NCBI GenBank assembly: GCA_964609775.1
Contig: CAZSSJ010000002.1
Coordinates: forward strand, 19,260-83,259
From: an uncultured Gammaproteobacteria bacterium
Lineage (GTDB): Bacteria; Patescibacteriota; Microgenomatia; JAMCZE01
DNA: 64,000 nt
Direction: 5' to 3'
This document shows, piece after piece, positions 1 to 64,000 of the stretch. The notes under the pieces were generated by a model. That model had not been told where the DNA came from, did not search any database, and worked only from the letters and a program-made list of their open reading frames with translations. How positions within the stretch are numbered: position 1 is the first letter of the stretch; the number at the start of each line of letters is the position of its first letter. The translations under genes and the position numbers were made by a program.

Positions 1-2
1 GG

Positions 3-395
3 GACGTTATCGAACATTTTACCGACCCGGTTTCGGAAATTACAAAAGTTTATCGCACCCTAAAAAAGGGCGGAGTTTTCGCTTTTTCCACCGTCGACCC
101 TGAGAGTCTAACGGCTAAAATTAGGGGGAGTAAGTGGCCCTGGTATATGGAAATGCACCGAGTCTTATTAAGCCGGCCGGTCATTGAACGCTATCTTCGA
201 CAGTCGGGATTTAAAACAGTCTTTTTTAGGTCACATTGGCGTTTTTTTTCGTTAGGTTATGCTGCCACCAGGTGGGAAACTATCAGTCCCACACTTGCTC
301 GAATTTTGACCAGCGCAGTTAAGATTATGCACCTACAGAAAGTCTTAGTGCCGTTTTATGCTAACGATCTCTACGACTGCTATGCGTTTAAGTAG
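3..395 (+). CDS. class I SAM-dependent methyltransferase, C-terminal fragment (N-terminus lies upstream of the window)
   Basis: Frame 3 is open from nt 3 to the stop at 395. The translation DVIEHFTDPVSEITKVYRTLKKGGVFAFSTV matches the VLEHxxDP post-motif-II segment of Methyltransf_11/23-type methyltransferases. Confidence 0.55.
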   Translation, partial: DVIEHFTDPVSEITKVYRTLKKGGVFAFSTVDPESLTAKIRGSKWPWYMEMHRVLLSRPVIERYLRQSGFKTVFFRSHWRFFSLGYAATRWETISPTLARILTSAVKIMHLQKVLVPFYANDLYDCYAFK

Positions 396-1947
396 CCACC
401 AGCCAAAGCCACTGTCTCTAATTATCCTGGTAACCGTTCTCCTTGCGGCCTTCTTCCTTCGCACCTGGCCGACTCTGAGTGACACCACCCATTTTTCCTT
501 TGATCAGGGCCTGGACATGATCATGGCCAAACTGTTGATCGTCGATCACCAGATCAACTTAATCAGTCGCCACAGTGGACTTCAGGGCGTCTTGATGGGC
601 CCCCTCTGGACTTATTTTCTGGCCACCCCTTTTGCCCTTTCAGGTGGTCACCCCTCCGGCAACGTCATCTTCCTGTCTGTTTTTAATCTGGTCACCTCTG
701 TTCTGGCAACTGTGCTGGTCGGCCGGAAATTCGGCTTGACTGCCGGAGTTGTTACCGGACTTTTTTTTCTGTTCTCACCCTCCTTCATCACCGGTTCTCA
801 AGTAGTCCTTAGTCCTTATCCTCTAATACCCTTATTTATTTTTTTCCCCCTACTTGCCCACGAAACCCTAGTTAACAAAAGCAGTCGTTTCGCCTGGCTT
901 CTCATGCTGCTCTTGGGACTATACTTTCAATTCGAAGTCGGCTTTGCCATTTTTGCCCTTCTCGCTTTTGTTGTCCTTTTTGTTTTTTTCCACTCGTGGT
1001 GGCTTTTTAAAAAGCGGTCATTCTGGGCAGGCTGTGGGCTTTTTGTCTTGACATTTTTGCCCCAGATCCTTTTTGACCTTCGCCACCAATTTCTGATAAC
1101 CAGCGGTTTGTTAGCCTACTTTACTGGCAGTAATACTAGTCTTTACCAGAAGTCAGCTCCACTCATCATTCGCCTCGCTCAGCGATTATATTCATTCTAT
1201 GAAGACGCGACCGCAATGGCATTTTTTGGCCATTGGTCGGTGAATATTGCTCTTCTTCTTCTGGTGGTTTCCGGCTGGATAGTCGCTCTAAAGCATGACG
1301 CAAAAACCCATCGGAAATTTTTGCAAATGATCCTTTTGACATTGGCGTCTTTTTTTATCGGTTTTACCCTTTATCCTGGTCCGATTTGGGGTTGGTATCG
1401 AATTGGCCTACCGGCAATCTACATCTTTCTTGTTTCCATACCAACTGGCGTCCTTTGGCAGAGAATGTATCGTCTTCGGCCGTTAATTCTGATCGTTCTA
1501 ATCGCACTATTTTTGACTGGCGTCAAACCCTGGACTCTCTGGCACCTATATAAAAATCCAGGTGTTGGCGGAGTGGGGACACTCAATAATCAAAAAAAAG
1601 TCATCGACTACGTTTATTCTCAGGCAGAGGGAAAGCCGTTCAACTATCTCGTCTATACCCCGCCGGTCTATGACTACATCTGGCAATATGACTTTTGGTG
1701 GTACGGAAGACAAAAATATGGCTATCTTCCGACAAATTGGCAAATGAGTGTGCCCCTATTGGGAATCGGGGAACAATCCAAACCTCCTGCCACCAAAGAA
1801 CCTTTCTTTCTCATTATTGAGCCAAATACCGACCACCCCGACGAATCCGTCAATTGGAAGAAGACTTTAAAACTAGAGCCAGCAGATTCAAAAGCTACTC
1901 TTCCCGGAGGAATTATCGTCGAAAGTCGGCAAGGCGACAATTTATGA
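382..1947 (+). CDS. polytopic membrane protein, GT-C-like putative glycosyltransferase (family unassigned)
   Basis: Long ORF with at least 10 hydrophobic helices and an acidic first-loop motif, FDQGLDM. A C-terminal soluble domain follows. Start is ATG 382 or ATG 358, both overlapping the upstream stop. The stop at 1947 overlaps the next start as ATGA. Confidence 0.5.
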   Translation: MRLSSHQPKPLSLIILVTVLLAAFFLRTWPTLSDTTHFSFDQGLDMIMAKLLIVDHQINLISRHSGLQGVLMGPLWTYFLATPFALSGGHPSGNVIFLSVFNLVTSVLATVLVGRKFGLTAGVVTGLFFLFSPSFITGSQVVLSPYPLIPLFIFFPLLAHETLVNKSSRFAWLLMLLLGLYFQFEVGFAIFALLAFVVLFVFFHSWWLFKKRSFWAGCGLFVLTFLPQILFDLRHQFLITSGLLAYFTGSNTSLYQKSAPLIIRLAQRLYSFYEDATAMAFFGHWSVNIALLLLVVSGWIVALKHDAKTHRKFLQMILLTLASFFIGFTLYPGPIWGWYRIGLPAIYIFLVSIPTGVLWQRMYRLRPLILIVLIALFLTGVKPWTLWHLYKNPGVGGVGTLNNQKKVIDYVYSQAEGKPFNYLVYTPPVYDYIWQYDFWWYGRQKYGYLPTNWQMSVPLLGIGEQSKPPATKEPFFLIIEPNTDHPDESVNWKKTLKLEPADSKATLPGGIIVESRQGDNL

Positions 1948-4010
1948 TCGGTGACTTCCTGCCACTGCAAACAAATCTTTTACCCTATTGGTTTTTTCCC
2001 TGGAACACTAATTCCTGGTCAGGCTTTACTCCCTTTATTTTCCACAAGGAACTATTAGCTATCGACGCTCTGCGCCAGATTTTTGTCTGGAAAGAATTTG
2101 CTTTTTCCCAAATCAGACTAGGTGGGTGGCCGCTCTGGAATCCCTACAGTTTTTCCGGTCAGCCGCTTTTGGCCAATTTCCAATCCTCGGTTTTCTATCC
2201 GTTGTCTTGGTTTTTTATGTTTCTGCCGCCCATGATTGCCTGGGCGGCTTATGTTTTTAGTCAGCCGCTCCTTTTAGTCACTTTTATGTTCTTCTGGATG
2301 CGACCAAAAGTGGGTGCCGTTGCCGCCCTTTTTGCCGCCCTCGCCCTTGCAACGGCCAGTTTTTTTGCCACCCGCTATTTCTGGGGAGTCTACGTTCATT
2401 CGCTGTTATGGATTCCTCTGGGGTTAGGCCTGATTGACCGCTACAAAGAAGCCAAAATCAAAACATCATCTTTCGTCGCCTCTTTTTCCCTGGTTTGTGT
2501 CTTAACGGTTCTGGGTGGTTATCCTCAGTTTGGCTTGTACGCCATTGCCCTTTTGGGAGCGTACTATTTGTATATTTTTGGCAAAAAGCGCCTGCTCCTC
2601 TTTCTCCTTTCCCTGATTTTGGCCTTGTTAATTTCCGCCGTCCAGTTAATCCCAACAGCCGAACTATACCGCTATTCGCTTCGTGAGGGAACTGCCTCAG
2701 CCCGGACCTTTAGCGATTCCCTCTTGTCTCCGAAATACCTTGCTACCATAGTTTACCCCGACATGTTTGGCAGTCCGGCAGTTAATGACTACACTGGAGG
2801 CAAAGACTACTCTGGTGTCAACGGCTATTTTGGCGTCGTCCCCTTTCTTCTGGCTTCGGGTGCTGCTATTTTCTTACGAAGGGACAGACAAGTTAGGTTT
2901 TGGATCGCCGTTGGAGCATTGGGGCTACTTCTTGCCTACGACAATCCTTTTGCTCGGCTACCTCAGGTGTTGCCCTTGCCCATCATAAGCAGCGGGAATG
3001 CGTGGCACAACCTTTTCTTTTTTCAGTTTGCCGGTGTCGTATTAGCCACAATTCTACTTACCAGGTTACCAAAGAGAGCCATTCTCATCTGTCTCCTGTT
3101 GACAACCTTCTTAGGCTTCTATTATTCACTGAAAGTGTCACCCTTCGGACAGACCAAATATTTTTATCCTCCCCACCCTCTTCTTTCTTGGCTAAGGCAA
3201 AATGCTGGCCTAGATCGGTTTTATGGTTATCGCAGTTCCCACTTTCTTTCTAATCTTTCCACCTACTATCGCATCTATAGTCCCGAGGGCTATGACAGTC
3301 TTTGGCCGTCTTGGTACGGAGAGTTACTTTCCTCCGCTGACAGAGGTAAAGTTCCTCCGGAAGTAAATCGGGCGGATGTCTCCGTGACTGATTGGGACAC
3401 TTCCTACCGGCGTAAATTGCTAAATCTTCTGGGGGTCAAATATTTTTTAGACAAATCTGATAAACCCGGCGGCGACCAAGGTCCAAACCTGGCCAAGTAC
3501 CCGGCCGGGCAATTTGTCTTAAGGAAACAATGGGGAGAAGTGTCCATCTATGAAAACAAAGAGGCCTTGCCGAGAGCTTTTTTGGCAGACGGCGTCATCT
3601 CTGCCCCAAAATCGGAAGTCATCGAGAAAATCTATTCTTTGCCCTCGCTTCGGACCATCATCTTGGATTCACCACCCGGCCTGGGGTCAAAAAAACTGAC
3701 CACCGGATCAGCGAGTATTAAAAAATATCTTCCCAATGAGGTAATCGTGACCACCAATTCCCCTGGTAATTCCCTCCTCTTTTTATCCGATACCTACTTC
3801 CCCGGTTGGGATGCTTTCGTAGACGGCCACAAAGCAAAAATCCTTCGGGCTGACTATGCCTTTCGGGCAGTCCCTGTTCCTCCCGGAAAAAATGAAGTAA
3901 GATTCATATATCAACCAAAATCATTTTTTCTTGGGATTTCTATGAGTTTATTAGGGAGCGCGATCTGGCTATGGCTGTTGTTAAAAAATTTTTTCAAGAA
4001 AACTGGCTAG
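1944..4010 (+). CDS. YfhO-family membrane protein (paralog 1 of 4), putative lipid-linked-glycan transferase
   Basis: N-terminal motif FPWNTNSWSGF...WPLWNPYSFSGQPLLANFQSSVFYP is typical of the YfhO family. The C-terminal module is LFLSDTYFPGWDAFVDGHKAKILRADYAFRAVPVPPGKNEVRFIYQP. ATGA overlap with the upstream gene. Confidence 0.8.
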   Translation: MIGDFLPLQTNLLPYWFFPWNTNSWSGFTPFIFHKELLAIDALRQIFVWKEFAFSQIRLGGWPLWNPYSFSGQPLLANFQSSVFYPLSWFFMFLPPMIAWAAYVFSQPLLLVTFMFFWMRPKVGAVAALFAALALATASFFATRYFWGVYVHSLLWIPLGLGLIDRYKEAKIKTSSFVASFSLVCVLTVLGGYPQFGLYAIALLGAYYLYIFGKKRLLLFLLSLILALLISAVQLIPTAELYRYSLREGTASARTFSDSLLSPKYLATIVYPDMFGSPAVNDYTGGKDYSGVNGYFGVVPFLLASGAAIFLRRDRQVRFWIAVGALGLLLAYDNPFARLPQVLPLPIISSGNAWHNLFFFQFAGVVLATILLTRLPKRAILICLLLTTFLGFYYSLKVSPFGQTKYFYPPHPLLSWLRQNAGLDRFYGYRSSHFLSNLSTYYRIYSPEGYDSLWPSWYGELLSSADRGKVPPEVNRADVSVTDWDTSYRRKLLNLLGVKYFLDKSDKPGGDQGPNLAKYPAGQFVLRKQWGEVSIYENKEALPRAFLADGVISAPKSEVIEKIYSLPSLRTIILDSPPGLGSKKLTTGSASIKKYLPNEVIVTTNSPGNSLLFLSDTYFPGWDAFVDGHKAKILRADYAFRAVPVPPGKNEVRFIYQPKSFFLGISMSLLGSAIWLWLLLKNFFKKTG

Positions 4011-6325
4011 TCATCTTTGCTCTGGGTGTCTCCAATCTTGTTTCTTTTTGGCAATTCTACCTTAAGGGTTTGTTACCCTTTCCCGGGGACCTTCTAGTTT
4101 CCTTTTTCTTTCCTTGGAACTCTGGAGGGTTTGTGGGCTTTGATTCCTGGACCACCCACAAGGAATACATCGCCTCCGACGCTCTCCGTGCCCTTTTCCC
4201 CTGGAAGGTCGAAGTCATCCGTCAATTCTTAAGCGGCAATTTTCCTTTGTGGAACCCCTTCAACTTTGCTGGTACACCGCTTCTGGCTGATTTCCAGTCC
4301 GGAGCCTTTTTTCCCACTAATCTTCTTTACGCCTTTCTGCCTCCTCTCACCGTCTGGATTCTCCAAGTGCTAGTTCTCTTGAGTCTGTTTGCCTTTTTTT
4401 CCTATCTGTTCCTGCGTGCCCTCAAACTCTCACCACTTGCCAGTGCTTTTGGAGCTGTTGTTTTGTCGAATTTACCCTATTTGGTCAACTGGCACGAGAT
4501 CCTCGTCGTGACGCAAAGTGCCCTCTTCTTGCCTCTGGATTTGTACCTACTTGAGAAATTTGCTCAAACAAAAAAAACTATTTATCTTTTTTTTCTGCCC
4601 CTTTTTTTGGCCTTCGCAATTTTTGCTGGCCATCCCCAGACAATCATTATGGTCTTCTTTCTCATCGGAAGTTATGCTCTTTTCCGCCGCTTGTCTTTGG
4701 GCAGAATTTTCCTAATTTTCGTAATCTCACTTCTTTTGGGTGCTGTCCAGTTGTTGCCGTCCTGGCAGTTTTATGAATTCTCGGCCCGGGAAGCAGGAGA
4801 CACGGCTAAACTTTTCCTTGACCACCTCTTCCCGTGGCGAAACGTAATAACCGCCCTAGCTCCGGATTTCTTTGGCAATCCGGTGACCGGAAACTTTTGG
4901 GGGTGGGATTATCACAACTCTCTTGCTTATATTGGTGTGACCGCTTTGTTCCTGGCCCTGTTTTCGTTCTTTTGGCAGTCCAGGAGAAGAGAGGTTGGCT
5001 TTTTTGCCCTGCTGGCACTTATTGGCTTGTTGCTGGCCACCTCTCCACTGGCCAACATTTTTCTCTTCTTTAAAATCCCGATTCTCTCCACCGGCATTGC
5101 CGCCAGGAATATTTTTTTCTGGCAGTTTTCTTTGGGAGTTCTCTCCGCTTTTGGTTTGGACTATCTCCTAAATAAGGTCCGACAAAGCAGGTCTCGGTGG
5201 CATTTTGCCCCCCTAATATTTCTTCTAGTTTTATATCTACTGCTTTGGGTTGTTGTCCTCACAAGCTCTTCCCCGGAGTTTCTTATAAGTCGCCATAATC
5301 TGATTCTCCCCACGGCCATCTTTATCCTGACAGCCATCCTGATTCTCGGCGTCATTGTCCAGCCAAAAATAGGAAAATATCTTCTCTTTGTGCTTTTAGC
5401 ATTGGCAATCTTTGAACAGGGGCGCTATTTTAATAAAATCGAACCCTTCGCTAGCCCCGCCTTTGTCTTTCCCGACCACCCGGTCCTGACTTTTTTGCAG
5501 GAAAATGCCGGAACCAACCGCTTTATCGGAGCAGGGACAGCCAAAATTGATAGCAACTTTGCCACCTACTACCGCATTTTTGACCCCCAGGGCTATGACC
5601 CACTCTATCTTCTTCGCTATGGCCAGCTGCTCGCGGCCTCAAAAAATGGCGGTAAAAAAGCGCCTGTCATCTCCCGGGCTGATGCGATGATCGCCAATTT
5701 GGACCGAAATGATGGCTTTAAAGACCGCTTACTCGATATTTTGGGAGTCAAATACGTCCTCGATAATGAAAATATGTCTGTCGCCAGAGACTGGGAACCG
5801 GGGACTCTTGAGACTGCAAACAACCGCCATCTGCTTGTTTGGCAGCAAGAGAACAAGTGGAAAATTTACGAGCGACAAACCGCCCTCCCCCGAACCTTTT
5901 TGGCCGGAAGCTATGAAGTTGCCTCCTCTGATGAGGCAATTTTGGCACGTCTCTTTGATCCAGACTTTGCTGCTCAAGACAAAATTATCTTGGAAAAAGA
6001 TCCCGGTTTTCCAATCACCAATCAAGGCTCTGCCGAGGCAGTAATCACTCATTATTCTCCCAATACCGTCACGATTCAGACCCGTTCCGACCACCCTCGG
6101 CTGCTTTTTCTTTCGGATAATTACTATCACGGTTGGCTAGCAACCCTTGACGGCCAAAAGGCGGAGATTTTTCGGGCTAACTACACTTTTCGCGCCGTTG
6201 CCGCCCCTTCCGGATCGCACGTGGTGGAATTTAGATATAGTCCGGAGTCATTTCGCCTTGGACTAGTTGTCAGCGTTCTGGGTTTGCTGCTATGGCTAAA
6301 ATTTTTGCGACCAACAAGAAGCTAA
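3971..6325 (+). CDS. YfhO-family membrane protein (paralog 2)
   Basis: Motif LLPFPGDLLVSFFFPWNSGGF...WNPFNFAGTPLLADFQSGAFFP and C-terminal YYHGWLATLDGQKAEIFRANYTFRAV. Overlaps the upstream gene by 40 nt. Confidence 0.8.
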   Translation: MAVVKKFFQENWLVIFALGVSNLVSFWQFYLKGLLPFPGDLLVSFFFPWNSGGFVGFDSWTTHKEYIASDALRALFPWKVEVIRQFLSGNFPLWNPFNFAGTPLLADFQSGAFFPTNLLYAFLPPLTVWILQVLVLLSLFAFFSYLFLRALKLSPLASAFGAVVLSNLPYLVNWHEILVVTQSALFLPLDLYLLEKFAQTKKTIYLFFLPLFLAFAIFAGHPQTIIMVFFLIGSYALFRRLSLGRIFLIFVISLLLGAVQLLPSWQFYEFSAREAGDTAKLFLDHLFPWRNVITALAPDFFGNPVTGNFWGWDYHNSLAYIGVTALFLALFSFFWQSRRREVGFFALLALIGLLLATSPLANIFLFFKIPILSTGIAARNIFFWQFSLGVLSAFGLDYLLNKVRQSRSRWHFAPLIFLLVLYLLLWVVVLTSSSPEFLISRHNLILPTAIFILTAILILGVIVQPKIGKYLLFVLLALAIFEQGRYFNKIEPFASPAFVFPDHPVLTFLQENAGTNRFIGAGTAKIDSNFATYYRIFDPQGYDPLYLLRYGQLLAASKNGGKKAPVISRADAMIANLDRNDGFKDRLLDILGVKYVLDNENMSVARDWEPGTLETANNRHLLVWQQENKWKIYERQTALPRTFLAGSYEVASSDEAILARLFDPDFAAQDKIILEKDPGFPITNQGSAEAVITHYSPNTVTIQTRSDHPRLLFLSDNYYHGWLATLDGQKAEIFRANYTFRAVAAPSGSHVVEFRYSPESFRLGLVVSVLGLLLWLKFLRPTRS

Positions 6326-8616
6326 TTCTGGTTTTCCTGTGCCTGTTAGCGGCCAATGTTGCAATTTTCTGGCAGTTCTATTTTCGTGGACTTTTGCCCT
6401 TTCCCGGCGATCTACTGGTGTCATTTTTCTTTCCCTGGAACTCTGGCGGCTTTGCCAATTTTGATCAGTGGACCACTCACAAAGAAGTCATCGCCGCCGA
6501 TGTCATTCGGCAAATGTATCCTTGGAAAGCCCTCCTAGTCAACGCCGTAAAGAACGGCACCTGGCCTCTGTGGAACCCCTACAATTTTTCTGGAACTCCG
6601 CTTCTGGCTAATCTTCAGTCATCCGTTTTCTTTCCGGCCAATGTTGTTTTTCTCTTTTTGCCCCGGCTTGTTTCCTGGATCAGTCTCGTCATTTTTCTCC
6701 CCCTCATTTTTTCCATTTTTTGCTATCTCTTTTTACGCTCTTTAAACATTAGCCGGCTCGCCAGTCTCCTCGGAGCAATCATCCTGTCAAATATTTCTTA
6801 TTTGCTCGTCTGGTCAGAGCAATTGGTCTTTATTCAAAGTGTTCTTTTCCTGCCACTCTCCCTGTTGCTAATTAATTATTATTCAGTTTCAAAAAAACCA
6901 CTTCTTCTCCTCCTTTTGCCCCTAACCTTATCTTTTGCCGTTTTTGGCGGTCACATCCAAACAGTTGTCTATGTTTGTGTTGTGGTAACTTTATATGCCC
7001 TTTTCCGCCGCCTGCCAATCAAATACCTTTTTATCATCGCTCTTTCGACCATAGGCCTGTCATCACTACAACTTCTTCCTTCTCTCGAACTGTATCTCTA
7101 TTCAGCTCGCGAGGGAAATGCCTCTGCCCAGTTGTTTCTTGAATCTGTCCTTCCGATCCAAAATCTCGCCACCATTCTTGCTCCGGATTTCTTCGGCAAC
7201 CCCGCCACCGGCAATTTTTTCGGCTCTGACTATGGCAATAATCAGGTCTATTTCGGAGTATTGGCAGCATTTTTTTCCGTCGTTGGACTTTATTACGGAC
7301 TGAAGGGAAAAAAGAGTTTGACGCTTTTTTTTGCTCTCGTTGGCCTAGGAGGTCTGGTGTTTTCTCTAGATCCTTTTGCTCGCTTGTTTCTTGTTTTTAA
7401 AATCCCGGTTCTTTCTTCAGCGGTCGCTGCCCGAGGAATTTTCATTTTTCAATTTTGTTTTGCCGTCGTGGCCGCTTTGGGAATTGATCAATTTCTGGCA
7501 AACACAAGGAAACGAGCAATAATTACTATTTTTTTCCTCTTTCTCGGCTTCTACCTGCTCCTATATTTTTCCACCAAGTTAATTCCCAATCACGCCACTA
7601 TTGCTCAAAAGAACCTAGTTCTGCCCTTGCTGGTCCTACTTTCCACTGGTGTGACCGCCTTTCTCTCCCGTTTTCGAAGGCAAGCAGCCGTTGTTCTCAT
7701 TCTAATTGCCACTTTGGAATATGCTTATTTTTTCAACAAATTTGCCCCCTTCGCCAGGAGAGAGTTTGTCTTTCCTGGGCATCCGGTTTTCAATTTTTTG
7801 ACGACGCGGGCGGAAGTTGACCGGTTTTACGGCTTCGGGACAGCCTATGTTGACAATAATTTTGCCTCCTACTACCGCGTCTTTTCCGCCGAGGGCTATG
7901 ACTCGCTATATATCAAGCGCTATGGTGAACTTCTCGCCTCCACCAAAAACGGCCAACTTCCCCCAGATGTTCCCCGTTCTGACGCCCTCTTTACAAGTCA
8001 AGACAACGTCTTCCGTAACCGGCTCTTTGATCTTTTAGGCGTCAAGTATATCCTTGATAAAAATGATAATCCCCAGTCAAATTGGGAACCGGAGAATGAC
8101 AAATTCCCCGAGGAGCGCTATAAGCTTGTCTGGCAGAAACTGAAATGGAAAGCCTATGAGAGAAAAACCGCCTTGCCTCGGGTATTTCTCGCCGATTCAT
8201 TCCTCGTTACCAATTCCGACCAGCTGATATTGTCAAAAATGTTTGACCCCCGATTCGATCTGGCAGCCACCGTGATCCTTGAAAAGAACCCCCCTTGGGA
8301 ACTTGCTCCGGGAGGGAAAAGTGAGGCAAAAATGAGCAACTACCGGGAAAACATGGTTGTCATTGAGACACAAGCTGACAAACCCAAAGCACTTTTCTTA
8401 TCAGATACCTACTACCCCGGTTGGAAAGCTACTCTTGATGGAAAACCAATAGATATCTATCGAGCCGATTATATTTTTAGATCCGTCATGGTTCCGTCTG
8501 GAAAACATACTGTCATTTTTAACTACGATCCTGAAACTTTTAAATTTGGGCTTGCCCTTTCAGGATTATCAGCCGCTCTTCTCTTGATAACCATCTTGCG
8601 AAAATCGCATCCATGA
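6292..8616 (+). CDS. YfhO-family membrane protein (paralog 3)
   Basis: The N-terminal 50 aa are almost identical to paralog 2: LLPFPGDLLVSFFFPWNSGGFANFDQWTTHKE. C-terminal YYPGWKATLDGKPIDIYRADYIFRSVMVPSGKHTV. Confidence 0.8.
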   Translation: MAKIFATNKKLILVFLCLLAANVAIFWQFYFRGLLPFPGDLLVSFFFPWNSGGFANFDQWTTHKEVIAADVIRQMYPWKALLVNAVKNGTWPLWNPYNFSGTPLLANLQSSVFFPANVVFLFLPRLVSWISLVIFLPLIFSIFCYLFLRSLNISRLASLLGAIILSNISYLLVWSEQLVFIQSVLFLPLSLLLINYYSVSKKPLLLLLLPLTLSFAVFGGHIQTVVYVCVVVTLYALFRRLPIKYLFIIALSTIGLSSLQLLPSLELYLYSAREGNASAQLFLESVLPIQNLATILAPDFFGNPATGNFFGSDYGNNQVYFGVLAAFFSVVGLYYGLKGKKSLTLFFALVGLGGLVFSLDPFARLFLVFKIPVLSSAVAARGIFIFQFCFAVVAALGIDQFLANTRKRAIITIFFLFLGFYLLLYFSTKLIPNHATIAQKNLVLPLLVLLSTGVTAFLSRFRRQAAVVLILIATLEYAYFFNKFAPFARREFVFPGHPVFNFLTTRAEVDRFYGFGTAYVDNNFASYYRVFSAEGYDSLYIKRYGELLASTKNGQLPPDVPRSDALFTSQDNVFRNRLFDLLGVKYILDKNDNPQSNWEPENDKFPEERYKLVWQKLKWKAYERKTALPRVFLADSFLVTNSDQLILSKMFDPRFDLAATVILEKNPPWELAPGGKSEAKMSNYRENMVVIETQADKPKALFLSDTYYPGWKATLDGKPIDIYRADYIFRSVMVPSGKHTVIFNYDPETFKFGLALSGLSAALLLITILRKSHP

Positions 8617-10103
8617 CCAAAAATACTTTCTTTTTTCTCATTATCCTCCTCCTCCTGCTCATCCCCATTGTCGTCCCTCTTGTCCAGCCCGGTTTCTTTG
8701 TCTCTGATGATGGCGACTGGATGGTTATCAGGCTATCCGCTTTCCACGAAACCCTCAAAACCGGCCAGTTCCCGGTTCGCTTTTTAGAAAGGCTCAATCA
8801 TGGCTACGGCTACCCGGTGACTGACTTTCTTTATCCTCTACCTTTCTATTTGGGAGAAATAATCCATCTCCTGGGCTTCAATTTTGTCGATTCAGTAAAA
8901 ATTCTTTTTGGCATGAGTTTTCTTCTCGGGGCTTTTTCCATGTTTTTCTACGCCAAAGATAAGTGGGGGAATCAGATAGGAATTATTGCTGCCGTTTTTT
9001 ACACTTATTTTCCCTACCGAATTTTTGACGTCTACAAACGTGGCTCGCTGGGAGAATCAGTCGCTTTTGTCTTTATCCCTCTGGTCTTTCTTTTTTATGA
9101 CCGCTTAGTCACCACCAAAAATCTAATATATCTTTCGTTTGGCGCTCTAGCCACAGCAGCCATGATAACCTCTCACAATACCGTTGCTTTTCTTACGTTA
9201 CTTGTCCTCATCGCATATATAACTACTAATCTTTTCTCAAAGACCGAAAAAAAATGGCTAATACTGTCCTCTATGTCTTATCTTGGTCTCTCTTTGACTC
9301 TTTCCGCCTTTTTTGTTATTCCGGCCCTTGTTGACCTCCAGTTCACTAAGACAAGGTTAATCACAATTTCTGATCCAACACGGTTCTTTCTTTCGTTAGA
9401 CAATCTTTTAAGTCTAGCCGGCATCCCAATAATGTTGATCACCGGTGCAGCCATACACCTAATTCGTAAGGGATCACGCGGGGTGGTATTTTGGACAGCT
9501 ATATCAATAGTCTCAATCCTGATGGCCATGTCCGTTTCTGATGTCCTTTGGGCAAATCTATCGTCACTTTCTAAACTAGTCCAATTTCCTTGGCGCTTTC
9601 TTTCGATTACGGCTCTAGCCGGAGCAATCTTAACCGGATTTTTGTTAAGCCACTACAGAATCAAGATATTATTCCCCCTCCTCATAATCTTGCCTGTCAT
9701 TTTCTCAGGAATATTGACACTAAAAATAGACAGAACTTTTCACCCAGAAAGCTATTACACTACCAACGACGACAGCACTACTGTCAAGAACGAATATATG
9801 CCCATTTGGGTAAAAAAAGACCCCACCAACCTTCCTAAGGAAAAAATTGCCTGGATAGACTCAAATCTTGTTCGAGTCAACACTGTATACTTCCCCGGTT
9901 GGGCAGCCTATGTCAATGGGCAAGAAAGGGAAATAATCTACCAGGACGATGGCCTAATCAAATTCGCTGCCCGACCAGACGACAAAATTGAACTTCGCTT
10001 TGAAGAAACTCCACTGCGGGCGGAAGCTAACCTTGTCACCATTTTGGGAATCTTCCTGGCCTTGGCTTTAATACTTTTGCCCCCCAAAAGTCAAATCACA
10101 TGA
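8613..10103 (+). CDS. YfhO-related polytopic membrane protein (H-D...H...R / GQFP-RW family, possibly PTPS-related type), paralog A
   Basis: Motif FVSDDGDWMVIRLSAFHETLKTGQFPVRF...GYGYPVTDFLYPLPFYLGE, with more than 10 TM helices. The C-terminal YFPGWAAYVNGQERE module is shared with YfhO proteins. ATGA overlap upstream. Confidence 0.6.
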   Translation: MTKNTFFFLIILLLLLIPIVVPLVQPGFFVSDDGDWMVIRLSAFHETLKTGQFPVRFLERLNHGYGYPVTDFLYPLPFYLGEIIHLLGFNFVDSVKILFGMSFLLGAFSMFFYAKDKWGNQIGIIAAVFYTYFPYRIFDVYKRGSLGESVAFVFIPLVFLFYDRLVTTKNLIYLSFGALATAAMITSHNTVAFLTLLVLIAYITTNLFSKTEKKWLILSSMSYLGLSLTLSAFFVIPALVDLQFTKTRLITISDPTRFFLSLDNLLSLAGIPIMLITGAAIHLIRKGSRGVVFWTAISIVSILMAMSVSDVLWANLSSLSKLVQFPWRFLSITALAGAILTGFLLSHYRIKILFPLLIILPVIFSGILTLKIDRTFHPESYYTTNDDSTTVKNEYMPIWVKKDPTNLPKEKIAWIDSNLVRVNTVYFPGWAAYVNGQEREIIYQDDGLIKFAARPDDKIELRFEETPLRAEANLVTILGIFLALALILLPPKSQIT

Positions 10104-11749
10104 CAGGGAAAATTGTCATGCTAATTCTTGCCTCAATCATTCTGCTAGGATTTCTTGTCCGCCTATACAGACTTGGCAATATTCCTAACGGCTTTTTCTT
10201 TGACGAAGCCACCATTTCCTACCAGGCATATAGTTTACTCCAGACGGGTAAAGATACCTGGGGAACTGACTTTCCTTTATTGTCATTTAGAGATTATGGA
10301 GAGTACATTTTGCCAATCGGCGTTTATGGTCAAATTCCTAGTCTATTAATTGGAGGGCTAAATGTCTTATCTGCTCGGTTTCCCCATGCTATTTTGGGAA
10401 TACTTAGTGTCCCATTAGTATATTTTTTAGCCAAAGAACTGTTTAAGAACACTAAAATTTCTCTTTTATCTTCATTTTTACTAACAATATCACCTCTTTC
10501 AATTGGTTGGACACGTTTTGTGTTCGAAGGTAATTTCGGGACAGTCCTTTTCTTGAGTGGGACACTTCTTTTCGCCAGGTCTTTAAAAAAGCCCCGACTT
10601 CTACCCTGGTCAATCCTTTCTTTTGGTCTGTCAGCCCTTTCCTATCACATATTTTTAATCCTCACTCCACTTTACTTTTGCCTGCTCTCTCTCCTGAATC
10701 GAAAATCCCCAAGTCTGATTGGACACATAAGACCCATAACTCTCATCATCGTTGTTTTCTTCCTCGCCTGGATCCTGGCTGCTATCGCCTCAGGCGCTGG
10801 TCGGCAGCGCTTTTCCCAAGCCTCAACTCTTCTTACACCTCAAAAAATTGACAACCTCAACCATCAAATTGGCTACTGTTCAAACCAAATGTCTCTCACC
10901 CTGTGCAAAGTATTTCTAAATAAGCCAGTCTTAGCAGCGACCAGCTACCTGGAAAACTACCTCGCCCACTTTTCGCCGGTCTTTTTAGGATTTGACGGGA
11001 CATTCCTTCGCCAAAATGTCTTGCCCAAGTCGGGAATACTTTTACCTGTGGAAATGGTCGGCTTTTTCGTGGGATTATTTTTTCTTGTCAGATCACCTAC
11101 TTCTTTAGCGAGCCGGATTTTATTACCGATAATCCTGATCTATCCCGTGGCTAATAGCTTCACTGGTCTGGGAGAAATCAGCCGGATTGCCTTTGCCAGC
11201 CCCTTTCTCTCGCTTGTCGCCGCCTATGGTTTGGTGCGAATCACCCAAACTTTCCGGGTGTTTAAGCCCCCGCTTTTTCTGGCTATTCTTTACAGCGTTG
11301 TCAGTTTCCTCATCACTTATTTTCTAATCTTCCCCAAAACTAACGCCTACTACACCAATTTTGGCTACGACAAAGTATTTTCTTGGGTGCGGGCCAATCA
11401 GTCTAAATATGACCGGATTTTTATCTCCCGCAACTATGCCGGTTCCGTTCCCTACATTTCTGCCCAATTTTTCCTGCCCATTGATCCGCAGATGTTTCAA
11501 AGGGGTCAAGTGGAGAGAAAAAAATCGCCTGAGGGTTATTATCAGATTGAATCCGTTGACCAGAAATTTCGATTTTTTCAAAATTTACACTCTGAAGCTC
11601 TTAAGCCAAATGATTTTGTTGTCGCCACCCCTGAGGACATTCAATCTTATGCGCTAACGCCGAAATTTACTATAATTGATCCCACGGGGAGAAAACTGCT
11701 CCTTGGCGTTGAAGCAAATGAAATTTTGGCAAAAACTGCTGTCCCTTAG
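10100..11749 (+). CDS. GT39 / PMT_2 / ArnT-like glycosyltransferase family membrane protein (paralog 1)
   Basis: N-terminal signature LRLYRLGNIPNGFFFDEATISYQAYSLLQTGKD matches the LRLYRL...P..L..DE...GYNAYS hallmark of the family. Polytopic. ATGA overlap upstream. Confidence 0.8.
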   Translation: MTGKIVMLILASIILLGFLVRLYRLGNIPNGFFFDEATISYQAYSLLQTGKDTWGTDFPLLSFRDYGEYILPIGVYGQIPSLLIGGLNVLSARFPHAILGILSVPLVYFLAKELFKNTKISLLSSFLLTISPLSIGWTRFVFEGNFGTVLFLSGTLLFARSLKKPRLLPWSILSFGLSALSYHIFLILTPLYFCLLSLLNRKSPSLIGHIRPITLIIVVFFLAWILAAIASGAGRQRFSQASTLLTPQKIDNLNHQIGYCSNQMSLTLCKVFLNKPVLAATSYLENYLAHFSPVFLGFDGTFLRQNVLPKSGILLPVEMVGFFVGLFFLVRSPTSLASRILLPIILIYPVANSFTGLGEISRIAFASPFLSLVAAYGLVRITQTFRVFKPPLFLAILYSVVSFLITYFLIFPKTNAYYTNFGYDKVFSWVRANQSKYDRIFISRNYAGSVPYISAQFFLPIDPQMFQRGQVERKKSPEGYYQIESVDQKFRFFQNLHSEALKPNDFVVATPEDIQSYALTPKFTIIDPTGRKLLLGVEANEILAKTAVP

Positions 11750-13454
11750 CCCTCTTGTTGTTCTCTTTATCGCCTCATTTTGGTCCTGGAAGCCGCTTCT
11801 GGCCTCCGGCTTTTTTACAATTCATGACAACCAGCAGATCGCCCGGCTGTTTGAATTAAATAAAGCTCTTCTTGCTGGTCAGTTTCCCGTTCGCTGGGTG
11901 CCGGATCTGGGTTTTAGCTTTGGCTACCCGCTCTTTAATTTCTATCCGCCCCTGATTTATTATCTCGGCGAACTCTTTCATCTGTTGCTCGGGACAGGAT
12001 TCATTGACTCAATTAAGATAGTTTGGTTCGTCGCCCTGGTGGGATCGGGGATTGCCATGTACTTCTTGGCGAAAGAGTACTTTGGCAGAGCAGGAGGACT
12101 CGTTGCCGCGATGTTTTATGTTTACGCTCCCTACCACGCCGTCGACGCCTACGTCCGCGGGTCTTTGGCCGAACTTTTTTCTTTTGTTTGGCTCCCCCTC
12201 ATCCTGCTGGCATTGTATAAAATTGTGACTTTGCCAATAAGCTACGATCGTTGGATTTTGGCAAGCGGTATTCTCCTTGGCCTGCTGATGATCACCCACA
12301 ACCTCATTTTTCTCCCTTTTGTGGGAATATCAGCCCTTTGGTATTTTGCTCTAGTATTAATTTATCGCCGTAACGAACCGGTCCGTTATACTTTATACTT
12401 TATACTTTATACAGCCCTTTGTTTCGCTCTATCAGCCTTTTTCTGGCTGCCGGCGCTGGCTGAAAAACAATTCACCCTCGTTGACCAACTCCTGATTAAG
12501 AATCTGGCTTCCTACCAAATCCATTTTGTCTGCCCGCAGCAGTTATGGAACAGTCCCTGGGGTTTTGGCGGTTCGACTGCAGGTTGTCTTGATGGCCTGT
12601 CATTCAAACTCGGCAAGCTGCACATCTTGGCAGCCATAGCCTCTTTCGGGGCTGTCGCCTACCTCTGGCTTAAAGCTCACAAAAAGCTAGCGTTAGTAAT
12701 TCTTATATCTTATTTCTTATTTTTTATATCCCTGTTCATGACTACTGACTATTCAAAAATTTTGTGGGACAATTTTCCCCCTCTTTGGTACCTTCAGTTC
12801 CCCTGGCGTTTTCTGGAATTTGCCACCCTTTTTGCCGCGCTAATTGCGGGGAGTATCTTGGCGTTGGTCAAAAATATCCCCCTTAAAATATTGGTTACCA
12901 TAACGCTAATTTCGGCAATTCTCTACATCGAAGCTAAAAACTTCGTTCCCCAAACCCACCTCTTCACTGACACAGACGACCAAGAAACTTCTGATGAGCA
13001 AATTAAGTGGGTCATCAGTTCAACTTCGTTTGAGTATCTCCCAAAAGAAGTTGCCACTAGAGTCACAGACCTCGGGACCGTTTGGGTCGATATTGATCGA
13101 TCAAAAATTCCCCCCCGAAAGTATCAAGTTCTCTCCGGAAACTTGCAAAGCACCGAGGAAATATTTCTTCCCCATCGTTTCAAACTCACTGGCCAATTTA
13201 CAAACGAGACGACAATTCAAATTAATGTGGCAAACTTTCCCGGGTGGGAAGTGTGGCTCGATGGTTCCGAAGCACGCATCAGGGATAACAATGCCTATAA
13301 ATTGATCACTATCAATGTCCCCCCAGGAAACCATACACTAACTGGGCAATTTACCAATACCTGGCCGAGGTCCCTAGGTAACACCATTTCCATCATTGCA
13401 CTCATCGCGTTAGCCCTTTACTTTGGAAAATATGGAATTAGAAGAAGTTCTTAA
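11718..13454 (+). CDS. YfhO-related polytopic membrane protein (H-D...H...R / GQFP-RW family), paralog B
   Basis: FTIHDNQQIARLFELNKALLAGQFPVRWVPDLGFSFGYPLFNFYPPLIYYLGE is the same motif as 8613..10103 and 37536..39206. C-terminal NFPGWEVWLDGSEARI. An alternative upstream start exists at 11676. Confidence 0.6.
   Translation: MKFWQKLLSLSPLVVLFIASFWSWKPLLASGFFTIHDNQQIARLFELNKALLAGQFPVRWVPDLGFSFGYPLFNFYPPLIYYLGELFHLLLGTGFIDSIKIVWFVALVGSGIAMYFLAKEYFGRAGGLVAAMFYVYAPYHAVDAYVRGSLAELFSFVWLPLILLALYKIVTLPISYDRWILASGILLGLLMITHNLIFLPFVGISALWYFALVLIYRRNEPVRYTLYFILYTALCFALSAFFWLPALAEKQFTLVDQLLIKNLASYQIHFVCPQQLWNSPWGFGGSTAGCLDGLSFKLGKLHILAAIASFGAVAYLWLKAHKKLALVILISYFLFFISLFMTTDYSKILWDNFPPLWYLQFPWRFLEFATLFAALIAGSILALVKNIPLKILVTITLISAILYIEAKNFVPQTHLFTDTDDQETSDEQIKWVISSTSFEYLPKEVATRVTDLGTVWVDIDRSKIPPRKYQVLSGNLQSTEEIFLPHRFKLTGQFTNETTIQINVANFPGWEVWLDGSEARIRDNNAYKLITINVPPGNHTLTGQFTNTWPRSLGNTISIIALIALALYFGKYGIRRSS
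12386..12412. repeat. 7-bp tandem repeat (ttatact) x3.9 inside a membrane-protein CDS
   Basis: Read directly: ttatact ttatact ttatact ttatac. Encodes RYTLYFILYT. Confidence 0.9.
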
Positions 13455-14877
13455 TCGGACCGTAAAAAGCGTCATCGCGCTGACGAGCCGCAGCGTTGTC
13501 TTGCTGCTGATTCAGGCCGTGGCTTATTCTCTTCTCATCGCTTTTCTGGGAGCCCAGGAGATCGGCATTTTTATTGTCGTCTCGGCAATTTTGCGCGTCT
13601 TCACTTTCTTTACCGATTTGGGATTGGGCGCCGCCCTCATCCAGAAAAAAGAAAATTTAGACCAGGATGACCTGCGCTCTGCCTTTACTATTCAAACCGC
13701 ACTGGTCCTCATAATTATCGCCGTTGCCTTTGCGCTCACCCCGCTTGTCAGATCCTATGCCAATTTGGACCCGGCCGGAGTTTTTCTTTACCAGGTTCTC
13801 GCCTTCACTTTGCTCATTTCTTCCTTAAAAATGATCCCCTCGATTCTTCTGGAGAGGCAGCTGCGCTTTGAAAAACAAATCATTCCCCAAATCGTCGAGG
13901 CATTGGTATTCAACAGCTTGGTGGTCATTCTGGCGGCCAAACATTTTGGTGTCGCCTCCTATTCATGGGCCATTCTAGTTTCCTCTCTCGCCGGATTGCC
14001 CGTCTACTACCTAATTTCGCCGTGGAGAATTTCCCTGGGATTGTCGAAAGATGTGGCCAAACACCTCATTCGCTATGGCCTCCCTTTCCAAGGCAAGAGT
14101 GTCCTGGCGATAATAAAAGATGATCTTCTGGTCTTCTTTCTTTCCGGAATTGTTGGCACCGCCGGAATTGGCTACTGGGGGACGGCGCAAAAATTTGCCT
14201 ATTATCCCTTCCGTCTGCTCGTCGACACTCTCACTAAAGTCACTTTTCCCGCTTATTCGCGAATTCAACTGGAAAAAGAAGCCTTAAGAATTGGTATAGA
14301 AAAATCGCTACTTGCCGTCAGCCTCCTGCTCTTTCCGGTGCTCACCTTAATCGCCGTGCTGGCCCACAATCTTGTTTATTTAATCCCCAAATATCAAAAG
14401 TGGGAGCCGTCACTGCCTTCTCTCTATTTCCTCTGTGCGGGGGCGGCCGTCTCTGCCTTGTCAAACATTTTGGTGAACGCCCTTGACGCTACCGGACACG
14501 TCAAAACAACTCTGGGGTTGATGGTAATGTGGATAGTATTAACCTGGGTTGGAACTTTGGTCCTCGTAGCCAAGTTTGGTTTTACCGGAATAGCTATGGC
14601 CTCGTTCGTGGTCGCTCTCACCATTATTCTTACCATCTACTTGGTTAAACGGGTTGTCAATTTTCGCTTTTTGGGAAGTATCTTCAAGCCATTTTTGGGT
14701 TCCCTACTTATGGGGCTTTCGGTGTTTGCCCTCATTCAAGTTCTGCCAATCTCCTTCCCGGCTCTTCTTCTTGAAGGTATTGCTGGTGCTATAATTTATT
14801 TGGGTGCGATGTATCTGCTCGCCCGCAAGGAACTATTAGCGGATCTGAGAATCGTCATCAAAACTTTCAGAAAATGA
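13423..14877 (+). CDS. Wzx-like oligosaccharide flippase (polysaccharide biosynthesis protein family, MOP superfamily)
   Basis: N-terminus NRTVKSVIALTSRSVVLLLIQAVAYSLLIAFLGAQEIGIF...LGLGAALIQ matches the Polysacc_synt family. About 12-14 TM helices. Confidence 0.75.
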   Translation: MENMELEEVLNRTVKSVIALTSRSVVLLLIQAVAYSLLIAFLGAQEIGIFIVVSAILRVFTFFTDLGLGAALIQKKENLDQDDLRSAFTIQTALVLIIIAVAFALTPLVRSYANLDPAGVFLYQVLAFTLLISSLKMIPSILLERQLRFEKQIIPQIVEALVFNSLVVILAAKHFGVASYSWAILVSSLAGLPVYYLISPWRISLGLSKDVAKHLIRYGLPFQGKSVLAIIKDDLLVFFLSGIVGTAGIGYWGTAQKFAYYPFRLLVDTLTKVTFPAYSRIQLEKEALRIGIEKSLLAVSLLLFPVLTLIAVLAHNLVYLIPKYQKWEPSLPSLYFLCAGAAVSALSNILVNALDATGHVKTTLGLMVMWIVLTWVGTLVLVAKFGFTGIAMASFVVALTIILTIYLVKRVVNFRFLGSIFKPFLGSLLMGLSVFALIQVLPISFPALLLEGIAGAIIYLGAMYLLARKELLADLRIVIKTFRK

Positions 14878-15767
14878 CAACAATTTCCTTCGCAATTGCG
14901 ACTCGTAATGAGGCTGATGACATTAAAGATTGCCTCGAATCGATCAAATGGGCTGATGAAATCGTCATTTTTGACGAAAAATCAATCGACAAAACGGTTG
15001 AGGTCGCCAAAAAATATACTTCTAAAATTTTCCTCATTGACCACGATCCGATGTTTCACCGCACTAAGCAAAAGGCAATCGATAAATGTGCCAGTGATTG
15101 GATTTTTCAAATTGACGCTGACGAAAGAGTCAGCCCCGACCTAAAAGATGAAATTCTCCAGACAATTAGTGGCGTCTCGTCGCTTCCCGGTTACCAACTC
15201 CCCCGCAAAAGCAGGATTTTTGGCAAATGGATGGAACACACCGGTTGGTACCCCGACTATCAGGTCAAGCTTTTCCAAAAGGGCAAGGGTCACTATCCCT
15301 GTCAGTCAGTTCACGAAATGATAACTATCGACGGTCAAATGGGAACTTTAACAAACGATCTTCTGCACGAACACTATTCCACTCTTGACTGGTATTTGAA
15401 TCGCCGGTTCGAATACACCAAAAACGACGCCGAAAACATCATCGCCCGCGGGGAAAAAATTGTTTGGTCAGATGCGATTAAATTCCCCGCCGACGAGTTC
15501 TTTAAACGATTTTTCTTTTGGCAAGGCTACAAAGACGGTCTGCATGGCTTAGTCCTCTCACTTTTGATGGCCTTTGACCGCTTAATCGTTTTTGCCCGCC
15601 TCTGGGAGCACCAAAAATTTTGGCAACATGACAGTGCTGATTTTCGAGGGGAAGTCATACACAAGACAAAAAAGGTGGCGCATGACTGGCACCATTGGCT
15701 GTCGCAAACTGCCACCAAACCCCACGAGAAAATCTTGCATAAGCTGAAAGCAAAATTTAATTTCTAA
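14874..15767 (+). CDS. family 2 glycosyltransferase, WaaE/KdtX-like (paralog 1 of 3)
   Basis: ATRNEADDIKDCLESIKWADEIVIFD...DWIFQIDADERVS. NE and DxD-type motifs. ATGA overlap upstream. Confidence 0.75.
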   Translation: MTTISFAIATRNEADDIKDCLESIKWADEIVIFDEKSIDKTVEVAKKYTSKIFLIDHDPMFHRTKQKAIDKCASDWIFQIDADERVSPDLKDEILQTISGVSSLPGYQLPRKSRIFGKWMEHTGWYPDYQVKLFQKGKGHYPCQSVHEMITIDGQMGTLTNDLLHEHYSTLDWYLNRRFEYTKNDAENIIARGEKIVWSDAIKFPADEFFKRFFFWQGYKDGLHGLVLSLLMAFDRLIVFARLWEHQKFWQHDSADFRGEVIHKTKKVAHDWHHWLSQTATKPHEKILHKLKAKFNF

Positions 15768-15770
15768 TCT

Positions 15771-16700
15771 ATGGAAAAAACTGAACTCTCAATTGCCACC
15801 ATTCTCCATAACGAGGAGGCGAACGTTGTCGAACTCCACCGGAGATTAAGCACGGTCCTAAAAACCCTCAATAAAACCCATGAAATTATTTTGGTAGATG
15901 ATGGCAGCACTGACAGGACACTTGATAAACTCAAGACGCTTCGCCAAAAGGACAGATCCATCAAAATCATCTCTCTCTCGCGAAACTTCGGTATCGAGGC
16001 CGCCGCCACTGCCGCCCTAGATCACACCAGCGGAGAAATGGTTGTTCTCATGGACGGCGACCTTCAGGACGCCCCGGAATTCATTCCCTCACTCCTGAAT
16101 AAAATTGGACAGGGCTACGACGTCGTCTACGCCCAGCACCCAAAGAGAAAAGACACCCTCGTGAAGCAAGCACTTTTTGGTAGCTTTTATCGGCTGATGG
16201 ACAAACTGGCCGACTATAAATTTCCCGTTGACGTGGGTCATTTTTCCGTGATGAGACGGCCGGTTGTCGACGTGTTGACGCAAATGACGGAAAGAAATCG
16301 GTTTATTGCCGGACTTCGGGCTTGGGTGGGCTTCAAACAAACAGGAATCCTGTATGAAAAACAGGCCAGGTTTGCCGGCAAACCACCACAAACATTTAAA
16401 AAGTTGCTCAAAATGGGCTTTGATGCTTTGTTTTCTTTCTCGTACATCCCACTTCGAGTTGCAACATTAATGGGTCTATTGGTCGCTATTGGAACAATTA
16501 TTGTGATCATTAACGTTTTGTATCAAAAATTCGTCGTCAACACTGCTATTATCGGATGGGCTGGACCCATGCTCTCAATATTGATCATCGGAGGTGTGCA
16601 ACTTTTCATTCTCGGCATAATCGGGGAATATTTAGCCAGAATCTATGATGAAGTCAAAAGGCGTCCCTACTATATCGTCTCTGAGAAAATTGGTTTCTAA
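15771..16700 (+). CDS. family 2 glycosyltransferase, polyprenol-phosphate sugar synthase type (GtrB/ArnC/DPM1-like) with C-terminal TM helices
   Basis: IILVDDGSTDRT...MDGDLQDAPE, and two C-terminal TM helices (LMGLLVAIGTIIVIINVLY / ILIIGGVQLFILGIIGEYL). This arrangement is typical of GtrB/ArnC. Confidence 0.8.
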   Translation: MEKTELSIATILHNEEANVVELHRRLSTVLKTLNKTHEIILVDDGSTDRTLDKLKTLRQKDRSIKIISLSRNFGIEAAATAALDHTSGEMVVLMDGDLQDAPEFIPSLLNKIGQGYDVVYAQHPKRKDTLVKQALFGSFYRLMDKLADYKFPVDVGHFSVMRRPVVDVLTQMTERNRFIAGLRAWVGFKQTGILYEKQARFAGKPPQTFKKLLKMGFDALFSFSYIPLRVATLMGLLVAIGTIIVIINVLYQKFVVNTAIIGWAGPMLSILIIGGVQLFILGIIGEYLARIYDEVKRRPYYIVSEKIGF

Positions 16701-18378
16701 CGGGAGAGAGTTTGTCCCGCCGCTTGCCCCGGCAATATTCTTCACCCTGGTAGTCATCTACCTTCAGGGGGCAACAATTTTCCCCAGTGGTTTGTTTGAC
16801 AAAAGTGGCAACCTCATTTTCTATAATGATGTCCTCTTCCATGACAGCAATGTCCATCTTTCTTTAACGGGTGAACTCCTTCACCGTTTCCCCCCCACCA
16901 ATTTTGCTGCTTCCGGCGTACCTCTCAAAAACTATCATTATCTCTTTGACGTCTTTCTCGCCGTCATGCATAAATTAACGGCAATATCGGTTCTCGATCT
17001 TTATTTTCGCCTTGTCCCCGTAATTTTATCTTCTCTTTTATGTTTAGTCATTTATCAGTCTCTGATGGTCTTAACGAAAAAGCGTTGGGCCTGCGCTTTA
17101 GGGATCTTCTTTACGATTCTGGCAACCAGTTGGGGACCGCAGACGCCCTTCGTTAAAGACATCCTTGGCGCTTCGCCAGTGACCCCGGCCAGCAATCTTT
17201 TTATGACCGACCAGCTGCTAAGTATGCTTGTCAATCCCCAGGGTCAATTGTCCTTGATCGTCTTCCTCACTCTTTTTCTCTTGCTCCATCACTACGAACA
17301 CACAAAAAGAACTATCACGCTAGTTCTTTTTGCTTTGCTCCTGGGACTGTCGTTTGGGATCAAAGCCTATGGGGGAATCGTCTTTGCCCCAGCGGCAATC
17401 TTTAGTGCCGTCTACTTTATCATCCGCACCAGAGATCCAAAACCACTCCTCGCTGTCCTTTTTGGCTTTGCGATTATGGCTTCGTGGGTTGCCCTTACGA
17501 TTGATAGAGGCGTCGCCGGTTTGCAATTCGCCCCCTTCTGGCTGCTGGATCACATGATGACTGACCTGGATAAGCTCAACGAACCCCGTTTCTTGCTCCT
17601 CAAAGAACACTACACCCAGATGAGTAATTGGGCTCGTTTGTTTGTTCTAAATCTCTTTTCTCTAGCAATCTATGTCTTCGGCAGTTTGGGTTTGCGTCTC
17701 TTCGGTCTACTGGGCGTCATTTGGCTCATCAAGCAAAAGATGTCATCTCCCTCGCTCTTCTTTTTAATCACTGCCGCGGCGATCTCTTTTACCGTCCCTG
17801 TCCTTTTCAACCAATCGAAAAAAGCCTACGACACCGTCCAGTTTACCCCATACTTCACCCTCTTCATGGGCTTGATGTTCTCCGTAACCGTGTTTATCTT
17901 CCTAAAACATCTCCGGAAGCGCCGCATATTCAAAGCGATTTTTGCCGTGTCTGTTGTCACCTTAGTCATCCTTTTAAATCTCAGCGAAATTTCCATCCGA
18001 TTTCGACCAAGAGAAGAGAAAATAGTCATCCCTAACACCACACTCGAGGCGACTGAGTATGTCAGAACCGAAACCCCACCAAACGCCATTTTTCTGCTCG
18101 CTCCGACGGAGTTTAATCGCAGCTACCTCATCTTTTCCTCCTTGACACAAAGGCGGACGGCTTTTTCCGGACTGGATTTTGCCTACCAAGTGGGGCAGGA
18201 CACCCAACGCCTACGCACCCAGTGGGAGAGCTATTTTGCCGACGGGAAAGTGCCAGCTGACGTTGACTATCTATTTATTCCCGCCCCGGAAGAGGACGAT
18301 TTTGTTAGAATTAAAGAAAACTCCCGCTTCGTCACCGTCTTTGACAACAGCGCGGTAAAAATTCTTAAAAAAAGTTGA
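16645..18378 (+). CDS. polytopic membrane protein with C-terminal soluble domain, GT-C-like (unassigned)
   Basis: More than 10 hydrophobic helices. The start is uncertain: ATG 16645 overlaps the upstream gene by 56 nt, and TTG 16687 is an alternative. Stop overlaps the next gene as ATGA. Confidence 0.5.
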   Translation: MMKSKGVPTISSLRKLVSNGREFVPPLAPAIFFTLVVIYLQGATIFPSGLFDKSGNLIFYNDVLFHDSNVHLSLTGELLHRFPPTNFAASGVPLKNYHYLFDVFLAVMHKLTAISVLDLYFRLVPVILSSLLCLVIYQSLMVLTKKRWACALGIFFTILATSWGPQTPFVKDILGASPVTPASNLFMTDQLLSMLVNPQGQLSLIVFLTLFLLLHHYEHTKRTITLVLFALLLGLSFGIKAYGGIVFAPAAIFSAVYFIIRTRDPKPLLAVLFGFAIMASWVALTIDRGVAGLQFAPFWLLDHMMTDLDKLNEPRFLLLKEHYTQMSNWARLFVLNLFSLAIYVFGSLGLRLFGLLGVIWLIKQKMSSPSLFFLITAAAISFTVPVLFNQSKKAYDTVQFTPYFTLFMGLMFSVTVFIFLKHLRKRRIFKAIFAVSVVTLVILLNLSEISIRFRPREEKIVIPNTTLEATEYVRTETPPNAIFLLAPTEFNRSYLIFSSLTQRRTAFSGLDFAYQVGQDTQRLRTQWESYFADGKVPADVDYLFIPAPEEDDFVRIKENSRFVTVFDNSAVKILKKS

Positions 18379-19187
18379 CTATGGTTTCAGCTATTGTTTT
18401 TATATTTTGGCCCGAAGAGGAAGATCATTTTGAAGTCTGCTTAAAAACTTTGTCATGGGTTGATGAAATTATCGTCATTGATAATGGGGCTTCAAAGAAA
18501 ACATCTAACCTTGCCAAAAAATATCATGGTCGAATTATTAAAACTGATTCAAAAAGTTTTGCCCAAAGACATAATCTTGGTGCAAATGAAGCAAAAGGGG
18601 ACTGGCTATTATTTATCGACGCCGATGAACGGATATCCAAGGATCTTCAGCAAGAGATTGCCCGAGAAATTGTTCACCCGACAGCTGACGCCTACGAGTT
18701 AAACAGAATCAATTTTTATCTTGGTAAGAAGGTTCGGTTTGGAGACCGATACCCAGACTACGTTGCTAGATTGTTTTATAAAACAAAACTTAAAGAATGG
18801 ACCGGTGATATCCATGAATCTTCGGTTGTGAGTGGCACAACGGGTCGACTGTCAGCTCCTCTATATCACCTAACTCACCGTGACATATTTTTGATGATAG
18901 ATAAAACAAAAAACTATGCTGAGATTGAAGCCAAACTCAGACTGGAATCTCACCATCCACCGGTTGTTGGTTGGCGTCTGGTGCGAGTTTTTCTGACCGA
19001 ACTCTATAATCGCATCATTAAACTTCAAGGTTTCAGGCAGGGGACAGAGGGTTGGATTGACGGCCTCTTTCAAGCCTTTTCCCTGTTTATCGTCTATGCC
19101 CGACTTTGGGAAAAGCAAAGAAAGCCTGATTTAGAAGAAACCTACCGGCAACTTGACCAAAAAATTTTGACGGGAGAAGAACTATAA
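18375..19187 (+). CDS. family 2 glycosyltransferase, WaaE/KdtX-like (paralog 2)
   Basis: LSWVDEIIVIDNGASKKT...GDWLLFIDADERIS. Confidence 0.75.
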   Translation: MTMVSAIVFIFWPEEEDHFEVCLKTLSWVDEIIVIDNGASKKTSNLAKKYHGRIIKTDSKSFAQRHNLGANEAKGDWLLFIDADERISKDLQQEIAREIVHPTADAYELNRINFYLGKKVRFGDRYPDYVARLFYKTKLKEWTGDIHESSVVSGTTGRLSAPLYHLTHRDIFLMIDKTKNYAEIEAKLRLESHHPPVVGWRLVRVFLTELYNRIIKLQGFRQGTEGWIDGLFQAFSLFIVYARLWEKQRKPDLEETYRQLDQKILTGEEL

Positions 19188-19273
19188 TCATCATCTTCGA
19201 ATTTGCAACAGTTTTGATGATTAATACACATCGAAATGCGGTGAACGCATAATATTTACCTTATGATGGGTAT
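19188..19273 (+). promoter_or_regulatory. AT-rich 86-nt intergenic spacer, possible internal promoter
   Basis: One of the few non-coding gaps in the plus-strand array. It is AT-rich, with a CATAAT / TAATAT -10-like element roughly 20-30 nt upstream of ATG 19274. No clear -35. Confidence 0.2.
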
Positions 19274-20350
19274 ATGAAAGTTGGCATCTATAGCCCCTAT
19301 TTGGACACTTTGGGTGGGGGAGAGCGCTACATTTTGACCGCTGCAGAATTTTTCCTCCACAGAAAAGATAGTGTCGACATTTTCTGGGATAAGGACAGCG
19401 ACTTGCAAGATATGGCCGCCCGTTTCGGACTTGATCTGAAAGGTGCCAAGTTTGTCTCCAATCTTTTTTCCGGAAACTTCAGTTTTTGGCAAAGACTTAG
19501 AAAAAGTTACCGATACGACTTAATTCTGGTTCTCTCGGACGGTAGCATCCCTTTGACGCTGGCAAAGAAAAACTTCATCCATCTTCAAGTCCCATTTCAA
19601 AAATCCAACCGGCCAAAAATAGTCAACCGCCTTAAGCTACTGACATATAAAGCCGTCCTCTGCAATTCATATTTCACTAAAAAGATTATCGATCAGACCT
19701 ATGGCATAACCAGTAGTGTTCTCTATCCGCCTGTTGATGTTAACCGTTTCCAGCCGGGGAAAAAAGAAAAAGTGATTCTTTCGGTGGGTCGCTTCTTTGC
19801 AGCCAGGCACCTGCACAATTTTGCCCCAAAAAAGCACCAAGAAATGATTAGCGCCTTTGAGGAGCTAATTGATTCCGGTCTTAAAGACTGGAAACTTCGC
19901 TTGCTAGGAGCCAATTCTCCCGATCAGCAAAGTTCCCTTGAGCAGTTAAAAAAAATTGCCCAAAACTACCCGATTGAAATTTCGTCCAACGTTGACTATG
20001 AAGATTTAAAGACCAGCTTCGCCCAGGCCTCTATATATTGGCACGCCGCCGGTTTTGGTGAGGATCTGGATAAACACCCAGAAAGAGCCGAGCACTTCGG
20101 CATTACCACTGTTGAAGCGATGGCCTCGGGCGCTGTCCCGGTTGTCTTTGCCGGCGGCGGCCAAAAGGAGATCATTCAGGACTCGGTCAATGGTTTGTTT
20201 TGGCAAACCCCAGGCGAGCTTCAGACCAAAACTATTCAACTCATCAAAAATCAATCTCTAACACGGAAACTAGCTGAAAAAGCCCTCATCAGGTCACGCG
20301 ATTTTAGTAAGCAAAAATTTTTCCGTTCTTTGGAAGACCTCTTGAAATGA
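19274..20350 (+). CDS. GT4 family glycosyltransferase
   Basis: C-terminal E-x7-E motif EHFGITTVEAMASGAVPV. GT-B fold pattern. Confidence 0.8.
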   Translation: MKVGIYSPYLDTLGGGERYILTAAEFFLHRKDSVDIFWDKDSDLQDMAARFGLDLKGAKFVSNLFSGNFSFWQRLRKSYRYDLILVLSDGSIPLTLAKKNFIHLQVPFQKSNRPKIVNRLKLLTYKAVLCNSYFTKKIIDQTYGITSSVLYPPVDVNRFQPGKKEKVILSVGRFFAARHLHNFAPKKHQEMISAFEELIDSGLKDWKLRLLGANSPDQQSSLEQLKKIAQNYPIEISSNVDYEDLKTSFAQASIYWHAAGFGEDLDKHPERAEHFGITTVEAMASGAVPVVFAGGGQKEIIQDSVNGLFWQTPGELQTKTIQLIKNQSLTRKLAEKALIRSRDFSKQKFFRSLEDLLK

Positions 20351-22557
20351 GAAAAAAAATATTTTTCCTTCCGTTGATATTTCTTATCGTTTTTGCGGCT
20401 CTTTTTTATTCTCCCCTAATTTTAGAAAAAAAACTTCCCATTCCGGCGGACACCATCGTCGGTCTGTATCACCCCTGGCGGGACTATTTTTCTAAAAATT
20501 ATCCAAACGGAATTCCCTTCAAAAACTTTCAAATCACCGACTCCGTCCGGCAACAATATCCTTGGCGAAGCCTGTCAATTGATCTGATCAAAAGGGGAGA
20601 GGTGCCAAGGTGGAACCCCTATTCGTTTTCGGGCACTCCCCTGCTGGGGAATTTTCAATCAGCTGTATTCTATCCCCTCAACATCCTCTACCTCTTGGTG
20701 AGCGATTTTGCTTCTGTTTGGGCCATCCAGGTGGTCTTGCAAACAGTTTTGGGTGGAATTTTTATGTGGGCCTATCTCCACAATCTGAAGCTAAAACCTC
20801 AAGCGCAAGTTCTGGGAACCTTGGCCTGGGTCGGCAGCGGATTTTTTATCGCCTGGCTGGAGTGGAACACGGTCGTTCATGTGGCCATCTATTTACCGCT
20901 GGTTCTACTCACTATCGATGAAATCATTCTGGAAAAACATTCCCCCCCAAAAAGCATTTTTTGGCCTTTTGTCTTTGTGGGCGCTTTAGTCAGTAGTTTC
21001 TTTGCTGGATATCTGCAGCCGTTCTTTTATGTCTTTATAACCAGCTTGGTTTATCTGTCAGCCAGAGTGTGGCAGACGAAGAAGTTTCAAAAGCTCCTGC
21101 TGTTTTCAATTCTGTACGTCCTTTTCTTTATCATTAGTCTTCCTCAACTGATCCCGACCTTAAGTTTCATAAATTTGTCCGCCCGCGACGTTGACCAGGC
21201 AAATTGGACTCGGCCCGACTGGTTCCTCCCTTGGCAAAACTTAATTCAGCTCGTTGCTCCCGATTTTTTTGGCAATCCGGCGACTCTCAATTATTTCGGC
21301 GTTTGGAACTATCAGGAGTTTGTCAGTTTCATTGGCACCGCACCACTTGTTTTCGCCCTGGCAGCCCTTTTTATGCGCCGCGATAAAAAGACGCTTTTTT
21401 GGGGAGCTCTTTTGACCTTGACCTTAGTCTTCGCCTTACCCACGCCAATTGCCAGGTTGCCGTACGTTTTAAAATTGCCCTTTCTCTCAACTGCCCAACC
21501 ATCAAGAATAATAATGCTGGTAGACTTTGCCCTGGCGATCCTGGCCGCACTTGGCCTGGATCACTATTTGCGAAAATCCCCGCGCGCTCCTTTGGGCAGT
21601 ACCTTAATTGTTGTTTCGGCCCTGGCTCTTCTACTTATCTTTACTTATAAGTCAGGCCTGCTGGTCAGTCAGAGAAATCTCATTTTACCCCTGGTAATAA
21701 CCGTCGTCGTTTTCTTCCTCCTTTCCGTCGTCCATTTGGTCAAAAAAACTAAATCCGTCATCGTCCTGGCAATTCTCATCCTTACCTTATTTGACTTGCT
21801 TCGTTTTGCGACAAAGTTTGAACCGTTTTCGCCCAGAGAATATCTTTACCCTTCAACAAAAATACTTTCTTTTCTTGAGGGCAAAGCAAAAGAAGAAGTC
21901 TTTCGAGTGGCTGCCCTGGACGATCGCATTTTGCCCTCAAATTTTAATGTTGCTTATAAAATTCAGATGGCCGCTGGCTACGATCCACTTTATTCAAAAC
22001 GCTACGGACAATTTATCGCCTCACTTGAGCGGGGAAAGCCCGACATCTCCCCGCCTTGGGGATTTAACAGAATTATTACCCCCAAACTTGTCGGCAGTCA
22101 CCTTTACGGCCTTTTAAACACCAAGTATGTCCTCTCTTTTGTTGATTTTCCTCAGTTCAAACTTCTTGCTAAAGAAGGGGACACCTATCTATTTGAATAC
22201 CCGGACGCTCTTCCCCGGGCCTTTTTTGTTTCCCGGACGATAAATGCCATCAGCGGTAATGAAGCCATAAGCAAAATATATTCTTCGGACTTTGATTCCC
22301 GAAACAGTGCCGTGGTAGAAAACTTCCGCACCGCTGCCTTTACGACCGGACAGGCAAAGATAACTTCCTATACGGAAAATACTGTCGTGCTTCAAACGCA
22401 AAATACCTCTGAGGGCTTCCTAGTGCTGCTGGACGCCTATTATCCTGATTGGCATGCCACTGTTGATAGTGTTCCTACTCAGATCTATATTACAAACTAT
22501 ATTTTCAGGGGCATAAAAGTGCCACGCGGGAATCATCTCGTGAAATTTCAAATATGA
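20347..22557 (+). CDS. YfhO-family membrane protein (paralog 4)
   Basis: YHPWRDYF...YPWRSLSIDLIKRGEVPRWNPYSFSGTPLLGNFQSAVFYP. C-terminal YYPDWHATVDSVPTQIYITNYIFRGIKVPRGNH. ATGA overlap upstream. Confidence 0.8.
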   Translation: MRKKIFFLPLIFLIVFAALFYSPLILEKKLPIPADTIVGLYHPWRDYFSKNYPNGIPFKNFQITDSVRQQYPWRSLSIDLIKRGEVPRWNPYSFSGTPLLGNFQSAVFYPLNILYLLVSDFASVWAIQVVLQTVLGGIFMWAYLHNLKLKPQAQVLGTLAWVGSGFFIAWLEWNTVVHVAIYLPLVLLTIDEIILEKHSPPKSIFWPFVFVGALVSSFFAGYLQPFFYVFITSLVYLSARVWQTKKFQKLLLFSILYVLFFIISLPQLIPTLSFINLSARDVDQANWTRPDWFLPWQNLIQLVAPDFFGNPATLNYFGVWNYQEFVSFIGTAPLVFALAALFMRRDKKTLFWGALLTLTLVFALPTPIARLPYVLKLPFLSTAQPSRIIMLVDFALAILAALGLDHYLRKSPRAPLGSTLIVVSALALLLIFTYKSGLLVSQRNLILPLVITVVVFFLLSVVHLVKKTKSVIVLAILILTLFDLLRFATKFEPFSPREYLYPSTKILSFLEGKAKEEVFRVAALDDRILPSNFNVAYKIQMAAGYDPLYSKRYGQFIASLERGKPDISPPWGFNRIITPKLVGSHLYGLLNTKYVLSFVDFPQFKLLAKEGDTYLFEYPDALPRAFFVSRTINAISGNEAISKIYSSDFDSRNSAVVENFRTAAFTTGQAKITSYTENTVVLQTQNTSEGFLVLLDAYYPDWHATVDSVPTQIYITNYIFRGIKVPRGNHLVKFQI

Positions 22558-23237
22558 AACTTTCCATCATCGTCCCAGCATATAACGAAGAAAAAACCAT
22601 TACTAAAGTCATCGATAAGTTATTGCGACTAAAAATCCGTGGTTGGCACAAAGACGTAATTGTCGTTGACGATGCTTCAACCGATCAAACACTCCAGCTT
22701 TTAAAAAACTACCGGGGAAAAATTACCCTCATCCATCACTTAGCCAACCGCGGAAAAACGGCGGCCATAAGGACTGCTGTTCGTCAGACAAGCGGTGATT
22801 ACATCATCATTCAGGATGCCGATCTCGAGTATGATCCCAAGGATATTCCCCTTCTGATTCGCGCTCTCGGTGATAGTAAAGACGCAGTTGTCTTTGGCTC
22901 CCGATTTGCAACGTCAAAGTATGTCGACACTGTCTTTGGTCACAAATTCGGCAACAAGTTGCTGACTCTTCTGGCAAATTTGCTCTACAGGTCAGACATT
23001 TCAGACATGGAAACTTGTTACAAACTCATTCCGGGTCCATTTCTTCGAAGCATCACCCTACAATCTGACCGTTTTGGTTTTGAACCGGAAATTACGGCCA
23101 AGGTGCTTCGAAGTGGGAGAAAAATCAAGGAAGTGCCTATTTCCTATGTCAAAAGATCAGTCACCGAAGGAAAGAGTATCCGTTGGTGGCGCGACGGCTG
23201 GGCCACGGTAGCCATACTGATTCGCTATCGTTTATGA
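22554..23237 (+). CDS. family 2 glycosyltransferase, DPM1-like polyprenol-phosphate sugar synthase (soluble type)
   Basis: IIVPAYNEE...VVDDASTD...IIIQDADLEYDP. Confidence 0.8.
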   Translation: MKLSIIVPAYNEEKTITKVIDKLLRLKIRGWHKDVIVVDDASTDQTLQLLKNYRGKITLIHHLANRGKTAAIRTAVRQTSGDYIIIQDADLEYDPKDIPLLIRALGDSKDAVVFGSRFATSKYVDTVFGHKFGNKLLTLLANLLYRSDISDMETCYKLIPGPFLRSITLQSDRFGFEPEITAKVLRSGRKIKEVPISYVKRSVTEGKSIRWWRDGWATVAILIRYRL

Positions 23238-24859
23238 AATTTCTAATCCTCTTTCTTATTGTAATCCTGGCCTTTTTACTTCGCTTCTATCAGCTCTCAA
23301 CAAATCCCCCGGGCCTCAATCTCGACGAAGTGGCCATCGGTTACAATGCCTACTCTATTCTCCGTACTGGCAGAGACGAGTATGGCAAATTTCTCCCGAT
23401 TGTTTTTCGCTCCCACGACGACTACAAACCACCCCTATACATTTATTTAACCGCGCCTTCAATCGCCGTCTTTGGGGTCAATGAGTTCGCCGTTCGGTTT
23501 CCCGCCGCGCTTTTTGGGACCCTGTCAGTGCTGGCAGTATTTTTTCTCAGCCGGCAACTTTTTTCTTCCTCTAAATTAGCCTTGCTGTCTTCTTATTTTT
23601 TGGCGATTTCCCCCTGGCACTTGCAATTCACCCGAGCGGCATTTGAAACTGGCGTGACGGTTTTTGCCACCGCCGTTGGGGTTTTCTTGTTCCTTCGCGG
23701 GCTAACGAAAAAGAGTTCCGCCTCCCTCATCCTCGCCAGCCTCGCCTTTGGATTGGAACTCTATCTCTACCAGGCTGCCAAGGTTTTTATTCCTCTTCTT
23801 GTCATCGCTCTTCTGGCTCTCAACCTTCAGAAAATTATCAACCAGAAGAAAAGAGTCCTTGTTTTCGTCTTCATTTTTGCAACTTTCTTCCTTCCCGTTG
23901 CCTTCCTTTCCACAACCCGCGCGGGCCAACTTCGCTTCCAAGGAACGAGTATTTTCAAAGAGTATCTCCCATATGCCCATGCTCAGTCCTGGAGAGAAGC
24001 CGATCAACTCTCCGGGAGTACTTTTGCCGCCTCTCTTTTCCATCCACGCTTTTTAACTTACCTTCCCTCAGTCATTTCCGGATACCTGTCCCACTATGAC
24101 CTCACCTTTCTCTTTGTCGGTGATCACGGCCCGCCGAATAATTATGTCCCTGGAGCGGTTGGTCTTCTGTATCCCTGGGAGATCCTCGCGGTCATTCCTG
24201 GCTTGTATTTTCTTGCCCGACGTTTTCGCCCCGCCTCGCTAGTCGTCTTTGCTTGGTTTCTTCTGGCTCCCTTGCCGGCTTCCGTGACCTCCGGCGTCCC
24301 TAGTGCCACCCGCACCGCACTCAGTCTTCCTATCTATCAGATCATCACCGCGCTTGCCATTGTTGTGTTGTTAAATATCATCAGGAACCATTCACGCTTC
24401 TGGGCAAACGCTTCTTCCTTGGCCTTTTTGCTTCTGACTGTCCCCATCGTCACCTATTACCTGCATATGATGTTTTTCCATGCCCCTCGGGACTATTCAG
24501 ACATTTGGTTTTATGGCTATAAAAACGTCGTTGCCGAGACGGCTCGCCTTGCTCCAAACTATCGTCGGGTGGTTGTTTCCACGGCGCTAAAACAACCCCA
24601 GAATTTTTTCGCTTTCTTTTTACGCTATGATCCCTTGACCTACCTGCGTGTTGACGGGGGAACCGTTTCTGGCGGTTTTAAGGAAAACCGAAATCACTTC
24701 GCTAAGTTCAACTTCACTTCCTCTGATTGGGAGACGCTTCTCAAAGAGAAGTCACTCTTATTTGTGGGTTTGGTAGATGACTTTCCTGATAGCATTACCC
24801 CCATTAAGACGTTTCACTATCTTAATGGCAAGCCGTCAGTTATGATAGTGGGAACGTAA
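23234..24859 (+). CDS. GT39 / PMT_2-like glycosyltransferase family membrane protein (paralog 2)
   Basis: LRFYQLSTNPPGLNLDEVAIGYNAYSILRTGRDEYGKFLPIVFRSHDDYKPPLYIY. ATGA overlap upstream. Confidence 0.8.
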   Translation: MKFLILFLIVILAFLLRFYQLSTNPPGLNLDEVAIGYNAYSILRTGRDEYGKFLPIVFRSHDDYKPPLYIYLTAPSIAVFGVNEFAVRFPAALFGTLSVLAVFFLSRQLFSSSKLALLSSYFLAISPWHLQFTRAAFETGVTVFATAVGVFLFLRGLTKKSSASLILASLAFGLELYLYQAAKVFIPLLVIALLALNLQKIINQKKRVLVFVFIFATFFLPVAFLSTTRAGQLRFQGTSIFKEYLPYAHAQSWREADQLSGSTFAASLFHPRFLTYLPSVISGYLSHYDLTFLFVGDHGPPNNYVPGAVGLLYPWEILAVIPGLYFLARRFRPASLVVFAWFLLAPLPASVTSGVPSATRTALSLPIYQIITALAIVVLLNIIRNHSRFWANASSLAFLLLTVPIVTYYLHMMFFHAPRDYSDIWFYGYKNVVAETARLAPNYRRVVVSTALKQPQNFFAFFLRYDPLTYLRVDGGTVSGGFKENRNHFAKFNFTSSDWETLLKEKSLLFVGLVDDFPDSITPIKTFHYLNGKPSVMIVGT

Positions 24860-24866
24860 GACACCC

Positions 24867-26402
24867 ATGGCCCGAGCAAGCTCCATCGTTTTACTGTTAG
24901 TAGTTATTCTGGCGAGCCTCTTGCGGTTGTATCGGATACAGACCAACCCGCCCTCACTCTATCGGGACGAAGTTTCGATCGGCTACAATGCCTATTCGAT
25001 CATCAGCACCGGCAAAGACGAGTGGGCAGCGGCCTTCCCGCAAACCTTTAAATCGTTCGGTGATTATAAATTGCCTTTGTATATCTATCTCGTGGCCGGA
25101 CTGGAAAAATTTCTTGGGCCGACTGAACTGGCCGTCCGCCTGCCCTCAGCACTTGCCGGCATTCTTTCTGTGGTAGTGATGTTCTTTTTAATGACTGAGA
25201 TAAAACTGTTGGTGTTAAAGCACTACCCCGACTTTAAATTTCTCCGCGGCTACACTCTAGCGCTTCTTTCGGCCTTGCTGTTGTCAATTTCCCCCTGGCA
25301 CCTCCAGTTCTCCAGGGCCGGCTTCGAAGCCGGTCTTGGTCTTCTGTTTTTGACGGCTTCGCTGGTCTTTTTTTTACTCTCGCTGCGAAAAAGCAGTCAC
25401 TTTTTCCTTCCCGCCGTCATTTCTGCTGTCGGGTGCTTTTACAGCTATCACAGCGCCGCTTTTGTCCTTCCCTTTCTCGCTCTCGCCGCCATAGCGATCT
25501 TTTTTCGCCCAGTCTTTTCCCGGGGGAAAATTGTTCTTGTTGGGCTCATCCTCGGAGCCGTCCTTTTAATGCCTTACCTTCCCCAATATTTCTCTGCCGG
25601 AACAAATCGAGTCGCTTTCACCGGTATTTCCGTTGTTAACCAGAAAGGGGACGTGCTTTCTAACTTTGTCCAAAATTACGTGGCCAACTTTTCCTTTGAC
25701 TATCTCTTTTTCAAGGGCGACCAGGAAGGCCGGCACTCCGTCAAGAAGCTCGGGGAACTCTATCTTTGGCAATTCCCGGCCGTTTTGGCCGGAATTTATT
25801 TTCTCCTTCGCTTCCGTTCAAAGGCCAGTGTTCTTCTCTTTGTCTGGCTGCTTGTCAGCGCCCTCCCCGTCGCCCTCACCCGCGTCTCCCCCCACGCCCT
25901 AAGAAACCTCATGGCCGTTTTTCCCTGGCAAGCCGTCTCGGCCTTCGGCCTCCTCTATGTTTTGCGCAAAACAAGAGCCGCCGGGGGCTTTATCTTTGCC
26001 ATAATCTTTGTTTATGCCCTGGTAACCTATCTTCACCAATACTACGTCCACTATCCCGTCTCCTATGCCGCCGATTGGCAAGATGGTCAAAAACAAGCAG
26101 TCACCTTCCTAAAACAGGTGGAAAAGAACTACTCCGAAATCTTTCTGACCAAAGATCTCTACCCTATATATTTAAAGTTCTTTTTGCCCTACCCTCCGCA
26201 GAAACTTCAAGAAAGCAGCCACAACGAAAGCCAATTGGGCAAATATAAATACCTAACTCCCGCCCAAGCCCCAAAGAAAGAATTTCCCGACCGGACTTCT
26301 CTGATGATTGCTCCTTCCTGGATGGGCTCCGATGTCATGCGAGCTCTCCCGTCGATTAAAATGACTAACGGTGATGTTGCCTTTCGCGTCTATGAATTTT
26401 AA
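24867..26402 (+). CDS. GT39 / PMT_2-like glycosyltransferase family membrane protein (paralog 3)
   Basis: LRLYRIQTNPPSLYRDEVSIGYNAYSIISTGKDEW. Confidence 0.8.
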   Translation: MARASSIVLLLVVILASLLRLYRIQTNPPSLYRDEVSIGYNAYSIISTGKDEWAAAFPQTFKSFGDYKLPLYIYLVAGLEKFLGPTELAVRLPSALAGILSVVVMFFLMTEIKLLVLKHYPDFKFLRGYTLALLSALLLSISPWHLQFSRAGFEAGLGLLFLTASLVFFLLSLRKSSHFFLPAVISAVGCFYSYHSAAFVLPFLALAAIAIFFRPVFSRGKIVLVGLILGAVLLMPYLPQYFSAGTNRVAFTGISVVNQKGDVLSNFVQNYVANFSFDYLFFKGDQEGRHSVKKLGELYLWQFPAVLAGIYFLLRFRSKASVLLFVWLLVSALPVALTRVSPHALRNLMAVFPWQAVSAFGLLYVLRKTRAAGGFIFAIIFVYALVTYLHQYYVHYPVSYAADWQDGQKQAVTFLKQVEKNYSEIFLTKDLYPIYLKFFLPYPPQKLQESSHNESQLGKYKYLTPAQAPKKEFPDRTSLMIAPSWMGSDVMRALPSIKMTNGDVAFRVYEF

Positions 26403-26820
26403 CTTTCTCTGCACTAAGGACTGGATCCTCGGCGATGTTCCCCTTCAGCTCTGGGAAGCAACCACCGCCGATGGTCCCACCGCGAACGCTTTGCTGACTC
26501 GGTTTCTCCATAATAAGCCGATGTTTTATTTGGACAATTTTCTCCGCTGCTATCTGTCCTATCTTTCGGCAGACTTTTTGGTCAAAGCCTTCTCTCTCTT
26601 AGGATTAGGACTTTTCATTTTCGGAGTCTACCAAGCCATCCGACAGCGAAGAAAATGGCTGTTAAGCATTGTTCTAATGACCCCGTTGTTCCCCCTTTTT
26701 CAATTTCCCGCGGCTAACTTAGCCCAGGGAGTTCTTCTTTATGGTTCACAATTAGCCCTGATCTTGTTTGGTCTCCAACAACTCATTAAAATTCTAATAC
26801 AAAAATTCCGTGCGCCTTAA
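26371..26820 (+). CDS. small hypothetical membrane protein (about 3 TM)
   Basis: 149-aa ORF that fills the only otherwise unexplained approximately 400-nt gap in the GT39 array. It has three hydrophobic segments. There is no homology evidence. An alternative start is at 26392. Confidence 0.35.
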   Translation: MMLPFASMNFNFLCTKDWILGDVPLQLWEATTADGPTANALLTRFLHNKPMFYLDNFLRCYLSYLSADFLVKAFSLLGLGLFIFGVYQAIRQRRKWLLSIVLMTPLFPLFQFPAANLAQGVLLYGSQLALILFGLQQLIKILIQKFRAP

Positions 26821-28399
26821 GCTACTTTTAATCAGCATAGTTCTCTTAGCCGCCATTCTCCGGCTCTATCGTTTGGCCAATGCCCCCCCCAGTCTCTACT
26901 GGGACGAAGCCTCAATTGGCTATAACGCCTACAGTATTGCCCAAACACTTCGCGACGAGCACGGCGAATTTTTGCCTCTGACGCGTTTCATCGCTTTTGG
27001 TGACTATAAACCACCGGGCTACATCTACGCTGCTGCTCTCTCCGTTAAGCTTTTTGGGCCAACGGAGTTTGTAGTCCGTCTACCCTCCGCTGCAGCAGGA
27101 ACTCTTTTGGTTCTCGTCAGTTTTTATCTCGCCCGAATGCTTACAGGAAACGCCAAACTAGGCCTGGTGACGGCCGCGCTTTTGGCTGTTTCTCCCTGGG
27201 CCCTCCAATTTTCCCGGGGCGCTTTCGAAGCCAATTTAGCCACTTTGTTTTCCTCTGCCGGACTCTACTTTTTTGTCCGAACCATTCGCACAAAAACACT
27301 TGCTTCGGGCATCTCTAGTGCCGTTTTTTTCGCGCTTTCCCTGTACACTTTTAATTCCCACCGCGTCTTTGTCCCAGCAGTCATTGGTGCTCTGGGTCTA
27401 ATTTACTTTCGGGAGATTTGGCGCAGCAGGGGACAATGGTTAGTTTTTTTGTTAGCTCTACTTCTTCTGCTTGCTCCCCTAATCCCTCATCTGCTTTCCC
27501 GCGAGGGACAGCTTCGCTTCTATGAAGTTACTTGGCTAAACGATCTCGCCCCCATTGAACTTTCTAATTCGCGGACGGCTGTCGACGGTAACACCTGGTG
27601 GTCAGGATTAATCCACAACCGGCGGATCATTTTTTCCCAAGAGTTTCTGAAGCACTACACCGACCATTTCCGGGCTGAATTTTTGTTCTTCTCCGGGGAC
27701 GTCAATCCCCGGCTGTCGATCCAAACTGTCGGCGAAATGTACTGGCTGGATCTACCACTCCTCTTGATTGGAGTCTTCATCTTGGTCAAAAAGCGCCGCC
27801 GGGCCGCTCTTGTTCTCCTCGCCTGGGTTGTCCTTTCTCCTGTCCCCGCCGCCACCGCCCGCGAAACCCCCCACGCCCTACGCATCCTCCACATCCTGCC
27901 CTCATTGCAAATCGTCGCTGCCTTTGGCCTTTTGACCTTTTGGAAACTAGATTCCTTTAAAAAAATCCGTCTGCTTCTCGTCCCCATTTATGGTCTTTTT
28001 ATCATCATGTATCTTCATGACTATTACGTTCACTACCCGAAATTCTATTCCTCCGACTGGCAGTACGGCTATAAAGAAATGGTAGGTTTTGTTTCTTCAC
28101 TCCAGGACAAGTACGACCACATCAGTGTTACTGACACTTTGGGCAGACCCTACATCTATCTACTGTTCTATCAAAAATACCCCCCCGAAAAATACTGGGC
28201 AAACCGTCAGGTACGCCGCGATTGGTATGGCTTTTGGTACGTCGACGGCTTTGACAAATATACATTTGGAGGTCCGTTGCCTCCTGGCCGTTCGCTCATC
28301 GTTTCCGGTCCGCAGCCAATTCCCGGCAATTGGCAGCTCCTGAAGTCCGTCACTGACCCGCAAGGAAACACCGTCTTTCAAATAAGCGAAAAGGACTAA
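26810..28399 (+). CDS. GT39 / PMT_2-like glycosyltransferase family membrane protein (paralog 4)
   Basis: GTG start. LRLYRLANAPPSLYWDEASIGYNAYSIAQTLRDEHGEFLPL. Confidence 0.8.
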   Translation: MRLKLLLISIVLLAAILRLYRLANAPPSLYWDEASIGYNAYSIAQTLRDEHGEFLPLTRFIAFGDYKPPGYIYAAALSVKLFGPTEFVVRLPSAAAGTLLVLVSFYLARMLTGNAKLGLVTAALLAVSPWALQFSRGAFEANLATLFSSAGLYFFVRTIRTKTLASGISSAVFFALSLYTFNSHRVFVPAVIGALGLIYFREIWRSRGQWLVFLLALLLLLAPLIPHLLSREGQLRFYEVTWLNDLAPIELSNSRTAVDGNTWWSGLIHNRRIIFSQEFLKHYTDHFRAEFLFFSGDVNPRLSIQTVGEMYWLDLPLLLIGVFILVKKRRRAALVLLAWVVLSPVPAATARETPHALRILHILPSLQIVAAFGLLTFWKLDSFKKIRLLLVPIYGLFIIMYLHDYYVHYPKFYSSDWQYGYKEMVGFVSSLQDKYDHISVTDTLGRPYIYLLFYQKYPPEKYWANRQVRRDWYGFWYVDGFDKYTFGGPLPPGRSLIVSGPQPIPGNWQLLKSVTDPQGNTVFQISEKD

Positions 28400-29778
28400 T
28401 GACCAGATTTCTTTTGACTGTCAGTTTTGTCATTTTGACTCTCCTCTCTTGGGTCCTTCTGTTGCGTGACGAGCAAGCAATCACCGCCTTGGGTGACTTC
28501 TCTTTGCATTTGGGAACAACCCTAACCTCCTTTCGTCAAACCCTGCTTCATTATGGCCTCAACAGCCTCGTCAGCCTCCTTTTTGCCATGTGTGTCATCA
28601 TTGCTTTTGGGGCATACTTTCAAGCCTTGCGTCAAAAAATTTCTTTAAACCAAGCGTTGCTTTTCTCCGCCATCTTTCCGGCCATTGTCTTTTTCTCCTA
28701 CCCCGCTTTGTCTACGGACATCTTTGACTATATCCTTTCTGACCGTCTCGCCGTAATTTTTGGCGCCAATGTCTGGACAACGCCCCCCTCGGCTTTGATT
28801 CCTCCCGCCGATCCCTACTTTCAACTCACCAGTTGGGGATCCCAAGTAAATCCCTATGGTCCACTCAATCAGTTTTTCTATTTGCTTGCCGGGCTGGCCT
28901 CGATGAATAATTTCTGGCTAAGCTTAGCTGCCCATAAACTCTTGCCTTTAACTTTTCTTTTGGCTTCTTTAGTTGTCGTCTCTAAAACGTTACAAAAATA
29001 TTATCCTCAGTCACAAAGTCAAGGCATCATCCTTCTCTTTTGGAATCCTCTGTTCATTCTAGAAACAGCCGGTTCCGGCCATAATGATATCTTGTGGATC
29101 TTTTTTGCCCTAGCCGCTATCTATTTTTGGCTGGGAAAAAAATTTTTTATTTCCGGCTTGCTTTTAGCTCTAGCCGTCCAGGTCAAATTCATTCCCGTCA
29201 TCCTCTTTATATTCTTGCTGGCCTCGTTAACAAGCAAGGAACGGCAAGGTGCTTTGCAATTTGCCGGTGCCTTTATAACAGTAAACATCCTGGCCTTTTT
29301 ATACTTAGGCTCAGCGGTGTTTCCCTTTCTAACTAGGCTGGTTCTGGGAGCAAGCATCTATTGGCAATCGCTGCCACAACTTGTCCATCCTCTCTACGGC
29401 CAGGAGAAAATCTTCTTCACCACCTCCTTCTTACTATTATTAACGTCCGCTCTTATCCTTGTTCTCAAACAACGAATTACTCCGCTGCTGGGATACGTAG
29501 TGGTCATGTTCTTCTACCTACTCCTCCTGACCTCCGTCTATTGGAACTGGTACATCCTCTGGATCCTCTTCCTAATCCCTTTTCTGGGCAAAACCCGTTT
29601 GACTCGTCCGATCCTCATCTTTTCTGCCACCTCCCTTCTTGCCTACCCGCTCTATTGGCTGTCGCTCCGCTTTGGTTTCGGCAGTCTCTCCTGGCAGGTT
29701 ATAATATATCTGTTTATTGCTTTGCCCCCACTGGCAAGCTTTTTCCATGAGAAAATTATTCGACGACCACAAGACTGA
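28399..29778 (+). CDS. GT-C-like polytopic membrane protein, possibly GT87/DUF2029-type polyprenol-P-mannose-dependent mannosyltransferase
   Basis: About 11 TM helices. Motifs DIFDYILSDR, NPYGPL and ETAGSGHND. TAATG overlap with the upstream stop. Confidence 0.5.
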   Translation: MTRFLLTVSFVILTLLSWVLLLRDEQAITALGDFSLHLGTTLTSFRQTLLHYGLNSLVSLLFAMCVIIAFGAYFQALRQKISLNQALLFSAIFPAIVFFSYPALSTDIFDYILSDRLAVIFGANVWTTPPSALIPPADPYFQLTSWGSQVNPYGPLNQFFYLLAGLASMNNFWLSLAAHKLLPLTFLLASLVVVSKTLQKYYPQSQSQGIILLFWNPLFILETAGSGHNDILWIFFALAAIYFWLGKKFFISGLLLALAVQVKFIPVILFIFLLASLTSKERQGALQFAGAFITVNILAFLYLGSAVFPFLTRLVLGASIYWQSLPQLVHPLYGQEKIFFTTSFLLLLTSALILVLKQRITPLLGYVVVMFFYLLLLTSVYWNWYILWILFLIPFLGKTRLTRPILIFSATSLLAYPLYWLSLRFGFGSLSWQVIIYLFIALPPLASFFHEKIIRRPQD

Positions 29779-31252
29779 CCTTCTTGTTTTTGGGGGATTA
29801 ATTCTTGCCTACTTTCTCACCCGGCTTCCCCGCTTGGATCTCATCCCAATCTTCACTGACGAGGCCATCTATCTTCGCTGGAGTCAGATCATGGCCTATG
29901 ATGCCTCGCTGCGCTATCTGCCTCTGGTCGACGGTAAACCACCACTTTTTATGTGGGCTACCTCTATTGTTCTTAAACTGTTTCCGAGTCTTGACCCACT
30001 GCTTTCTCTCAGATTAACTTCGGTCGGGGGTGGCCTCTTTTCCATGGCCGGGATAATTTTTACCTCGTATGTGTTTTTTCGCAATAAACGCATTTCTTTG
30101 CTGGCGGCCTTGCTCTATCTTGTCGTCCCCTTCACATTTTTTTATGACCGCTTTGGTTTGGCCGATAGCCTTTTGGCCGCCTTTGGAGTCTGGAGTCTTG
30201 GGTTGGGGGCTTTGCTTGTCCAGTCGATCCGCCTTGACGTGGCACTGATACTTGGGACGGCGATTGGCTTAGGACTTTTGACGAAAACCCCGGCGCTATT
30301 TTTCCTCGTCACTTTGCCGTTGCAACTCCTCCTCTTTAATTTCAAAACCAGTGGATGGAAGATTCGACTTGTGAAGTTATTTCTCCTGTTTTTATTGGTC
30401 GTAATAATTTCCCAAGCCATCTTTTCGATCCTTCGGCTTTTCCCCTTGTTTCATATGATTTCTCAAAAAAACTTGGAATTTATCGTTACTCCGGCAGAAT
30501 TTCTCGCCCGGCCCTTCGAATTCTTTTTTAACAATCTCAAAACATTGCTCACCTGGGAAGTTGGCTACCTCACTGCCCCTGTCGCTTTGACCATCGCTTT
30601 TGCCTTTCTTAGAGGCCAGGCCGTTAAGCAAAATCTCATTCTGGCAGCCATCTTTCTCATCCATCTGCTTTATATGTCCACCTTTAACAAATCAATTTTT
30701 CCCCGTTTCTTGCTCACTTTCACTCCGGGCTTGTTGGTTTTGGCGGCCGTCGGGCTTGACCAAATGTCAACTCGTCTTCGTCCGTCATTACTCGTCTTGG
30801 TCTTTGTCCTCGTCCTGGCGCTCCCAGTTTATACCGATTTCAAACTTCTAACCGATCCTCCGACTGCTCCAATTCCCGATGGCGATTCCAAGCAGTACAT
30901 CAACGCCTGGCCGGCCGGCTATGGAGTCAAGGAAATTCGCCAGTTTTTGGCCCGGGAAAGTAGCCAATATCCAAAAGTGACTATCGGCACCGAAGGCACC
31001 TTCGGGCTTATGCCCTATGCCCTGCAGCTCTATCAAAAAGACTACCCTAATGTCGAAATCAAAGACTATTGGCCCTTGGGAGAGACAGTGCCGGCAGCAT
31101 TATTGGAAGCCTCGGCCAACCACCCCACCTACTTCATTATCTACCAGCGGCCAGATGTGCCCCCGAACTGGAAGCTGCGTTTGGTCGCCTCCTTCCAGCA
31201 AGGACGAAGTAATGACTATCTCCGACTCTATCAGATTTTACCCGAAGATTGA
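29747..31252 (+). CDS. GT39/ArnT-like glycosyltransferase family membrane protein (divergent paralog 5)
   Basis: LTRLPRLDLIPIFTDEAIYLRWSQIMAY...DGKPPLFMW. An alternative upstream start exists at 29717. Confidence 0.65.
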   Translation: MRKLFDDHKTDLLVFGGLILAYFLTRLPRLDLIPIFTDEAIYLRWSQIMAYDASLRYLPLVDGKPPLFMWATSIVLKLFPSLDPLLSLRLTSVGGGLFSMAGIIFTSYVFFRNKRISLLAALLYLVVPFTFFYDRFGLADSLLAAFGVWSLGLGALLVQSIRLDVALILGTAIGLGLLTKTPALFFLVTLPLQLLLFNFKTSGWKIRLVKLFLLFLLVVIISQAIFSILRLFPLFHMISQKNLEFIVTPAEFLARPFEFFFNNLKTLLTWEVGYLTAPVALTIAFAFLRGQAVKQNLILAAIFLIHLLYMSTFNKSIFPRFLLTFTPGLLVLAAVGLDQMSTRLRPSLLVLVFVLVLALPVYTDFKLLTDPPTAPIPDGDSKQYINAWPAGYGVKEIRQFLARESSQYPKVTIGTEGTFGLMPYALQLYQKDYPNVEIKDYWPLGETVPAALLEASANHPTYFIIYQRPDVPPNWKLRLVASFQQGRSNDYLRLYQILPED

Positions 31253-31257
31253 AAGTT

Positions 31258-32910
31258 ATGACCCGCAAGATCTGGATCATCCTCCTGAGCATTGTCCTTC
31301 TGGGTGCTTTCCTTCGTTTTTACCTGCTTGGCAAAATCCCTGCCAGTCTTGACTGGGATGAAGCCTCCATCGGCGACAATGCCTATTCACTTTTAAAAAC
31401 CAGCAGCGATGAATACGGTAACCGCTTCCCGCTCTCCATTCGCTCTTTCAACGACTACAAGCCCCCCCTCTATGTCTATGCCACTATTCCCAGCATTGCC
31501 CTTTTTGGCAAGAATGAATTTGCCATCCGTTTCCCTTCCGCTTTCGTCGGTACCCTTTCAATTTTAGCAACTTTTCTGCTGATTCAACAACTTCTCAACT
31601 TCCGAAGGGAGAAAAATTCATTGCATTATTGCATTATTGCATTATTGATTTCTTTCCTCTTGGCCGTCTCTCCCTGGCACATCCAGTTTAGCCGGCTCGC
31701 CTTTGAAGCCAATCTCGCCCTCTTTTTTAGTCTCTGCGGGTGGCTGTTCCTCACTAAATTCATCTCCCAGGGGAGATGGTGGCCCATTATTCCATCGACA
31801 CTAAGCTACGTGCTTGCCCTCTATAGTTATCACAGCGCCCGCCTGGTAGTTCCTCTTTTTCTTTTAGGAATCGGATTCTACTATCACCGAATATTATTTG
31901 CCCGGATTAAAACGGTCCTTGTTGGCCTGGGTCTTGCTATAGTCCTCCTCCTGCCTTTAGCCCTGTCCACACTTCAGACGACAAGCCTGCAAGCCCGCTG
32001 GGGCGAGGTGAGCATTTTTTCTTCAGCGGGACTGCGCGATACCGTCAAAGTCACCCTCGACGCCCAGCAAGAATATTGGCGGCAAGACAAGCTCCAGGGC
32101 GATCGCCTGGCCCGGCTGATCCACACTAAATTTATCTCCTACAGCCGACTGCTGGCCAAAAACTACCTCGACCACTTCAATTTCAGTTTTCTTTTCCTTG
32201 AAGCCGATGGCAACGGTCGGCACCACGCTCCGGGGATGGGCCTTCTCTATCTTGTTGAGGCGCCGTTCCTCCTCTATGGAGGCTATCTGCTTCTTAGGAG
32301 GCGCCCGACCTACTCATTTTTTCTTGTGTGGGCTTTTCTCGTCGCCCCCTCGGCTGCCAGCCTGACTGCTGATACCCCCCACGCCGTCCGCTCCCTATCC
32401 TTCCTCCCCAGCTTTCAAATCATCACCGCCTTCGGCCTTTACAGTCTGTTGTCAAAAGTCAAAACTCTTTTCCGAGGGCCACTGCTACTTTTGATCAGTC
32501 TTCTTTTCCTGGCTAATTTTTACTACTTTTTCCACCAATATTTTGTCCATTTCGGAATCGAGCACGCTTCTTCTTTTCAATACGGCTACAAGGAGATGGT
32601 CGCCAAAGTCCGCGCCCTAAGTGGAGAATTTGACCAGATCTATGTCACTGTGAAATATGACCAACCCTACATCTATTTTCTTTTCTATGGCCACTCCGAT
32701 CCCAGAATAAAAAATGACGGGACCTTCCAACTAAGCTTTGATAAATACCGTTTTGTCAATTGGGGAGAACTGACAAACGAGCAAAAATCTAATTTGAGCC
32801 CGAAAATCTTGGCCGTCCACGCCCCCGATGACTTTTTTAGCCCCCATGTCATTCTTGACAAGATCTATTACCCGGACGGGAAAGTTGTTTTCGTCCTCAG
32901 CCACATGTGA
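31258..32910 (+). CDS. GT39 / PMT_2-like glycosyltransferase family membrane protein (paralog 6)
   Basis: LRFYLLGKIPASLDWDEASIGDNAYSLLKTSSDEYGNRFPLSIRSFNDYKPPLYVY. Contains an 8-bp tandem repeat at 31621..31648. An alternative TTG start is at 31249. Confidence 0.8.
   Translation: MTRKIWIILLSIVLLGAFLRFYLLGKIPASLDWDEASIGDNAYSLLKTSSDEYGNRFPLSIRSFNDYKPPLYVYATIPSIALFGKNEFAIRFPSAFVGTLSILATFLLIQQLLNFRREKNSLHYCIIALLISFLLAVSPWHIQFSRLAFEANLALFFSLCGWLFLTKFISQGRWWPIIPSTLSYVLALYSYHSARLVVPLFLLGIGFYYHRILFARIKTVLVGLGLAIVLLLPLALSTLQTTSLQARWGEVSIFSSAGLRDTVKVTLDAQQEYWRQDKLQGDRLARLIHTKFISYSRLLAKNYLDHFNFSFLFLEADGNGRHHAPGMGLLYLVEAPFLLYGGYLLLRRRPTYSFFLVWAFLVAPSAASLTADTPHAVRSLSFLPSFQIITAFGLYSLLSKVKTLFRGPLLLLISLLFLANFYYFFHQYFVHFGIEHASSFQYGYKEMVAKVRALSGEFDQIYVTVKYDQPYIYFLFYGHSDPRIKNDGTFQLSFDKYRFVNWGELTNEQKSNLSPKILAVHAPDDFFSPHVILDKIYYPDGKVVFVLSHM
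31621..31648. repeat. 8-bp tandem repeat (ttgcatta) x3.5 inside the GT39 paralog 6 CDS
   Basis: Read directly: ttgcatta ttgcatta ttgcatta ttga. Encodes LHYCIIALL. Confidence 0.9.
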
Positions 32911-34478
32911 CTAGGAAAGTAGTTTTTTTCTTAATCATCGTTCTTGCCGCCCTGCTGCGCCTGGCCTATCTGGCAGGAGCCCCCCCGAGTCTCAATTGGG
33001 ACGAGGTCTCGGTCGGTTGGAACGCCTATTCTCTTTTAACAACCAGCCGTGACGAATATGGCCAGTCCTTTCCTCTCTCCATTCGCTCCTTCAACGACTA
33101 TAAACCTCCCCTCTACACCTACGCGACCGCTGCCGCCATGGCTCTTCTTGGCAAAACTGAGATTGCCGTCCGGTTGCCTTCCGCTCTGGCCGGCCTTTTA
33201 ACGGTGGTTTTAATTTTTTTCCTTGGTCGAGTGAGCGGGCTGGGTGGCAAAGCGAACTTCCGTTTTGCCTATCTCTCCGCTTTCCTTCTGTCCGTCTCCC
33301 CCTGGCACATCCAGCTTAGCCGTATTGCCTTTGAAGCCAGTCTGGCCCTCTTTTTTTTCCTCTTTGGACTGGCCTTGATACTTTTCTATTTCCGTCACCC
33401 CACCACAAAGCTGCTGGCCATCCTCAGCGCTACCGGTTTTGTTCTGTCAACTTACGCTCACCATAGTGTCAAGATATTTCTACCGTTGTTTACCCTCCTC
33501 TTTGCTGCGGCTTACCGTCAACAAATTACTAAAAACTGGCCCAAACTACTTCCTGCCCTTGTCATTGGCGCGATCCTTCTTCTACCTCTAGGAAGAAACA
33601 TGCTCTACACCTCTGGTCAAGCCACCCGGGCACTTACGGTGAGCATTTTCGCCCCGGAAAACCAATTTCATTTCCAGGGAAAATCAACGCTGCAAGTTTT
33701 GACGGAAAACTATCTGTCTCATCTTGATCCCGCCTTCTTGTTCTTTGGCCGGGGTGACAATCCCCGGCATCACGCCCCAGATACAGGTGTTGTCCTCCTC
33801 TGGACTGCCCCCTTTATCATTCTTGGTCTAATTTACCTCATCAGACACCGACCAAAATATCTCGCGCTGCTCCTAATTTGGTTTGTCCTATCGCCCGTCC
33901 CGGCGATTCTCTCCATCGACAATCCCCACGCCAGCCGCTCCTTTCTCAGCCTCCCCATCTACGTTTTTCTCACTGCGCTGGGAATACTGTTTCTTGCCAA
34001 GCGAAGAGCGCTTGCCGCTTTGGGCATAGGGTTGCTGTTGGTGTTTAATCTGCTCTATTTCTTCCATCAATACTTTAGCGATCTGTCGATAAGAGATGCC
34101 CCGGCTTGGCAGTATGGTTATAAACAGCTTGTCGAACGCCTCGACTCTGTCTCTTCTAGTCGCTACCGGAAAATTTATGTCTCCACTGCCTATGACCAAC
34201 CCTACATTTATTTTCTTTTCTATGGCCACTCCGACCCATGGATAAAAAATGACGGCAGTTTTTCCCAAGCGTTGGGAAAAATCTCTTTTGTCAACTTTAA
34301 AAATTGGAGGCAATCCGATTGGGACGCCCTTGACGCTGACGATCTATTAGTTCTAACTTCAACTGATCCCCAAGATGGCTTAACAATCATTGAGGAGATA
34401 AACTATCCCGATAGTCAGGTTGCTTTTCGAATTACTCAACCAATCTCACGCCATGGCGTAATTTTGATTACACCCTAG
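32907..34478 (+). CDS. GT39 / PMT_2-like glycosyltransferase family membrane protein (paralog 7)
   Basis: GTGA overlap start. LRLAYLAGAPPSLNWDEVSVGWNAYSLLTTSRDEYGQSFPLSIRSFNDYKPPLYTY. Confidence 0.8.
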   Translation: MTRKVVFFLIIVLAALLRLAYLAGAPPSLNWDEVSVGWNAYSLLTTSRDEYGQSFPLSIRSFNDYKPPLYTYATAAAMALLGKTEIAVRLPSALAGLLTVVLIFFLGRVSGLGGKANFRFAYLSAFLLSVSPWHIQLSRIAFEASLALFFFLFGLALILFYFRHPTTKLLAILSATGFVLSTYAHHSVKIFLPLFTLLFAAAYRQQITKNWPKLLPALVIGAILLLPLGRNMLYTSGQATRALTVSIFAPENQFHFQGKSTLQVLTENYLSHLDPAFLFFGRGDNPRHHAPDTGVVLLWTAPFIILGLIYLIRHRPKYLALLLIWFVLSPVPAILSIDNPHASRSFLSLPIYVFLTALGILFLAKRRALAALGIGLLLVFNLLYFFHQYFSDLSIRDAPAWQYGYKQLVERLDSVSSSRYRKIYVSTAYDQPYIYFLFYGHSDPWIKNDGSFSQALGKISFVNFKNWRQSDWDALDADDLLVLTSTDPQDGLTIIEEINYPDSQVAFRITQPISRHGVILITP

Positions 34479-35122
34479 ACACCGAAGTATTTTCGAAACT
34501 GTTCATCATTTTCAATCCTTTCAGCCAGAATTAATCGGACCTCGCCATTAATTCCCAGGAAACTTCGGAGAAACTCGACTTGAGTCTCGCAAGGATAGGC
34601 ATGAATATAGACACTTTCCTGAAGTGGATAAAAGCCTGCGCTCCGAAGAATCCGTTGAAATCTGTCTCTGATTGACTTTTTGCTACTTTTTATATCGTAG
34701 AAAACGAGCCACCATTTATGATCCCATTTTGACGGTGGATCAATTTTCACCGATTCGATCGCAAACTGAAGAACTTTTGTTTTCCCCTTTTCCGTGATTT
34801 TGACAGTTTGGTAGTCTCCCATACCCTCGGTCTCAATTATTTTTTCCCTTTGTAAACGTCTAATTGTGTTTTGTAAATAGCGGCGGTTAAACAATTTCCA
34901 GTCATCCCAATCAGACCTATCTGGTTGAAAGAAAGTGAGCAGGCGAGTGCTTCGGGGTGAGGCGATGGCTAAAGCCAGACTAGAACCCGCTGCTAGAAGC
35001 AAGAGCACTTTTTTAATTTTTTCGTTACGCTCTCGGGCTTTGCTAGTGACCAGTTGTTTTAAGAGAAAATCACTCAGCTCTTTAGGTAGATCATGGGGAA
35101 GTGTCTCAGAACGGTTATCCAT
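34475..35122 (-). CDS. PaaX-family-like winged-helix transcriptional regulator (hypothetical)
   Basis: Middle segment IRRLQREKIIETEGMGDYQTVKITEKGKTKV is wHTH-like. The C-terminal KWDHKWWLVFYDIKSSKKSIRDRFQRILRSAGFYPLQESVY parallels PaaX (W-D-G-KWLLLLSEGLDKS...KKQLIWQGFGAL). This is the only minus-strand gene in the middle 60 kb. Its stop shares the CTAG with the convergent upstream gene. Confidence 0.5.
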   Translation of the reverse strand: MDNRSETLPHDLPKELSDFLLKQLVTSKARERNEKIKKVLLLLAAGSSLALAIASPRSTRLLTFFQPDRSDWDDWKLFNRRYLQNTIRRLQREKIIETEGMGDYQTVKITEKGKTKVLQFAIESVKIDPPSKWDHKWWLVFYDIKSSKKSIRDRFQRILRSAGFYPLQESVYIHAYPCETQVEFLRSFLGINGEVRLILAERIENDEQFRKYFGV

Positions 35123-35294
35123 AAGATGAATATAGCACCAAACCTACGCCATGGCGTTTTAATGATGATAACCGATTTTGTTAAACAATTAAAAGTTTTT
35201 AATCAAATCGGGGGAATTGAATTATTAAACTTCATGAATGCCTTTATGAATGTCATTTCCAAGCAGGTGAAATTCCAGAGCGTTCTGGAGAATT

Positions 35295-35316
35295 TTGACC
35301 AGATACTGTGTTAGAA
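35295..35316 (+). promoter_or_regulatory. candidate extended -10 promoter (TGtTAGAAT) for the downstream plus-strand operon, possibly a leaderless transcript
   Basis: TTGACC (35295-35300) and TGtTAGAAT (35308-35316) lie 9 nt upstream of ATG 35326 in a 203-nt AT-rich divergent intergenic region. The -35 spacing is too short, so only the extended -10 is credible. Confidence 0.25.
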
Positions 35317-35325
35317 TCTTAATAT

Positions 35326-36075
35326 ATGTCTAGCAAAAAGCCTAAAGTAATTGTCGTCATGCCGGCATACCACGCCGAAAAAACAATTGAAAAAACCTTT
35401 GCCGAAGTGCCGAAAGGTTTGGTCAATGAGATCATCCTTGTTGACGATGCCGGCGGCGACAAAACCATCGCTATTGCCAAAAAACTGGGAATCACTGTCT
35501 ATCAGCACTCTCACAATTTAGGTTATGGCGGCAACCAGAAAACTTGCTATTGGGAAGCCCTCAAAAGAAATCCCGACGTGGTCGTCATGCTCCATCCCGA
35601 CTATCAATATAATGGCAGCAAGATTAAAGGTCTGGTCGATCCAATTTTAAACGGTGACTATGACATGATGTTCGGCAGCCGAATCAAAAGTCGGGGCATG
35701 GCCCTGACCGGGGGAATGCCCAAGTCAAAATATTTTTCCAACCGCCTCTTCACCCTGTTTGCTAATATTCTCCTTGGCGAGAATCTCTCCGAGTACCTAA
35801 GCGGGCTTCGAGCCTACAGTCGGAAGTGCTTGGAAAGTGTGCCCTACCAAAGATTTTCTGACGACTTTGCTTTTGATCAACAGTTCACCGTTTCCGCCAT
35901 TGCCAAAAATCTTCGTATTGGCGAAATTCCCATCCCGACACGCTATCATGTCGAGCAACACACCCTTCCTTTAATTAGTTTTCGAGGAGTCAAATTTGTT
36001 GTCGAAAGTTACTGGATCATCTTTCTCTATCTTCTCCGAAAAGCAAATGTGTATAAAAGCAAAATTTTCGACTGA
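35326..36075 (+). CDS. family 2 glycosyltransferase, DPM1-like polyprenol-phosphate sugar synthase
   Basis: VVMPAYHAEKTI...LVDDAGGDKT...DMMFGSR. One C-terminal hydrophobic segment. Confidence 0.8.
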   Translation: MSSKKPKVIVVMPAYHAEKTIEKTFAEVPKGLVNEIILVDDAGGDKTIAIAKKLGITVYQHSHNLGYGGNQKTCYWEALKRNPDVVVMLHPDYQYNGSKIKGLVDPILNGDYDMMFGSRIKSRGMALTGGMPKSKYFSNRLFTLFANILLGENLSEYLSGLRAYSRKCLESVPYQRFSDDFAFDQQFTVSAIAKNLRIGEIPIPTRYHVEQHTLPLISFRGVKFVVESYWIIFLYLLRKANVYKSKIFD

Positions 36076-36081
36076 TCGTTT

Positions 36082-37539
36082 ATGTGGACGAAATTTTCCT
36101 CAGCAGCCTTGTTAATTTTGCTCATCTCCACCTCTCTTCATTTTTACGGCCGATCCTTCACCAACTTTTTCTTCCAGGACGATTTTTTCAATATCACCCT
36201 GTCTCAAAGTCAAAGCATTATTCAATCTTTTAACATTTTTTCTAAGCCGATACTTGACTTCTATTTCTTCCGACCGCTGACGACCCAGCTTTTTTGGGGC
36301 GTGACTTTTCCCGTCTTCGGGTGGAATGTCGCTCCATATCACCTAATCGTATCAATATTTTTTGCCATAAACATATTTTTCATCTATTGGCTATCAACGC
36401 TCCTGACAGACAAAAAGCCCATCGCTCTCTTAACCACATTCCTGTACGCCTTCTCCGCCACGCATTTCCATCGTCTGTTTTTTCTGTCACAGTTCCAAGA
36501 GATCGGCCTGACTACTTTTGTTCTACTGACAATAATATCCTATATTAAAAACAGCAAGCTTTCTTTAGTCTTTTTCATTCTCGCTTTGACAAGCAAGGAA
36601 ACTGCCGTTGTCACTCCAATCTTCCTCCTCGTCTTCAGTGTCCTATCAAGTCGCAAACAATACCGGCTTCTAGCACTGCATTTTCTAATCCTGGGAGTCT
36701 ACTTATTTCTTCGTTTCACCTTTTTTGGTTTTGCCTCTGGGGGCCCGTACACCTACGATTTTAATCCACTCCACGTCATCAATAACTATGTTTGGTACGG
36801 CCTTTGGGCCTTGGGCATCCCGGAGTCTTTCGTCAATTTGAAACTGTTTTTTGTCAACAGATATGATGATCTGGGACAGTGGCAATCGTTCTCGTTTATT
36901 AATCCCGATATATTCACTGCTTTTGGAATCTGGGGCGGGCCAATTATTCTTGTCTTCGCACTTTTGTTGTTAACTCTAATTCTAGCCCTAAACAAAAAAA
37001 ACTGGACCCATTTCTTCCGTCGAGAAAGCATTTTCGCCTCCATGATATTTATCATCTTCCTTTTGCCAGTTGCCTTCTTTCCTTTCCATAAATTTGCCTA
37101 CAGCTTAACACTTCCGGCCATAGGCCTGTCTCTGTTTCTGGCCAACCTACTTATCAATTTTTCTCTGCGTTTCCAAATCTTGTCCCTTGTCTTCTTCATT
37201 GCCCTCTCCTTTTTTACGACTCAATACAATGTTTCCGAGCACTGGGCAGTCAAGAAGGCGATAGTAGCCAAATTGGCTTGGGAATATTTCCGTCAAAACC
37301 ACCCGGAAAACATCACTGCGGACAACATTTATTTTCGAAATACTGACGCGCCCTATTGCTCGATTCTGAAAAATAAATTTAAACCCTCGCAGGAAGTGGC
37401 CTATGGTCTCGGCGGAGCCGATAGCCTCAGGCTTCTCTACAACAACCCAGAGTTGAAAGTTTATTTTGAAGACTTTGACGACAATCATCATTTGATGGCC
37501 GATTCTTTGATGATCGATTCTCGGCAGTTTTTGCCATGA
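36082..37539 (+). CDS. GT-C-like polytopic membrane protein (ArnT/PMT-like topology, family unassigned)
   Basis: About 12 TM helices. Acidic motif FFQDDFFNI after TM1. Confidence 0.5.
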   Translation: MWTKFSSAALLILLISTSLHFYGRSFTNFFFQDDFFNITLSQSQSIIQSFNIFSKPILDFYFFRPLTTQLFWGVTFPVFGWNVAPYHLIVSIFFAINIFFIYWLSTLLTDKKPIALLTTFLYAFSATHFHRLFFLSQFQEIGLTTFVLLTIISYIKNSKLSLVFFILALTSKETAVVTPIFLLVFSVLSSRKQYRLLALHFLILGVYLFLRFTFFGFASGGPYTYDFNPLHVINNYVWYGLWALGIPESFVNLKLFFVNRYDDLGQWQSFSFINPDIFTAFGIWGGPIILVFALLLLTLILALNKKNWTHFFRRESIFASMIFIIFLLPVAFFPFHKFAYSLTLPAIGLSLFLANLLINFSLRFQILSLVFFIALSFFTTQYNVSEHWAVKKAIVAKLAWEYFRQNHPENITADNIYFRNTDAPYCSILKNKFKPSQEVAYGLGGADSLRLLYNNPELKVYFEDFDDNHHLMADSLMIDSRQFLP

Positions 37540-39206
37540 AAGCCAACACCTTAGCGATCGTTATCATTATTTTCTTAGGGCTTTTTGCCATTCAGGCGCT
37601 CTTCACCCCCGGCTTCTACACGAGCCACGACGGCGCCACCCACGCTGCCCGGATTGCCAACTACTTCCTTGCCCTTGCAGACCACCAGTTTCCCCCCAGG
37701 TGGGCTCCGCTTCTTAATGGCGGGATGGGCTCGCCGATTTTTGTTTACATCTATCCCTTGCCCTATTTTCTCGGCGCGTTAGTTCACGCCATTGGGCTAT
37801 CTTTTACCGACAGTTTTAAAGCCATCCTTGGTCTGGCCTACATTGCTTCCGGAATAACTTTTTATATTTGGATGCGCAAACACTTTGCGGTCTGGTCTTC
37901 TCTTGCAGCGGCAGCAGTTTATCTGTTTGCTCCCTATCGCTTTTCCCTGTTGTTTGTTCGGGCTGCTTTTGCCGAAAGTATTGCCTACACTTTTGTTCCC
38001 CTGGTTTTTTTATCTATCGACCAAATGTTTTCCTCTAAAAATACGCGAAGATCAATTGCCTTCGGAGCAATGTCCACCAACCTTTTGCTACTGTCTCATA
38101 ATCTGGTAGCCTTCATCTTCTTGCCATTAGCCTTTTTGTATTCATTAGTCCTTTTCTGTCAAAGCAAAAAACTGTCAGCACTAATCAACTATTTTCTTTG
38201 CACCATCTTTGGATTTTTAATCTCTGCCTTTATCTACGTCCCGGACTTTCTAGAAAAAAAATACATCCGCTTTGACGAATTGATTAGTTATTATCAGAAT
38301 CACTTCGTCTATTTTTGGCAGTTCCTCCGCTCACCCTGGGACTATGGCTTTTCTTTCCTTGGTCCAGCTGACGCCATGAGTTTTCAAATCGGACTCGGCC
38401 AGCTTCTTGTACTGATTTTCTCACTGGTAATCTTGATCAGAATAATTATCTTCAAGAAGAAAGATAAACACTTCGCCAAGCTGATTTTCTTTTTAACCCT
38501 TTTTGCCGCTGCGGTGCTCTTAATGCTCGAAAGTCCCTTGAGTCGAATCCTCTGGAAAAACATTCCGGGACTCTCAACGATTGACTACCCCTGGCGGCTT
38601 TTGGGCATCACCACCTTTTCTCTGGCTGCTGTTTCAGGCGTTGTCGTCGACCAAAGTGGAAAAAGACTGAAAACGCTCCTGGCGACTGTCATTATTCTCG
38701 GAGTGCTCATTGCCAATCGCCACCATTTGCGCATTAATCAGCAAGTTTTCCTTCCTGATTCCCAATTTCTTTCCTACAGTGGTTCCGCGACCCATCTTGG
38801 CGAGTTTACCCCTGTCACTCGCGCCAGCTCAAAATTCATTCCTTTCCCCGACACCATCCAGGTCGTTTCCGGAAAAGCCACCATCGTCAAGCAAACAGAA
38901 AAGTCTGCAGGTAAAAAGTACCTCATCAATGCCTCGGAAAAGACCAAAATTCGCCTCAACACCCTCTATTTTCCCGGATGGCAAATTGCTCTTGATGGTA
39001 AAGTTCTGCGTTTGGAGACCGATTTCCAAATCACCGGGGACACCAATTTGAAAACTGACGTTGACCAGAGCGGACTTATATACGTCGACGTCTCTAAAGG
39101 TAAGCACGTGTTGACGGCTAAGTTCGCGGAAACTCCGGTGCGCCAGATAGCCGATTTCATGTCTCTCGGGTCGTTTGTTGTAGTATTAATCTTGCTTGTT
39201 ATCTAA
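37536..39206 (+). CDS. YfhO-related polytopic membrane protein (H-D...H...R / GQFP-RW family), paralog C
   Basis: FYTSHDGATHAARIANYFLALADHQFPPRWAPLLNGGMGSPIFVYIYPLPYFLG. C-terminal LYFPGWQIALDGKVLRLETDF. ATGA overlap upstream. Confidence 0.6.
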   Translation: MKANTLAIVIIIFLGLFAIQALFTPGFYTSHDGATHAARIANYFLALADHQFPPRWAPLLNGGMGSPIFVYIYPLPYFLGALVHAIGLSFTDSFKAILGLAYIASGITFYIWMRKHFAVWSSLAAAAVYLFAPYRFSLLFVRAAFAESIAYTFVPLVFLSIDQMFSSKNTRRSIAFGAMSTNLLLLSHNLVAFIFLPLAFLYSLVLFCQSKKLSALINYFLCTIFGFLISAFIYVPDFLEKKYIRFDELISYYQNHFVYFWQFLRSPWDYGFSFLGPADAMSFQIGLGQLLVLIFSLVILIRIIIFKKKDKHFAKLIFFLTLFAAAVLLMLESPLSRILWKNIPGLSTIDYPWRLLGITTFSLAAVSGVVVDQSGKRLKTLLATVIILGVLIANRHHLRINQQVFLPDSQFLSYSGSATHLGEFTPVTRASSKFIPFPDTIQVVSGKATIVKQTEKSAGKKYLINASEKTKIRLNTLYFPGWQIALDGKVLRLETDFQITGDTNLKTDVDQSGLIYVDVSKGKHVLTAKFAETPVRQIADFMSLGSFVVVLILLVI

Positions 39207-39212
39207 CAACCA

Positions 39213-39971
39213 ATGAAACTTTCCGTTGTCCTGGCCACTTTCAACGAGGAACAAAATATTGATCGCTGCCTCAAAGCCGTTTTCAAATGGGCTGACGAAA
39301 TTGTCGTTGTTGACGGTCGTTCCACTGACAAAACCATCGCTATTGCCCGAAAGTTCAAAGCCAGGATCATCGTCACAGATAATCCTCCGATGTTCCACAT
39401 CAATAAACAAAAAGCCATCGACGCGGCGAAAGGTGATTGGGTTTTGCAACTGGACGCTGATGAAGTTGTCACTCCCGAGCTTAAGAAAGAAATTGATTTC
39501 ACAATGAATAGTGATCCCGATGAAAATGGTTTTTGGATTCCCAGAAAAAATTACTTCCTTGGTAAGTTTCTGACTAAAGGGGGGGCCTATCCCGACTACA
39601 CTCTGCGCCTCTATCGCCGGACTAAAGGCCGCCTTCCTTGTAGGAGCGTTCATGAGCAAGCAGTCGTTGAAGGTAAGATCGGCTATCTAAAAAATCCCAT
39701 TTTGCACTATGCCGACCCCACTTTTGGCCGCTACATTGAAAGATTCAACCGCTACACTGATCTAGCCGCTCACAATGTTACCGGAGGCCTGCTGACAAAT
39801 CTTTTGTGGAAACCGCTTTTTGACCCTCTGCAAGGTTTTTTGCTCATCTACTTTCGTCACTTGGGCTTTCTCGACGGCTTTCCAGGATTTATCTGGGCCC
39901 TCTTTTCCGCCCTCAATTTTCCGATTGCATACTTTAAATCAATTGACATCAAAGAGGGGAGAGTGACCTAA
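39213..39971 (+). CDS. family 2 glycosyltransferase, WaaE/KdtX-like (paralog 3)
   Basis: LATFNEEQNIDRCLKAVFKWADEIVVVDGRSTDKT...GDWVLQLDADEVVT. Confidence 0.75.
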   Translation: MKLSVVLATFNEEQNIDRCLKAVFKWADEIVVVDGRSTDKTIAIARKFKARIIVTDNPPMFHINKQKAIDAAKGDWVLQLDADEVVTPELKKEIDFTMNSDPDENGFWIPRKNYFLGKFLTKGGAYPDYTLRLYRRTKGRLPCRSVHEQAVVEGKIGYLKNPILHYADPTFGRYIERFNRYTDLAAHNVTGGLLTNLLWKPLFDPLQGFLLIYFRHLGFLDGFPGFIWALFSALNFPIAYFKSIDIKEGRVT

Positions 39972-39972
39972 C

Positions 39973-41022
39973 TTGCGCCTTGGTTTTGTCCGGCCACCGA
40001 ATGCGGGGAATTTGATAAGAGGTGTCGGTACTTACGCTGATCACTTATATATTGCCTTGCAGAATGCTGGGGTGGGGGTGCATTGGCTTTCCCCGACATA
40101 CCCGGTGCTAAACGCCAGTAATTTCGACCTGATCCATTATCCCTATTTTGACCTCTTCTTTCTGACACAACCAATAACACTAGGTAAGTCAGTTATCACT
40201 GTTCATGATTTGACACCCTTAGTTCTTCCGAAATATTTCCCTGCAGGACCAAGAGGCCATCTTAAGTGGCAAGTCCAGAAAAATATCCTCCGAACTTCTT
40301 CGGCCGTCATCACCGTTTCCCAGGCTTCTAAAAAAGACATTGTCAACATAACTGGTTTGAAACCAGAAAAAATAATAGTTACTTACGAAGCAGCAGGCGA
40401 AAGTTTCCGGAAGCTAACCAGCTTGGCCCAGCTAAAGACCGTTAAAAATAAATTGGCCTTACCTGAAAAGTTTCTGCTTTATGTTGGTGACGTCAACGCC
40501 AATAAAAATATTCCCATGTTGCTTGAGGCCTTTGCGCAGTTTAAAAAAACTTCTCTCGGGGGAACCTTTTCCCTCGTGCTTGCCGGTGGAGCTTTCTTTA
40601 AAAAAGATCTTTTAGAGACAGAAAATATCCGGAGGTTGATCGAAGAGCTCAAGATTAAAAACGCCGTCATCCTTCCCGGTTTCGTGGAAACAAGCGACCT
40701 CGTCGGCCTCTATAATCTCGCCTCCGCCTACATTCAACCATCGCTCTATGAAGGTTTTGGTCTGCCGGTCTTGGAAGCCATGGCTTGCGGCACTCCGGTG
40801 ATCTGCGGACGAAACAGCAGCCTTCCTGAAGTGGCCGGGGACGCTGCTATCTATACAGACGTGACTAACGTAGCTGAATTTGCCCACACTATTACCTCGG
40901 TGGTCAGCTCTCCCAGGGATAAGTACACGCCAAAATGTCTTGCTCAGGCGGCCAAATTCAGCTGGGATAAAACCGCCAAGGAAACAATCGCTGTCTATGA
41001 GAAAGTTCTTAAAAACAAATAG
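39973..41022 (+). CDS. GT4 family glycosyltransferase
   Basis: TTG start 2 nt after the upstream stop. EGFGLPVLEAMACGTPVICGRNSSLPEV. Confidence 0.8.
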   Translation: MRLGFVRPPNAGNLIRGVGTYADHLYIALQNAGVGVHWLSPTYPVLNASNFDLIHYPYFDLFFLTQPITLGKSVITVHDLTPLVLPKYFPAGPRGHLKWQVQKNILRTSSAVITVSQASKKDIVNITGLKPEKIIVTYEAAGESFRKLTSLAQLKTVKNKLALPEKFLLYVGDVNANKNIPMLLEAFAQFKKTSLGGTFSLVLAGGAFFKKDLLETENIRRLIEELKIKNAVILPGFVETSDLVGLYNLASAYIQPSLYEGFGLPVLEAMACGTPVICGRNSSLPEVAGDAAIYTDVTNVAEFAHTITSVVSSPRDKYTPKCLAQAAKFSWDKTAKETIAVYEKVLKNK

Positions 41023-42100
41023 CTTTGTCATCACCGTCTTTGTCATTTGGCGCCTGGCGATGTTTCTCCTTGGCCTGCCGGGGTTTTCCATCCTGACCTT
41101 CAAAGCCAGCTTCCCCAAAATTGACGAGATGCTCATCGCCTCTGGCTTTCCTCAGTGGCTGTGGCAGTGGGGAAACTTCGACGGCGTGCACTATCTGGAC
41201 ATTGCCCAAAACGGCTATCACGGCTCTGGGCTCCAGGTCTTTTTCCCCGTCTTTCCGCTCCTGATAAAACTGGGCAGTTTCCTTACCGGCAACTACTTTC
41301 TCTCCGGTCTGGTGATCTCCAATTTGGCCATTTTGCTTGCGGGCATAACTTTATTTCAGCTTGTCAGCCGTGACTTCGACAACAAAACAGCCCGTTGGGC
41401 GGTCATCTTTTTGTTCGCCTTTCCCACTTCATTTTTCTTCGGCAGCGTCTATACCGAGTCGCTCTTTCTTCTTTTTCTCTTGCTCACTTTTCTCAAAACC
41501 GGCTGGCTTTCCGGGCTTTTCTCTTTTCTTGCCGGTGGAACCAGGTTAGTCGGAGCTTTTCTTACTCCGGTGCTGGTCGCTTTTCGACCAAGAAACTGGT
41601 GGGGGATTCTTGCTGGAGGCGGCATCGGACTTTATATCTCCTACTTAACACTAACTTTCGGCAATCCGTTCTATTTTCTAACCGGCCAAGGAGCCTTCAA
41701 AAACGCCAGGGCCAATTCTCTTGAGTCCTTAGTCCTTCCTCCGCAAGTGCTTTACCGTTACATCAAAATCTTAACCACCGCGAGTCCTGCCCACTATGAC
41801 TATTGGATTGCCGCACTCGAGTTGGCTGCTTTCATCTTTGGCCTCATCATAGTGCTTTACTTAACACTCAGGAAAAAAATGCCCGCTCCCTACCTCATTT
41901 TTTCCTTCCTGGCGCTTCTCCTCCCTAGCTTTTCCGGCACTCTGTCATCCATGCCCCGCTATCTATTGTCAATTTTCCCGATCTTTATCGGTTTAGCTAT
42001 AATCAAAAATAACTCTGTTAAAGTTGGCATCGTGACGCTTTTTACACTATTATTAGCCGCATTGACAATCCTTTTTACCCGAGGCTACTGGGTCAGTTGA
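40997..42100 (+). CDS. GT-C mannosyltransferase-like membrane protein, PIG-V (GT76)-like
   Basis: WGNFDGVHYLDIAQNGYHGSGLQVFFPVFP matches the W-D-x-x-H-[FY]-L-x-IA-x-x-GY...FFP-x-FP signature of PIG-V-type mannosyltransferases. About 9 TM helices. An alternative upstream start exists at 40880. Confidence 0.55.
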   Translation: MRKFLKTNSFVITVFVIWRLAMFLLGLPGFSILTFKASFPKIDEMLIASGFPQWLWQWGNFDGVHYLDIAQNGYHGSGLQVFFPVFPLLIKLGSFLTGNYFLSGLVISNLAILLAGITLFQLVSRDFDNKTARWAVIFLFAFPTSFFFGSVYTESLFLLFLLLTFLKTGWLSGLFSFLAGGTRLVGAFLTPVLVAFRPRNWWGILAGGGIGLYISYLTLTFGNPFYFLTGQGAFKNARANSLESLVLPPQVLYRYIKILTTASPAHYDYWIAALELAAFIFGLIIVLYLTLRKKMPAPYLIFSFLALLLPSFSGTLSSMPRYLLSIFPIFIGLAIIKNNSVKVGIVTLFTLLLAALTILFTRGYWVS

Positions 42101-42103
42101 CAC

Positions 42104-42784
42104 GTGCCAAAAATCCTAGTTGTCATCCCTGCTTTTAATGAACAAGCTACCTTGCTCTCCGTCCTATCCGACGTGTTAAAGAACATCCCGGCTGATGTAC
42201 TTGTCGTCAACGACGGGTCTTCTGATTCGACTAAAGATATAGCGCTTAAAAACAATGTCTTTGTGGTCTCCCACGTCGCCAACCGCGGTCTTGGCGCGGC
42301 CTTGGGAACCGGTTTTGAGTTTGCCAGGAAAAGAGATTATGACATTTTGGTCACTTTCGACGCGGATGGTCAACACACTTCGAAAGACGCCTTAAAACTC
42401 ATCCGGACAATCGACAAGGGGAGAGCAGATGTGGCTATCGGCAGCCGGCTTTTGACCAAAACTGCGATGCCTTTGGATCGAAAAGTGCTCAACTATCTGA
42501 GCGACCTGTTAACCTATATTTTCTATGGTGTCTGGACAACAGACTCCCAGTCCGGTCTGCGGGCTTTTAATAAGGAGGCAATTTCAGAAATTAAAATTAT
42601 GACTGACCGCATGGAGGTCAGCAGTGAATTTTTTAGAGAGATAAAACGCAATCATTTAACTTTTAAAGAAGTCGCCATTCAGGCAATCTACACTGATTAT
42701 AGTTTGTCAAAAGGCCAGGACAAAAAGGGTAATTGGAATGCTTTGTCGATTGGAGTTAAAATGCTCTTAAGGCTTTTTTCCTAA
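42104..42784 (+). CDS. family 2 glycosyltransferase, DPM1-like polyprenol-phosphate sugar synthase
   Basis: GTG start. VVIPAFNEQATL...VVNDGSSDST...VTFDADGQH. Confidence 0.8.
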   Translation: MPKILVVIPAFNEQATLLSVLSDVLKNIPADVLVVNDGSSDSTKDIALKNNVFVVSHVANRGLGAALGTGFEFARKRDYDILVTFDADGQHTSKDALKLIRTIDKGRADVAIGSRLLTKTAMPLDRKVLNYLSDLLTYIFYGVWTTDSQSGLRAFNKEAISEIKIMTDRMEVSSEFFREIKRNHLTFKEVAIQAIYTDYSLSKGQDKKGNWNALSIGVKMLLRLFS

Positions 42785-43129
42785 GTGACACTAATTCAAT
42801 TGCTACTATCGATCTTTCTGCTCTTTGCTCTCAGCCGGGTGATATTGCGCTTCCGTGGCGGCCAACTCTCACCCTTAGAATTCGCCTTTTGGTCGATCCT
42901 CTTCGTGGCAGCAATTTTTGGAATTTTTCTCCCCGAGCAAACGTCGCAACTGGCTAAAATATTAGGAATTGGTCGAGGAGCAGACCTGGTCGTTTATGTC
43001 TCAATTGTAATCATTTTCTACCTTGTTTTTAGACTCTATATTATGATCGAGAATCTCCGTCACGAAATAACCGAGATTGTCAGAAAAATAGCTCTGGAAA
43101 ATGTCATCAAATCGAAAACAAAAAAGTAA
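42785..43129 (+). CDS. small 3-4 TM membrane protein, DUF2304-like (frequent partner of DPM1-like GT2)
   Basis: GTG start immediately after the upstream stop. GIGRGADLVVYVSIVIIFYLVFRLY motif. 114 aa. Confidence 0.5.
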   Translation: MTLIQLLLSIFLLFALSRVILRFRGGQLSPLEFAFWSILFVAAIFGIFLPEQTSQLAKILGIGRGADLVVYVSIVIIFYLVFRLYIMIENLRHEITEIVRKIALENVIKSKTKK

Positions 43130-44235
43130 TGAAAATTTTGTGGATCACTGAGTTTTTCCCCGCAACTTCGGCCGGAGAAATAACGGGGGGAGTTGAAGCG
43201 CGCTGTTTTTATGTCAGCCGATACCTTAAAAAGAGGGGAGTAGAACTAGAAGTCATTACCCGTCCCACCGGAGGAGAAACATGGTATCATGCTTCCCTCT
43301 CTTCAATCCCCAATAGGATCCTTTTTACCCTCAAAGCGATCATTAAAGGACTTGGAACTGACTTTGATCTGGTCGAGGGCTCGAACTCCGCCACCTATCC
43401 AGTTGCTGCCCTTTTGGGACTCCTTAAAAGAAAGCCAATCGTTTTTTGGTACCCCGACGTCTTCCAAGGAAGTTGGGTCGCCAAAGTGGGTTTAGTGGGC
43501 ATTCTTGGTAATATCTCAGACTGGATACTTTTCAAGATGCCAAACGTTCACTACATTGCCATCAGCCAGACAACGAAGCGTAAGCTCATGTCTAAGGGCG
43601 TAAGCGAGCTTAAAATTACCGTTATCTATTGTGGCATTGAACCAAAGGAGATATCCGCAATTAAAACTAATGGTCAGAAGACCACCCTCTCAGCCGTCAG
43701 CCGCTTAGTTGCCTATAAACACCTCGACGAGTTGATTAAAGCCGGGCAAATTCTCGTCCAAAAGCATCCCGACCTCAGCGTTAGCATTATTGGCCAAGGG
43801 CCGGAGGAACAAAAGTTAAAAAACCTGGCCAAAAGAATCGGGGTGGCAAAAAATATCAATTTTTTGGGATTTGTTAAAGACCACAAAGACGTTCTCGGAG
43901 TGGTCAATAAGTCCCAAGTTTTTGTGCACCCCTCGACTGTAGAAGGCTTTGGCATTGCTTTAATGGAGGCGGCAGCGCTGGGCGTTCCCTATGTTGCCGC
44001 TCGTCTTCCTATAGTCACGGAAGTGACTCGGACTGGCCAAGGAGGACTGCTGTTTGCAGCCGGAAATCACCACGATTTAGCTTCGAAAATTGACCAGCTC
44101 TTAACCTCTCGAAAGTTATATTTAACCAAGGCCAAACAAGCTGCTGCCCTCGCCGCCCACTACTCTTGGCATGAAGCCGCAAAGCAAACAGAGCGTCTTT
44201 ACAGGAAACGTGTCCAGAACAAAGCGATAGCATGA
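43129..44235 (+). CDS. GT4 family glycosyltransferase
   Basis: EGFGIALMEAAALGVPYVAARLPIVTEV. Confidence 0.8.
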   Translation: MKILWITEFFPATSAGEITGGVEARCFYVSRYLKKRGVELEVITRPTGGETWYHASLSSIPNRILFTLKAIIKGLGTDFDLVEGSNSATYPVAALLGLLKRKPIVFWYPDVFQGSWVAKVGLVGILGNISDWILFKMPNVHYIAISQTTKRKLMSKGVSELKITVIYCGIEPKEISAIKTNGQKTTLSAVSRLVAYKHLDELIKAGQILVQKHPDLSVSIIGQGPEEQKLKNLAKRIGVAKNINFLGFVKDHKDVLGVVNKSQVFVHPSTVEGFGIALMEAAALGVPYVAARLPIVTEVTRTGQGGLLFAAGNHHDLASKIDQLLTSRKLYLTKAKQAAALAAHYSWHEAAKQTERLYRKRVQNKAIA

Positions 44236-45302
44236 AAGTGGATACGGATATGAAAATAGTAATTCTCACTGATGCTTGGACACCAATTTGGGGCGGTGGC
44301 CAAAAACATATTTGGGAGGTTTCTAAACGTTTAACTACTAATTACGATTGTCAAATAGATATTCTAGTCCCCAATCTTGTCAACGACGGTAAAACTCACC
44401 CGGATGAGGAAAAGTATTTTTCTGACAAATTGGTTATTCGCCGGTTGGGCAAGCCATTCGTTTTTCCTGATATCTTTGGCCGGAGTTTGTTTCTCCTCTT
44501 CTGCTTATCTTGGCCACTGACCCACGATTATGACATCATCCACGCCCACGCCTATCAATTTGTCCTCTTCCCGTTGTTAAGACTACTTCGTCCTCGCACT
44601 AAGCTTGTCTACACTCTCCACGGCGCCGGGGTCAACTTGCTCGGTGGCGCAGTCCTAAACACCTTCAAAATTCCCAAGTTAATCTGGGAGTTTTTTGTTC
44701 ATCACTTCCCTTATGATCTGTTGACGACAGTTGCCAAAAGCACCATCATCGCTCCTGTAGCTGCCAAAAAACTGGCCGTTGTCCCTAACGGTGTCGATAC
44801 CACATTGTTCGATAAGTTTAAGGAGCATAAGGATCCCCACAAGTTTAAGATTCTTTGGGTGGGGAGAATTGCCGATCCCGTCAAGGGCGTCAAGTATCTT
44901 GAGGAAGCAGTGGAGGAAATACAGCGCACTGATCCTAGAGTCAAGCTATCTTTAGTCACAAACAAATTTGGGGACGATTTGATAAAAGAATATAAATCAA
45001 GTGACTTGTTCGTTTTGCCATCCCTATCAGAAGGGCTACCATTAACTCTTCTTGAGGCGATGGCCGCCAAATTGCCCGTTGTGGTCACCGATGTTGGTGA
45101 TTGTAAAATGATTGTCAACTCAGCCCATTGCGGTGAAGTCGTCCCGCCAGCAAGCTCTTCTTCACTCGCGGCCGCAATCTTCAGAATGATTGACAGCAAG
45201 GATCGTCAAAAACTCGGTCTAAACGGTTACAATTTTGTCAAGGGGCACTACCTTTGGGACGAAATCGCCTCGAAGATCTACAGGGCATATCAAAATGTTT
45301 AA
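44232..45302 (+). CDS. GT4 family glycosyltransferase
   Basis: LPSLSEGLPLTLLEAMAAKLPVVVTDVGD. ATGA overlap upstream. An alternative start is at 44250. Confidence 0.8.
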   Translation: MKVDTDMKIVILTDAWTPIWGGGQKHIWEVSKRLTTNYDCQIDILVPNLVNDGKTHPDEEKYFSDKLVIRRLGKPFVFPDIFGRSLFLLFCLSWPLTHDYDIIHAHAYQFVLFPLLRLLRPRTKLVYTLHGAGVNLLGGAVLNTFKIPKLIWEFFVHHFPYDLLTTVAKSTIIAPVAAKKLAVVPNGVDTTLFDKFKEHKDPHKFKILWVGRIADPVKGVKYLEEAVEEIQRTDPRVKLSLVTNKFGDDLIKEYKSSDLFVLPSLSEGLPLTLLEAMAAKLPVVVTDVGDCKMIVNSAHCGEVVPPASSSSLAAAIFRMIDSKDRQKLGLNGYNFVKGHYLWDEIASKIYRAYQNV

Positions 45303-46365
45303 AATTTTCTCGGCCGGCCTTGCCATTATTTTGATTCTTTTTGGTCTTCCCAACCTGGAATCCAAAAACATTACCAAAGCCAAACTGCTCATTGCCGACG
45401 TTTCTAAGGAGCCAGAACTCGAAACCTACACAACGGATATGAAAGCCTATCTACGAACTTATTACCAACTTAGGGCGGGCAAACCATATTATGAATCTCT
45501 TGGCAAGTCAGTCGTTGGTGATGCCACCAGAGACAATCTTCCCGGTGAAATCTGGGGTTGGAAACTACCGTTTATTTTTTATTTTTGGTCACTTTTACCA
45601 GGACCATCGGGAGTAGGTGTCTATGTCATTTTTATTTTTCTTCTCAGCGCCACCCTTTTTGCAAGTTTTAAGCTTTCCCAAAGAATAATTGGCAAATATG
45701 CACTTTTCTCTCCCTATCTTTTGGTTGGTTATTTTATTTTGCCATTGACAGAAATAACCATATTTCAGGTAGAATGGTGGGCCGTCTGCTTTTTCATCAT
45801 CGCCCTTGCGTTTTTGGTTTATGACAGAAAACTTTTTGCTGGAATGTTCTTTATGACTTCAATTTTCACTCGTGAACTTTTTGTCTTCCACCTAGCGATG
45901 CTCGCCCTTGTGTGTTTCCTTCTTCGAAGACGCCGCTATTTGTTGCCTCTTGTCATTCCACCCATACTCCTTATTCTCTTCTATTCATTCTATCACTTAG
46001 GCCAGGTCTATAGGTTCGAAAATTTCGGCCCGCTGACCACCTGGTGGCGCCAAGGCATCGATCGGGGCTGGCACCTTGTTAGACCAACGTTGAGTTTTTC
46101 CTCGCAGAACTATTTTTTCTTTTTTCTTCATCCTTTCAGGTTCTTTCTGCTCTTTGCTACAATTGGCCTACTAAGTCTTCTTATCAAAAATAAAGACAAG
46201 CTGTTGCCACTTTTGGCCCTTTTCTCCTTCCTGCCTTTTTTCTTGTTTATTTTTTTCTTCGGCATCCAAACAAAATGGCAGGATTACTGGGGAATATATT
46301 ATTTGCCGCTAGCCATTATTTTCGCACCAACCATTTTAACTTTGTTTCCCTATGCCAAAAAATGA
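45295..46365 (+). CDS. polytopic membrane protein, unknown function (possible GT-C-like)
   Basis: About 10 hydrophobic helices and no recognisable motif. The ORF extends upstream to 45235. Confidence 0.45.
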   Translation: MFKIFSAGLAIILILFGLPNLESKNITKAKLLIADVSKEPELETYTTDMKAYLRTYYQLRAGKPYYESLGKSVVGDATRDNLPGEIWGWKLPFIFYFWSLLPGPSGVGVYVIFIFLLSATLFASFKLSQRIIGKYALFSPYLLVGYFILPLTEITIFQVEWWAVCFFIIALAFLVYDRKLFAGMFFMTSIFTRELFVFHLAMLALVCFLLRRRRYLLPLVIPPILLILFYSFYHLGQVYRFENFGPLTTWWRQGIDRGWHLVRPTLSFSSQNYFFFFLHPFRFFLLFATIGLLSLLIKNKDKLLPLLALFSFLPFFLFIFFFGIQTKWQDYWGIYYLPLAIIFAPTILTLFPYAKK

Positions 46366-47593
46366 CTTTGCCCCACTTTTTTTAATACTTCTTTCATCAA
46401 TAATGCTTCTATATCAAGTGGCTAAGCCGTTTTGGGGCCATCATGATTTTAATAATGCTTTCTACGGCAACATGGCTCGAAATCTTGTCAGATTTTCAAT
46501 TCTTGATACCAAGCTGGCACAGGTGACCAGTTCTGGAAGACCTTCGGTGTCTGATTTTTCCTTCCATACCCATCACCCCCCATTGCTCATCTGGGCCCTG
46601 GGGGTGTCATATCTACTATTCGGGGTCACGGAATTGTCTACTCGTCTAGTTCCGATTGCCTTTTCCGTCGGCACACTTTTTACTTTTTATATGTTGATAA
46701 AAAAAACCGTCAACTCAAAAACCGCCGTCATTGCCTCCTTCTTTTGGATCGTTACCCCGCTCTATATCTATTTTGGCAAGATGGCCGTTCAGGAAATTCC
46801 GGTGCTGTTTTTCGTCTTGCTCGGACTGTATTCATATGCCGCAGGAAAGGTCAAACTCCTCTATTTTTCCACCTTCTTGGCCGCTCTTTCCGGCTGGCCG
46901 GGCTACTATTTAATCCCCACAATTTGGCTCTGGTCACTACTTCGGACTGGCAAAATCGCTAAAAACATAACTGCTTTGCCAATTGTCGCCATCGGTGTTT
47001 TTGCTTTCCATCTTTTCCAAAACCATGTCGTGACCGGCAGCACCATCGGCGGGGGATTCCTCAACTCTTTCGTCCTGCGAAGCTCTGACATTCCCCTTTT
47101 CGAATACGCAAGAAAGGAACTCAGTTGGATCTTGGCCTATTTTACAAAACCGTTCGTCACACTCGCCGCCGGAGGTTTAATCATCAGCCTTATCCATAGA
47201 AAAGCGTTAATTTTGGTTCTTTTTTTCTTCGGAATCCTTCATCTGATTTTTTTTCGCCAGGCAGCTTTTCGCCACGACTATCTGATTTATTATCTTCTCC
47301 CTGCCGTCTCACTGGGGGCAGCGCTCTTTTTAACCCACATGATAAGAAATAAATTCTTCCTTACTTCCACCACTCTTTTGATCATCGCCTTTTCACTGTC
47401 CCTGAGCTTTCGGTTCACCGGTGCCCTTCAGGGAAGCAATTATGGTCGAATCGCCGTGCAGGCCGGCAAAAACATCGCCACCAAAACCTCTCCGAACGAA
47501 AGGGTAACGCTAATAAATAAAGAAATATATAATAATTTCGACTGGCAGGTCAGATTCTACGCTGATCGCAACGTCACCATTATCCCTGAATGA
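46352..47593 (+). CDS. GT39/ArnT-like glycosyltransferase family membrane protein (divergent paralog 8)
   Basis: FWGHHDFNNAFYGNMARNL...PPLLIWALGVSYLLFG. ArnT-like architecture. Confidence 0.6.
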   Translation: MPKNDFAPLFLILLSSIMLLYQVAKPFWGHHDFNNAFYGNMARNLVRFSILDTKLAQVTSSGRPSVSDFSFHTHHPPLLIWALGVSYLLFGVTELSTRLVPIAFSVGTLFTFYMLIKKTVNSKTAVIASFFWIVTPLYIYFGKMAVQEIPVLFFVLLGLYSYAAGKVKLLYFSTFLAALSGWPGYYLIPTIWLWSLLRTGKIAKNITALPIVAIGVFAFHLFQNHVVTGSTIGGGFLNSFVLRSSDIPLFEYARKELSWILAYFTKPFVTLAAGGLIISLIHRKALILVLFFFGILHLIFFRQAAFRHDYLIYYLLPAVSLGAALFLTHMIRNKFFLTSTTLLIIAFSLSLSFRFTGALQGSNYGRIAVQAGKNIATKTSPNERVTLINKEIYNNFDWQVRFYADRNVTIIPE

Positions 47594-48354
47594 AAGCTGA
47601 TATCACCGTTTTGATGAGCGTGTACAACAACGAACGAACCGTTGGCAAGAGCATAGAAAGTATCCTGTGGCAAACCTATCCGCACTTTGTTTTTGTCATT
47701 ATTAATGACGGTTCGACTGACAATTCATCAAGCCAGATAAGGAAATTCAGTGACAAAAGAATAGTATATATAGACAAAAATAAAAATCTGGGCCTCACCA
47801 GAAGGCTTAACGAGCAACTGGATAATGTAAGTACTCATTATGTCGCTCGAATGGATGCCGATGACATTAGCCGTCCAGACCGCCTGGAGAAACAGCACAA
47901 CTTTATGACCACTCACCAAAGCTACGGGGCCGTCGGCAGCAATTTTAAAAGAGTCAATGCCCAAGGAAGTCTTCTGTGGGAAAGTGATTTCCCTCTTTCC
48001 TCAAAAGACATCAGGCAAAGAATTCTTTTGAAAAATCCCTTCAAGCACTCGATTCTCTTTTTTCGAACGGAAATTCTTAAAACATTGGGGGGATACAACG
48101 AAAAGTTTAAATATAGCCAGGACTACGACCTAATGCTCCGTCTGACTGCCAAATATCCTGTCGCCAATCTAAAGGAATGCTTACTCGTTGACAATCACCT
48201 TGACTCTGCCCTTTCCCAAACCCACCGTTTTGACCAAGCCAAATTTGCCACCTTGGCCCAAATAAATGCTCTCAGGCGGGGAGACTATCCGCTCTTTCAA
48301 AGCGTTTTCTTGTTTCGTTCTTTGGGGTATCTTTTTAAATCATGGTTAAGTTAG
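47590..48354 (+). CDS. family 2 glycosyltransferase (WcaA-like)
   Basis: ITVLMSVYNNERTVGKSIESILWQTY...IINDGSTDNS...ARMDADDIS. Confidence 0.8.
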   Translation: MKADITVLMSVYNNERTVGKSIESILWQTYPHFVFVIINDGSTDNSSSQIRKFSDKRIVYIDKNKNLGLTRRLNEQLDNVSTHYVARMDADDISRPDRLEKQHNFMTTHQSYGAVGSNFKRVNAQGSLLWESDFPLSSKDIRQRILLKNPFKHSILFFRTEILKTLGGYNEKFKYSQDYDLMLRLTAKYPVANLKECLLVDNHLDSALSQTHRFDQAKFATLAQINALRRGDYPLFQSVFLFRSLGYLFKSWLS

Positions 48355-49349
48355 TCAATTACGAACTTGAGTCCATTCCCGTCCCCTTTCGCCTCTCCTG
48401 GGGCAAACTGGGCTATTCCCGGCATGTCTATGTGACTGTCGAAAACGAAAAGGGGGCAAAGGGTCGGGGCGAAGGGGTGCTGTACAAAACCACGCATCTA
48501 GAACTACTGCCATATCTTGAGAATAGATTTACTCTCGATTTGGAGAGACTAGCCGCCTTCGAACCAGCGCTTGCCTTTGCCGTAGACACCGCTCATCTTG
48601 ACCTAAAAGGGAAAATTTTAGTCGTGCCGCCTAACCCCTCTGTCGTTCGCGAAATCTTTATGGAAGACCAGGATCTGGAACAATCTGTCAAAGAGATAGC
48701 AACTCAACACACAAGCGCGATTAAACTAAAAGTCGGGGCGGGAGTAGAGAATGACAAAAAGACCCTTGTTCAGGTTCACCACCTCACCAAGGGCAAGATC
48801 AAAATTCACCTCGACGCCAATCGGGCATATAATTTAAAAGACGCCTTAGAGTTGGCCAGTTTTGCCAGCGCTAGGGGAGTGACTCTTTTTGAGGAACCGG
48901 TCTCTGGAGGCTTTCCTATCGTCGGAGAATTTAAACGGGCATCCAATCTGCCGGTGATGCTTGATGAAAGCATCCAGTCTGCGGCCGATCTGGAAAGTGC
49001 CATTAGAGAAAAATGCTTCGACATCCTAAATATTAAACTCAGCCGGCTGGGCGGTATAACCTTAGCCCAAAGGTACGTTCAGCGCTGCACTCAAGCCGGG
49101 CTAAGAATCTATCTTGGCTGTAGTGAAGAGCTAGAAACGGGCACCCGAGCAATTTTCACTTTGGCAAAATCAACAAAAAATCTTTATGCGGTTGAGGGGC
49201 TGGGCTTCGAAAGATTAGCCGGTCGGGAGGGCTTCCACTACAGTCTTGGAGAAGGTAGTCGGCGACTCTTTTTACTCAAAGAGTTTTCTGGTCTTTGGGC
49301 CACCAGAATTGAAAATTGCCTTAATTACACACTAGCGAAGATAAGGTAA
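48342..49349 (+). CDS. enolase-superfamily enzyme, MR/MLE family (dipeptide-epimerase / OSBS-like)
   Basis: K-x-K (AIKLKVG), HLDANRAYN (Asp), LFEEPV (Glu), MLDESI (Asp) and DILNIKLSRLGG (Lys) are the canonical MLE-subgroup catalytic set. Confidence 0.75.
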   Translation: MVKLVNYELESIPVPFRLSWGKLGYSRHVYVTVENEKGAKGRGEGVLYKTTHLELLPYLENRFTLDLERLAAFEPALAFAVDTAHLDLKGKILVVPPNPSVVREIFMEDQDLEQSVKEIATQHTSAIKLKVGAGVENDKKTLVQVHHLTKGKIKIHLDANRAYNLKDALELASFASARGVTLFEEPVSGGFPIVGEFKRASNLPVMLDESIQSAADLESAIREKCFDILNIKLSRLGGITLAQRYVQRCTQAGLRIYLGCSEELETGTRAIFTLAKSTKNLYAVEGLGFERLAGREGFHYSLGEGSRRLFLLKEFSGLWATRIENCLNYTLAKIR

Positions 49350-49355
49350 AAACCT

Positions 49356-50591
49356 ATGCGCATCTGTTCGCCACAACTAGGGATTTCTCCGGACTCAAAT
49401 CTTGGCGGCGAGGTCCACGATCGCGAAATGCTCAAATCCCTAGCAGACTTGGGGGTGGAGATCGACATCATTCTTCCTTTTGGAAAGAAGCACGAAGCTC
49501 ACAAAAATTGGCACTTTTATTATTTACTAACCCCAATAGTCTTTCCGCCAATAGTTTTCAACGCTCTAGTCTTACCCCATCTCTTTTGGATTTACTTTCG
49601 GCATAAATTCAATATTCTCCGCGTCCATTCTCCCTACTTCGTCGGGCTAGGAGCTTTGATTTTCAAATTGGTTTTTCCACGGATTTTAGTCATTGCCCAC
49701 TATCACCATTTTGAAGGCAATAAGGTTTATAATTTGATAGATAGCATTATCGCCAACAAGTTCGATTTAATCGTCACTGCTAGCAATGTGACTAAAAGCA
49801 AGTTAATAAACAAATTTGGCGTTTTGGAATCTAAAATTGCAATCATTCCCTACGGAGTATCTGCTAGCTTTGCTCCGCAAATTGTCGACCAACAAATTAT
49901 TCTTGAACCTGCGAATACCTCGTTGCTCTGCAGCGAGGATGAGCAGGCTCCAAGAAGAAACTCCGAGCCCAAGATACCTCGTCAGCCCTTCAGGTCTGAG
50001 CCTCAGGGTCGAAGACTTGCTGCGATGAGTTTCATTTCCAAGTATAAACTTCATGGAAAGAAACCGCTTCTTTATATTGGTCAGTTAATCAGTCGCAAAA
50101 ACATCCCCTTTCTACTTCAAGTAGTAAAGGCGCTACCTGAAGAATATATACTTTTGATCGCCGGTGATGGGCCATTAAAAAATCAACTACAAGACATGGT
50201 AAGGTCCTTACAACTAGATAACCGGGTGACATTTTGCGGTCATATTTCAGAAGAAGAAAAGCCGAAAATGATTTCCCTTGCCGATTTTTTTCTTTTTTCT
50301 TCAAGCAATGAAGGATTCGGACTATCAGTGTTAGAAGCAATGGCCTGCGGCAAAATTGTTATTGCCGCAAAACTTCCCGTCTTTCAACAGTTTATTGACA
50401 CCGGCAGAAACGGATTTCTTTTGGATCTTGATTCCCAGCGATGGGTGAAGACTATTTTATCTTTGGACCATAAACCACAGACCAAACGGTCTTTAGAAAA
50501 AAACGCCAGACAAAGTGCAAAAAAATTTAGCTGGAACAACTTTGCCAAAACCTATCTTCGTCGAGTAAATCATTCATTTCCTAGCCTATGA
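49356..50591 (+). CDS. GT4 family glycosyltransferase with low-complexity charged insertion
   Basis: EGFGLSVLEAMACGKIVIAAKLPVFQQF. Inserted segment SEDEQAPRRNSEPKIPRQPFRSEPQGRRLAA. Confidence 0.8.
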   Translation: MRICSPQLGISPDSNLGGEVHDREMLKSLADLGVEIDIILPFGKKHEAHKNWHFYYLLTPIVFPPIVFNALVLPHLFWIYFRHKFNILRVHSPYFVGLGALIFKLVFPRILVIAHYHHFEGNKVYNLIDSIIANKFDLIVTASNVTKSKLINKFGVLESKIAIIPYGVSASFAPQIVDQQIILEPANTSLLCSEDEQAPRRNSEPKIPRQPFRSEPQGRRLAAMSFISKYKLHGKKPLLYIGQLISRKNIPFLLQVVKALPEEYILLIAGDGPLKNQLQDMVRSLQLDNRVTFCGHISEEEKPKMISLADFFLFSSSNEGFGLSVLEAMACGKIVIAAKLPVFQQFIDTGRNGFLLDLDSQRWVKTILSLDHKPQTKRSLEKNARQSAKKFSWNNFAKTYLRRVNHSFPSL

Positions 50592-51367
50592 CAGTCACCA
50601 AGCTTTCTATAGTGCTACTTAAAAAATTGCGGCAAGCAACTCCACTTGCAGCAAAGCTCGTTTTTCTAACAGGGAAATCAACGCAAGCCCTTCACCCGAA
50701 GCACCTCGTCGAAATCGAAAAGCCTTGGTATCTTGATTATCTTTCAAAGAACGATATTGTTCTCGACCTCGGCTGTGGCAACGGTCAAAATTCCCTCAAG
50801 GCAGCCAAGAAGGCCAAACATGTATACGGACTCGACACAAACCAGGCCAGTCTTAATCAAGGAAGATCCTTCGCTAGTCGACACAAGATCACTAATATTA
50901 CCTTCTCATTTCATGATTTGAACAACAAGCTGCTCTACCCCGACCAACGTTTCGACCGAGTACTATTCCTGGATGTCCTAGAACACCTAGGGACCGCCAG
51001 TCGCCAGCAGATAATGGGCGAAATTCACCGGATTCTGAGAACCGATGGCCTGCTGCTCCTAGCCGTCCCTAATAGTCAAACATCTTGGAAAAAGACGCAA
51101 AGGTCTGTAAGCGTGGACTCATTTACCGATCCAGACCATAAAATTGAATATTCGCTTGACGGGATCAAAAAATTTTGTAGTAAATGTAAGTTTAAACAAT
51201 TAAATATTAGTGGTATTACTTATGACAGCCCTTATGCTCCCTTAATTGACATTGCTGGAGGATTTTCACTGCAGCTGTATAAAAAGCTATCACTTTGGAA
51301 AAAAAATAAGATGAAAGGTGGCTTAACTGAAAGTATCGGTTTCAGATTAGTTTGTCAAAAAATGTAG
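50588..51367 (+). CDS. class I SAM-dependent methyltransferase
   Basis: Motif I VLDLGCGNGQNS, motif II RVLFLDVLEHL. ATGA overlap. Confidence 0.8.
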   Translation: MTVTKLSIVLLKKLRQATPLAAKLVFLTGKSTQALHPKHLVEIEKPWYLDYLSKNDIVLDLGCGNGQNSLKAAKKAKHVYGLDTNQASLNQGRSFASRHKITNITFSFHDLNNKLLYPDQRFDRVLFLDVLEHLGTASRQQIMGEIHRILRTDGLLLLAVPNSQTSWKKTQRSVSVDSFTDPDHKIEYSLDGIKKFCSKCKFKQLNISGITYDSPYAPLIDIAGGFSLQLYKKLSLWKKNKMKGGLTESIGFRLVCQKM

Positions 51368-51379
51368 CGCCATCTGATA

Positions 51380-52555
51380 ATGAAAATCGCATATATCGTA
51401 GACTATCTACCAAACTTAGATTCCAGGACAGATTTCAGTGGAGCAGAGGTCAGTGTCCAGCTGTTAGCGGCGGGTTTAAAAAAACACGGGGTCGAGATCA
51501 AGTTAGTTTCACCTGCCCAAGGTTTATATTCTTCACGAGGAAAAGTCTTTCCCTCTTTGCTGACAACAAATATTTTCTGGTTTTTTCTTTCCACTTTAAT
51601 AATTATCAGAAGCCTTCAGAGGGAAGAGATTGACTTGATTCACGCTCAGGGAAAGAACTCCCTAGTAGGAGCTTACTTGAGTAGTCTTTTTTTTAAAAAG
51701 CAACTTTTAGTTACCGTTAGGGACTATCGAGCCCTTTGTGACTTGGGTATGTGTTTTCTTCGGGGCAAGAAACACTGTACTTTCAAAAACTACTTTCAGC
51801 AGGACATTCCGTTTTTCGTCAGAAAATACAAGAAACAGACAGTTTTAAGATATCTCTATGCCTATCTTGTCGGGCTATACCAATATCCTCTTCGCCTTCT
51901 TTATCGTCATATTCTAAAAAAAGCTAATAAAGTCGTTTGTATCAGCATTGCCCAACAGAAGTTATACAATACATTTGGCATTGATAACACAATAGTAATT
52001 TATAACCCAGTGACTTTTGAAAAAGTCCACTATCAAAAGAAAAAACAATTATTTTTCGGCGGCAGATACACACTTGGCAAAGGAAAGGAAATTTTAAAAA
52101 TCATCCTTCCAAAATTCTTTCAACTTTATCCAGATTGGGAACTTATCTTTGCTGGTCGTGACAAGCTGGATATCGAACATCGAAACATCAGAACCCTTGG
52201 CCAATTGCCTTACAAGAGCTATCTAAGGTCAGTCGGGGAGTCATCCCTAGCGCTTGTTCCCTCTGTCTGGCCGGAGCCCTTCGGAAGGGCAGCGCTGGAC
52301 GCAATCTCTGTTGGGACACCGGTAGTTGCGACAAATGCTGGCGCCCTATCTGAAATAGTAGTTAGTGGCCGCTACGGAACCGTAAGTCAACCAAATACGC
52401 AAAGTTATTGGCAAGCCCTCCAAGAGGGAATGGCAAAAAGGAGCGGTCTTTCTGAACAGATCAAAAAAGACACCGAAAAATTGATCAAAAAATTTCAGGT
52501 CGATCCAGTTCAAGATCACCTCAGACTATATGAATCGTCACTACACAAATCTTGA
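51380..52555 (+). CDS. GT4 family glycosyltransferase
   Basis: VPSVWPEPFGRAALDAISVGTPVVATNAGALSEIV. Confidence 0.8.
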   Translation: MKIAYIVDYLPNLDSRTDFSGAEVSVQLLAAGLKKHGVEIKLVSPAQGLYSSRGKVFPSLLTTNIFWFFLSTLIIIRSLQREEIDLIHAQGKNSLVGAYLSSLFFKKQLLVTVRDYRALCDLGMCFLRGKKHCTFKNYFQQDIPFFVRKYKKQTVLRYLYAYLVGLYQYPLRLLYRHILKKANKVVCISIAQQKLYNTFGIDNTIVIYNPVTFEKVHYQKKKQLFFGGRYTLGKGKEILKIILPKFFQLYPDWELIFAGRDKLDIEHRNIRTLGQLPYKSYLRSVGESSLALVPSVWPEPFGRAALDAISVGTPVVATNAGALSEIVVSGRYGTVSQPNTQSYWQALQEGMAKRSGLSEQIKKDTEKLIKKFQVDPVQDHLRLYESSLHKS

Positions 52556-53150
52556 CTATCTATCGCGCTCGCGATGGGCTAGCTTTTACGTCCAAATTAA
52601 AGAAACCGTCAATCCCAAACCTGCCAACGTACTTGAAATCTGTAAGGGTTTCGGGCTCTTGTCTTTTGTCGTCAGAGGCATAGGAACAGACATTAAAACT
52701 TTAGATGTTGACCCTAAATTAAAGCCCGATTTTATTGGAGACGTACGTAGAATTCCCCTCAAAGCCAATTCTTTCGACGTTGTCACTTGTTTTCAAGTTC
52801 TTGAGCATCTTCCTTTTTCCGATTTCAAAATTGCCCTTTTGCAAATGAAACGAGTAAGTAAAAAATATATTCTTCTCTTTCTACCTGAACCCTATAGCAC
52901 CTTTGTCTATTTTGGCGCCAAGTTGATCCCGTTCATTCCTAAGCTTGAATTATTCCGAAAATTTGCTATGTCTGACCGATTTTTTCCGAAATTCGGGCTG
53001 AACAGTCCTCATTATTGGGAAATTGGAAGAAAAGGTGTTTCCTACCAAAAAGTTGAAAAATGTATCACAGCGTGCCAATTAAAAATTATTAAATCCTTTT
53101 ATCCGAAAGAAAACTTATATCACCACGTTTTCGTTTTGTCTAAATTATGA
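52530..53150 (+). CDS. class I SAM-dependent methyltransferase (Methyltransf_11/23-like)
   Basis: VLEICKGFG...FDVVTCFQVLEHLPF. Confidence 0.6.
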   Translation: MNRHYTNLDYLSRSRWASFYVQIKETVNPKPANVLEICKGFGLLSFVVRGIGTDIKTLDVDPKLKPDFIGDVRRIPLKANSFDVVTCFQVLEHLPFSDFKIALLQMKRVSKKYILLFLPEPYSTFVYFGAKLIPFIPKLELFRKFAMSDRFFPKFGLNSPHYWEIGRKGVSYQKVEKCITACQLKIIKSFYPKENLYHHVFVLSKL

Positions 53151-54190
53151 CACTTGGAATTCTTTTGCCGATGGGGAGCAGCCTTGAAGACATGGAGCTT
53201 CATGGCCAAAAGGAACGTTTCCAAAAATACTACCTCAATGTCTATAGACAGAGCTTTGAAAAAGTTATTGTCTTTAGCTATAAGGACTCTCCCCTTCATC
53301 GCTACTTCTATTCCCTAGCTCTCCCGTTAGTCAAGCGCAAAGATTTCACCACATGCGACGTCTTCCGATGCTTTCATTTAAGTTCCACGCCCCCGGCCAT
53401 TGTCGGGAAAATTCTATTTAACAAAAAGTTCGTCTTCAATTACAACTATGATTATAAAAAATGGGCGGTTATCGAAAAAAAACCCTTCCTGGTTCCATTG
53501 ATTCAACTTTTAGAGCAGGTAAGTTTTAGGTTGGCAAACCATATTTTTGTCGCCGACGAAAGAATGGCCGAATTTGCCAGAACGCTCAGAAGTGCAACAA
53601 AAATTACGAACATCCCCAACGGCGTGGACGTCACCATCTTTAGGCCAGCATTGCATAACAAAAAAAACAGCCAAAAAGTTATCCTTTCTGTAGGTCGGCT
53701 AGAAGAGCAAAAAAACTATGGGCAGCTTATCGCTGCCGTTGCCAACATTAGCCCAAAACCACATTTAATCATCATTGGTCGGGGAGCTTTAAAGGAGACT
53801 TTAGTTAGGCAAGCAGGTCGATTGGCAGTGGATATGACAATTATTGATGTGGTCCCCCACCTAGAGTTGCCAAAATATTATCAATCTGCTGATGTTTATG
53901 TTCAACCCTCCTTAGCGGAGGCTCCGGTAAAAACTCTTCTCGAAGCAATGAGCTGCCAATGTGCTTGTGTAGGGACCAGGGTTCCTGGCATTTCGGGAGT
54001 CTTAGAAGATGGAAAAAATGGATTGCTAGCCTCCTTAGAAACGAAAGATCTTCAGAAAAAGATTCAACAGGTTTTAAATAATCCAAAAACGGCAAAAAAA
54101 CTAGGGGAGCAAGCCAGAGTGACAATCATCAACCGCTTCAATATCAAAAAAATGATTAACAAAGAAATCTCCATTCTGAAAAGCATATGA
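53147..54190 (+). CDS. GT4 family glycosyltransferase
   Basis: SVGRLEEQKN...YVQPSLAEAPVKTLLEAMSCQCACVGTRVPG. ATGA overlap. Confidence 0.75.
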   Translation: MTLGILLPMGSSLEDMELHGQKERFQKYYLNVYRQSFEKVIVFSYKDSPLHRYFYSLALPLVKRKDFTTCDVFRCFHLSSTPPAIVGKILFNKKFVFNYNYDYKKWAVIEKKPFLVPLIQLLEQVSFRLANHIFVADERMAEFARTLRSATKITNIPNGVDVTIFRPALHNKKNSQKVILSVGRLEEQKNYGQLIAAVANISPKPHLIIIGRGALKETLVRQAGRLAVDMTIIDVVPHLELPKYYQSADVYVQPSLAEAPVKTLLEAMSCQCACVGTRVPGISGVLEDGKNGLLASLETKDLQKKIQQVLNNPKTAKKLGEQARVTIINRFNIKKMINKEISILKSI

Positions 54191-55242
54191 CAGTCTGCTA
54201 TTTTGGCTACTACCGACCCTTTCATTCTAGAAATCGCAACCTCATACTTGGTTTACGGAGAAATGGTGTTAACGTAATTGAATGCAATGCTGTAGTGCCG
54301 TTTATTCAAGGAAGATACTTTTGTCTTCTTGCAAAATACTTCCGCTATGGCACAGGGGCGGATGTGATTATTGTTGGTTTTCCTGGGCACACAGATGTGC
54401 CCCTTGCCTGGGCTTTAGCGAAAATTTTTCACCGAAAGTTAGTTTTTGACGCTTTTACTTCTATGTATTTAAACCTTGTGTATGACCGCCAGGATGTTGC
54501 TCAACATTCTTTGAAGGCTTTAGTCTACTGGCTAGTCGACTGGTTAAGTTGCCTGCTATCAGATAAAGTTCTGGTCGATACTTCCGATAACCAACAATAT
54601 TTTGCTAAAGAGTTTTCTGTTAAGGTGGATAAAATTGCCTGTATTCCTGTATGTTTTGACGAAAGTATTTTTAAACCGCAAAAAGCGATTAATGGTGATA
54701 GTTGTATCGTCGGTTGGCACGGCACTTTCCTCCCGCTTCAGGGGGTGGAGACTATTATCGCAGCAGCGCAAAAACTTAAGAACGTGAATATAAATTTTCG
54801 CCTTTTAGGCTACGGGCGAGAGAAAGACATGAGTGTTAAATTAGTAAAAAAGAAGGGCTTGAAAAATATTTATTTTTTTGATCGAGTAAATTACCAACGC
54901 CTGCCAGATTTTATCAGTGGCTGTGATATTTATCTTGGAGGACCGTTTGGCCAGAATTTAAAGGCCAACATGGTTATACCAAATAAGGTAGTAGAGGCAA
55001 TGGCCATGGGCAAGCCGGTAATTTGTGCTGACACACCTGCCATGCGGCGAGCTTTTGTTTCGGGAAAAGAAGTTTTGTTAACAACACAAAGTAATCAGCT
55101 TGCTTTAGCTAGGGCGATAATAAGTCTGAAGGAAAGCCCCAAGCTACGCGAAACCCTGGGTCATAACGCACTAAGGGCTGCTTCTTTCTATACTAGCAAG
55201 AATATTGGTCGCTTATTACTTCAAAAAATCGCCCAGCTATAA
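54187..55242 (+). CDS. GT4/GT1-fold glycosyltransferase
   Basis: WHGTFLPLQGVETII...NKVVEAMAMGKPVICADTPAMR. ATGA overlap. Confidence 0.7.
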   Translation: MTVCYFGYYRPFHSRNRNLILGLRRNGVNVIECNAVVPFIQGRYFCLLAKYFRYGTGADVIIVGFPGHTDVPLAWALAKIFHRKLVFDAFTSMYLNLVYDRQDVAQHSLKALVYWLVDWLSCLLSDKVLVDTSDNQQYFAKEFSVKVDKIACIPVCFDESIFKPQKAINGDSCIVGWHGTFLPLQGVETIIAAAQKLKNVNINFRLLGYGREKDMSVKLVKKKGLKNIYFFDRVNYQRLPDFISGCDIYLGGPFGQNLKANMVIPNKVVEAMAMGKPVICADTPAMRRAFVSGKEVLLTTQSNQLALARAIISLKESPKLRETLGHNALRAASFYTSKNIGRLLLQKIAQL

Positions 55243-55256
55243 TATACTTTCTAAAG

Positions 55257-56462
55257 ATGCGTAAGATAGGTTATCTAGAGGGGTTAAGAGGCATCGCTGC
55301 GTTCATTGTCGTCCTTAATCATTTTGCCGTATCCTTTTTCCCGGCATTGTATAACGGAAAGATAACCCAGGCTCATACCTTATCCTGGCTAGAATCGGCT
55401 ATCGCTAGTAGCCCTATTAATTTTTTTTATAATGGCAACTTTGCCGTCGCTGTTTTCTTTGTTCTTAGCGGCTTTGTCCTCTCATACAACTATTTCAAAA
55501 CTCTACGTGTAGAGGTAATTGTGTCCGGAGCAATTAAACGATATTTCCGGCTAGTGATTCCGGTTGCCTTTACTGTCCTGTTGGCCTACTTATTCATGAA
55601 ATTTTCATTTTTCTTTAACAAACAGGCCGGAGAGATAAGTTATTCGACTTGGTGGCTATCAAGATATTGGGAATTTGATACCAATCTAATAGATGTTTTA
55701 AATACCGCATTTATTAGAGTGCTCTTTTTTGGTGATGTTAGATTTAATCACATATTGTGGACGATGCGTTATGAGTTTTTTGGATCCATAATTGTATTCA
55801 CGACGTTATTTATCTTTCGACAAAGAAGGTATCGATATGCGGCTTATATCATTCTTAGTTTATGGTTTTTAAGGTCATACTATCTTCCATTTATCCTTGG
55901 TTTGGTTCTCTCCGACCTATATAGTCTTAAAAGATACACAGTTAAACTAAATAAAGATTTAAAAAGAATTTGTCTTCTATTGCTGGGATTTGTTGGTTTA
56001 TATTTAAGTTCCTGTCCCAGTGGAGCCCCAATAAGAAATACAATCTATGCCCCCTTGTTTATCTTGGATCGTTATCCCTACACCTTTTATCACATCTTAG
56101 GGGCTTTAATGCTCATGATTACTCTTTTAAATTGGACAGCGCTGCAAAACTTATTTTCAAACAGACTATTTATCTTTTTGGGCAGAATATCGTTTTCTAT
56201 GTATTTGCTTCATTTGATAGTGATTGGTTCCTTATCCAGTCTACTGTTAATTATTTTGACTCACTATTTTACCTATCCTGTTGCAGCTATGCTCGTCTTT
56301 GTGATATCGATGCCGGTCTTAGTATTTACCTCCTATTTAATGTACGTGCTGGTGGATAGTAAGGGTACCATCCTATCTAAAATTATTTGTCGTTGGCTCA
56401 CTGGGTCAATCAGGCGGCAACAATTCGCCAACCAGTTTGTCCTTGGTGGCAAAAAATCATAA
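55257..56462 (+). CDS. acyltransferase family 3 (OatA-like) membrane O-acyltransferase
   Basis: MRKIGYLEGLRGIAAFIVVLNHF... About 10 TM helices. Acyl_transf_3 signature. Confidence 0.85.
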   Translation: MRKIGYLEGLRGIAAFIVVLNHFAVSFFPALYNGKITQAHTLSWLESAIASSPINFFYNGNFAVAVFFVLSGFVLSYNYFKTLRVEVIVSGAIKRYFRLVIPVAFTVLLAYLFMKFSFFFNKQAGEISYSTWWLSRYWEFDTNLIDVLNTAFIRVLFFGDVRFNHILWTMRYEFFGSIIVFTTLFIFRQRRYRYAAYIILSLWFLRSYYLPFILGLVLSDLYSLKRYTVKLNKDLKRICLLLLGFVGLYLSSCPSGAPIRNTIYAPLFILDRYPYTFYHILGALMLMITLLNWTALQNLFSNRLFIFLGRISFSMYLLHLIVIGSLSSLLLIILTHYFTYPVAAMLVFVISMPVLVFTSYLMYVLVDSKGTILSKIICRWLTGSIRRQQFANQFVLGGKKS

Positions 56463-56471
56463 AATAGATTT

Positions 56472-57284
56472 ATGGAAATAATCATTCGACCAAAAAGTGT
56501 CTTCAATCTAGATTTTAAAGAAATCTGGCATTATCGCGAACTTTTTTACGTCTTTGCCTGGCGAGATATTAAAGTCCGTTATAAACAAACAGTTTTAGGC
56601 ATCTCGTGGGCTCTTTTTCAACCTCTAGTTACGACTGGAATATTTAGCATTTTTTTTGGAAAAATTGCCAAAATCCCTTCTGACCATATCCCATACCCGT
56701 TATTTGTTCTTACTGGATTGGTTTTTTGGAGCTTTTTTTCAAATAGTGTTACGGCGGCAAGTCAAAGCATGGTCGCCAGTGAAAACATCATCAAAAAAGT
56801 CTACTTTCCACGCCTGATTATTCCACTTTCCTCAATTGTGACAGCCGGGCTTGACTTTCTAATTTCCTTTTTGATGCTATTACTAGTAATGGTTTACTAC
56901 CGGTATTTTCCTCAATTTACCAGCCTGCTAGTTCTCCCAGTGTTGTTGCTTACTTTAATTCTCACTGCTGGGGGAATCGGTTTATTTACATCAGCGATTA
57001 ATGTCAAATATCGCGATGTCAGATATATCCTGCCGTTTTTCATCCAAATTGGGCTCTTCGTTACTCCCATTATCTATCCAATAAGTGTTATCTTGGACTA
57101 CCGTAAATGGCTTCTGATTCTCAATCCTCTGACCTCAGTAATCGAAACAGCGCGTGCCCTCTATTCGGGCAAACCAATAAATTATTTTCTCATCTCTTTA
57201 GGCTTTGCGATTTCGGTCGTCATATTTTCTCTCGGCCTTTACTATTTTCGCAAGACCGAAGCTTTCTTTGCTGACGTCGCTTAG
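56472..57284 (+). CDS. wzm: ABC-2 type polysaccharide exporter permease (Wzm/TagG-like)
   Basis: FKEIWHYRELFYVFAWRDIKVRYKQTVLGISWALFQPL. Six TM helices. Confidence 0.9.
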   Translation: MEIIIRPKSVFNLDFKEIWHYRELFYVFAWRDIKVRYKQTVLGISWALFQPLVTTGIFSIFFGKIAKIPSDHIPYPLFVLTGLVFWSFFSNSVTAASQSMVASENIIKKVYFPRLIIPLSSIVTAGLDFLISFLMLLLVMVYYRYFPQFTSLLVLPVLLLTLILTAGGIGLFTSAINVKYRDVRYILPFFIQIGLFVTPIIYPISVILDYRKWLLILNPLTSVIETARALYSGKPINYFLISLGFAISVVIFSLGLYYFRKTEAFFADVA

Positions 57285-57293
57285 ACTTTTGCT

Positions 57294-58574
57294 ATGGACA
57301 ATATTATTGAAGTCAGTGATCTATCTAAAAAGTACCGTCTCGGCCAAGAACAGCGCTATTACACGCTACGGGACAGCATTGCGTCTTTGTCTTCGCTTCC
57401 CAAACAGCTTTGGGGGGTGTGGGGAAATTTTAGCGAAATTCTTGAAAAAAATGAATTTTGGGCTCTTAAAGACGTTTCTTTTTCGGTCAAACGAGGCGAA
57501 GTTGTTGGAGTCATCGGGAAAAACGGTGCTGGTAAAAGCACTCTGCTTAAAATTCTGTCTCGCATCACTCCTCCAACCTATGGTCAAGCTCGACTGCGTG
57601 GTCGTGTAGCTAGCCTTCTGGAGGTTGGAACTGGTTTTAACCAGGAATTAACAGGCCGCGAAAATATCTTTCTCAACGGTGCTATCTTAGGCATGAGCCG
57701 CCAAGAGGTAAGAAGAAAATTCGACGAGATAGTCGCTTTTGCCGAAGTCGAAAGGTTCATCGACACGCCAGTGAAACGTTATTCTTCAGGGATGTATTTG
57801 CGCCTTGCCTTTGCCGTCGCCGCCCATTTGGAACCAGAAATACTTCTGGTTGACGAAGTCCTTTCCGTTGGTGATGCCCAATTTCAAGAAAAGAGTTTGG
57901 GAAAAATGCGCGAAATTACCCAGCAGGAAGGCAGGACAATAATATTTGTCAGTCACAACATGGGTGCAATTAACGCTCTTTGCAACCGGTGTTTATTGCT
58001 TGAACAAGGGCAGACTGTCGCTTTCGGCGAAACCGCCGAGGTCGTCACCAAATACTTATCGTCGAAAAGAAAATCAGTCAACAATATTTGGAAGATTCCG
58101 AAAAAACCGTCCGTCCCATTTTATGTTTCTAAAATGTGGTTAACTGACGAAAACGGGAAAGCTATTTCTCAAATAGAGATGGGAGAAAATGTTAACCTCA
58201 ATCTAGAAGCTAAAATTACTCAGGAAATCAGGGATGGAGTCCTTGCCGCTCTCGTCGCTACGGAAGGATCACCGCTTCTTTATATCTATGATACTGACAA
58301 CTCCCCAGAACTGCGTCGGAAGCGTCGGGTAGGTAAATATTTTGAACAGGTTCTCCTGCCCACATCCATATTTAAAGAAGGCGACTACACGATCAGTATA
58401 ATGATCGGCCACGGACAAGATAATCTCACCGACCAAAACTGTGAAATTTCCTTCAAGATCGTTAACACCAAAAGGGATTTGACACACCTCAGTTTCCGTA
58501 AAAACAGACTAGGATTTCTTTATCAGGAAACCCACTGGGAGGTGCGCCAACTTGGACGTCAAAAAGAGTACTAA
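57294..58574 (+). CDS. wzt: ABC polysaccharide exporter ATP-binding protein (Wzt/TagH-like) with C-terminal carbohydrate-binding domain
   Basis: Walker A GKNGAGKSTLLK, signature YSSGMYLRLAFA, Walker B LLVDEVLSVGD. An extra approximately 180-aa C-terminal beta-rich domain resembles Wzt_C. Confidence 0.9.
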   Translation: MDNIIEVSDLSKKYRLGQEQRYYTLRDSIASLSSLPKQLWGVWGNFSEILEKNEFWALKDVSFSVKRGEVVGVIGKNGAGKSTLLKILSRITPPTYGQARLRGRVASLLEVGTGFNQELTGRENIFLNGAILGMSRQEVRRKFDEIVAFAEVERFIDTPVKRYSSGMYLRLAFAVAAHLEPEILLVDEVLSVGDAQFQEKSLGKMREITQQEGRTIIFVSHNMGAINALCNRCLLLEQGQTVAFGETAEVVTKYLSSKRKSVNNIWKIPKKPSVPFYVSKMWLTDENGKAISQIEMGENVNLNLEAKITQEIRDGVLAALVATEGSPLLYIYDTDNSPELRRKRRVGKYFEQVLLPTSIFKEGDYTISIMIGHGQDNLTDQNCEISFKIVNTKRDLTHLSFRKNRLGFLYQETHWEVRQLGRQKEY

Positions 58575-59520
58575 CCACCTTGTCCGGTACTTAGACAGGG
58601 CCTTTGGAGTCAGATCAGTTTTTCCTCTAAACCCGGTCAGAAAAAGGGCCAGAAAGGAACTTCTTAGACGGCTATCATCCGGAATTTATAAATTCCAGGA
58701 GATAAATTGTCCCTCCTGTGCCAGTCATAGATTTACAATCTTGGCTAAACAGGACATGTACGCCCTGCCGCATCTTGTGGTCATTTGCCTCTGTTGCTCG
58801 CTGGTTTATACGCGACAAAGATTGACGGAAAAATCTTTGTCAAACTTTTATCAAAATCTCTACCAGCAGTTAGACCGGGGTAGGGATTTGCCAAAAGAAG
58901 AATATTTCCGTTTAGAATCTAAAAAAGGACAAGACATTTTCCACTATATGTTCAATAACTCTTTGCTACCTCCTAAAAACACACTCATTGTTGAAATTGG
59001 TTGTGGTGTTGGAGGCGTACTTTATCCATTCCGAAAGTACGGTTATGAGATAATAGGTTGCGATTTCAATCAAGACTATATCAATTTTGGCATCACCACC
59101 CGCGGTCTTAATCTAAAAGCTGGAGGATTGAAAGAGATATCAAAAGTCCTCTTTAAAAGCAAAAAGAAAGTAGGTCTAGTCATTTATGAACAAGTATTTG
59201 AACATCTACCTGACCCCAAAAAAGAATTAACACAACTTAAAAAAATTATGACATCAAACACTTTACTCTATCTTGGCGTTCCAGGAATTAAAAATATTCG
59301 TCATCACTACCAGGAAAATTTTCGTGCATTCCTTCAATTTCCCCATTTGACCTATTTTGAACTGTCAACTCTTAAATCTCTGCTTGCTAGTCAGGGATTT
59401 CAATTATTAAAGGGGACTGAGAGAATTAGAGGAGTTTTTAAACTGGGTCAGAAAAGAAATATCCTCCTCACCAACCCGGATGGGATTATAACCTATATTC
59501 AAAATTTGAAATTTATCTAA
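58552..59520 (+). CDS. class I SAM-dependent methyltransferase with N-terminal zinc-ribbon (CxxC...CxxC)
   Basis: CPSCASH...CLCCS, then motif I IVEIGCGVGGVL and IYEQVFEHLPDP. Confidence 0.75.
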   Translation: MDVKKSTNHLVRYLDRAFGVRSVFPLNPVRKRARKELLRRLSSGIYKFQEINCPSCASHRFTILAKQDMYALPHLVVICLCCSLVYTRQRLTEKSLSNFYQNLYQQLDRGRDLPKEEYFRLESKKGQDIFHYMFNNSLLPPKNTLIVEIGCGVGGVLYPFRKYGYEIIGCDFNQDYINFGITTRGLNLKAGGLKEISKVLFKSKKKVGLVIYEQVFEHLPDPKKELTQLKKIMTSNTLLYLGVPGIKNIRHHYQENFRAFLQFPHLTYFELSTLKSLLASQGFQLLKGTERIRGVFKLGQKRNILLTNPDGIITYIQNLKFI

Positions 59521-59532
59521 TTTGCCATCCCT

Positions 59533-60258
59533 ATGGCTTTGGAAAAGCAAGACCTAACGCTGCTCCTTAGATTAAGAAAACAATATCCCGAAGGAAAAAA
59601 TCTGTGTATTTTAGGCGATTGCACTTTTCATTTTACCGATGAAACACTCAATCGAAAGTGTGGAATTAAATTTAAAGGGCAAGCAAAACAGACGACTTTA
59701 AAGTCTTTTAGCCAAGCCTATGGCTTCGAAACAGCGGTGACTATAGATATTGACGGCAATCCAACCCTTAAATTCGATTTACAAAAGAAGCTCCCTCGGA
59801 ATTTGATCGGAAAATTTGATTGGGTTATTGATGCTGGCACGTTATTCTGGTGTTTTGATATTGCCGGGATTTGGGAAAATATCCTCCTGCTTCTTAAGCC
59901 TCACGGTTGTGTGTTTCACATTGATGCCTTAACCGGCTATTTTGGCCGGGGTTATTATTCTTTGCATCCACGGTTGTTTAGCGATTTCTATAGCCAGAAT
60001 GGCCTAAAAATTATTACGTTCGCTTACCGTCTCAGGCCACCATCCCTTAATATTATCGAAAAAAGGTTCCGGAGACTTGAGTGGCAACCTTTTCCGCCAA
60101 GCCACATGTTTTTAAAAAATGCGGATAAATTTAATATGGAATTTTCTGATAAAAACACCACGGACCCGTCAATTGTGCCAAATGATGCCGTTTTGGCCTG
60201 TTTCGCGGTAAGGGCGAAAAAAGTGCCTTTCCAAACCGTTTTACCGTCAAATATTTAA
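59533..60258 (+). CDS. hypothetical protein (possible degenerate methyltransferase fold)
   Basis: ORF with good coding appearance. LCILGDCTF...DWVIDAGTLFW pattern loosely resembles the MTase motif I/post-I region. No firm assignment. Confidence 0.4.
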   Translation: MALEKQDLTLLLRLRKQYPEGKNLCILGDCTFHFTDETLNRKCGIKFKGQAKQTTLKSFSQAYGFETAVTIDIDGNPTLKFDLQKKLPRNLIGKFDWVIDAGTLFWCFDIAGIWENILLLLKPHGCVFHIDALTGYFGRGYYSLHPRLFSDFYSQNGLKIITFAYRLRPPSLNIIEKRFRRLEWQPFPPSHMFLKNADKFNMEFSDKNTTDPSIVPNDAVLACFAVRAKKVPFQTVLPSNI

Positions 60259-60276
60259 TTACTTGAGTTAATACCT

Positions 60277-60915
60277 GTGCCAAATAACGCCGATATTCTT
60301 ATTGTTGTAGCTCACCCGGACGACGAGTCCTTATGGTTTGGCGAAGGAATTCACCAGCTGGTAGCTAGGGGCAAAAATATAATTGTCCTTTGCCTCTCAG
60401 GTGGATCAAATCCAATCCGAAGCGCCGAATTTAAAAAAGCCTGCTTAAGACTCAAAGTTAAAGGCAAGATGCTGAACAATCCTGATCGAGGGATGCCGCG
60501 TTTGCAGACTAGCCCAAGTGACCTAGATTTGGTCGATTGGCATCCCGAATATGTGATAACTCATGCACCGTGGGGAAATGAACGACATCATCCCCACCAC
60601 CAACAGTGCTTTCAAATCTCCCGGTCATGGGCTTTAAAAGGGGGAATTCCGTTTGGTTATTTCTCGGAAAAAAAACCTCTCATTCTGAATCCTTTAATAG
60701 AAACGATCGAGTTTTCAGTCAACCGTCCGAGGAAAAACGCCCTTTTGTCCATCTATGATTCAGAAATTTCCGGACTTCGCGACTACGAAGCCTACCACCA
60801 CGACAAGGAATATCTAATTATCGAGCGAAAATATTTTTCCCGCATTTCCAAGATATTCACTAGGCTTTGCCAAACCTTAAGTTCTATTTTCGAATCGCGA
60901 GGACCACGAACGTGA
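60277..60915 (+). CDS. PIG-L/LmbE-family N-acetylglucosaminyl deacetylase
   Basis: GTG start. ILIVVAHPDDESLWFG is the AHPDDE zinc-binding motif. HPHHQQ appears downstream. Confidence 0.8.
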   Translation: MPNNADILIVVAHPDDESLWFGEGIHQLVARGKNIIVLCLSGGSNPIRSAEFKKACLRLKVKGKMLNNPDRGMPRLQTSPSDLDLVDWHPEYVITHAPWGNERHHPHHQQCFQISRSWALKGGIPFGYFSEKKPLILNPLIETIEFSVNRPRKNALLSIYDSEISGLRDYEAYHHDKEYLIIERKYFSRISKIFTRLCQTLSSIFESRGPRT

Positions 60916-60966
60916 GTTCGAGGCGTTGCGAGAGAAAAGAAACTGGCGAAGCCAAAACGAAAGAGA

Positions 60967-60986
60967 CCTCGGGCGTAAGCCCGAGG
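60967..60986 (+). terminator. GC-rich hairpin (8-bp stem CCTCGGGC/GCCCGAGG with GTAA tetraloop) in a 96-nt intergenic spacer. Possible terminator or RNA structural element.
   Basis: Perfect inverted repeat cctcgggc-gtaa-gcccgagg. The downstream U-tract is weak (aguuuc), so intrinsic-terminator status is uncertain. Confidence 0.3.
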
Positions 60987-61011
60987 AGTTTCATACAATT
61001 AAAATAATCAG

Positions 61012-62154
61012 ATGCCGTGCATATTAAAAAAACTGGCAAGGAAAAGTCCGGGTATAGTCACTTTTACTCATAACGAAGCCCTATATGGTTTACCGGCGAG
61101 ATCGCGTAAGGTTAAAAACTACATTACCCAAACCTCTGGGAAAAGATGGATTTATGGCGTTCATCTTCAGGGCAGCTTGAAACATCTGAAGGAGTGGCCA
61201 CTTGAGCCCTGGCAAGCATTCATTTCTTGGTCGAACCCAAAGTCCCCATTTCTGTCAAATGTCCCCACCGAAAAACTAATTGATATTAATCACATTAATC
61301 TTCTACCCGAATTTGGGTTTACCCCACGCCCTAAGATTTGGGACATCATCATTATTTCTCGGCCATCAAAAATTAAAAGAATTCAGGAATCAGTTTTCAT
61401 CATTAAAAAATTAATGTTGAAAAGACCTGAGTTAAAAACAATTTTTATCGTTCCAACTCCCAGTCGGCAAGCCAAAGACATTGACCGGAGTTTTTTTGAA
61501 TTGCCCAAAAGGTTATTTTCTACTAAAGAGATGAAAAATACATCATTTATTGTTTCACCGACTGAAAGTTTCGGAAATTTTCCCGTTTCCTCAGAACTAA
61601 TATCAAAATTGATTTCACAGTCAAAATTTTTACTGTTAACTTCTCACCGTGAAGGTGGGCCACGGGCGATTGGCGAAGCGCTTCTGGCGGGAACACCCTG
61701 CATTATATCTAAAAATTTAGACACGGGAATCGTGGGCGTTTTTGACAATAAAAATACTCTCACAATCGACGACAATATCGATCTAGCCACGCAGCAAATT
61801 AATCAAGGCTTGCAAAATTACTCTTCATTTAAAATTGATGATAAAAAAATCTGCCGCTTTTTCAGTGAGCGGCATAATAAGCCAATATTTAAAGCCAAAT
61901 TATCAAAACTACTAACACAAATGAGTTACCAGGTGGCGGGAGAATGGTATCTTGAAGATTTGTCTTTTCGGCTCTGCGGTCACGGTCGAAAATTCAGTTT
62001 TCAATCCCTGGACGACGACCGACAATTCTTTTTTTGGTTTGATAAGATTACTTCAGTAAATCCATATGATGAAGATGGTCTGATTTATCACCCCGAATCA
62101 TTATCAGACTATGCTCTTCGGAAACTAAAAAGGTTATGGCAGACAAGACGCTGA
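61012..62154 (+). CDS. GT4-like (GT-B fold) glycosyltransferase, divergent
   Basis: C-terminal SHREGGPRAIGEALLAGTPCIISKNLDTGIV aligns with the GT4 E-x7-E region. The N-terminal half is unassigned. Confidence 0.6.
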   Translation: MPCILKKLARKSPGIVTFTHNEALYGLPARSRKVKNYITQTSGKRWIYGVHLQGSLKHLKEWPLEPWQAFISWSNPKSPFLSNVPTEKLIDINHINLLPEFGFTPRPKIWDIIIISRPSKIKRIQESVFIIKKLMLKRPELKTIFIVPTPSRQAKDIDRSFFELPKRLFSTKEMKNTSFIVSPTESFGNFPVSSELISKLISQSKFLLLTSHREGGPRAIGEALLAGTPCIISKNLDTGIVGVFDNKNTLTIDDNIDLATQQINQGLQNYSSFKIDDKKICRFFSERHNKPIFKAKLSKLLTQMSYQVAGEWYLEDLSFRLCGHGRKFSFQSLDDDRQFFFWFDKITSVNPYDEDGLIYHPESLSDYALRKLKRLWQTRR

Positions 62155-63015
62155 TATTTTTTCTCCTCATGATTCCTGGCACCCTGCTCCTCGGAATCAA
62201 TGACGTTCTTGCTCGAAAGATTCTTCGTTCCGGGGTGGCCGACAGTCTTCTTGTGGGGCTAATGTTCTTGGCCTCGGGAGTTCTTGGCCTTGCCCTTTTA
62301 TCTCTTTTTGGTCTTCCGGAAATAAAAAATGGCTTTTGGCTGGTTTTTTCGGGAACTGTAATTCTCAATGTTTTTGGTCAGGTGGCTTGGTACCGAGCCT
62401 TCAAACTCGAGAGGTATCTTTACTTTCTCCACTGTGCCTCTTGACCCCGCCCCTCGTCATTTTCACCGGCTCCTCCTTCTTCACGAACAGCCAACACTTG
62501 CCGGTGTCAGCGGGATCCTGATTACCACACTGGGTTTGTTAGTCCTCCTCCAGCCGGATCTTTTATCAACAGAGCTAAAAATAAAAGCTGTTGTCTTGAG
62601 AAAAGGCGTGGTCTACGGCATTATCGGCGCCATCCTATTTTCCTTTTCTTTTCCCTTGGACAAAATCACCATATCAAAACCTTCAGGTCTCGTTTTGGCA
62701 GCTGGAATGAGTACGGCCGTCGGTCTAACGACCCTTCTCTACAGCCTTGTGACGAGCAGTGGACAGCGTGCTAATCCTCATCTTCTCATCAAAGAAAAAA
62801 CCCTCATATTTCTAATCATCACTATCTTTGCTGGCACCGTGCTCGTTTCCCAAGCCCTCCTCTACGCTCCCGTGGCCAACGCCGCCAGTGTTAAAAGGCT
62901 CTGGTCCCTCTGGGCTGTGATCTTGGGCGGGAAGTTTCTCCACGAGAGTCACATCAAAGAAAAAATTATTGCCACAGTCATTATGGCCTTGGGGATTTTT
63001 CTGCTCTCAGTTTAG
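62136..63015 (+). pseudogene. EamA/DMT-family transporter disrupted by two -1 frameshifts (near 62425 and 62480)
   Basis: Frame A (62136..62444) encodes TM1-3, ending ...GQVAWYRAFKLE. Frame C encodes VSLLSPLCLLTPPLVIFTGSSFF (TM4). Frame B (62368..63015) continues with HEQPTLAGVSGILITTLGLLVLL and a second EamA half. Together the three frames rebuild a canonical 10-TM EamA protein. Confidence 0.5.
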
Positions 63016-63588
63016 GGGTAGGGAAGTTGGGTCAACTCTTTTAGCCTGAAGTAATAAATTACAAAAATCTCGTACCGCGCCGCTACCAGCCTCCCGTGAT
63101 GCTGTGAAATGGGCGATGTCCTTGATAATCTTCTCCGCTCCGGCAGGGCAAGCCGCCAGACCGACCTTTTTCATCACTGGGTAATCGCCCAAATCATCGC
63201 CCATAAACGCACATTCATCCCAAGCAAGACCCAGTTTTTTCAGCCAATTTCCAACGACCTTGACTTTCCCTTCTCCCGCCGCCTGGACAAAAACGTCTAC
63301 TTTAGGCCACTTGCCGGATTTAGCCGAAGGCAAACTGTTTAATTTTTCAGCGAATTTTGGCAAGAAATTGTCGCCCGTTGCAGTGACAAAGCAGATTCTC
63401 AGGCCTATCCCGCGCAGAAGCGAAATCCCCTGGCCATCAACATGGCTTCTAACGCGTTGGACTTCACCCTTTTCGGAGTCAAACCAGACGGTCGCCGAAA
63501 AAAGGACCCCGAGCGACCCAAAGCCGGCCGCTTTAATTTTTTTAGCTTGAGCTAGAACCTTACTCTTTTGTGTCTTTCTTTTTACCAT
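63007..63588 (-). CDS. KdsC/YrbI-family HAD (IIIA) sugar-phosphate phosphatase homolog with non-canonical motif I
   Basis: GDDLGDYPVMKKVGLAACPAGA and GSGAVRDFCNLLL match KdsC (GDDLIDWPVMEKVGL / GGRGAVREVCDLLL). Motif III Lys is present. The nucleophile motif DVDGVL is replaced by GSLGVL. Confidence 0.7.
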   Translation of the reverse strand: MVKRKTQKSKVLAQAKKIKAAGFGSLGVLFSATVWFDSEKGEVQRVRSHVDGQGISLLRGIGLRICFVTATGDNFLPKFAEKLNSLPSAKSGKWPKVDVFVQAAGEGKVKVVGNWLKKLGLAWDECAFMGDDLGDYPVMKKVGLAACPAGAEKIIKDIAHFTASREAGSGAVRDFCNLLLQAKRVDPTSLPLN

Positions 63589-64000
63589 TGTTAAGTTGTT
63601 TTTTTAAAAAGCTTTCGGCTAAAGACCAGTCGGCCGGTTCGTCAATGTCAATCGCCTTTTCTTCCGGCATGACATAGACACCAATTTTACCACCCAAGCG
63701 ATTTTTATAAGTCTCTAAGACTTCTTTCTTCGTCAGGTAAAACGCCCCATTTTCATTGACCACGCCTTCAAATTCCTGTCGTCTGGGACGATGCAAGTAG
63801 TCATAGTTTAGCGGCTTGCCGTCTAGTGTCCAGTAGAACTTTTTGTACAGTATTCCAGTTAGCATTGAATCCCAGCCATTTTCAAAGAACAATTCAATCG
63901 CCTGGTCCAAATCCTCGCTGGTCGTAAATGGCGATGTGGCCTGAATCAGATTTAAAACGTTAAAATCCTTTATGAGTGTCGCAAAATGGAGCATTACCGA
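63560..64000 (-). CDS. acylneuraminate / nonulosonate cytidylyltransferase family (NeuA/KdsB-like), C-terminal part (N-terminus beyond window end)
   Basis: ATSPFTTSEDLDQAI...NYDYLHRPRRQEFEGVVNENGAFYLTKKEVL...GGKIGVYVMPEEKAIDIDEPADWSLAE fits the CTP_transf_3 C-terminal pattern. Overlaps the KdsC-like gene by 29 nt. Confidence 0.7.
   Translation of the reverse strand, partial: SVMLHFATLIKDFNVLNLIQATSPFTTSEDLDQAIELFFENGWDSMLTGILYKKFYWTLDGKPLNYDYLHRPRRQEFEGVVNENGAFYLTKKEVLETYKNRLGGKIGVYVMPEEKAIDIDEPADWSLAESFLKKQLNNGKKKDTKE

Follow-up and report, generated by a model that had tools for sequence, protein, structure and literature searches.

The DNA examined here, referred to as the window, is a 64,000-nt stretch from a groundwater bacterium with a tiny genome (Microgenomates). 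Between positions 23234 and 34478 it carries a row of eight genes, which we name by their first nucleotide; the paralogue ORFs were confirmed, every one on the + strand, as are the remaining genes of the row. Five are full members of one family of GT-C glycosyltransferases. These are paralogue 1 (23234..24859, 541 aa), in which a PMT_2/PMT transmembrane (TM) domain is followed by a C-terminal module (approximately 24497-24856), paralogue 2 (24867..26402, 511 aa; module approximately 26067-26399), paralogue 3 (26810..28399, 529 aa; module approximately 28049-28396), paralogue 4 (31258..32910, 550 aa; module approximately 32566-32907), and paralogue 5 (32907..34478, 523 aa), the protein that was modelled. 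P0033 (UY21_C0001G0051), a protein of Microgenomates group bacterium GW2011_GWA1_48_10, matches the product of 31258 at 100% identity. An outlying sixth member (10100..11749, + strand, 549 aa) is found 11.5 kb upstream, with a degenerate module at approximately 11345-11746.

The original prediction treated the whole interval as an array of GT39-like paralogues. This holds for the five full members, but the interval also includes 29747 (29747..31252, 501 aa), a divergent PMT_2-type GT-C protein with a soluble C-terminal region similar in size to the module, and the array is interrupted by two further genes. One of these (28399..29778) encodes a GT87/MptA-B-type membrane protein (Pfam GT87, 30.4 bits), that is, a member of a GT-C family distinct from that of the paralogues. 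The other (26392..26820), an ORF in an apparent gap, encodes a conserved 142-aa membrane protein, a stand-alone GT-C fragment whose homology is to the middle part of the paralogues, namely the extracytoplasmic "NYLxHFxxxFLF" helices and the next TM pair. It matches 26810 in BLASTP (E 1e-6) and the family alignment A2 in hhalign (probability 92.5%, E 5e-7), and its positional orthologues are 69% and 60% identical in L001 and L002, respectively, two loci from related genomes.

The array is preceded by a soluble GT2 gene of the DPMS/AglJ type (22554..23237, + strand; Pfam Glycos_transf_2, 115.6 bits), with a 4-nt overlap between its stop and the start of paralogue 1. The nearest solved relative of this polyprenyl-phosphate-hexose synthase-like protein is the Pyrococcus dolichol-P-mannose synthase 5mlz (E 8.1e-17, residues 1-205), and its top NCBIfam matches are AglJ (1.9e-32), PpgS, and the haloarchaeal dolichyl-phosphate hexose transferase, all under their equivalog cutoffs. 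It presumably makes the lipid-linked sugar donor. At least three further polyprenyl-P-sugar-synthase-like GT2s are encoded in the window: 15771 (PgfS/ArnC-like, 249 bits), 42104 (PpgS-like, 147 bits), and 35326 (35326..36075, + strand; Pfam GT2, 65.6 bits), a second AglJ/dolichyl-phosphate-hexose-transferase-like protein (NCBIfam AglJ, 1.8e-19), whose position in related genomes is just downstream of the array.

The six family members share a PMT_2/PMT-type N-terminal TM region. The N-terminal signature reported earlier for five genes and 10100 can be read in all six; LR(L/F)Y..L...P..L..DE.S(I/V)G.NAYS is directly legible in 23234, 24867, 26810, 31258, and 32907, and looser in 10100. PMT_2 (PF13231) matches every paralogue, and five of them exceed its gathering cutoff of 26.1 bits (10100, 41.4; 23234, 58.7; 26810, 61.3; 29747, 41.8; 32907, 38.1 bits), with 24867 (22.8 bits) and 31258 (25.5 bits) slightly under it. 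The N-terminal signature thus passes the earlier check, which asked for a match to PF13231/PF02366. The narrower PMT model (PF02366) is over its cutoff in 10100 (27 bits), 23234 (39), 26810 (42.9), and 32907, and was absent from 24867, 29747, and 31258 in the Pfam scan of the window paralogues. It matches 37 of 63 family members. Its scores are modest (27-43 bits) and lower than those of the broader PMT_2 model. Neither PMT_4TMC nor MIR was matched in the window paralogues or among the 63 family members at E up to 1. Assignment to GT39/PMT should be narrowed: these are GT-C proteins of the PMT/PMT_2 clan that retain the loop-1 Asp-Glu pair, but PMT_4TMC is absent.

Seven residues (R18, D32, E33, D49, R89, P132, and R139) are invariant among the 63 family members, and each of the seven paralogues of the window has them. 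K66 and R344 are each at least 90% conserved in the family and present in six of the seven; K66 is replaced by Ile in 10100, and R344 is found together with H341 at the start of helix 342-364. The hallmarks of the GT-C/PMT clan are an acidic pair in loop 1, a basic residue in loop 1 (K85 of ArnT), and a phosphate-binding Arg before a late TM helix (PMC7801869). By analogy, K66 and R344/H341 may be donor-phosphate binders, and because the alignment to ArnT opens at K-P-P opposite K-P-P (query 68 = ArnT chain 88), K66 would be the equivalent of K85. The polytopic TM bundle can be superposed on solved GT-C_A enzymes, and the family protein is equally close to ALG12, AglB, and ArnT. At the sequence level, the only PDB match is to ArnT, and it is weak (25.3 bits, residues 68-229); Pmt1/2/4 were not matched.

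In the model of 32907, the TM domain (residues 1-396) is followed by a C-terminal alpha/beta domain (398-512; nt 34098-34442) and a disordered tail. The model has 12 TM helices, a count that would place the C-terminus inside; the topology proposed here therefore draws on homology and the positive-inside pattern rather than on a clean count.

Several paralogues had been predicted to share a soluble C-terminal module, and this is so for all six genes that had been named. Using an HMM of residues 396-end built from non-window homologues only, the module (approximately 115 residues) was detected in 31258 (E 1.6e-41), 32907 (7.9e-39), 26810 (2.7e-25), 23234 (2.1e-20), 24867 (7.6e-13), and 10100 (1e-9). 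The similarity thus extends well past two genes, at a level far beyond chance. Beyond these six, the six-frame translation of the window gave no match with E <0.2. The C-terminus of 29747 is not detectably related to the module by this HMM (E 1.8), and hhalign of the C-terminus of its orthogroup against the module gave a probability of 24% over 25 columns.

The motif first reported for the module is more restricted than the module itself: the literal string YDQPYIYFLFYGHSDP occurs only in 31258, where the module is canonical, and in 32907. It is degenerate in the remaining copies, for example, GRPYIYLLFYQKYPP in 26810 or WQDGQK and DLYPIYLKFFL in 24867. Across the family, WQYGYK, directly after the last helix, and DQPYIYFLFYG are near-invariant and as conserved as the catalytic loop, which suggests that the domain probably sits in the active-site/acceptor cleft and is not a detachable lectin. 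The idea of a special substrate-recognition domain is not supported in its original form, as this is a small alpha/beta fold, closest, weakly, to C-terminal domains general among GT-C enzymes and not recognizable as a carbohydrate-binding module. There is a roughly balanced case that it is this lineage's own version of that common domain, and a part in acceptor recognition is plausible. The module alone accounts for 2627 clusters at 50% identity, and the PMT_2-type subfamily is, going by named records, confined to Microgenomates (Patescibacteria).

L001 and L002 share the gene order of the array. One-to-one orthologues are 53-74% identical, versus 19-45% between paralogues. The positional orthologue of 23234 is L001_346 (66% identical), and the orthologues in L001 and L002 are 64% and 63% identical for 24867, 74% and 62% for 26810, and 73% and 61% for 29747. 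The last of these differs from the other paralogues (19-23% identity), and its orthogroup is present in 27 loci. A GT87/MptA_B_family gene occupies the corresponding position in L001 and L002, so that the array has an embedded GT87 gene in all three genomes. The upstream GT2 has its counterpart at the same position in L001, and the gene next after the last paralogue is a GT2 in both L001 and L002. Over 82 loci, of which 72 have at least two copies (range 1 to 7), the best match of each of the 236 tandem copies was in another genome, and no same-locus pair reached 60% identity. The paralogues are thus ancient, have their own orthologues elsewhere, and have kept their catalytic residues, which points to non-redundant enzymes acting on different linkages or acceptors. 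The earlier suggestion of different specificities fits this age and individual conservation.

Among known systems, ArnT (GT83; undecaprenyl-phosphate-L-Ara4N:lipid A transferase; 5ezm/5f15) has a similar architecture, with approximately 12-13 TM helices and then a small extracytoplasmic alpha/beta domain. GT39 PMTs (yeast Pmt1/2/4 and actinobacterial Pmt) differ in both directions: the array proteins have neither PMT_4TMC nor MIR domains, and the PMTs do not have the C-terminal alpha/beta domain. In Gtr-type systems, a GT2 makes a polyprenyl-P-monosaccharide that a GT-C enzyme adds to a finished glycan outside the membrane, and different GT-C paralogues produce different linkages (PMC11127046). 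The array would share this logic, with GT2 and GT-C genes adjacent, but its GT-C proteins belong to the PMT_2 sequence family and not to GtrC/GT136, it has up to seven GT-C genes per GT2 rather than one, and no GtrA/MATE flippase adjoins it (there is no room for a GtrA-size gene within the window). The only flippase-like genes of the window are a Wzx-type gene at 13423-14877 and a pair at 56472-58574 that, by sequence, looks like an ABC transporter. The mycobacterial and corynebacterial LM/LAM and arabinogalactan sets (MptA/B/C, PimE, Emb, Aft; GT87, GT53, GT85) include many GT-C paralogues, one linkage each, which assemble a wall glycan outside the membrane from polyprenyl-P-sugars, and we propose the same for the array. 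The GT87 gene inside the array and the PpgS-like GT2 in the window add to the likeness. However, the GT-C families of those sets are mostly different, their C-terminal domains are CBMs or other folds, and the mycobacterial genes are scattered, whereas ours form one conserved row. We found no paper on such paralogue arrays in the literature.

These paralogues have a known fold and are not a new kind of system; they may well represent a Microgenomates-wide GT-C_A subfamily. The reading that we prefer, to which we give about an even chance, is that they are non-redundant, polyprenyl-phosphate-sugar-dependent GT-C transferases that elaborate a cell-surface glycan outside the membrane. The GT2 at 22554 would use a nucleotide sugar to charge polyprenyl phosphate with a hexose on the cytoplasmic side; once this lipid-linked sugar had been flipped across the membrane, each paralogue would pass that one sugar to an outer-face acceptor. 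Catalysis would involve Asp32-Glu33 in the first outer loop, with Lys66, Arg139, and His341/Arg344 binding the phosphate of the donor. As in the mycobacterial LM/LAM/arabinan GT-C sets and in side-chain addition of the Gtr type, the paralogues would carry out successive or alternative steps in elaborating a surface glycan (an S-layer or wall-associated polymer, or a lipoglycan); stepwise decoration of the cell surface is probably what they do. The DPMS/AglJ-like GT2 genes on either side of the array give contextual support for the donor, and the embedded GT87 gene, together with the Wzx-like, GT4/GT2, YfhO-type, and PTPS_related genes of the window, provides a glycan context. The analysis shows the fold, the family, the conserved residues, the synteny, and the age of the paralogues, and from these the donor, the topology, the part played by the C-terminal domain, and a glycan in place of a protein acceptor are inferred.

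The helix count of the model and the lack of room in the window for a GtrA-type flippase gene weigh against the preferred reading. Two observations count against a glycan acceptor. The PMT (PF02366) matches and the Asp-Glu pair are just as compatible with protein O-mannosyltransferases, and WQYGY resembles the peptide-binding WWDYGY of oligosaccharyltransferases, which favours a protein acceptor. True bacterial protein O-mannosyltransferases (GT39) would pass mannose from polyprenyl-P-mannose to Ser/Thr of surface or secreted proteins such as S-layer proteins, pilins, and lipoproteins, each paralogue serving its own set, with the C-terminal domain choosing the substrate. We regard this as unlikely, though a serious contender, as PMT_4TMC is absent in 63/63 members, the proteins are equally close to ALG12, AglB, and ArnT with ArnT as sole sequence-level PDB match, the array includes a GT87 polymer-type mannosyltransferase, and its surroundings are made up of polysaccharide-type genes. 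Actinobacterial Pmt, the best-known example from bacteria, is encoded by one gene, versus an array of 6-7 here. If the C-terminal domain were instead a reduced "central core" of STT3/AglB, with WQYGYK as a peptide-binding variant of WWDYG, the enzymes would transfer glycans to proteins, possibly en bloc. We consider this very improbable. Compared with four real STT3 C-terminal sequences, the module gave a non-significant profile-profile probability of 4% (P 0.0099), and past the motif its predicted helix was aligned to an STT3 segment that we take to be a beta-strand. Gln stands in place of the WWD Asp that bonds the +2 Ser/Thr (STT3/AglB/PglB, GT66, have WWDYG where the array has WQYGY), Pfam STT3 matches 1 of the 63 members and not the remaining 62, and the adjacent GT2s are of monophosphate-sugar synthase types, so that the context points to monophosphate donors and not to the PP-oligosaccharide pathway. 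A bolder and rather improbable variant keeps the module as a minimal relative of the OST core, with WQYGYK as a peptide clamp, and makes the arrays of 5-7 ancient paralogues, with the GT87 gene and the 142-aa fragment, a protein-glycan assembly line. Complex glycans would then be built on surface proteins sugar by sugar, extracytoplasmically, from polyprenyl-phosphate monosaccharides, a strategy that would be specific to Microgenomates (Patescibacteria) and would match neither en-bloc OST transfer nor single-step PMT mannosylation.

The likeness to ArnT raises the prospect of modifiers that place a sugar on a membrane lipid or lipid anchor and so alter surface charge or resistance. We consider this very improbable, since the NCBIfam ArnT equivalog (PRK13279) matched only 23234, where it scored 25.9 bits (cutoff, 567), and one lipid target poorly explains six or seven conserved paralogues. 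Patescibacteria are also generally considered to have neither an outer membrane nor lipid A. Obligate hetero-oligomers like yeast Pmt1-Pmt2, a quite improbable arrangement but one compatible with our preferred reading, would make the array the subunits of one or a few complexes, with the 142-aa protein as accessory. The genes lie close together and their stop and start codons overlap, which suggests that they are co-translated, gene content and order show strict conservation between genomes, a conserved stand-alone GT-C fragment lies among them, and PMT family members act as dimers, going by the titles of PDB 6p25 and 9i5k. However, catalytic residues are kept throughout, so that no pure scaffold is apparent, and the 1 to 7 copies per locus argue against a complex of fixed stoichiometry.

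Our result is a sound refinement of annotation and not a new mechanism. Its interest lies in a large PMT_2-type subfamily that forms ancient, conserved arrays and is uncharacterized. The product of these enzymes would reveal the surface make-up of uncultured episymbionts, the interface with their hosts and phages. The paralogues are also a natural series: they have the catalytic core in common, their C-terminal domain is small and well predicted, and their variable loops could show how GT-C enzymes choose their acceptors. Despite the very small genomes of Patescibacteria and their dependence on other cells, there are many glycosylation genes here: approximately 21 GT-C-like membrane proteins (some of them unassigned polytopic proteins) in 47 kb, together with at least four lipid-sugar synthases. 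A Wzx-like flippase (13423-14877), several GT4/GT2 enzymes, four YfhO-type GT-C genes, and two PTPS_related membrane proteins are also present. The window consists almost wholly of glycosylation genes.

The PMT-type membrane proteins encoded at 23234-34478, together with the outlying 10100 protein (genes are named here by their start nucleotide), are most likely polyprenyl-phosphate-sugar-dependent GT-C transferases with an ArnT-like architecture, each predicted to be specialised for its own linkage or acceptor in making or decorating a surface glycoconjugate. The genes of the window are closely packed, lie nearly all on the plus strand and have a glycan biosynthesis content. An array of GT39-like genes had been proposed for this interval; it holds eight genes, mostly of the PMT_2 type (polytopic proteins at 23234, 24867, 26810, 31258 and 32907, and a divergent one at 29747), but these include a GT87-type membrane protein gene (28399) and a gene of 142 amino acids (26392) that had been overlooked, while 10100 is an additional family member outside the interval. 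The 31258 protein matches UY21_C0001G0051 of 'Microgenomates group bacterium GW2011_GWA1_48_10' at 100% identity, which places the window in this genome of the candidate phyla radiation or in one identical to it.

The stretch 358-47593 is unusually rich in GT-C-type membrane proteins, with about 21 in 47 kb: four YfhO-type genes (1854, 3971, 6292, 20347), two PTPS_related membrane proteins (8613, 37536), nine PMT_2-like genes (358, 10100, 23234, 24867, 26810, 29747, 31258, 32907, 46352), and a single GT87 gene (28399) and PIG-V-like protein (40880). Three large polytopic proteins (11676, 16645, 36082), which a further one at 45235 resembles, gave no Pfam match. The window further encodes a Wzx-like flippase as well as several GT2 and GT4 enzymes, and methyltransferase-like and ABC exporter-like genes can be read in the translations by their appearance.

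The N-terminal signature of the original prediction is real, with Pfam PMT_2 matching all the named genes, though slightly below the gathering cutoff for 24867 and 31258, and PMT (PF02366) scoring above its cutoff in four genes. By sequence, ArnT is the one solved relative (E 5.8e-5, aligned residues 68-229; residues are numbered as in the 32907 protein), and it also gives the top Foldseek TM-scores (0.56/0.54). The 32907 protein was modelled with AlphaFold2 from an alignment of 63 sequences, with high confidence (pLDDT 93.9, pTM 0.93), and a fold comparison of the model lists ALG12 at 24.8, AglB at 24.6 and ArnT at 24.1, followed by Pmt4 at 23.1 and STT3B at 22.6. Since the structure matches, Foldseek and the ArnT sequence match concur, we regard the GT-C fold of the modelled protein as certain. 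The GT39 label fares less well: Pfam did not find the PMT_4TMC domain, which stands at the end of genuine PMTs, in the window paralogues or family members, and a choice between GT39, GT83 or another family is not certain. The ArnT equivalog model scored 26 bits, below its cutoff of 567, and the names already given in databases are 'glycosyltransferase family 39 protein' and 'ArnT-like'.

The model divides into a helical membrane part to about residue 396, a compact domain of alternating helices and strands (398-512) and a short disordered tail. To avoid circularity, an HMM of this C-terminal module was built from the last ~125 residues of 56 non-window homologues only and run over all open frames of the window. 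It matched exactly the six genes that the original prediction had listed, namely, 31258 (E 1.6e-41), 32907 (E 7.9e-39), 26810 (E 2.7e-25), 23234 (E 2.1e-20), 24867 (E 7.6e-13) and 10100 (E 1e-9), and no further window frame below E 0.2. The motif YDQPYIYFLFYGHSDP, described as common to several genes, occurs as an exact string in 31258 and 32907, and in degenerate versions in the rest. The soluble C-terminus of 29747 has the same length, and the presence of the same module there was not established (HMM E 1.8; hhalign probability 24% over 25 columns).

Among 1.84 billion representative proteins, 2627 clusters matched the module profile at E<=1e-3 and 1113 at E<=1e-10, with the module at the extreme C-terminus in all of the best 150 matches. 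In the 82 loci surveyed from related genomes, it is always joined to the GT-C membrane domain, save in genes cut by the end of a locus. No Pfam model covers it among the 63 family members scanned (E up to 1), and when its profile was searched by sequence against all chains in the PDB (E up to 10), the sole match was a chance one to TetR. Its structural matches, among which there is no lectin or carbohydrate-binding-module fold, score low and barely exceed generic alpha/beta proteins; the modelled module is therefore read as resembling the type of domain that GT-C enzymes usually bear C-terminally, a likeness rather than proven homology. From homology and a KRR cluster before the last helix, we infer that the module lies on the outer face. 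Counting helices from the secondary structure of the model gave 12, at odds with an outside C-terminus, and this count was left unused.

Across the family, the 10-residue blocks that vary least lie in outer loop 1 (31-70, with W-D32-E33 and D64-Y-K66-P-P), in SPWHxQFSRxAFE (131-150) and at residues 271-280. Within the module, the corresponding blocks are WQYGYK (401-406) and DQPYIYFLFYG (430-440), so the motif flagged earlier is constrained as much as the catalytic loop, which argues, at the level of sequence, that the module may contribute to the active or acceptor site. Seven of seven window paralogues keep R18, D32, E33, D49, R89, P132, R139 and G404; K66, taken as the equivalent of ArnT Lys85 since the alignment to ArnT begins at the common K-P-P, is missing in 10100 only, and R344 is shifted in 29747 only. 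The same acidic pair, loop-1 basic residue and late phosphate-binding arginine are hallmarks of the GT-C/PMT clan (PMC7801869), and with these residues kept, every copy looks catalytically competent. The suggested check for hyper-variable loops did reveal indel-rich variable segments at 111-120, 251-260 (the long loop preceding the NYLxHFxxxFLF helices), 361-370 and 451-495 (the distal half of the module); this is ordinary divergence of old paralogues and not the work of a diversification mechanism.

Enzymes that could supply a donor are encoded close by. The soluble GT2 at 22554-23237 overlaps the start of the first paralogue by 4 nt; among solved structures it is closest to the dolichol-phosphate-mannose synthase of Pyrococcus (E 8.1e-17 over the full catalytic domain), and its best NCBIfam matches (AglJ, PpgS, dolichyl-phosphate hexose transferase) all fall under their equivalog cutoffs. 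Besides this DPMS/AglJ-like enzyme, there are an AglJ-like GT2 (35326-36075), a PpgS-like one (42104-42784, 147 bits) and a PgfS/ArnC-like one anchored by transmembrane helices (15771-16700, 249 bits). Four distinct GT2s of the polyprenyl-phosphate-sugar-synthase type suggest that several distinct lipid-linked monosaccharide donors supply the GT-C enzymes. A GT2 would load the sugar on polyprenyl phosphate, and the GT-C enzymes would move the polyprenyl-linked sugar to an acceptor outside the membrane. A review covers this extracytoplasmic logic for mycobacterial arabinan and Gtr-type systems (PMC11127046), and it has been shown for YfhO-type enzymes acting on Ser/Thr-rich protein regions in streptococci (PMC12041528).

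Protein O-glycosylation is a serious rival, for which the PMT matches speak, as do the DE pair and a DPMS-like donor enzyme; we lean toward a glycan acceptor because of the embedded GT87, the polysaccharide-type neighbours and the many distinct GT-C enzymes. An oligosaccharyltransferase-like activity is a lead that stems from the near-invariant WQYGYK (nt ~34107-34124 in 32907), which directly follows the last transmembrane helix and resembles the acceptor-binding WWDYGY of oligosaccharyltransferases; there is also a weak AglB-domain match, and the last strand of the module (for example, AFRVYEF or LRLYQI) is reminiscent of the C-terminal strand of STT3 (VRIYQL). However, when real STT3 C-terminal sequences were recovered by PDB search and compared with the module profile, hhalign gave a non-significant probability of 4% (P ~0.01) and an alignment that is structurally inconsistent past the motif, and the idea therefore stays a lead.

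Identity among the paralogues is 19-45% overall, 21-51% in the N-terminal third and 13-42% in the module. Two metagenomic contigs (L001 and L002) with 52-57% identical 32907 relatives have an identical gene order, which on L001 runs GT2, PMT, PMT, small gene, PMT, GT87, PMT_2, PMT, PMT, GT2, then a 484-aa membrane protein, PTPS_related and GT2. In a neighbour-joining tree, the window genes pair with their positional counterparts (53-74% identity). When one genome per GTDB species was surveyed, 549 related stretches came up, and the best 80 of them belong to Gottesman-, Levy-, Chisholm-, Roizman-, Beckwith- and Woesebacteria and further Patescibacteria. At least two full members are present in 72 of 82 loci (~10 kb each side), and up to six in some. 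For all 236 members with a same-locus paralogue, the best match lies in another genome (median identity 59.8%, against 35.5% for the nearest neighbour-paralogue). No same-locus pair reaches 60%, and with the closer relative always in another genome, a diversity-generating mechanism can be rejected, as can recent tandem duplication. The arrays are ancient and kept copy by copy, the signature of non-redundant functions. When the ORFs of the 82 loci were assigned by best phmmer score, only the 26810- and 29747-types separated cleanly, so we claim deep orthology for none of the others. Many of the MAG records with third-party annotation in which this gene family is found (loci L005, L007, L009, L011-L018 and others) are titled 'uncultured Gammaproteobacteria/Pseudomonadales bacterium', which are probably placeholder or wrong names.

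The fold and logic of these enzymes are already known, and the literature searched held nothing specific on GT-C or GT39 arrays in CPR/Patescibacteria. That literature does not describe the lineage-specific module and its pair of near-invariant motifs, the ancient syntenic arrays, which hold up to six or seven paralogues, or a conserved stand-alone GT-C fragment gene. The latter (26392-26820, plus strand) fills the seeming gap between 24867 and 26810, and its membrane protein product shares 60-69% identity with its positional counterparts from two other genomes. This product is homologous to the middle part of the paralogues (residues ~253-330; hhalign probability 92.5%), lacks their 'GD..RHHAP' loop and is, as judged from sequence comparison, a retained fragment.

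Directly after the last paralogue, at 34475-35122 on the minus strand, lies a gene whose 215-aa product has a PaaX_M/Cas2-like domain (62.8 bits) and weakly matches a winged helix. Between 358 and 63000, no other minus-strand ORF reaching 150 aa lies outside larger plus-strand ORFs; a further minus-strand gene is found at the window end (63007-63588). The 34475 gene has no counterpart here in L001 or L002, whose last paralogue is directly followed by a GT2, and its product may be an inserted regulator.

Follow-up and report, generated by a model that had tools for sequence, protein, structure and literature searches.

A PIG-V-like GT-C gene of a Microgenomates bacterium probably belongs to a GacI/GacJ/GacL-type transmembrane glycosylation system

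Only two synthases partnered by a DUF2304 protein have been characterised, GacI and PpgS, and both pairs, GacI/GacJ and PpgS/Rv3632, lead to polyprenyl-P-HexNAc. GacJ is a binding partner of GacI, whose Km for Und-P it lowers, Rv3632 stimulates PpgS, and GacI/GacJ have previously been assayed in E. coli membranes. In the Gac system, a TM-less GT2 stands directly before a ~113-aa, 3-TM DUF2304 protein and is joined by a GT-C of the PMT_2 type (GacL), in a cluster that also encodes an ABC exporter and glycosyltransferases that build chains in the cytoplasm. PpgS (Rv3631), a polyprenyl-phospho-GalNAc synthase, serves together with Rv3632 and Rv3779 in the GalN decoration of arabinogalactan in Mycobacterium tuberculosis, where a GT-C transfers from polyprenyl-P-HexNAc; in M. 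smegmatis, PpgS was no substitute for the mannose-donor synthase. The Shigella/Salmonella GtrA/GtrB/Gtr* and ArnC/ArnE-F/ArnT systems likewise combine a lipid-phosphate-sugar synthase, a small flippase and a GT-C. The donor and GT-C chemistry of GPI and PIM/LM synthesis is common to many bacterial systems, and a 2021 review table of GT-C families contains YfhO, PMT_2, Scs3p and unassigned proteins, with no PF04188 member.

We analysed a 64-kb stretch of DNA (the window) from a still uncultured member of the Microgenomates (candidate phyla radiation) in groundwater, in which three adjacent genes encode a PIG-V-like GT-C, a GT2 and a DUF2304 protein. Bacteria of this radiation live attached to host cells, and to our knowledge their cell envelopes are almost unstudied. 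The ~50 genes of the window encode 18 GT-C-like proteins and four GT2s of the lipid-phosphate-sugar synthase type, and profile searches detected nine GT4 genes, eight with clear matches and one with a weak match, none of which fitted a specific NCBIfam equivalog. The original prediction had read this locus as a GPI/PIM-like toolkit, and its domain observations, the many GT4s included, were all reproduced with tools at E-values far past chance. [quoted passage not shown]

The PIG-V-like GT-C-fold membrane glycosyltransferase (40997..42100, + strand; 367 aa) has an ATG start that agrees with an NCBI entry of identical sequence, the 367-aa protein UY21_C0001G0042 (Microgenomates group bacterium GW2011_GWA1_48_10). 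A profile search assigned it to PF04188 (Mannosyl_trans2, PIG-V) (33.3 bits, gathering cut-off 22.4; E 4.6e-8), in line with the PIG-V-type call made earlier, and many of its homologues carry a precomputed PF04188 match. The match was limited to residues 45-162, equivalent to profile positions 45-174 of 443, whereas human PIG-V itself scored 710.6 bits over positions 1-443. Alignment with human PIG-V by hhalign (93% probability, E 3e-7, 160 columns, 28% identity) paired GT-C residues 28-187 with PIG-V residues 28-207, and nothing further aligned. Within this span, the motif WGNFDGVHYLDIAQNGY...FFPVFP aligned with HWDAEHFLFIAEHGY...FFPGFP of human PIG-V, and NFDGVHYLDIAQNGY aligned with HWDAEHFLFIAEHGY, demonstrating that the acidic motif of the first extracytoplasmic loop is present; a D/ExE motif between TM1 and TM2 is listed for PIG-V (PMC6056205). 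The homology to PIG-V/Gpi18 (GPI mannosyltransferase II, CAZy GT76) comprises the first-loop (W/N)-x-D-x-x-H-(F/Y)-L-x-I-A-x-x-G-Y ... FFPxFP signature and the three or four helices after it. D62, H65 and Y66 were invariant across 59 homologues, and we propose from the sequence that Asp62 (NFDGVHY) is the catalytic residue. In contrast, the C-terminal half of the window GT-C, which is 126 aa shorter than PIG-V, was unalignable, and homology over the full PIG-V domain (~440 residues) was not found. The fold itself is generic, standing similarly near to ALG12, AglB, Pmt4 and ArnT as to GPI-MT1 or PimE.

A PpgS/GacI-type GT2 (42104..42784, + strand; 226 aa) starts 3 nt past the GT-C stop; it carries a DAD motif, matches PF00535 with 88.5 bits and is predicted from its sequence to be a polyprenyl-phosphate-sugar synthase. 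Its best NCBIfam match was PpgS NF058614 (147.2 bits, positions 3-209 of 226), a score below the equivalog cut-off of 370 bits, so that the protein falls into the broad PpgS class rather than being an orthologue, and GalNAc specificity is not to be assumed. Weaker matches were obtained with AglJ (88 bits), the haloarchaeal Dol-P-hexose transferase (55 bits) and ArnC (33 bits), and in the PDB with ArnC and with Pyrococcus DPMS, the latter over residues 3-131 only (43.5 bits). An earlier description of this GT2 as DPM1-like was right about the GT2 family and the lipid-phosphate-sugar class, but the scores place the protein with PpgS rather than DPMS. No C-terminal TM helices were predicted in it, whereas GtrB and ArnC have their own; a DUF2304 protein is present instead. 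This small membrane protein of the GacJ/Rv3632 family (42785..43129, + strand; 114 aa) follows with an intergenic gap of zero nt, has three predicted TM helices and matches PF10066 over its full length (positions 2-104 of 106, 75.7 bits), bearing out the DUF2304-like call. By analogy with GacJ and Rv3632, it is predicted to partner the GT2 at the membrane and to activate it, and the same two precedents make HexNAc our guess for the donor sugar. The interval 40997..42784 named in the original prediction covers the GT-C and GT2 genes and excludes the DUF2304 gene.

The locus holds a synthase-class GT2 of the GT-A fold, lacking TM helices and adjacent to a DUF2304 gene, and a genetically linked GT-C; a review sets out exactly such an architecture, in which a cytoplasmic GT-A, a separate TM protein and a GT-C are joined by a flippase (PMC8035078). 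As in the Gac system, an ABC exporter and cytoplasmic glycosyltransferases are encoded in the same cluster; the locus differs from that system in that its GT-C is of the PF04188/PIG-V-like type and in that the module contains neither a Wzx flippase nor rhamnan genes. The PpgS system shares with it the DUF2304 partner and the best-scoring synthase model, and the orthologous modules of Curtissbacteria include NAD-dependent epimerases, comparable to Rv3634c in the neighbourhood of Rv3631/2; however, the window itself has no epimerase, its GT2 is not an orthologue of PpgS and its 367-aa GT-C is PIG-V-like.

Synteny was counted among GTDB species representatives in 80 related loci, of which 62 were evaluable upstream and 57 downstream. 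The order GT2–GT4–GT-C–GT2–DUF2304–GT4–GT4 was kept across Microgenomates, being seen also in L001, L002 and L004, and in the window the seven genes are spaced from a 26-nt overlap up to a 3-nt gap. Upstream, an orthologue of the cytoplasmic GT2a (39213..39971, + strand; 252 aa, PF00535 76.4 bits, no predicted TM helix) was found within 4.5 kb of the GT-C in 59/62 loci, and GT4a (39973..41022, + strand; PF00534 115.6 bits, no NCBIfam equivalog at its cut-off) stood directly upstream in 58/62, its 3' end overlapping the GT-C start by 26 nt in the window. Downstream, 52 of the 57 loci had a synthase-type GT2 within 4.5 kb, and the GT2+DUF2304 pair was present in 41, at orthologue grade in only 29. 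Many related loci continued after DUF2304 with orthologues of GT4b (43129..44235, + strand; PF00534 129.4 bits; 1-nt overlap with the DUF2304 gene) and then GT4c (44232..45302, + strand; PF00534 86.2 bits; 4-nt overlap with GT4b). A 122-aa SMR-family protein (PF00893, 31.4 bits against a cut-off of 23.7) lay directly after the GT-C in 15/80 loci; it resembles ArnE/F and is a candidate flippase. The window's own module has no dedicated flippase, and the only MOP flippase of the window (13423..14877) lies 26 kb upstream of the module.

Two further genes recur upstream in many related loci. The first gene of the transcription unit encodes a second lipid-phosphate-sugar synthase-like GT2, of the AglJ/Dol-P-hexose type (35326..36075, + strand; PF00535 65.6 bits; AglJ 70 bits, Dol-P-hexose transferase 53 bits, PpgS 45 bits). 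The other encodes a PTPS_related GT-C-like membrane protein (37536..39206, + strand; PF10131 52.9 bits), and a natural fusion of a PTPS_related and a PIG-V-like protein was found (P0301, 980 aa); the PTPS_related protein is probably a partner GT-C working on the same acceptor.

From these family and fold assignments, the operon packing and the gene order, we infer the donor lipid, its flipping and the acceptor as follows. With the 3-TM DUF2304 protein keeping it at the membrane and activating it, the soluble GT2 would load polyprenyl phosphate with the sugar of a nucleotide sugar at the cytoplasmic face, and the lipid-phosphate-sugar would then be moved to the outer face, a step to which the SMR-family protein of the orthologous loci may correspond. 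There, the GT-C would pass the sugar, by means of the invariant Asp62, to an acceptor glycan. A surface glycopolymer or oligosaccharide is the likeliest acceptor; its cytoplasmic assembly would fall to the co-conserved GT2a, GT4a, GT4b and GT4c, and the neighbouring PTPS_related GT-C would probably lengthen it as well. An ABC exporter (56472..58574, + strand), made up of Wzm (56472..57284; PF01061 69.8 bits) and Wzt (57294..58574; PF00005 78 bits; Wzt_C PF14524 weak, 24.1 bits, under the cut-off of 30.4), is a candidate route of the acceptor glycan to the outer face; the link is weak, as only 2/80 related loci had the exporter no more than 6 kb from the module.

Systems of this kind are already known, and a PIG-V-like GT-C within one extends the catalogue of bacterial extracytoplasmic GT-Cs; the conserved seven-gene module offers a concrete, testable entry to the envelopes of the candidate phyla radiation. 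A much wider view, which we regard as unlikely, is that Microgenomates build much of their surface glycan or lipoglycan outside the membrane, as in mycobacterial LM/LAM and arabinogalactan, with 18 GT-C-like enzymes fed by four GT2s, and that the bacterial family (17,050 clusters) could be the prokaryotic source of the catalytic half of eukaryotic PIG-V. Neither an initiating phosphoglycosyltransferase nor an LCP ligase was found within the window, and the lack of the former makes a membrane-lipid anchor formally possible, both in this view and in a GPI/PIM-like one.

The GT-C could alternatively handle a polyprenyl-diphosphate oligosaccharide made by GT2a and GT4a, as a polymerase, ligase or oligosaccharyltransferase-like enzyme, while the GT2/DUF2304 pair feeds a neighbouring GT-C (45235..46365 or 46352..47593). 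The coupling of GT2a and GT4a to the GT-C, overlap included, is tighter than that of the GT2+DUF2304 pair, and several loci have a PMT_2 GT-C past GT4c, so the pair could indeed serve one of these neighbours. However, the retention of a synthase-type GT2 downstream of the GT-C in nearly all evaluable loci, together with the SMR-like candidate flippase set between the GT-C and this GT2 in 15 loci, argues against this alternative, and the PIG-V-like protein has no soluble C-terminal domain of the oligosaccharyltransferase type. PIG-V, its closest sequence family, uses a monophosphate donor. We consequently judge this alternative improbable.

Equally unlikely in our estimate is protein glycosylation by the GT-C, with S-layer, pilin or secreted proteins as acceptors in place of a polysaccharide, on the model of PMT O-mannosyltransferases or Streptococcus mutans Pgf. 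A sub-threshold PMT_2 match at GT-C residues 84-166 is consistent with this idea, as are the nine PMT_2-like proteins of the window and a PgfS-like GtrB (15771..16700; 249 bits to PgfS) with its own C-terminal TM helices. Yet the GT-C always occurs amid cytoplasmic GT2s and GT4s resembling glycan-chain builders, no gene for a candidate acceptor protein is conserved beside it, and the 367-aa protein is nearly all helical membrane core, without a PMT-style soluble extracytoplasmic domain (e.g. MIR).

The transmembrane glycosylation reading also fits better than a phosphatidylinositol-anchored (GPI- or PIM/LM-like) oligomannoside, for which PIG-L would deacetylate lipid-linked GlcNAc and the GT-C would add mannose, with polyprenyl-P-mannose made by the GT2: despite the true N-terminal homology to PIG-V, the intact PIG-L motif and a GT87 (PimE-family) Pfam match at 28399..29778 (30.4 bits, cut-off 25), this is very unlikely, since the PIG-V homology ends at residue 187, the GT2 resembles PpgS, which gives no mannose donors in vivo, rather than DPM1, none of the 80 related loci had the PIG-L gene, the ~50 window genes and the 10 kb downstream yielded no domain of a PI synthase or inositol-phosphate synthase, other GPI pathway partners being likewise absent, and the GT87 protein showed no sequence match to the solved PimE. 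On the genes of the window and its flank, the toolkit reading was not borne out; of the proposed parallel, only the general chemistry stood, namely a GT2-made lipid-phosphate-sugar donor and a GT-C acting outside the membrane. The GPI/PIM analogy is attractive but misleading, the resemblance being only partial, and the label 'Gpi18-like mannosyltransferase' on thousands of bacterial proteins is no evidence for GPI-like lipids or mannose.

The PIG-L/LmbE-family deacetylase (60277..60915, + strand) was itself recovered as predicted, with 60.2 bits to PF02585 (cut-off 28.2) and an intact metal-binding AHPDDE motif (VVAHPDDESLW). Its assignment to one toolkit with the GT-C did not hold. It fell outside the bacillithiol and mycothiol enzymes (BshB1 25.8 bits, cut-off 182.5), and no PDB relative was found; among 5.8 billion proteins, 11 homologues were detected, all distant, the nearest sharing 35% identity across 59% of the query. 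NeuB, CTP_transf_3 (CMP-sugar transferase) and PhyH were present in the downstream flank of the window (L085) and, with methyltransferases, in two of the three homologue loci examined (L086 and L087). We therefore judge that the deacetylase lies outside the GT-C module, in a separate strain-specific NeuB/CMP-sugar-type module, and its context points to a nucleotide-sugar pathway rather than lipid-linked GlcNAc. The third homologue locus (L088) contained GT4s and methyltransferases instead.

The product of 40997..42100 was searched against Pfam, and the predicted PIG-V-type domain was recovered (PF04188, 33.3 bits against a cut-off of 22.4), the match being limited to residues 45-162, or positions 45-174 of the 443-position profile. 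For comparison, a 493-aa sequence that we take to be human PIG-V was used as reference only once a Pfam search had shown it to match PF04188 along the entire profile (710.6 bits). The length agrees with that of human PIG-V in PMC6056205. Alignment by hhalign of 59 homologues of the window protein (40-73% identity) with this reference gave 93% probability (E 3e-7, 28% identity, 160 columns) and paired residues 28-187 with residues 28-207 of PIG-V; the C-terminal half did not align. The aligned blocks, window protein first, were NFDGVHYLDIAQNGY..QVFFPVFP with HWDAEHFLFIAEHGY..FAFFPGFP, FPTSFFFGSVYTESLF with SPANVFLAAGYSEALF, and GGTRLVG with TGVRSNG. D62, H65 and Y66 were invariant across the 59 homologues. 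A Lys/Arg-rich N-terminus leads into the first helix, and D62 is in the loop beyond that helix; this would be the usual site of the GT-C catalytic Asp. The AF2 model was confident (pLDDT 96, pTM 0.94), and PDB searches with the sequence and the family profile returned no solved GT-C, such structures being found by fold comparison only. The partial PF04188 match and the unaligned C-terminal half thus confine the likeness to the catalytic N-terminal half, and the protein is a GT-C whose nearest named sequence family is PIG-V.

This 367-aa protein is identical to the 'hypothetical protein' UY21_C0001G0042 of Microgenomates group bacterium GW2011_GWA1_48_10, a candidate-phyla-radiation (CPR) genome. 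Its family is large, with 17,050 representatives (50% identity) at an E-value limit of 1e-3 and 3,191 at a limit of 1e-30. Literature on COG5542, PF04188, GT76, and Microgenomates glycosyltransferases and cell envelope yielded no characterised bacterial member: the PF04188 literature was eukaryotic only, that on GT76 gave CAZy counts only, and none was found on COG5542 or on the Microgenomates topic. The GT-C subfamily is not yet characterised in bacteria, and it sits in a strikingly GT-C-rich CPR locus.

Directly downstream, the GT2 (42104..42784; PF00535, 88.5 bits) and DUF2304 (42785..43129; PF10066, 75.7 bits) calls were both reproduced. The GT2 carries a DAD motif and has no predicted C-terminal TM helix, and the DUF2304 protein is predicted to span the membrane with three TM helices. 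The top curated model for the GT2 was that of the M. tuberculosis polyprenyl-phospho-GalNAc synthase PpgS (147 bits, positions 3-209 of 226, under the equivalog cut-off of 370), followed by AglJ (88 bits), Dol-P-hexose transferase (55) and ArnC (33). The label 'DPM1-like' fits poorly, as the Pyrococcus DPMS from PDB scored 43.5 bits against 147 for PpgS. Moreover, PpgS was unable to substitute for the polyprenyl-P-mannose synthase in M. smegmatis (PMC3485146), which disfavours reading the GT2 as a DPM1 equivalent.

The pair resembles characterised systems. GacJ and Rv3632 both belong to the DUF2304 family (bioRxiv 10.1101/180810). [quoted passage not shown] As with GacI, GacJ and GacL, the window combines a GT2, a three-TM DUF2304 protein as its predicted partner, and a GT-C. 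The review PMC8035078 describes an architecture of this type (cytoplasmic GT-A, separate TM protein, flippase and GT-C). The GT-C table of that review lists YfhO, PMT_2, Scs3p or no domain, with no PF04188 member. The module is probably a known kind of system, built around a PIG-V-like GT-C.

A genome scan with the 59-homologue alignment identified 378 relatives, and the ORFs of their 80 best loci were searched with the window's proteins, counting evaluable loci. Among these best 80, the GT4 corresponding to 39973..41022 lay directly 5' of the GT-C in 58 of 62 loci, and the GT2 corresponding to 39213..39971 was upstream in 59 of 62. Within 4.5 kb downstream, 52/57 loci had a synthase-type GT2 and 41/57 a GT2-DUF2304 pair (29 of orthologue grade). 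GT4 genes corresponding to 43129..44235 and 44232..45302 commonly came next, and precomputed Pfam labels gave the same gene order in related loci L001, L002 and L004. In 15 of the 80 best loci, a 122-aa protein lay directly 3' of the GT-C (e.g. L002 7229..7597 and L004 7117..7485). As it passes the gathering scores of SMR (31.4 bits versus 23.7) and EamA, it is a candidate lipid-sugar flippase by analogy with ArnE/F, which, with Rv3789, are proposed lipid-sugar flippases; the window lacks it. A NAD-dependent epimerase is inserted in Curtissbacteria loci, though not in the window, recalling Rv3634c near Rv3631/2 in M. tuberculosis. Many relatives' records are titled Patescibacteria or lineages thereof; many other GTDB records, among L006-L082, bear 'uncultured Gammaproteobacteria' or 'Pseudomonadales' titles (e.g. 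CAZXMM010000001.1, HK-STAS-PATE-15). The latter share the Microgenomates-type gene order, and their titles are therefore probably placeholders or wrong labels.

The most likely reading of these features is a three-step scheme. The GT2 and DUF2304 protein would make a polyprenyl-phosphate-sugar at the cytoplasmic face, the lipid-sugar would be flipped (the window's module has no dedicated flippase), and the PIG-V-like GT-C would attach the sugar at the outer face to a glycan presumably built by the co-conserved GT2 and three GT4s. The two characterised synthases with a DUF2304 partner prompt the guess that the sugar is a HexNAc. Alternatively, but with low probability, the GT-C could use a diphosphate-linked oligosaccharide, with the GT2-DUF2304 pair serving a neighbouring GT-C (45235..46365 or 46352..47593). 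A PTPS_related GT-C is often 5' of the PIG-V-like gene in related loci and is encoded at 37536..39206 in the window, and P0301, a 980-aa homologue, is a natural fusion of a PTPS_related GT-C (N-terminal) to a PIG-V-like domain (C-terminal). This adjacency and fusion suggest that both GT-Cs share one substrate. P0292, P0296 and P0300 are also long proteins with a C-terminal PIG-V-like domain.

By Pfam and NCBIfam, the window's genes encode neither an initiating phosphoglycosyltransferase nor an LCP ligase, and no domain of a PI synthase or an inositol-phosphate synthase. Transfer to protein by the GT-C has an equally low probability to that of the diphosphate-linked donor. The domain observations of the original prediction were all reproduced and its interpretation was partly supported; its PI-anchored, GPI/PIM-like glycolipid is the least probable of these three rivals.

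The deacetylase at 60277..60915 had been counted in the same gene cluster. It is a PIG-L/LmbE protein as proposed (PF02585, 60.2 bits; AHPDDE present), but PIG-L was found in none of the 80 best GT-C loci and has NeuB-type neighbours instead. No curated equivalog matched (BshB1 25.8 bits versus a cut-off of 182.5), PDB gave no sequence match, and among 5.8 billion proteins there were only 11 homologues besides itself, the nearest with 35% identity across 59% of the query. Of three contexts of such homologues, two (L086, L087) contained NeuB, CTP_transf_3, PhyH, methyltransferases and sugar-nucleotide enzymes, with NeuB fused to AP_endonuc_2 in L087; the third (L088) contained GT4s and methyltransferases. 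The downstream flank of the window contig (L085 11996..16100) encodes a HAD hydrolase, CTP_transf_3, PhyH and a NeuB+AP_endonuc_2 fusion. Absence from the GT-C loci and these contexts place PIG-L outside the conserved GT-C module; it is part of a strain-specific module devoted to a sugar of nonulosonic-acid or similar type, beside Wzm/Wzt (56472..58574). The subfamily occurs with the fusion, CTP_transf_3, PhyH and methyltransferases in window 58552..63588 and its downstream flank, and in L086 and L087, which are unrelated metagenomic contigs. This co-occurrence suggests that a nonulosonic-acid-like sugar pathway includes an uncharacterised step of N-deacetylation. In M. tuberculosis, GalNAc must undergo deacetylation at some point of the GalN pathway. 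Deacetylation by PIG-L of a module-made polyprenyl-P-HexNAc is unlikely, since conservation of the module does not extend to PIG-L, which adjoins NeuB-type genes.

Pfam and NCBIfam scans of all non-spurious ORFs of at least 150 aa, plus the 114-aa DUF2304 gene, identified 18 polytopic GT-C-like proteins, made up of four YfhO, nine PMT_2-like (six of which exceed the gathering score), three PTPS_related and single GT87 and PIG-V-like proteins. Three further polytopic proteins without a Pfam family (36082..37539, 45235..46365 and 16645..18378) had 11-14 predicted TM segments; the 12-TM protein at about 45235..46365 matched only, and weakly, an NCBIfam 'cell surface glycopolymer formation' model, and its single-sequence AF2 model was poor (pLDDT 49.6). 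With 18 assignable and three other proteins in 64 kb, the density over 358..47593 is extraordinary. YfhO paralogues lie in tandem at 1854..8616 (37-47% identity), as do PMT_2 paralogues at 23183..34478 (31-41% identity), interrupted by the GT87 protein (28399..29778); none of the 21 polytopic proteins is a paralogue of the PIG-V-like one. The window also encodes eight GT2s, eight or nine GT4s, an Acyl_transf_3 protein, several methyltransferases and one PIG-L protein. Synthase-type GT2s numbered four. That at 15771..16700 is a canonical lipid-P-sugar synthase of the GtrB type and carries a TM tail itself (265 bits to Synechocystis GtrB 5EKP, 249 to PgfS, 151 to ArnC); it adjoins a MOP/Wzx flippase (13423..14877) and a further GT2; TM-less synthase-like GT2s also occur at 22554..23237, just 3' of a YfhO gene, and at 35326..36075.

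Nearly all genes lie on the plus strand, with overlaps or few-base gaps between neighbours, and large spacings occur only after 26402 (407 nt), 34478 (847 nt) and 62154 (213 nt). Rfam detected no RNA family in the window, and terminator-like sites were not in excess (17 versus 13.5 expected from shuffles), which left the ends of the transcription units unmapped. The 847-nt break splits the locus into two units and holds a minus-strand gene (34475..35122), the only one breaking up the glycan gene array, for a PaaX_M/Cas2-like protein with a weak winged-helix match, which may regulate the locus. A second minus-strand gene, for a HAD hydrolase (63007..63588), lies at the 3' end of the window. Within the glycan cluster, 48342..49349 encodes an enolase-superfamily (MR_MLE_C) protein, whose best matches, both weak, were L-Ala-D/L-Glu epimerase and o-succinylbenzoate synthase models.

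What the first reader, a model, noticed from the sequence alone, without database searches (positions are those of the whole stretch)
55257..59520. ABC-transporter-dependent glycan export module with CBM-bearing Wzt and flanking methyltransferases (chain-terminator capping model)
Wzm (56472..57284) and Wzt (57294..58574) are textbook. Wzt carries an extra C-terminal domain of the kind that, in E. coli O8/O9a and related systems, binds the methyl or phosphomethyl cap added by a terminator enzyme. A zinc-ribbon methyltransferase follows immediately (58552..59520), and two more methyltransferases lie at 50588 and 52530. The same locus also contains a Wzx-like flippase (13423..14877), so two different export routes coexist.
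Basis: partly seen in the sequence, partly recalled or inferred. Interest (0 to 1): 0.5.

Follow-up and report, generated by a model that had tools for sequence, protein, structure and literature searches.

The report
Capped-glycan ABC exporter cassette, CPR bacterium
A candidate-phyla-radiation bacterium carries a standard ABC exporter for surface sugar chains, and its extra sugar-binding domain travels across unrelated microbes with the same four modifying enzymes, which probably make the "finished" end-tag the exporter checks before export.

Summary
Wzm (56472-57284) and Wzt (57294-58574) are clear homologues of solved Wzm-Wzt transporters. The Wzt C-terminal 170 residues fall below Pfam's Wzt_C cut-off. 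A profile of the domain and an AlphaFold model nevertheless place it with the solved Wzt carbohydrate-binding domains of Aquifex, Raoultella O12 and E. coli O9a. A methyltransferase with four invariant cysteines follows. The methyltransferases at 50588 and 52530 and the Wzx-like gene at 13423 are also real.

The methyltransferase is not WbdD-like: it has no kinase and no coiled-coil ruler. Its closest solved relatives are NDP-hexose 3-C-methyltransferases. No multi-domain polymerase is present.

The functional unit is larger than reported. Wzm, Wzt with its binding domain, the zinc-ribbon methyltransferase, a divergent methyltransferase-fold protein (59533-60258), a PIG-L/LmbE de-N-acetylase (60277-60915) and a divergent GT4 (61012-62154) recur together, in shuffled order, in at least five unrelated metagenomic loci. 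The polymer-building glycosyltransferases differ between those loci.

The host is a Microgenomates (CPR) bacterium. I read the set as a portable "cap and export" cassette, perhaps making a de-N-acetylated, methylated amino-sugar cap. The cap chemistry is inferred, not shown. Interest is moderate.

The parts
55257..56462 (+). Membrane acyltransferase (Acyl_transf_3, about 8 predicted TM segments). Probably O-acylates the glycan. It belongs to the variable part of the locus, not to the conserved cassette.
   Evidence: Pfam 77.5 bits. TM scan. No orthologue next to the cassette in L003, L004, L007, L086 or L087.
56472..57284 (+). Wzm, the ABC-2 permease of the glycan exporter.
   Evidence: ABC2_membrane 69.8 bits. 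PDB matches: 9qfx 7.5e-20, Aquifex Wzm 6m96 3.6e-19, TarG 9e-16.
57294..58574 (+). Wzt, with a nucleotide-binding domain (about aa 53-255, nt 57450-58058) and a C-terminal carbohydrate-binding jelly-roll domain (about aa 270-426, nt 58101-58571).
   Evidence: 8dku/7k2t E 1e-67. C-terminal-domain profile against 8dky/6o14 E 4e-13. AF2 pLDDT 85.9. The top 15 Foldseek hits are all Wzt binding domains.
58552..59520 (+). Zinc-ribbon class I SAM methyltransferase. The Cys4 motif lies at nt 58708-58797 and the methyltransferase domain at about nt 58969-59409. The TTG start overlaps wzt by 23 nt.
   Evidence: Methyltransf_23 56.4 bits. Four invariant Cys. Best PDB relatives are MtmC 4rv9 at 6e-14 and TcaB9 at 2e-7; WbdD reaches only 0.027.
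59533..60258 (+). Divergent methyltransferase-fold protein with no Pfam hit of its own and a degenerate SAM motif I (ILGDC). It is a conserved cassette member.
   Evidence: 23 of 48 family members hit Methyltransf_12/11/31. Family profile against JHAMT, E 4e-4. AF2 pLDDT 94.7. Foldseek top hits are JHAMT, BioC, PNMT and NNMT. Orthologues lie next to Wzt in L001, L003, L007, L086, L087 and L089.
60277..60915 (+). PIG-L/LmbE-family (CE14) de-N-acetylase with the AHPDDE metal-binding motif. It is a conserved cassette member.
   Evidence: PIG-L 60.2 bits. Sequence read. Orthologues in L001, L003, L004, L006, L007, L086, L087 and L089.
61012..62154 (+). Divergent soluble GT4-like glycosyltransferase. 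It is a conserved cassette member.
   Evidence: Glycos_transf_1 27.6 bits against a cut-off of 26.4. 40-46% identical orthologues in L001, L003, L007, L086 and L087. The only PDB hints are BshA-type GT4s at a non-significant E 0.065.
49356..55242 (+). Variable polymer-building block: GT4 (49356), methyltransferase (50588), GT4 (51380), methyltransferase (52530), GT4 (53147), GT4 (54187).
   Evidence: Pfam. No orthologues covering at least 50% of the query in the other cassette loci, apart from one 23%-identity GT4 match.
13423..14877 (+). Wzx-like flippase (second export route), lying among GT-C enzymes and small GT2s.
   Evidence: Polysacc_synt_3 160.7 bits.
63007..63994 (-). HAD phosphatase (63007-63588) and a CTP_transf_3 cytidylyltransferase (63560-63994, cut by the window end). 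Together they indicate a CMP-ulosonic-acid pathway convergent on the operon.
   Evidence: Pfam. On the full contig, a 233-aa CTP_transf_3, a PhyH protein and a NeuB-AP_endonuc_2 fusion follow.

Best explanation
The region encodes an ABC-transporter-dependent pathway for a polyprenol-linked surface glycan in a Microgenomates (CPR) bacterium.

Proposed mechanism:
- Cytoplasmic single-domain GT4 and GT2 enzymes build the chain. These lie at 43-55 kb, interleaved with two methyltransferases and an acyltransferase.
- A conserved, horizontally portable four-enzyme set adds and tailors a terminal residue. The set is a divergent GT4, a PIG-L/LmbE de-N-acetylase, a zinc-ribbon methyltransferase and a second methyltransferase-fold protein.
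- My best guess for the cap chemistry is as follows. A HexNAc is installed by the GT4, de-N-acetylated by the PIG-L enzyme, then methylated.
- The Wzt binding-domain dimer binds this cap and licenses Wzm-Wzt to thread the finished chain across the membrane.
- Outside the membrane, the glycan is presumably attached and further decorated by the many GT-C enzymes of the same locus.

Shown: homology of Wzm and Wzt, the fold of the binding domain, the folds and families of the four enzymes, and their conserved linkage.

Inferred: that a cap exists, that these four enzymes make it, what its chemistry is, and where the glycan ends up.
For: - Wzm and Wzt are homologous to solved transporters.
- The binding domain is supported by profile and by fold.
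- In all characterised systems the binding domain reads a terminal cap and only capped chains are exported (PMC9445017; PMC11231755).
- The six genes recur together in shuffled order in the window, L087, L086, L003 and L007. They recur partly in L001/L002, L004, L006 and L089. The chain-building glycosyltransferases of those loci are not orthologous. That is what one expects for a cap-plus-exporter unit that is independent of the repeat unit.
- Within this Wzt clade, the best-conserved stretch of the binding domain (G-x-G-Q-x-N-x-T-D) aligns with the Aquifex cap-trapping loop 352-356. In the top 120 Wzt relatives only P0001, P0002, P0003 and P0006 carry both signature motifs, and all four sit next to the cassette.
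- A GT4 paired with a CE14 de-N-acetylase is the recurrent GlcN-installing pair (MshA/MshB, BshA/BshB, PIG-A/PIG-L, BtrM/BtrD). This is established knowledge; a review of the LmbE superfamily, PMC4101496, is listed.
- The methyltransferase-fold protein resembles small-molecule N- and O-methyltransferases.
Against: - No glycan structure or binding data exist.
- Pfam Wzt_C is below its cut-off.
- The Aquifex methyl-pocket Trp362 is not conserved, so a methyl cap cannot be inferred from the pocket.
- The zinc-ribbon methyltransferase's nearest solved relatives act on NDP-sugars, not on glycan termini.
- Most of its 80 GTDB relatives are not next to Wzm/Wzt.
- L001 lacks the zinc-ribbon methyltransferase, and L088 has Wzt plus that methyltransferase without the other three enzymes.
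- Motif I of the second methyltransferase-fold protein is degenerate, so it may not bind SAM.
- A CMP-ulosonic-acid pathway sits beside the operon and could supply the cap instead.
- No coiled-coil ruler is present, unlike all characterised terminators (PMC11231755).
Confidence: 0.55

Rival explanations
1. The cap is a (possibly modified) ulosonic or nonulosonic acid, as in Klebsiella O12/O4, where a Kdo cap is read by Wzt. The CMP-sugar would come from the adjacent HAD, cytidylyltransferase and NeuB genes. The de-N-acetylase, the methyltransferases and the PhyH dioxygenase would tailor that acid rather than a hexosamine.
For: - HAD and CTP_transf_3 lie at 63007-63994.
- PhyH and NeuB-AP_endonuc_2 lie just beyond the window.
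- CTP_transf_3, HAD, NeuB or PhyH recur beside the cassette or the zinc-ribbon methyltransferase in L004, L007, L086, L087, L088, L027, L054 and L001.
- The Raoultella Kdo-binding Wzt domain 5hno is among the top fold matches.
- Novel CMP-Kdo terminators with methyltransferase-like topology exist (GT137; PMC11231755).
Against: - The cassette glycosyltransferase carries a GT4 signature, and GT4 enzymes use UDP/GDP-sugars, not CMP-sugars (established knowledge).
- The CMP-sugar genes are on the opposite strand or at variable distance.
- They are absent from the sequenced parts of L003, where only PhyH is present.
- No known Kdo or sialyl transferase family was detected.
Confidence: 0.2
2. The GT4 and PIG-L pair, with the methyltransferases, builds or modifies the reducing-end primer/adaptor or an internal residue. 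An example would be a GlcN on the lipid carrier, as PIG-A/PIG-L do on phosphatidylinositol. The enzymes would then co-travel with the transporter because Wzm-Wzt recognises that lipid-linked head group. The binding domain would bind something else.
For: - PIG-L-family enzymes act on lipid-linked GlcNAc in GPI synthesis (established knowledge).
- Portability of a "primer plus exporter" unit would also explain conserved linkage with variable polymer glycosyltransferases.
- No WecA- or WbaP-type initiating enzyme lies in the window.
Against: - This does not explain why a distinct binding-domain clade, with a conserved trap-loop motif, tracks the four enzymes.
- In all studied systems the binding domain reads the non-reducing end (PMC9445017, PMC11231755).
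- Methylation is a classic cap, not a primer feature.
Confidence: 0.15
3. The zinc-ribbon methyltransferase works on a nucleotide sugar, like its nearest solved relatives MtmC and TcaB9. It would make a methylated monomer that is then incorporated, either as backbone sugar or as a pre-formed cap donor. It would not be a WbdD-style enzyme acting on the polymer end.
For: - Profile match to the D-mycarose 3-C-methyltransferase 4rv9 at E 6e-14, spanning the second CxxC and the methyltransferase core; TcaB9 and KijD1 at 2e-7 to 1e-5.
- The same Cys4-plus-SAM-domain layout.
- L086 and L087 place an NDP-sugar dehydratase, nucleotidyltransferase and reductase trio inside or beside the cassette.
- Most family members lie in glycan loci without Wzt.
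Against: - The protein lacks the C-terminal sugar-nucleotide-binding domain of that family. It ends at aa 322 and has no PF08421 or PF08484 hit.
- The H-E-H motif region differs, reading Q-x-P-H here.
- The window has no NDP-4-keto-sugar pathway.
- The closest orthologues keep tight adjacency to wzt.
Confidence: 0.25
4. This is a WbdD/WbdA-type system as in E. coli O8/O9a. A coiled-coil ruler terminator (methyltransferase with or without kinase) would be docked on a multi-domain polymerase and would set chain length.
For: A methyltransferase lies immediately after a binding-domain-bearing Wzt, and the E. coli O9a Wzt binding domain 2r5o is among the fold matches.
Against: - WbdD 4azw scores only E 0.027, about 59th on the list.
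- No kinase domain.
- No heptad or coiled-coil segment in 15 soluble proteins, while the GCN4 and tropomyosin controls were detected.
- No glycosyltransferase longer than 411 aa.
Confidence: 0.04

Closest known systems
Aquifex aeolicus WzmWzt O-antigen exporter with a binding domain that recognises 3-O-methyl-mannose/rhamnose caps (PDB 7k2t, 8dku, 8dky, 6o14; PMC9445017)
   Same: - Same two-gene architecture.
- Wzt aligns end to end (E 1e-67).
- The binding domain is homologous by profile (4e-13) and is the best fold match.
- Wzm is homologous.
- A methyltransferase-linked cap is plausible.
   Different: - Only 16-18% identity in the binding domain.
- The methyl-lid Trp362 and pocket residues Thr346 and Ala348 are not conserved (Ser368 and Met370 here; no aromatic residue at the Trp position).
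- The host is a CPR bacterium that presumably lacks LPS.
- A distinct four-enzyme cassette accompanies the transporter.
E. coli O8/O9a and Klebsiella O3/O5 polymerase-terminator system (WbdA, WbdD, Wzt with binding domain; PDB 2r5o, 4azw; PMC3482155, PMC11231755)
   Same: A binding-domain-bearing Wzt next to a SAM methyltransferase. The concept is that only terminated chains are exported.
   Different: The methyltransferase is not a WbdD relative. There is no kinase, no coiled-coil ruler and no multi-domain WbdA-like polymerase.
Klebsiella O12 / Raoultella terrigena (WbbB, beta-Kdo cap, Wzt binding domain 5hno) and K. pneumoniae O4 (GT137 alpha-Kdo terminator; PMC11231755)
   Same: The binding-domain fold matches. 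A CMP-ulosonic-acid pathway lies beside the locus, so an acid-sugar cap is conceivable.
   Different: No GT99, GT137 or WaaA-like transferase was recognised and no coiled coil was found. The cassette instead contains a GT4, a CE14 enzyme and methyltransferases.
GT4 plus CE14 (PIG-L/LmbE) glucosamine-installing pairs: MshA/MshB, BshA/BshB, PIG-A/PIG-L, BtrM/BtrD (established knowledge; review PMC4101496)
   Same: An adjacent GT4-like enzyme and a PIG-L-family de-N-acetylase with an intact AHPDDE motif. The weakest-level PDB hints for the GT4 are BshA enzymes (not significant).
   Different: None of those pairs is linked to an ABC glycan exporter or to methyltransferases. NCBIfam scores for BshB and MshB are far below their cut-offs. 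The acceptor here would be a polymer end.
NDP-hexose 3-C-methyltransferases MtmC, TcaB9, KijD1 (PDB 4rv9, 3ndi, 5t64)
   Same: An N-terminal Cys4 zinc module followed by a class I SAM domain. This is the best profile match in the PDB (6e-14).
   Different: The protein lacks the C-terminal substrate-binding domain. The catalytic H-E-H region differs. The genomic context is a transporter cassette, not a deoxysugar pathway.
S-layer glycan pathway of Geobacillus stearothermophilus NRS 2004/3a: ABC exporter with an extended Wzt, 2-O-methyl-rhamnose cap made by WsaE (recalled from memory, not checked here)
   Same: A precedent, in a bacterium without an outer membrane, for a capped glycan exported by a Wzm-Wzt pair and then transferred to a surface protein.
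   Different: There the methyltransferase is fused to rhamnosyltransferase domains (WsaE). No PIG-L/GT4 set is involved. The relationship was not tested with these tools.

Membership tests
Wzm-Wzt glycan ABC exporter dependent on a carbohydrate-binding domain | ABC-2 permease (Wzm) homologous to solved Wzm or TarG | tested here: met
   ABC2_membrane 69.8 bits. PDB matches: 9qfx 7.5e-20, 6m96 3.6e-19, 6jbh 9e-16.
Wzm-Wzt glycan ABC exporter dependent on a carbohydrate-binding domain | Wzt nucleotide-binding domain homologous to solved Wzt | tested here: met
   8dku/7k2t E 1e-67; 6amx (nucleotide-binding domain only) 2.9e-64.
Wzm-Wzt glycan ABC exporter dependent on a carbohydrate-binding domain | C-terminal jelly-roll carbohydrate-binding domain (Wzt_C) fused to the nucleotide-binding domain | tested here: met
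   Pfam Wzt_C is below its cut-off (24.1 against 30.4 bits) and the single sequence finds nothing. A profile of 31 C-terminal domains hits 8dky/6o14 at 4e-13. The top 15 fold matches of the AF2 model (pLDDT 85.9) are all Wzt binding domains, with TM-score on target 0.57-0.69.
Wzm-Wzt glycan ABC exporter dependent on a carbohydrate-binding domain | Cap-binding pocket residues of a characterised binding domain (Aquifex Leu300, Thr346, Ala348, Trp362) | tested here: not met
   Alignments place Ser368 and Met370 at Thr346 and Ala348, with no aromatic residue at Trp362. Specificity therefore differs or is unknown.
Wzm-Wzt glycan ABC exporter dependent on a carbohydrate-binding domain | The binding domain binds the non-reducing terminal cap and export requires it | not testable with these tools
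   Needs binding assays and genetics.
WbdD-type chain terminator (E. coli O8/O9a) | Methyltransferase domain specifically related to WbdD | tested here: not met
   The profile of the methyltransferase family hits WbdD 4azw only at E 0.027, behind about 58 other methyltransferases. The single-sequence search does not list it.
WbdD-type chain terminator (E. coli O8/O9a) | Kinase domain (O9a type) | tested here: not met
   No kinase family in the Pfam or NCBIfam scans of 43-63 kb.
WbdD-type chain terminator (E. coli O8/O9a) | C-terminal coiled-coil molecular ruler | tested here: not met
   A crude heptad scan found no segment in 15 soluble proteins, while the GCN4 and tropomyosin controls were detected. 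The methyltransferase ends at aa 322, and the AF2 model of the 241-aa protein is compact. No dedicated coiled-coil predictor was available.
NDP-hexose 3-C-methyltransferases (TcaB9/MtmC/TylCIII) | N-terminal Cys4 zinc-binding module | tested here: met
   C53, C56, C79 and C82 are invariant in 9 sequences. The second CxxC aligns with MtmC.
NDP-hexose 3-C-methyltransferases (TcaB9/MtmC/TylCIII) | Homologous SAM-binding core | tested here: met
   4rv9 E 6.2e-14 over profile positions 65-281; TcaB9 2e-7.
NDP-hexose 3-C-methyltransferases (TcaB9/MtmC/TylCIII) | C-terminal sugar-nucleotide-binding domain (Pfam PF08484) and N-terminal PF08421 signature | tested here: not met
   No such Pfam hit at E up to 0.01. 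The protein is 322 aa, against 416-426 aa for TcaB9 and MtmC.
GT4 plus CE14 (PIG-L/LmbE) glucosamine-installing pair | PIG-L domain with a metal-binding AHPDD(E) motif | tested here: met
   PIG-L 60.2 bits. The sequence reads VVAHPDDESLW and HHPHH.
GT4 plus CE14 (PIG-L/LmbE) glucosamine-installing pair | Adjacent retaining GT4 glycosyltransferase | tested here: inconclusive
   Glycos_transf_1 scores 27.6 bits, just above the 26.4 cut-off. PDB profile hits to BshA are not significant (E 0.065).
GT4 plus CE14 (PIG-L/LmbE) glucosamine-installing pair | UDP-GlcNAc donor, and de-N-acetylation of the transferred GlcNAc | not testable with these tools
   Needs enzymology.
Wzx/Wzy-dependent pathway (second route) | Wzx-family flippase | tested here: met
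   Polysacc_synt_3 160.7 bits at 13423-14877.
Wzx/Wzy-dependent pathway (second route) | Wzy polymerase or Wzy_C ligase, and an initiating phosphoglycosyltransferase | tested here: not met
   No Pfam hit to these families in any ORF of at least 150 aa. Four polytopic proteins without Pfam hits (11676, 16645, 36082, 45235) remain unassigned.

The most novel reading that the evidence does not exclude
The six-gene set is a previously undescribed, horizontally mobile "cap-and-export" cassette. It comprises Wzm, a distinct Wzt binding-domain clade, a zinc-ribbon methyltransferase, a degenerate-motif methyltransferase-fold protein, a CE14 de-N-acetylase and a divergent GT4.

On this reading it installs a new kind of chain-terminating cap, either a de-N-acetylated, N- or O-methylated amino sugar or a tailored ulosonic acid. 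It would do so without the coiled-coil ruler found in every characterised terminator.

In this CPR bacterium it would hand a finished glycan to an unusually large battery of about 20 GT-C enzymes on a cell with no outer membrane.
Probability: 0.3. Interest if true: 0.6.

Novelty: new variant of a known kind. Interest (0 to 1): 0.4.

Why it matters
Wzm-Wzt transporters with a carbohydrate-binding domain are the quality-control step of ABC-dependent glycan assembly. Only a handful of caps (methyl, methylphosphate, Kdo) and terminators are known. All of those are from Gram-negative O antigens and all have coiled-coil rulers.

A conserved, ruler-less four-enzyme cassette that co-travels with its own binding-domain clade would add a new cap chemistry and a new termination logic. 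Because the cassette combines with unrelated polymer-building enzymes, it could serve as a modular export tag for glycoengineering.

It also gives a concrete handle on cell-surface glycan biosynthesis in CPR bacteria, whose envelopes are essentially uncharacterised. If the cap turns out to be an ordinary O-methyl sugar, the locus is just one more member of a well-known pathway.

Tried and rejected
- The C-terminal domain alone against the PDB by phmmer gave only noise; a profile was needed.
- An exact 45-mer of the window was searched in the GTDB representative genomes and gave no match. The source was identified instead through a 100% protein match.
- An exact-sequence look-up of the 322-aa methyltransferase found nothing on record, because public gene calls start at Met69.
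- NCBIfam gave only sub-threshold generic hits for the methyltransferases, the PIG-L enzyme and the GT4.
- Promoter and terminator scans of 54-64 kb gave counts at chance level.
- tblastn of the cassette GT4 against PLSDB plasmids gave no match.
- Literature searches for Wzt together with LmbE/PIG-L, and for CPR together with Wzt, found no paper linking them.
- I considered reading the 241-aa methyltransferase-fold protein as a GT137-like Kdo transferase. GT137 has a methyltransferase-like sheet topology. I dropped this as untestable: GT137 has two beta/alpha/beta domains plus a coiled coil and no solved structure, whereas this protein is a single compact domain.
- I considered the WbdD analogy and rejected it.
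- I considered 50588 and 52530 as the terminators. They are not conserved with the transporter, so they more likely methylate backbone sugars.

Full report
**1. What is in the sequence**

The whole 64-kb window is essentially one + strand glycan locus. The finding's interval and its surroundings read, in order:

| Coordinates | Product |
|---|---|
| 49356 | GT4 |
| 50588 | methyltransferase |
| 51380 | GT4 |
| 52530 | methyltransferase |
| 53147 | GT4 |
| 54187 | GT4 |
| 55257-56462 | Acyl_transf_3 membrane acyltransferase |
| 56472-57284 | Wzm |
| 57294-58574 | Wzt |
| 58552-59520 | methyltransferase |
| 59533-60258 | 241-aa protein with no Pfam hit |
| 60277-60915 | PIG-L |
| 61012-62154 | weak GT4 |
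| 62368-63015 | EamA |

Two convergent genes on the minus strand follow: a HAD phosphatase and a cytidylyltransferase. Gaps between genes are 0-100 nt or the genes overlap, so this is one operon. Consensus promoter and terminator scans were at chance level.

**2. Checking the observation**

Wzm scores 69.8 bits for ABC2_membrane. It matches solved Wzm and TarG permeases at E 7.5e-20 to 9e-16. Wzt aligns with full-length Aquifex aeolicus Wzt (8dku/7k2t) at E 1e-67 over residues 53-383.

- Pfam Wzt_C scores 24.1 bits, below the gathering cut-off of 30.4.
- The isolated domain finds nothing in the PDB as a single sequence.
- A profile of 31 homologous C-terminal domains hits the crystallised Aquifex Wzt binding domain at E 4e-13.
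- An AlphaFold model (pLDDT 85.9, pTM 0.82) has as its 15 best Foldseek matches only Wzt binding domains. These are Aquifex 6o14/8dky (8dky is bound to 3-O-methyl-mannose), Raoultella O12 5hno (Kdo cap) and E. coli O9a 2r5o.

The fold criterion is met.

The methyltransferase has four cysteines (C53, C56, C79, C82) that are invariant in nine homologues, which confirms the zinc-ribbon description. That alignment also supports the long TTG-start ORF. Public gene calls start at Met69 and cut off the first CxxC. The other two methyltransferases and the Wzx-like gene are confirmed by Pfam.

**3. Source organism**

A PMT_2 protein of the window (23183-24859) is 100% identical to UY21_C0001G0057 of Microgenomates group bacterium GW2011_GWA1_48_10. 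Contigs of about 112-140 kb from groundwater metagenomes show the same gene order through the whole finding. The host is therefore a CPR/Patescibacteria bacterium.

From general knowledge, not tested here, such bacteria lack an outer membrane and LPS. "O antigen" is therefore the wrong label. The product is more likely an S-layer or protein-linked glycan, a wall polymer or a lipoglycan.

**4. The methyltransferase is not WbdD-like**

Single-sequence and NCBIfam searches give only generic class I hits. A family profile finds as its best solved relative the D-mycarose 3-C-methyltransferase MtmC (4rv9, E 6e-14). The alignment runs from the second CxxC through the SAM core. TcaB9 and KijD1 follow at 2e-7 to 1e-5. 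WbdD (4azw) appears only at E 0.027, about 59th on the list.

There is no kinase domain. A crude heptad scan detected the GCN4 and tropomyosin controls but found no coiled-coil segment in any of 15 soluble proteins between 43 and 62 kb.

The protein also lacks the C-terminal substrate domain of the C-methyltransferases. It is therefore a relative of that family, not a member.

**5. The conserved unit is larger than the finding**

The methyltransferase family is broad. There are 98 relatives in the GTDB representative genomes, bacterial and archaeal, and 80 loci were fetched. Most do not lie next to Wzm/Wzt.

The closest orthologues, and the closest Wzt relatives, share a recurring set with the window: Wzm, Wzt with binding domain, zinc-ribbon methyltransferase, the 241-aa protein, PIG-L and the GT4-like protein.

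| Locus | Gene order or content |
|---|---|
| L087 | Wzm, Wzt, 241-aa protein, methyltransferase, PIG-L, GT4 |
| L086 | same as L087, with three NDP-sugar genes inserted |
| L003 | Wzm, Wzt, methyltransferase, PIG-L, GT4, 241-aa protein |
| L007 | Wzm, methyltransferase, Wzt, 241-aa protein, PIG-L, GT4 |
| L001/L002 | lacks only the zinc-ribbon methyltransferase |
| L004 | lacks the 241-aa protein |
| L006, L089 | short contigs showing fragments of the same set |

Order is shuffled while membership is kept, which argues for functional coupling.

The chain-building GT4s, the methyltransferases at 50588 and 52530, and the acyltransferase have no orthologues in those loci. L088 carries Wzt with a binding domain plus the zinc-ribbon methyltransferase and nonulosonic-acid genes, but none of the other three enzymes.

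**6. The unknown members**

*The 241-aa protein.* It belongs to a sizeable family: 1883 cluster representatives at E up to 1e-3.
- 23 of 48 sampled members hit Methyltransf_12/11/31.
- The family profile hits juvenile-hormone acid methyltransferases at E 4e-4.
- The AlphaFold model is confident (pLDDT 94.7). It matches JHAMT, BioC, PNMT and NNMT, which are small-molecule O- and N-methyltransferases.
- Its motif I is degenerate (ILGDC), so SAM binding is not certain.

*PIG-L.* It has the AHPDDE metal-binding motif.

*The GT4-like protein.* It is just above the Pfam cut-off (27.6 bits against 26.4). Its only PDB hints are non-significant matches to BshA.

**7. Mechanistic reading**

In every characterised case, the Wzt binding domain binds a cap at the non-reducing end, and only capped chains are exported (PMC9445017; PMC11231755). 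A unit that keeps its own binding-domain clade together with four tailoring enzymes, while the polymer enzymes vary, is what a portable "cap plus exporter" cassette should look like.

The Aquifex methyl-lid Trp362 has no counterpart. Only four of the top 120 Wzt relatives carry both signature motifs, and all four sit next to the cassette.

A GT4 paired with a CE14 de-N-acetylase is the classic GlcN-installing pair (MshA/B, BshA/B, PIG-A/L, BtrM/D; established knowledge). My best guess is therefore a terminal HexNAc that is de-N-acetylated and then methylated. This step is inference.

**8. Rivals**

(a) The cap could be a tailored ulosonic or nonulosonic acid. A HAD phosphatase and a cytidylyltransferase lie at the window end. 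PhyH and NeuB-AP_endonuc_2 lie just beyond it. Such genes recur beside the cassette elsewhere.

(b) The GT4/PIG-L pair could make a reducing-end primer rather than a cap.

(c) The zinc-ribbon methyltransferase could act on an NDP-sugar, like its solved relatives.

(d) The WbdD-type ruler model fails three defining features.

**9. Novelty and score**

Wzm and Wzt with a binding domain are new members of a well-known kind. The accompanying conserved, ruler-less cassette with a de-N-acetylase is not described in any paper I could find. No paper in the searchable library combines Wzt with LmbE/PIG-L. I therefore rate the finding as a new variant of a known kind. Interest is moderate at 0.4, because the cap chemistry is only inferred.

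Noticed in passing
window 358-47593: About 21 polytopic GT-C-like membrane proteins lie in one operon-like array with 8 small GT2s and a Wzx-like flippase. They comprise YfhO x4, PMT_2 about x10, PTPS_related x2-3, a GT87, a PIG-V-like protein and several with no Pfam hit. The paralogues are old, at 27-47% identity. This is a striking investment for a small CPR genome.
   Followed up: partly
window 58552-58756: Public gene calls for the methyltransferase (254 aa, P0121, L092-L094) start at Met69 and remove the first CxxC of the zinc ribbon. Alignment with homologues supports the TTG start at 58552, which overlaps the end of wzt by 23 nt.
   Followed up: yes
window 63007-63994 and beyond (L093/L094 17751-21206): A convergent HAD phosphatase and a CTP_transf_3 cytidylyltransferase lie at the window end, the latter cut by it. 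On the full contig a PhyH dioxygenase and a NeuB-AP_endonuc_2 fusion follow. Similar CMP-ulosonic-acid genes recur next to the cassette or the methyltransferase in L004, L007, L027, L054 and L086-L088.
   Followed up: partly
window 50000-62000: G+C is 0.39-0.42 here, against 0.43-0.51 in the rest of the window. This coincides with the ABC-transporter block, and the cassette's nearest relatives come from unrelated taxa. Both points are consistent with horizontal acquisition.
   Followed up: no
window 60967-60986: A perfect G+C-rich hairpin, CCTCGGGC-GTAA-GCCCGAGG, lies in the 96-nt gap between the PIG-L gene and the GT4-like gene. This is the only sizeable intergenic gap inside the cassette.
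   Followed up: no
window 48342-49349: A gene of the enolase superfamily (MR_MLE_C, 96.7 bits) is embedded among glycosyltransferases. Its best sub-threshold NCBIfam hits are L-Ala-D/L-Glu epimerase and o-succinylbenzoate synthase. This is unusual in a glycan locus.
   Followed up: no
window 34475-35122 (- strand): This is the only minus-strand gene inside the locus. It encodes a PaaX_M / Cas2-like domain protein and is possibly the locus regulator.
   Followed up: no
L001/L002 5864-6367: The closest Wzt relative's locus is preceded by a NusG-paralogue gene and interrupted by toxin-antitoxin and KilA-N genes between wzm and wzt. This shows the cassette tolerates insertions.
   Followed up: no
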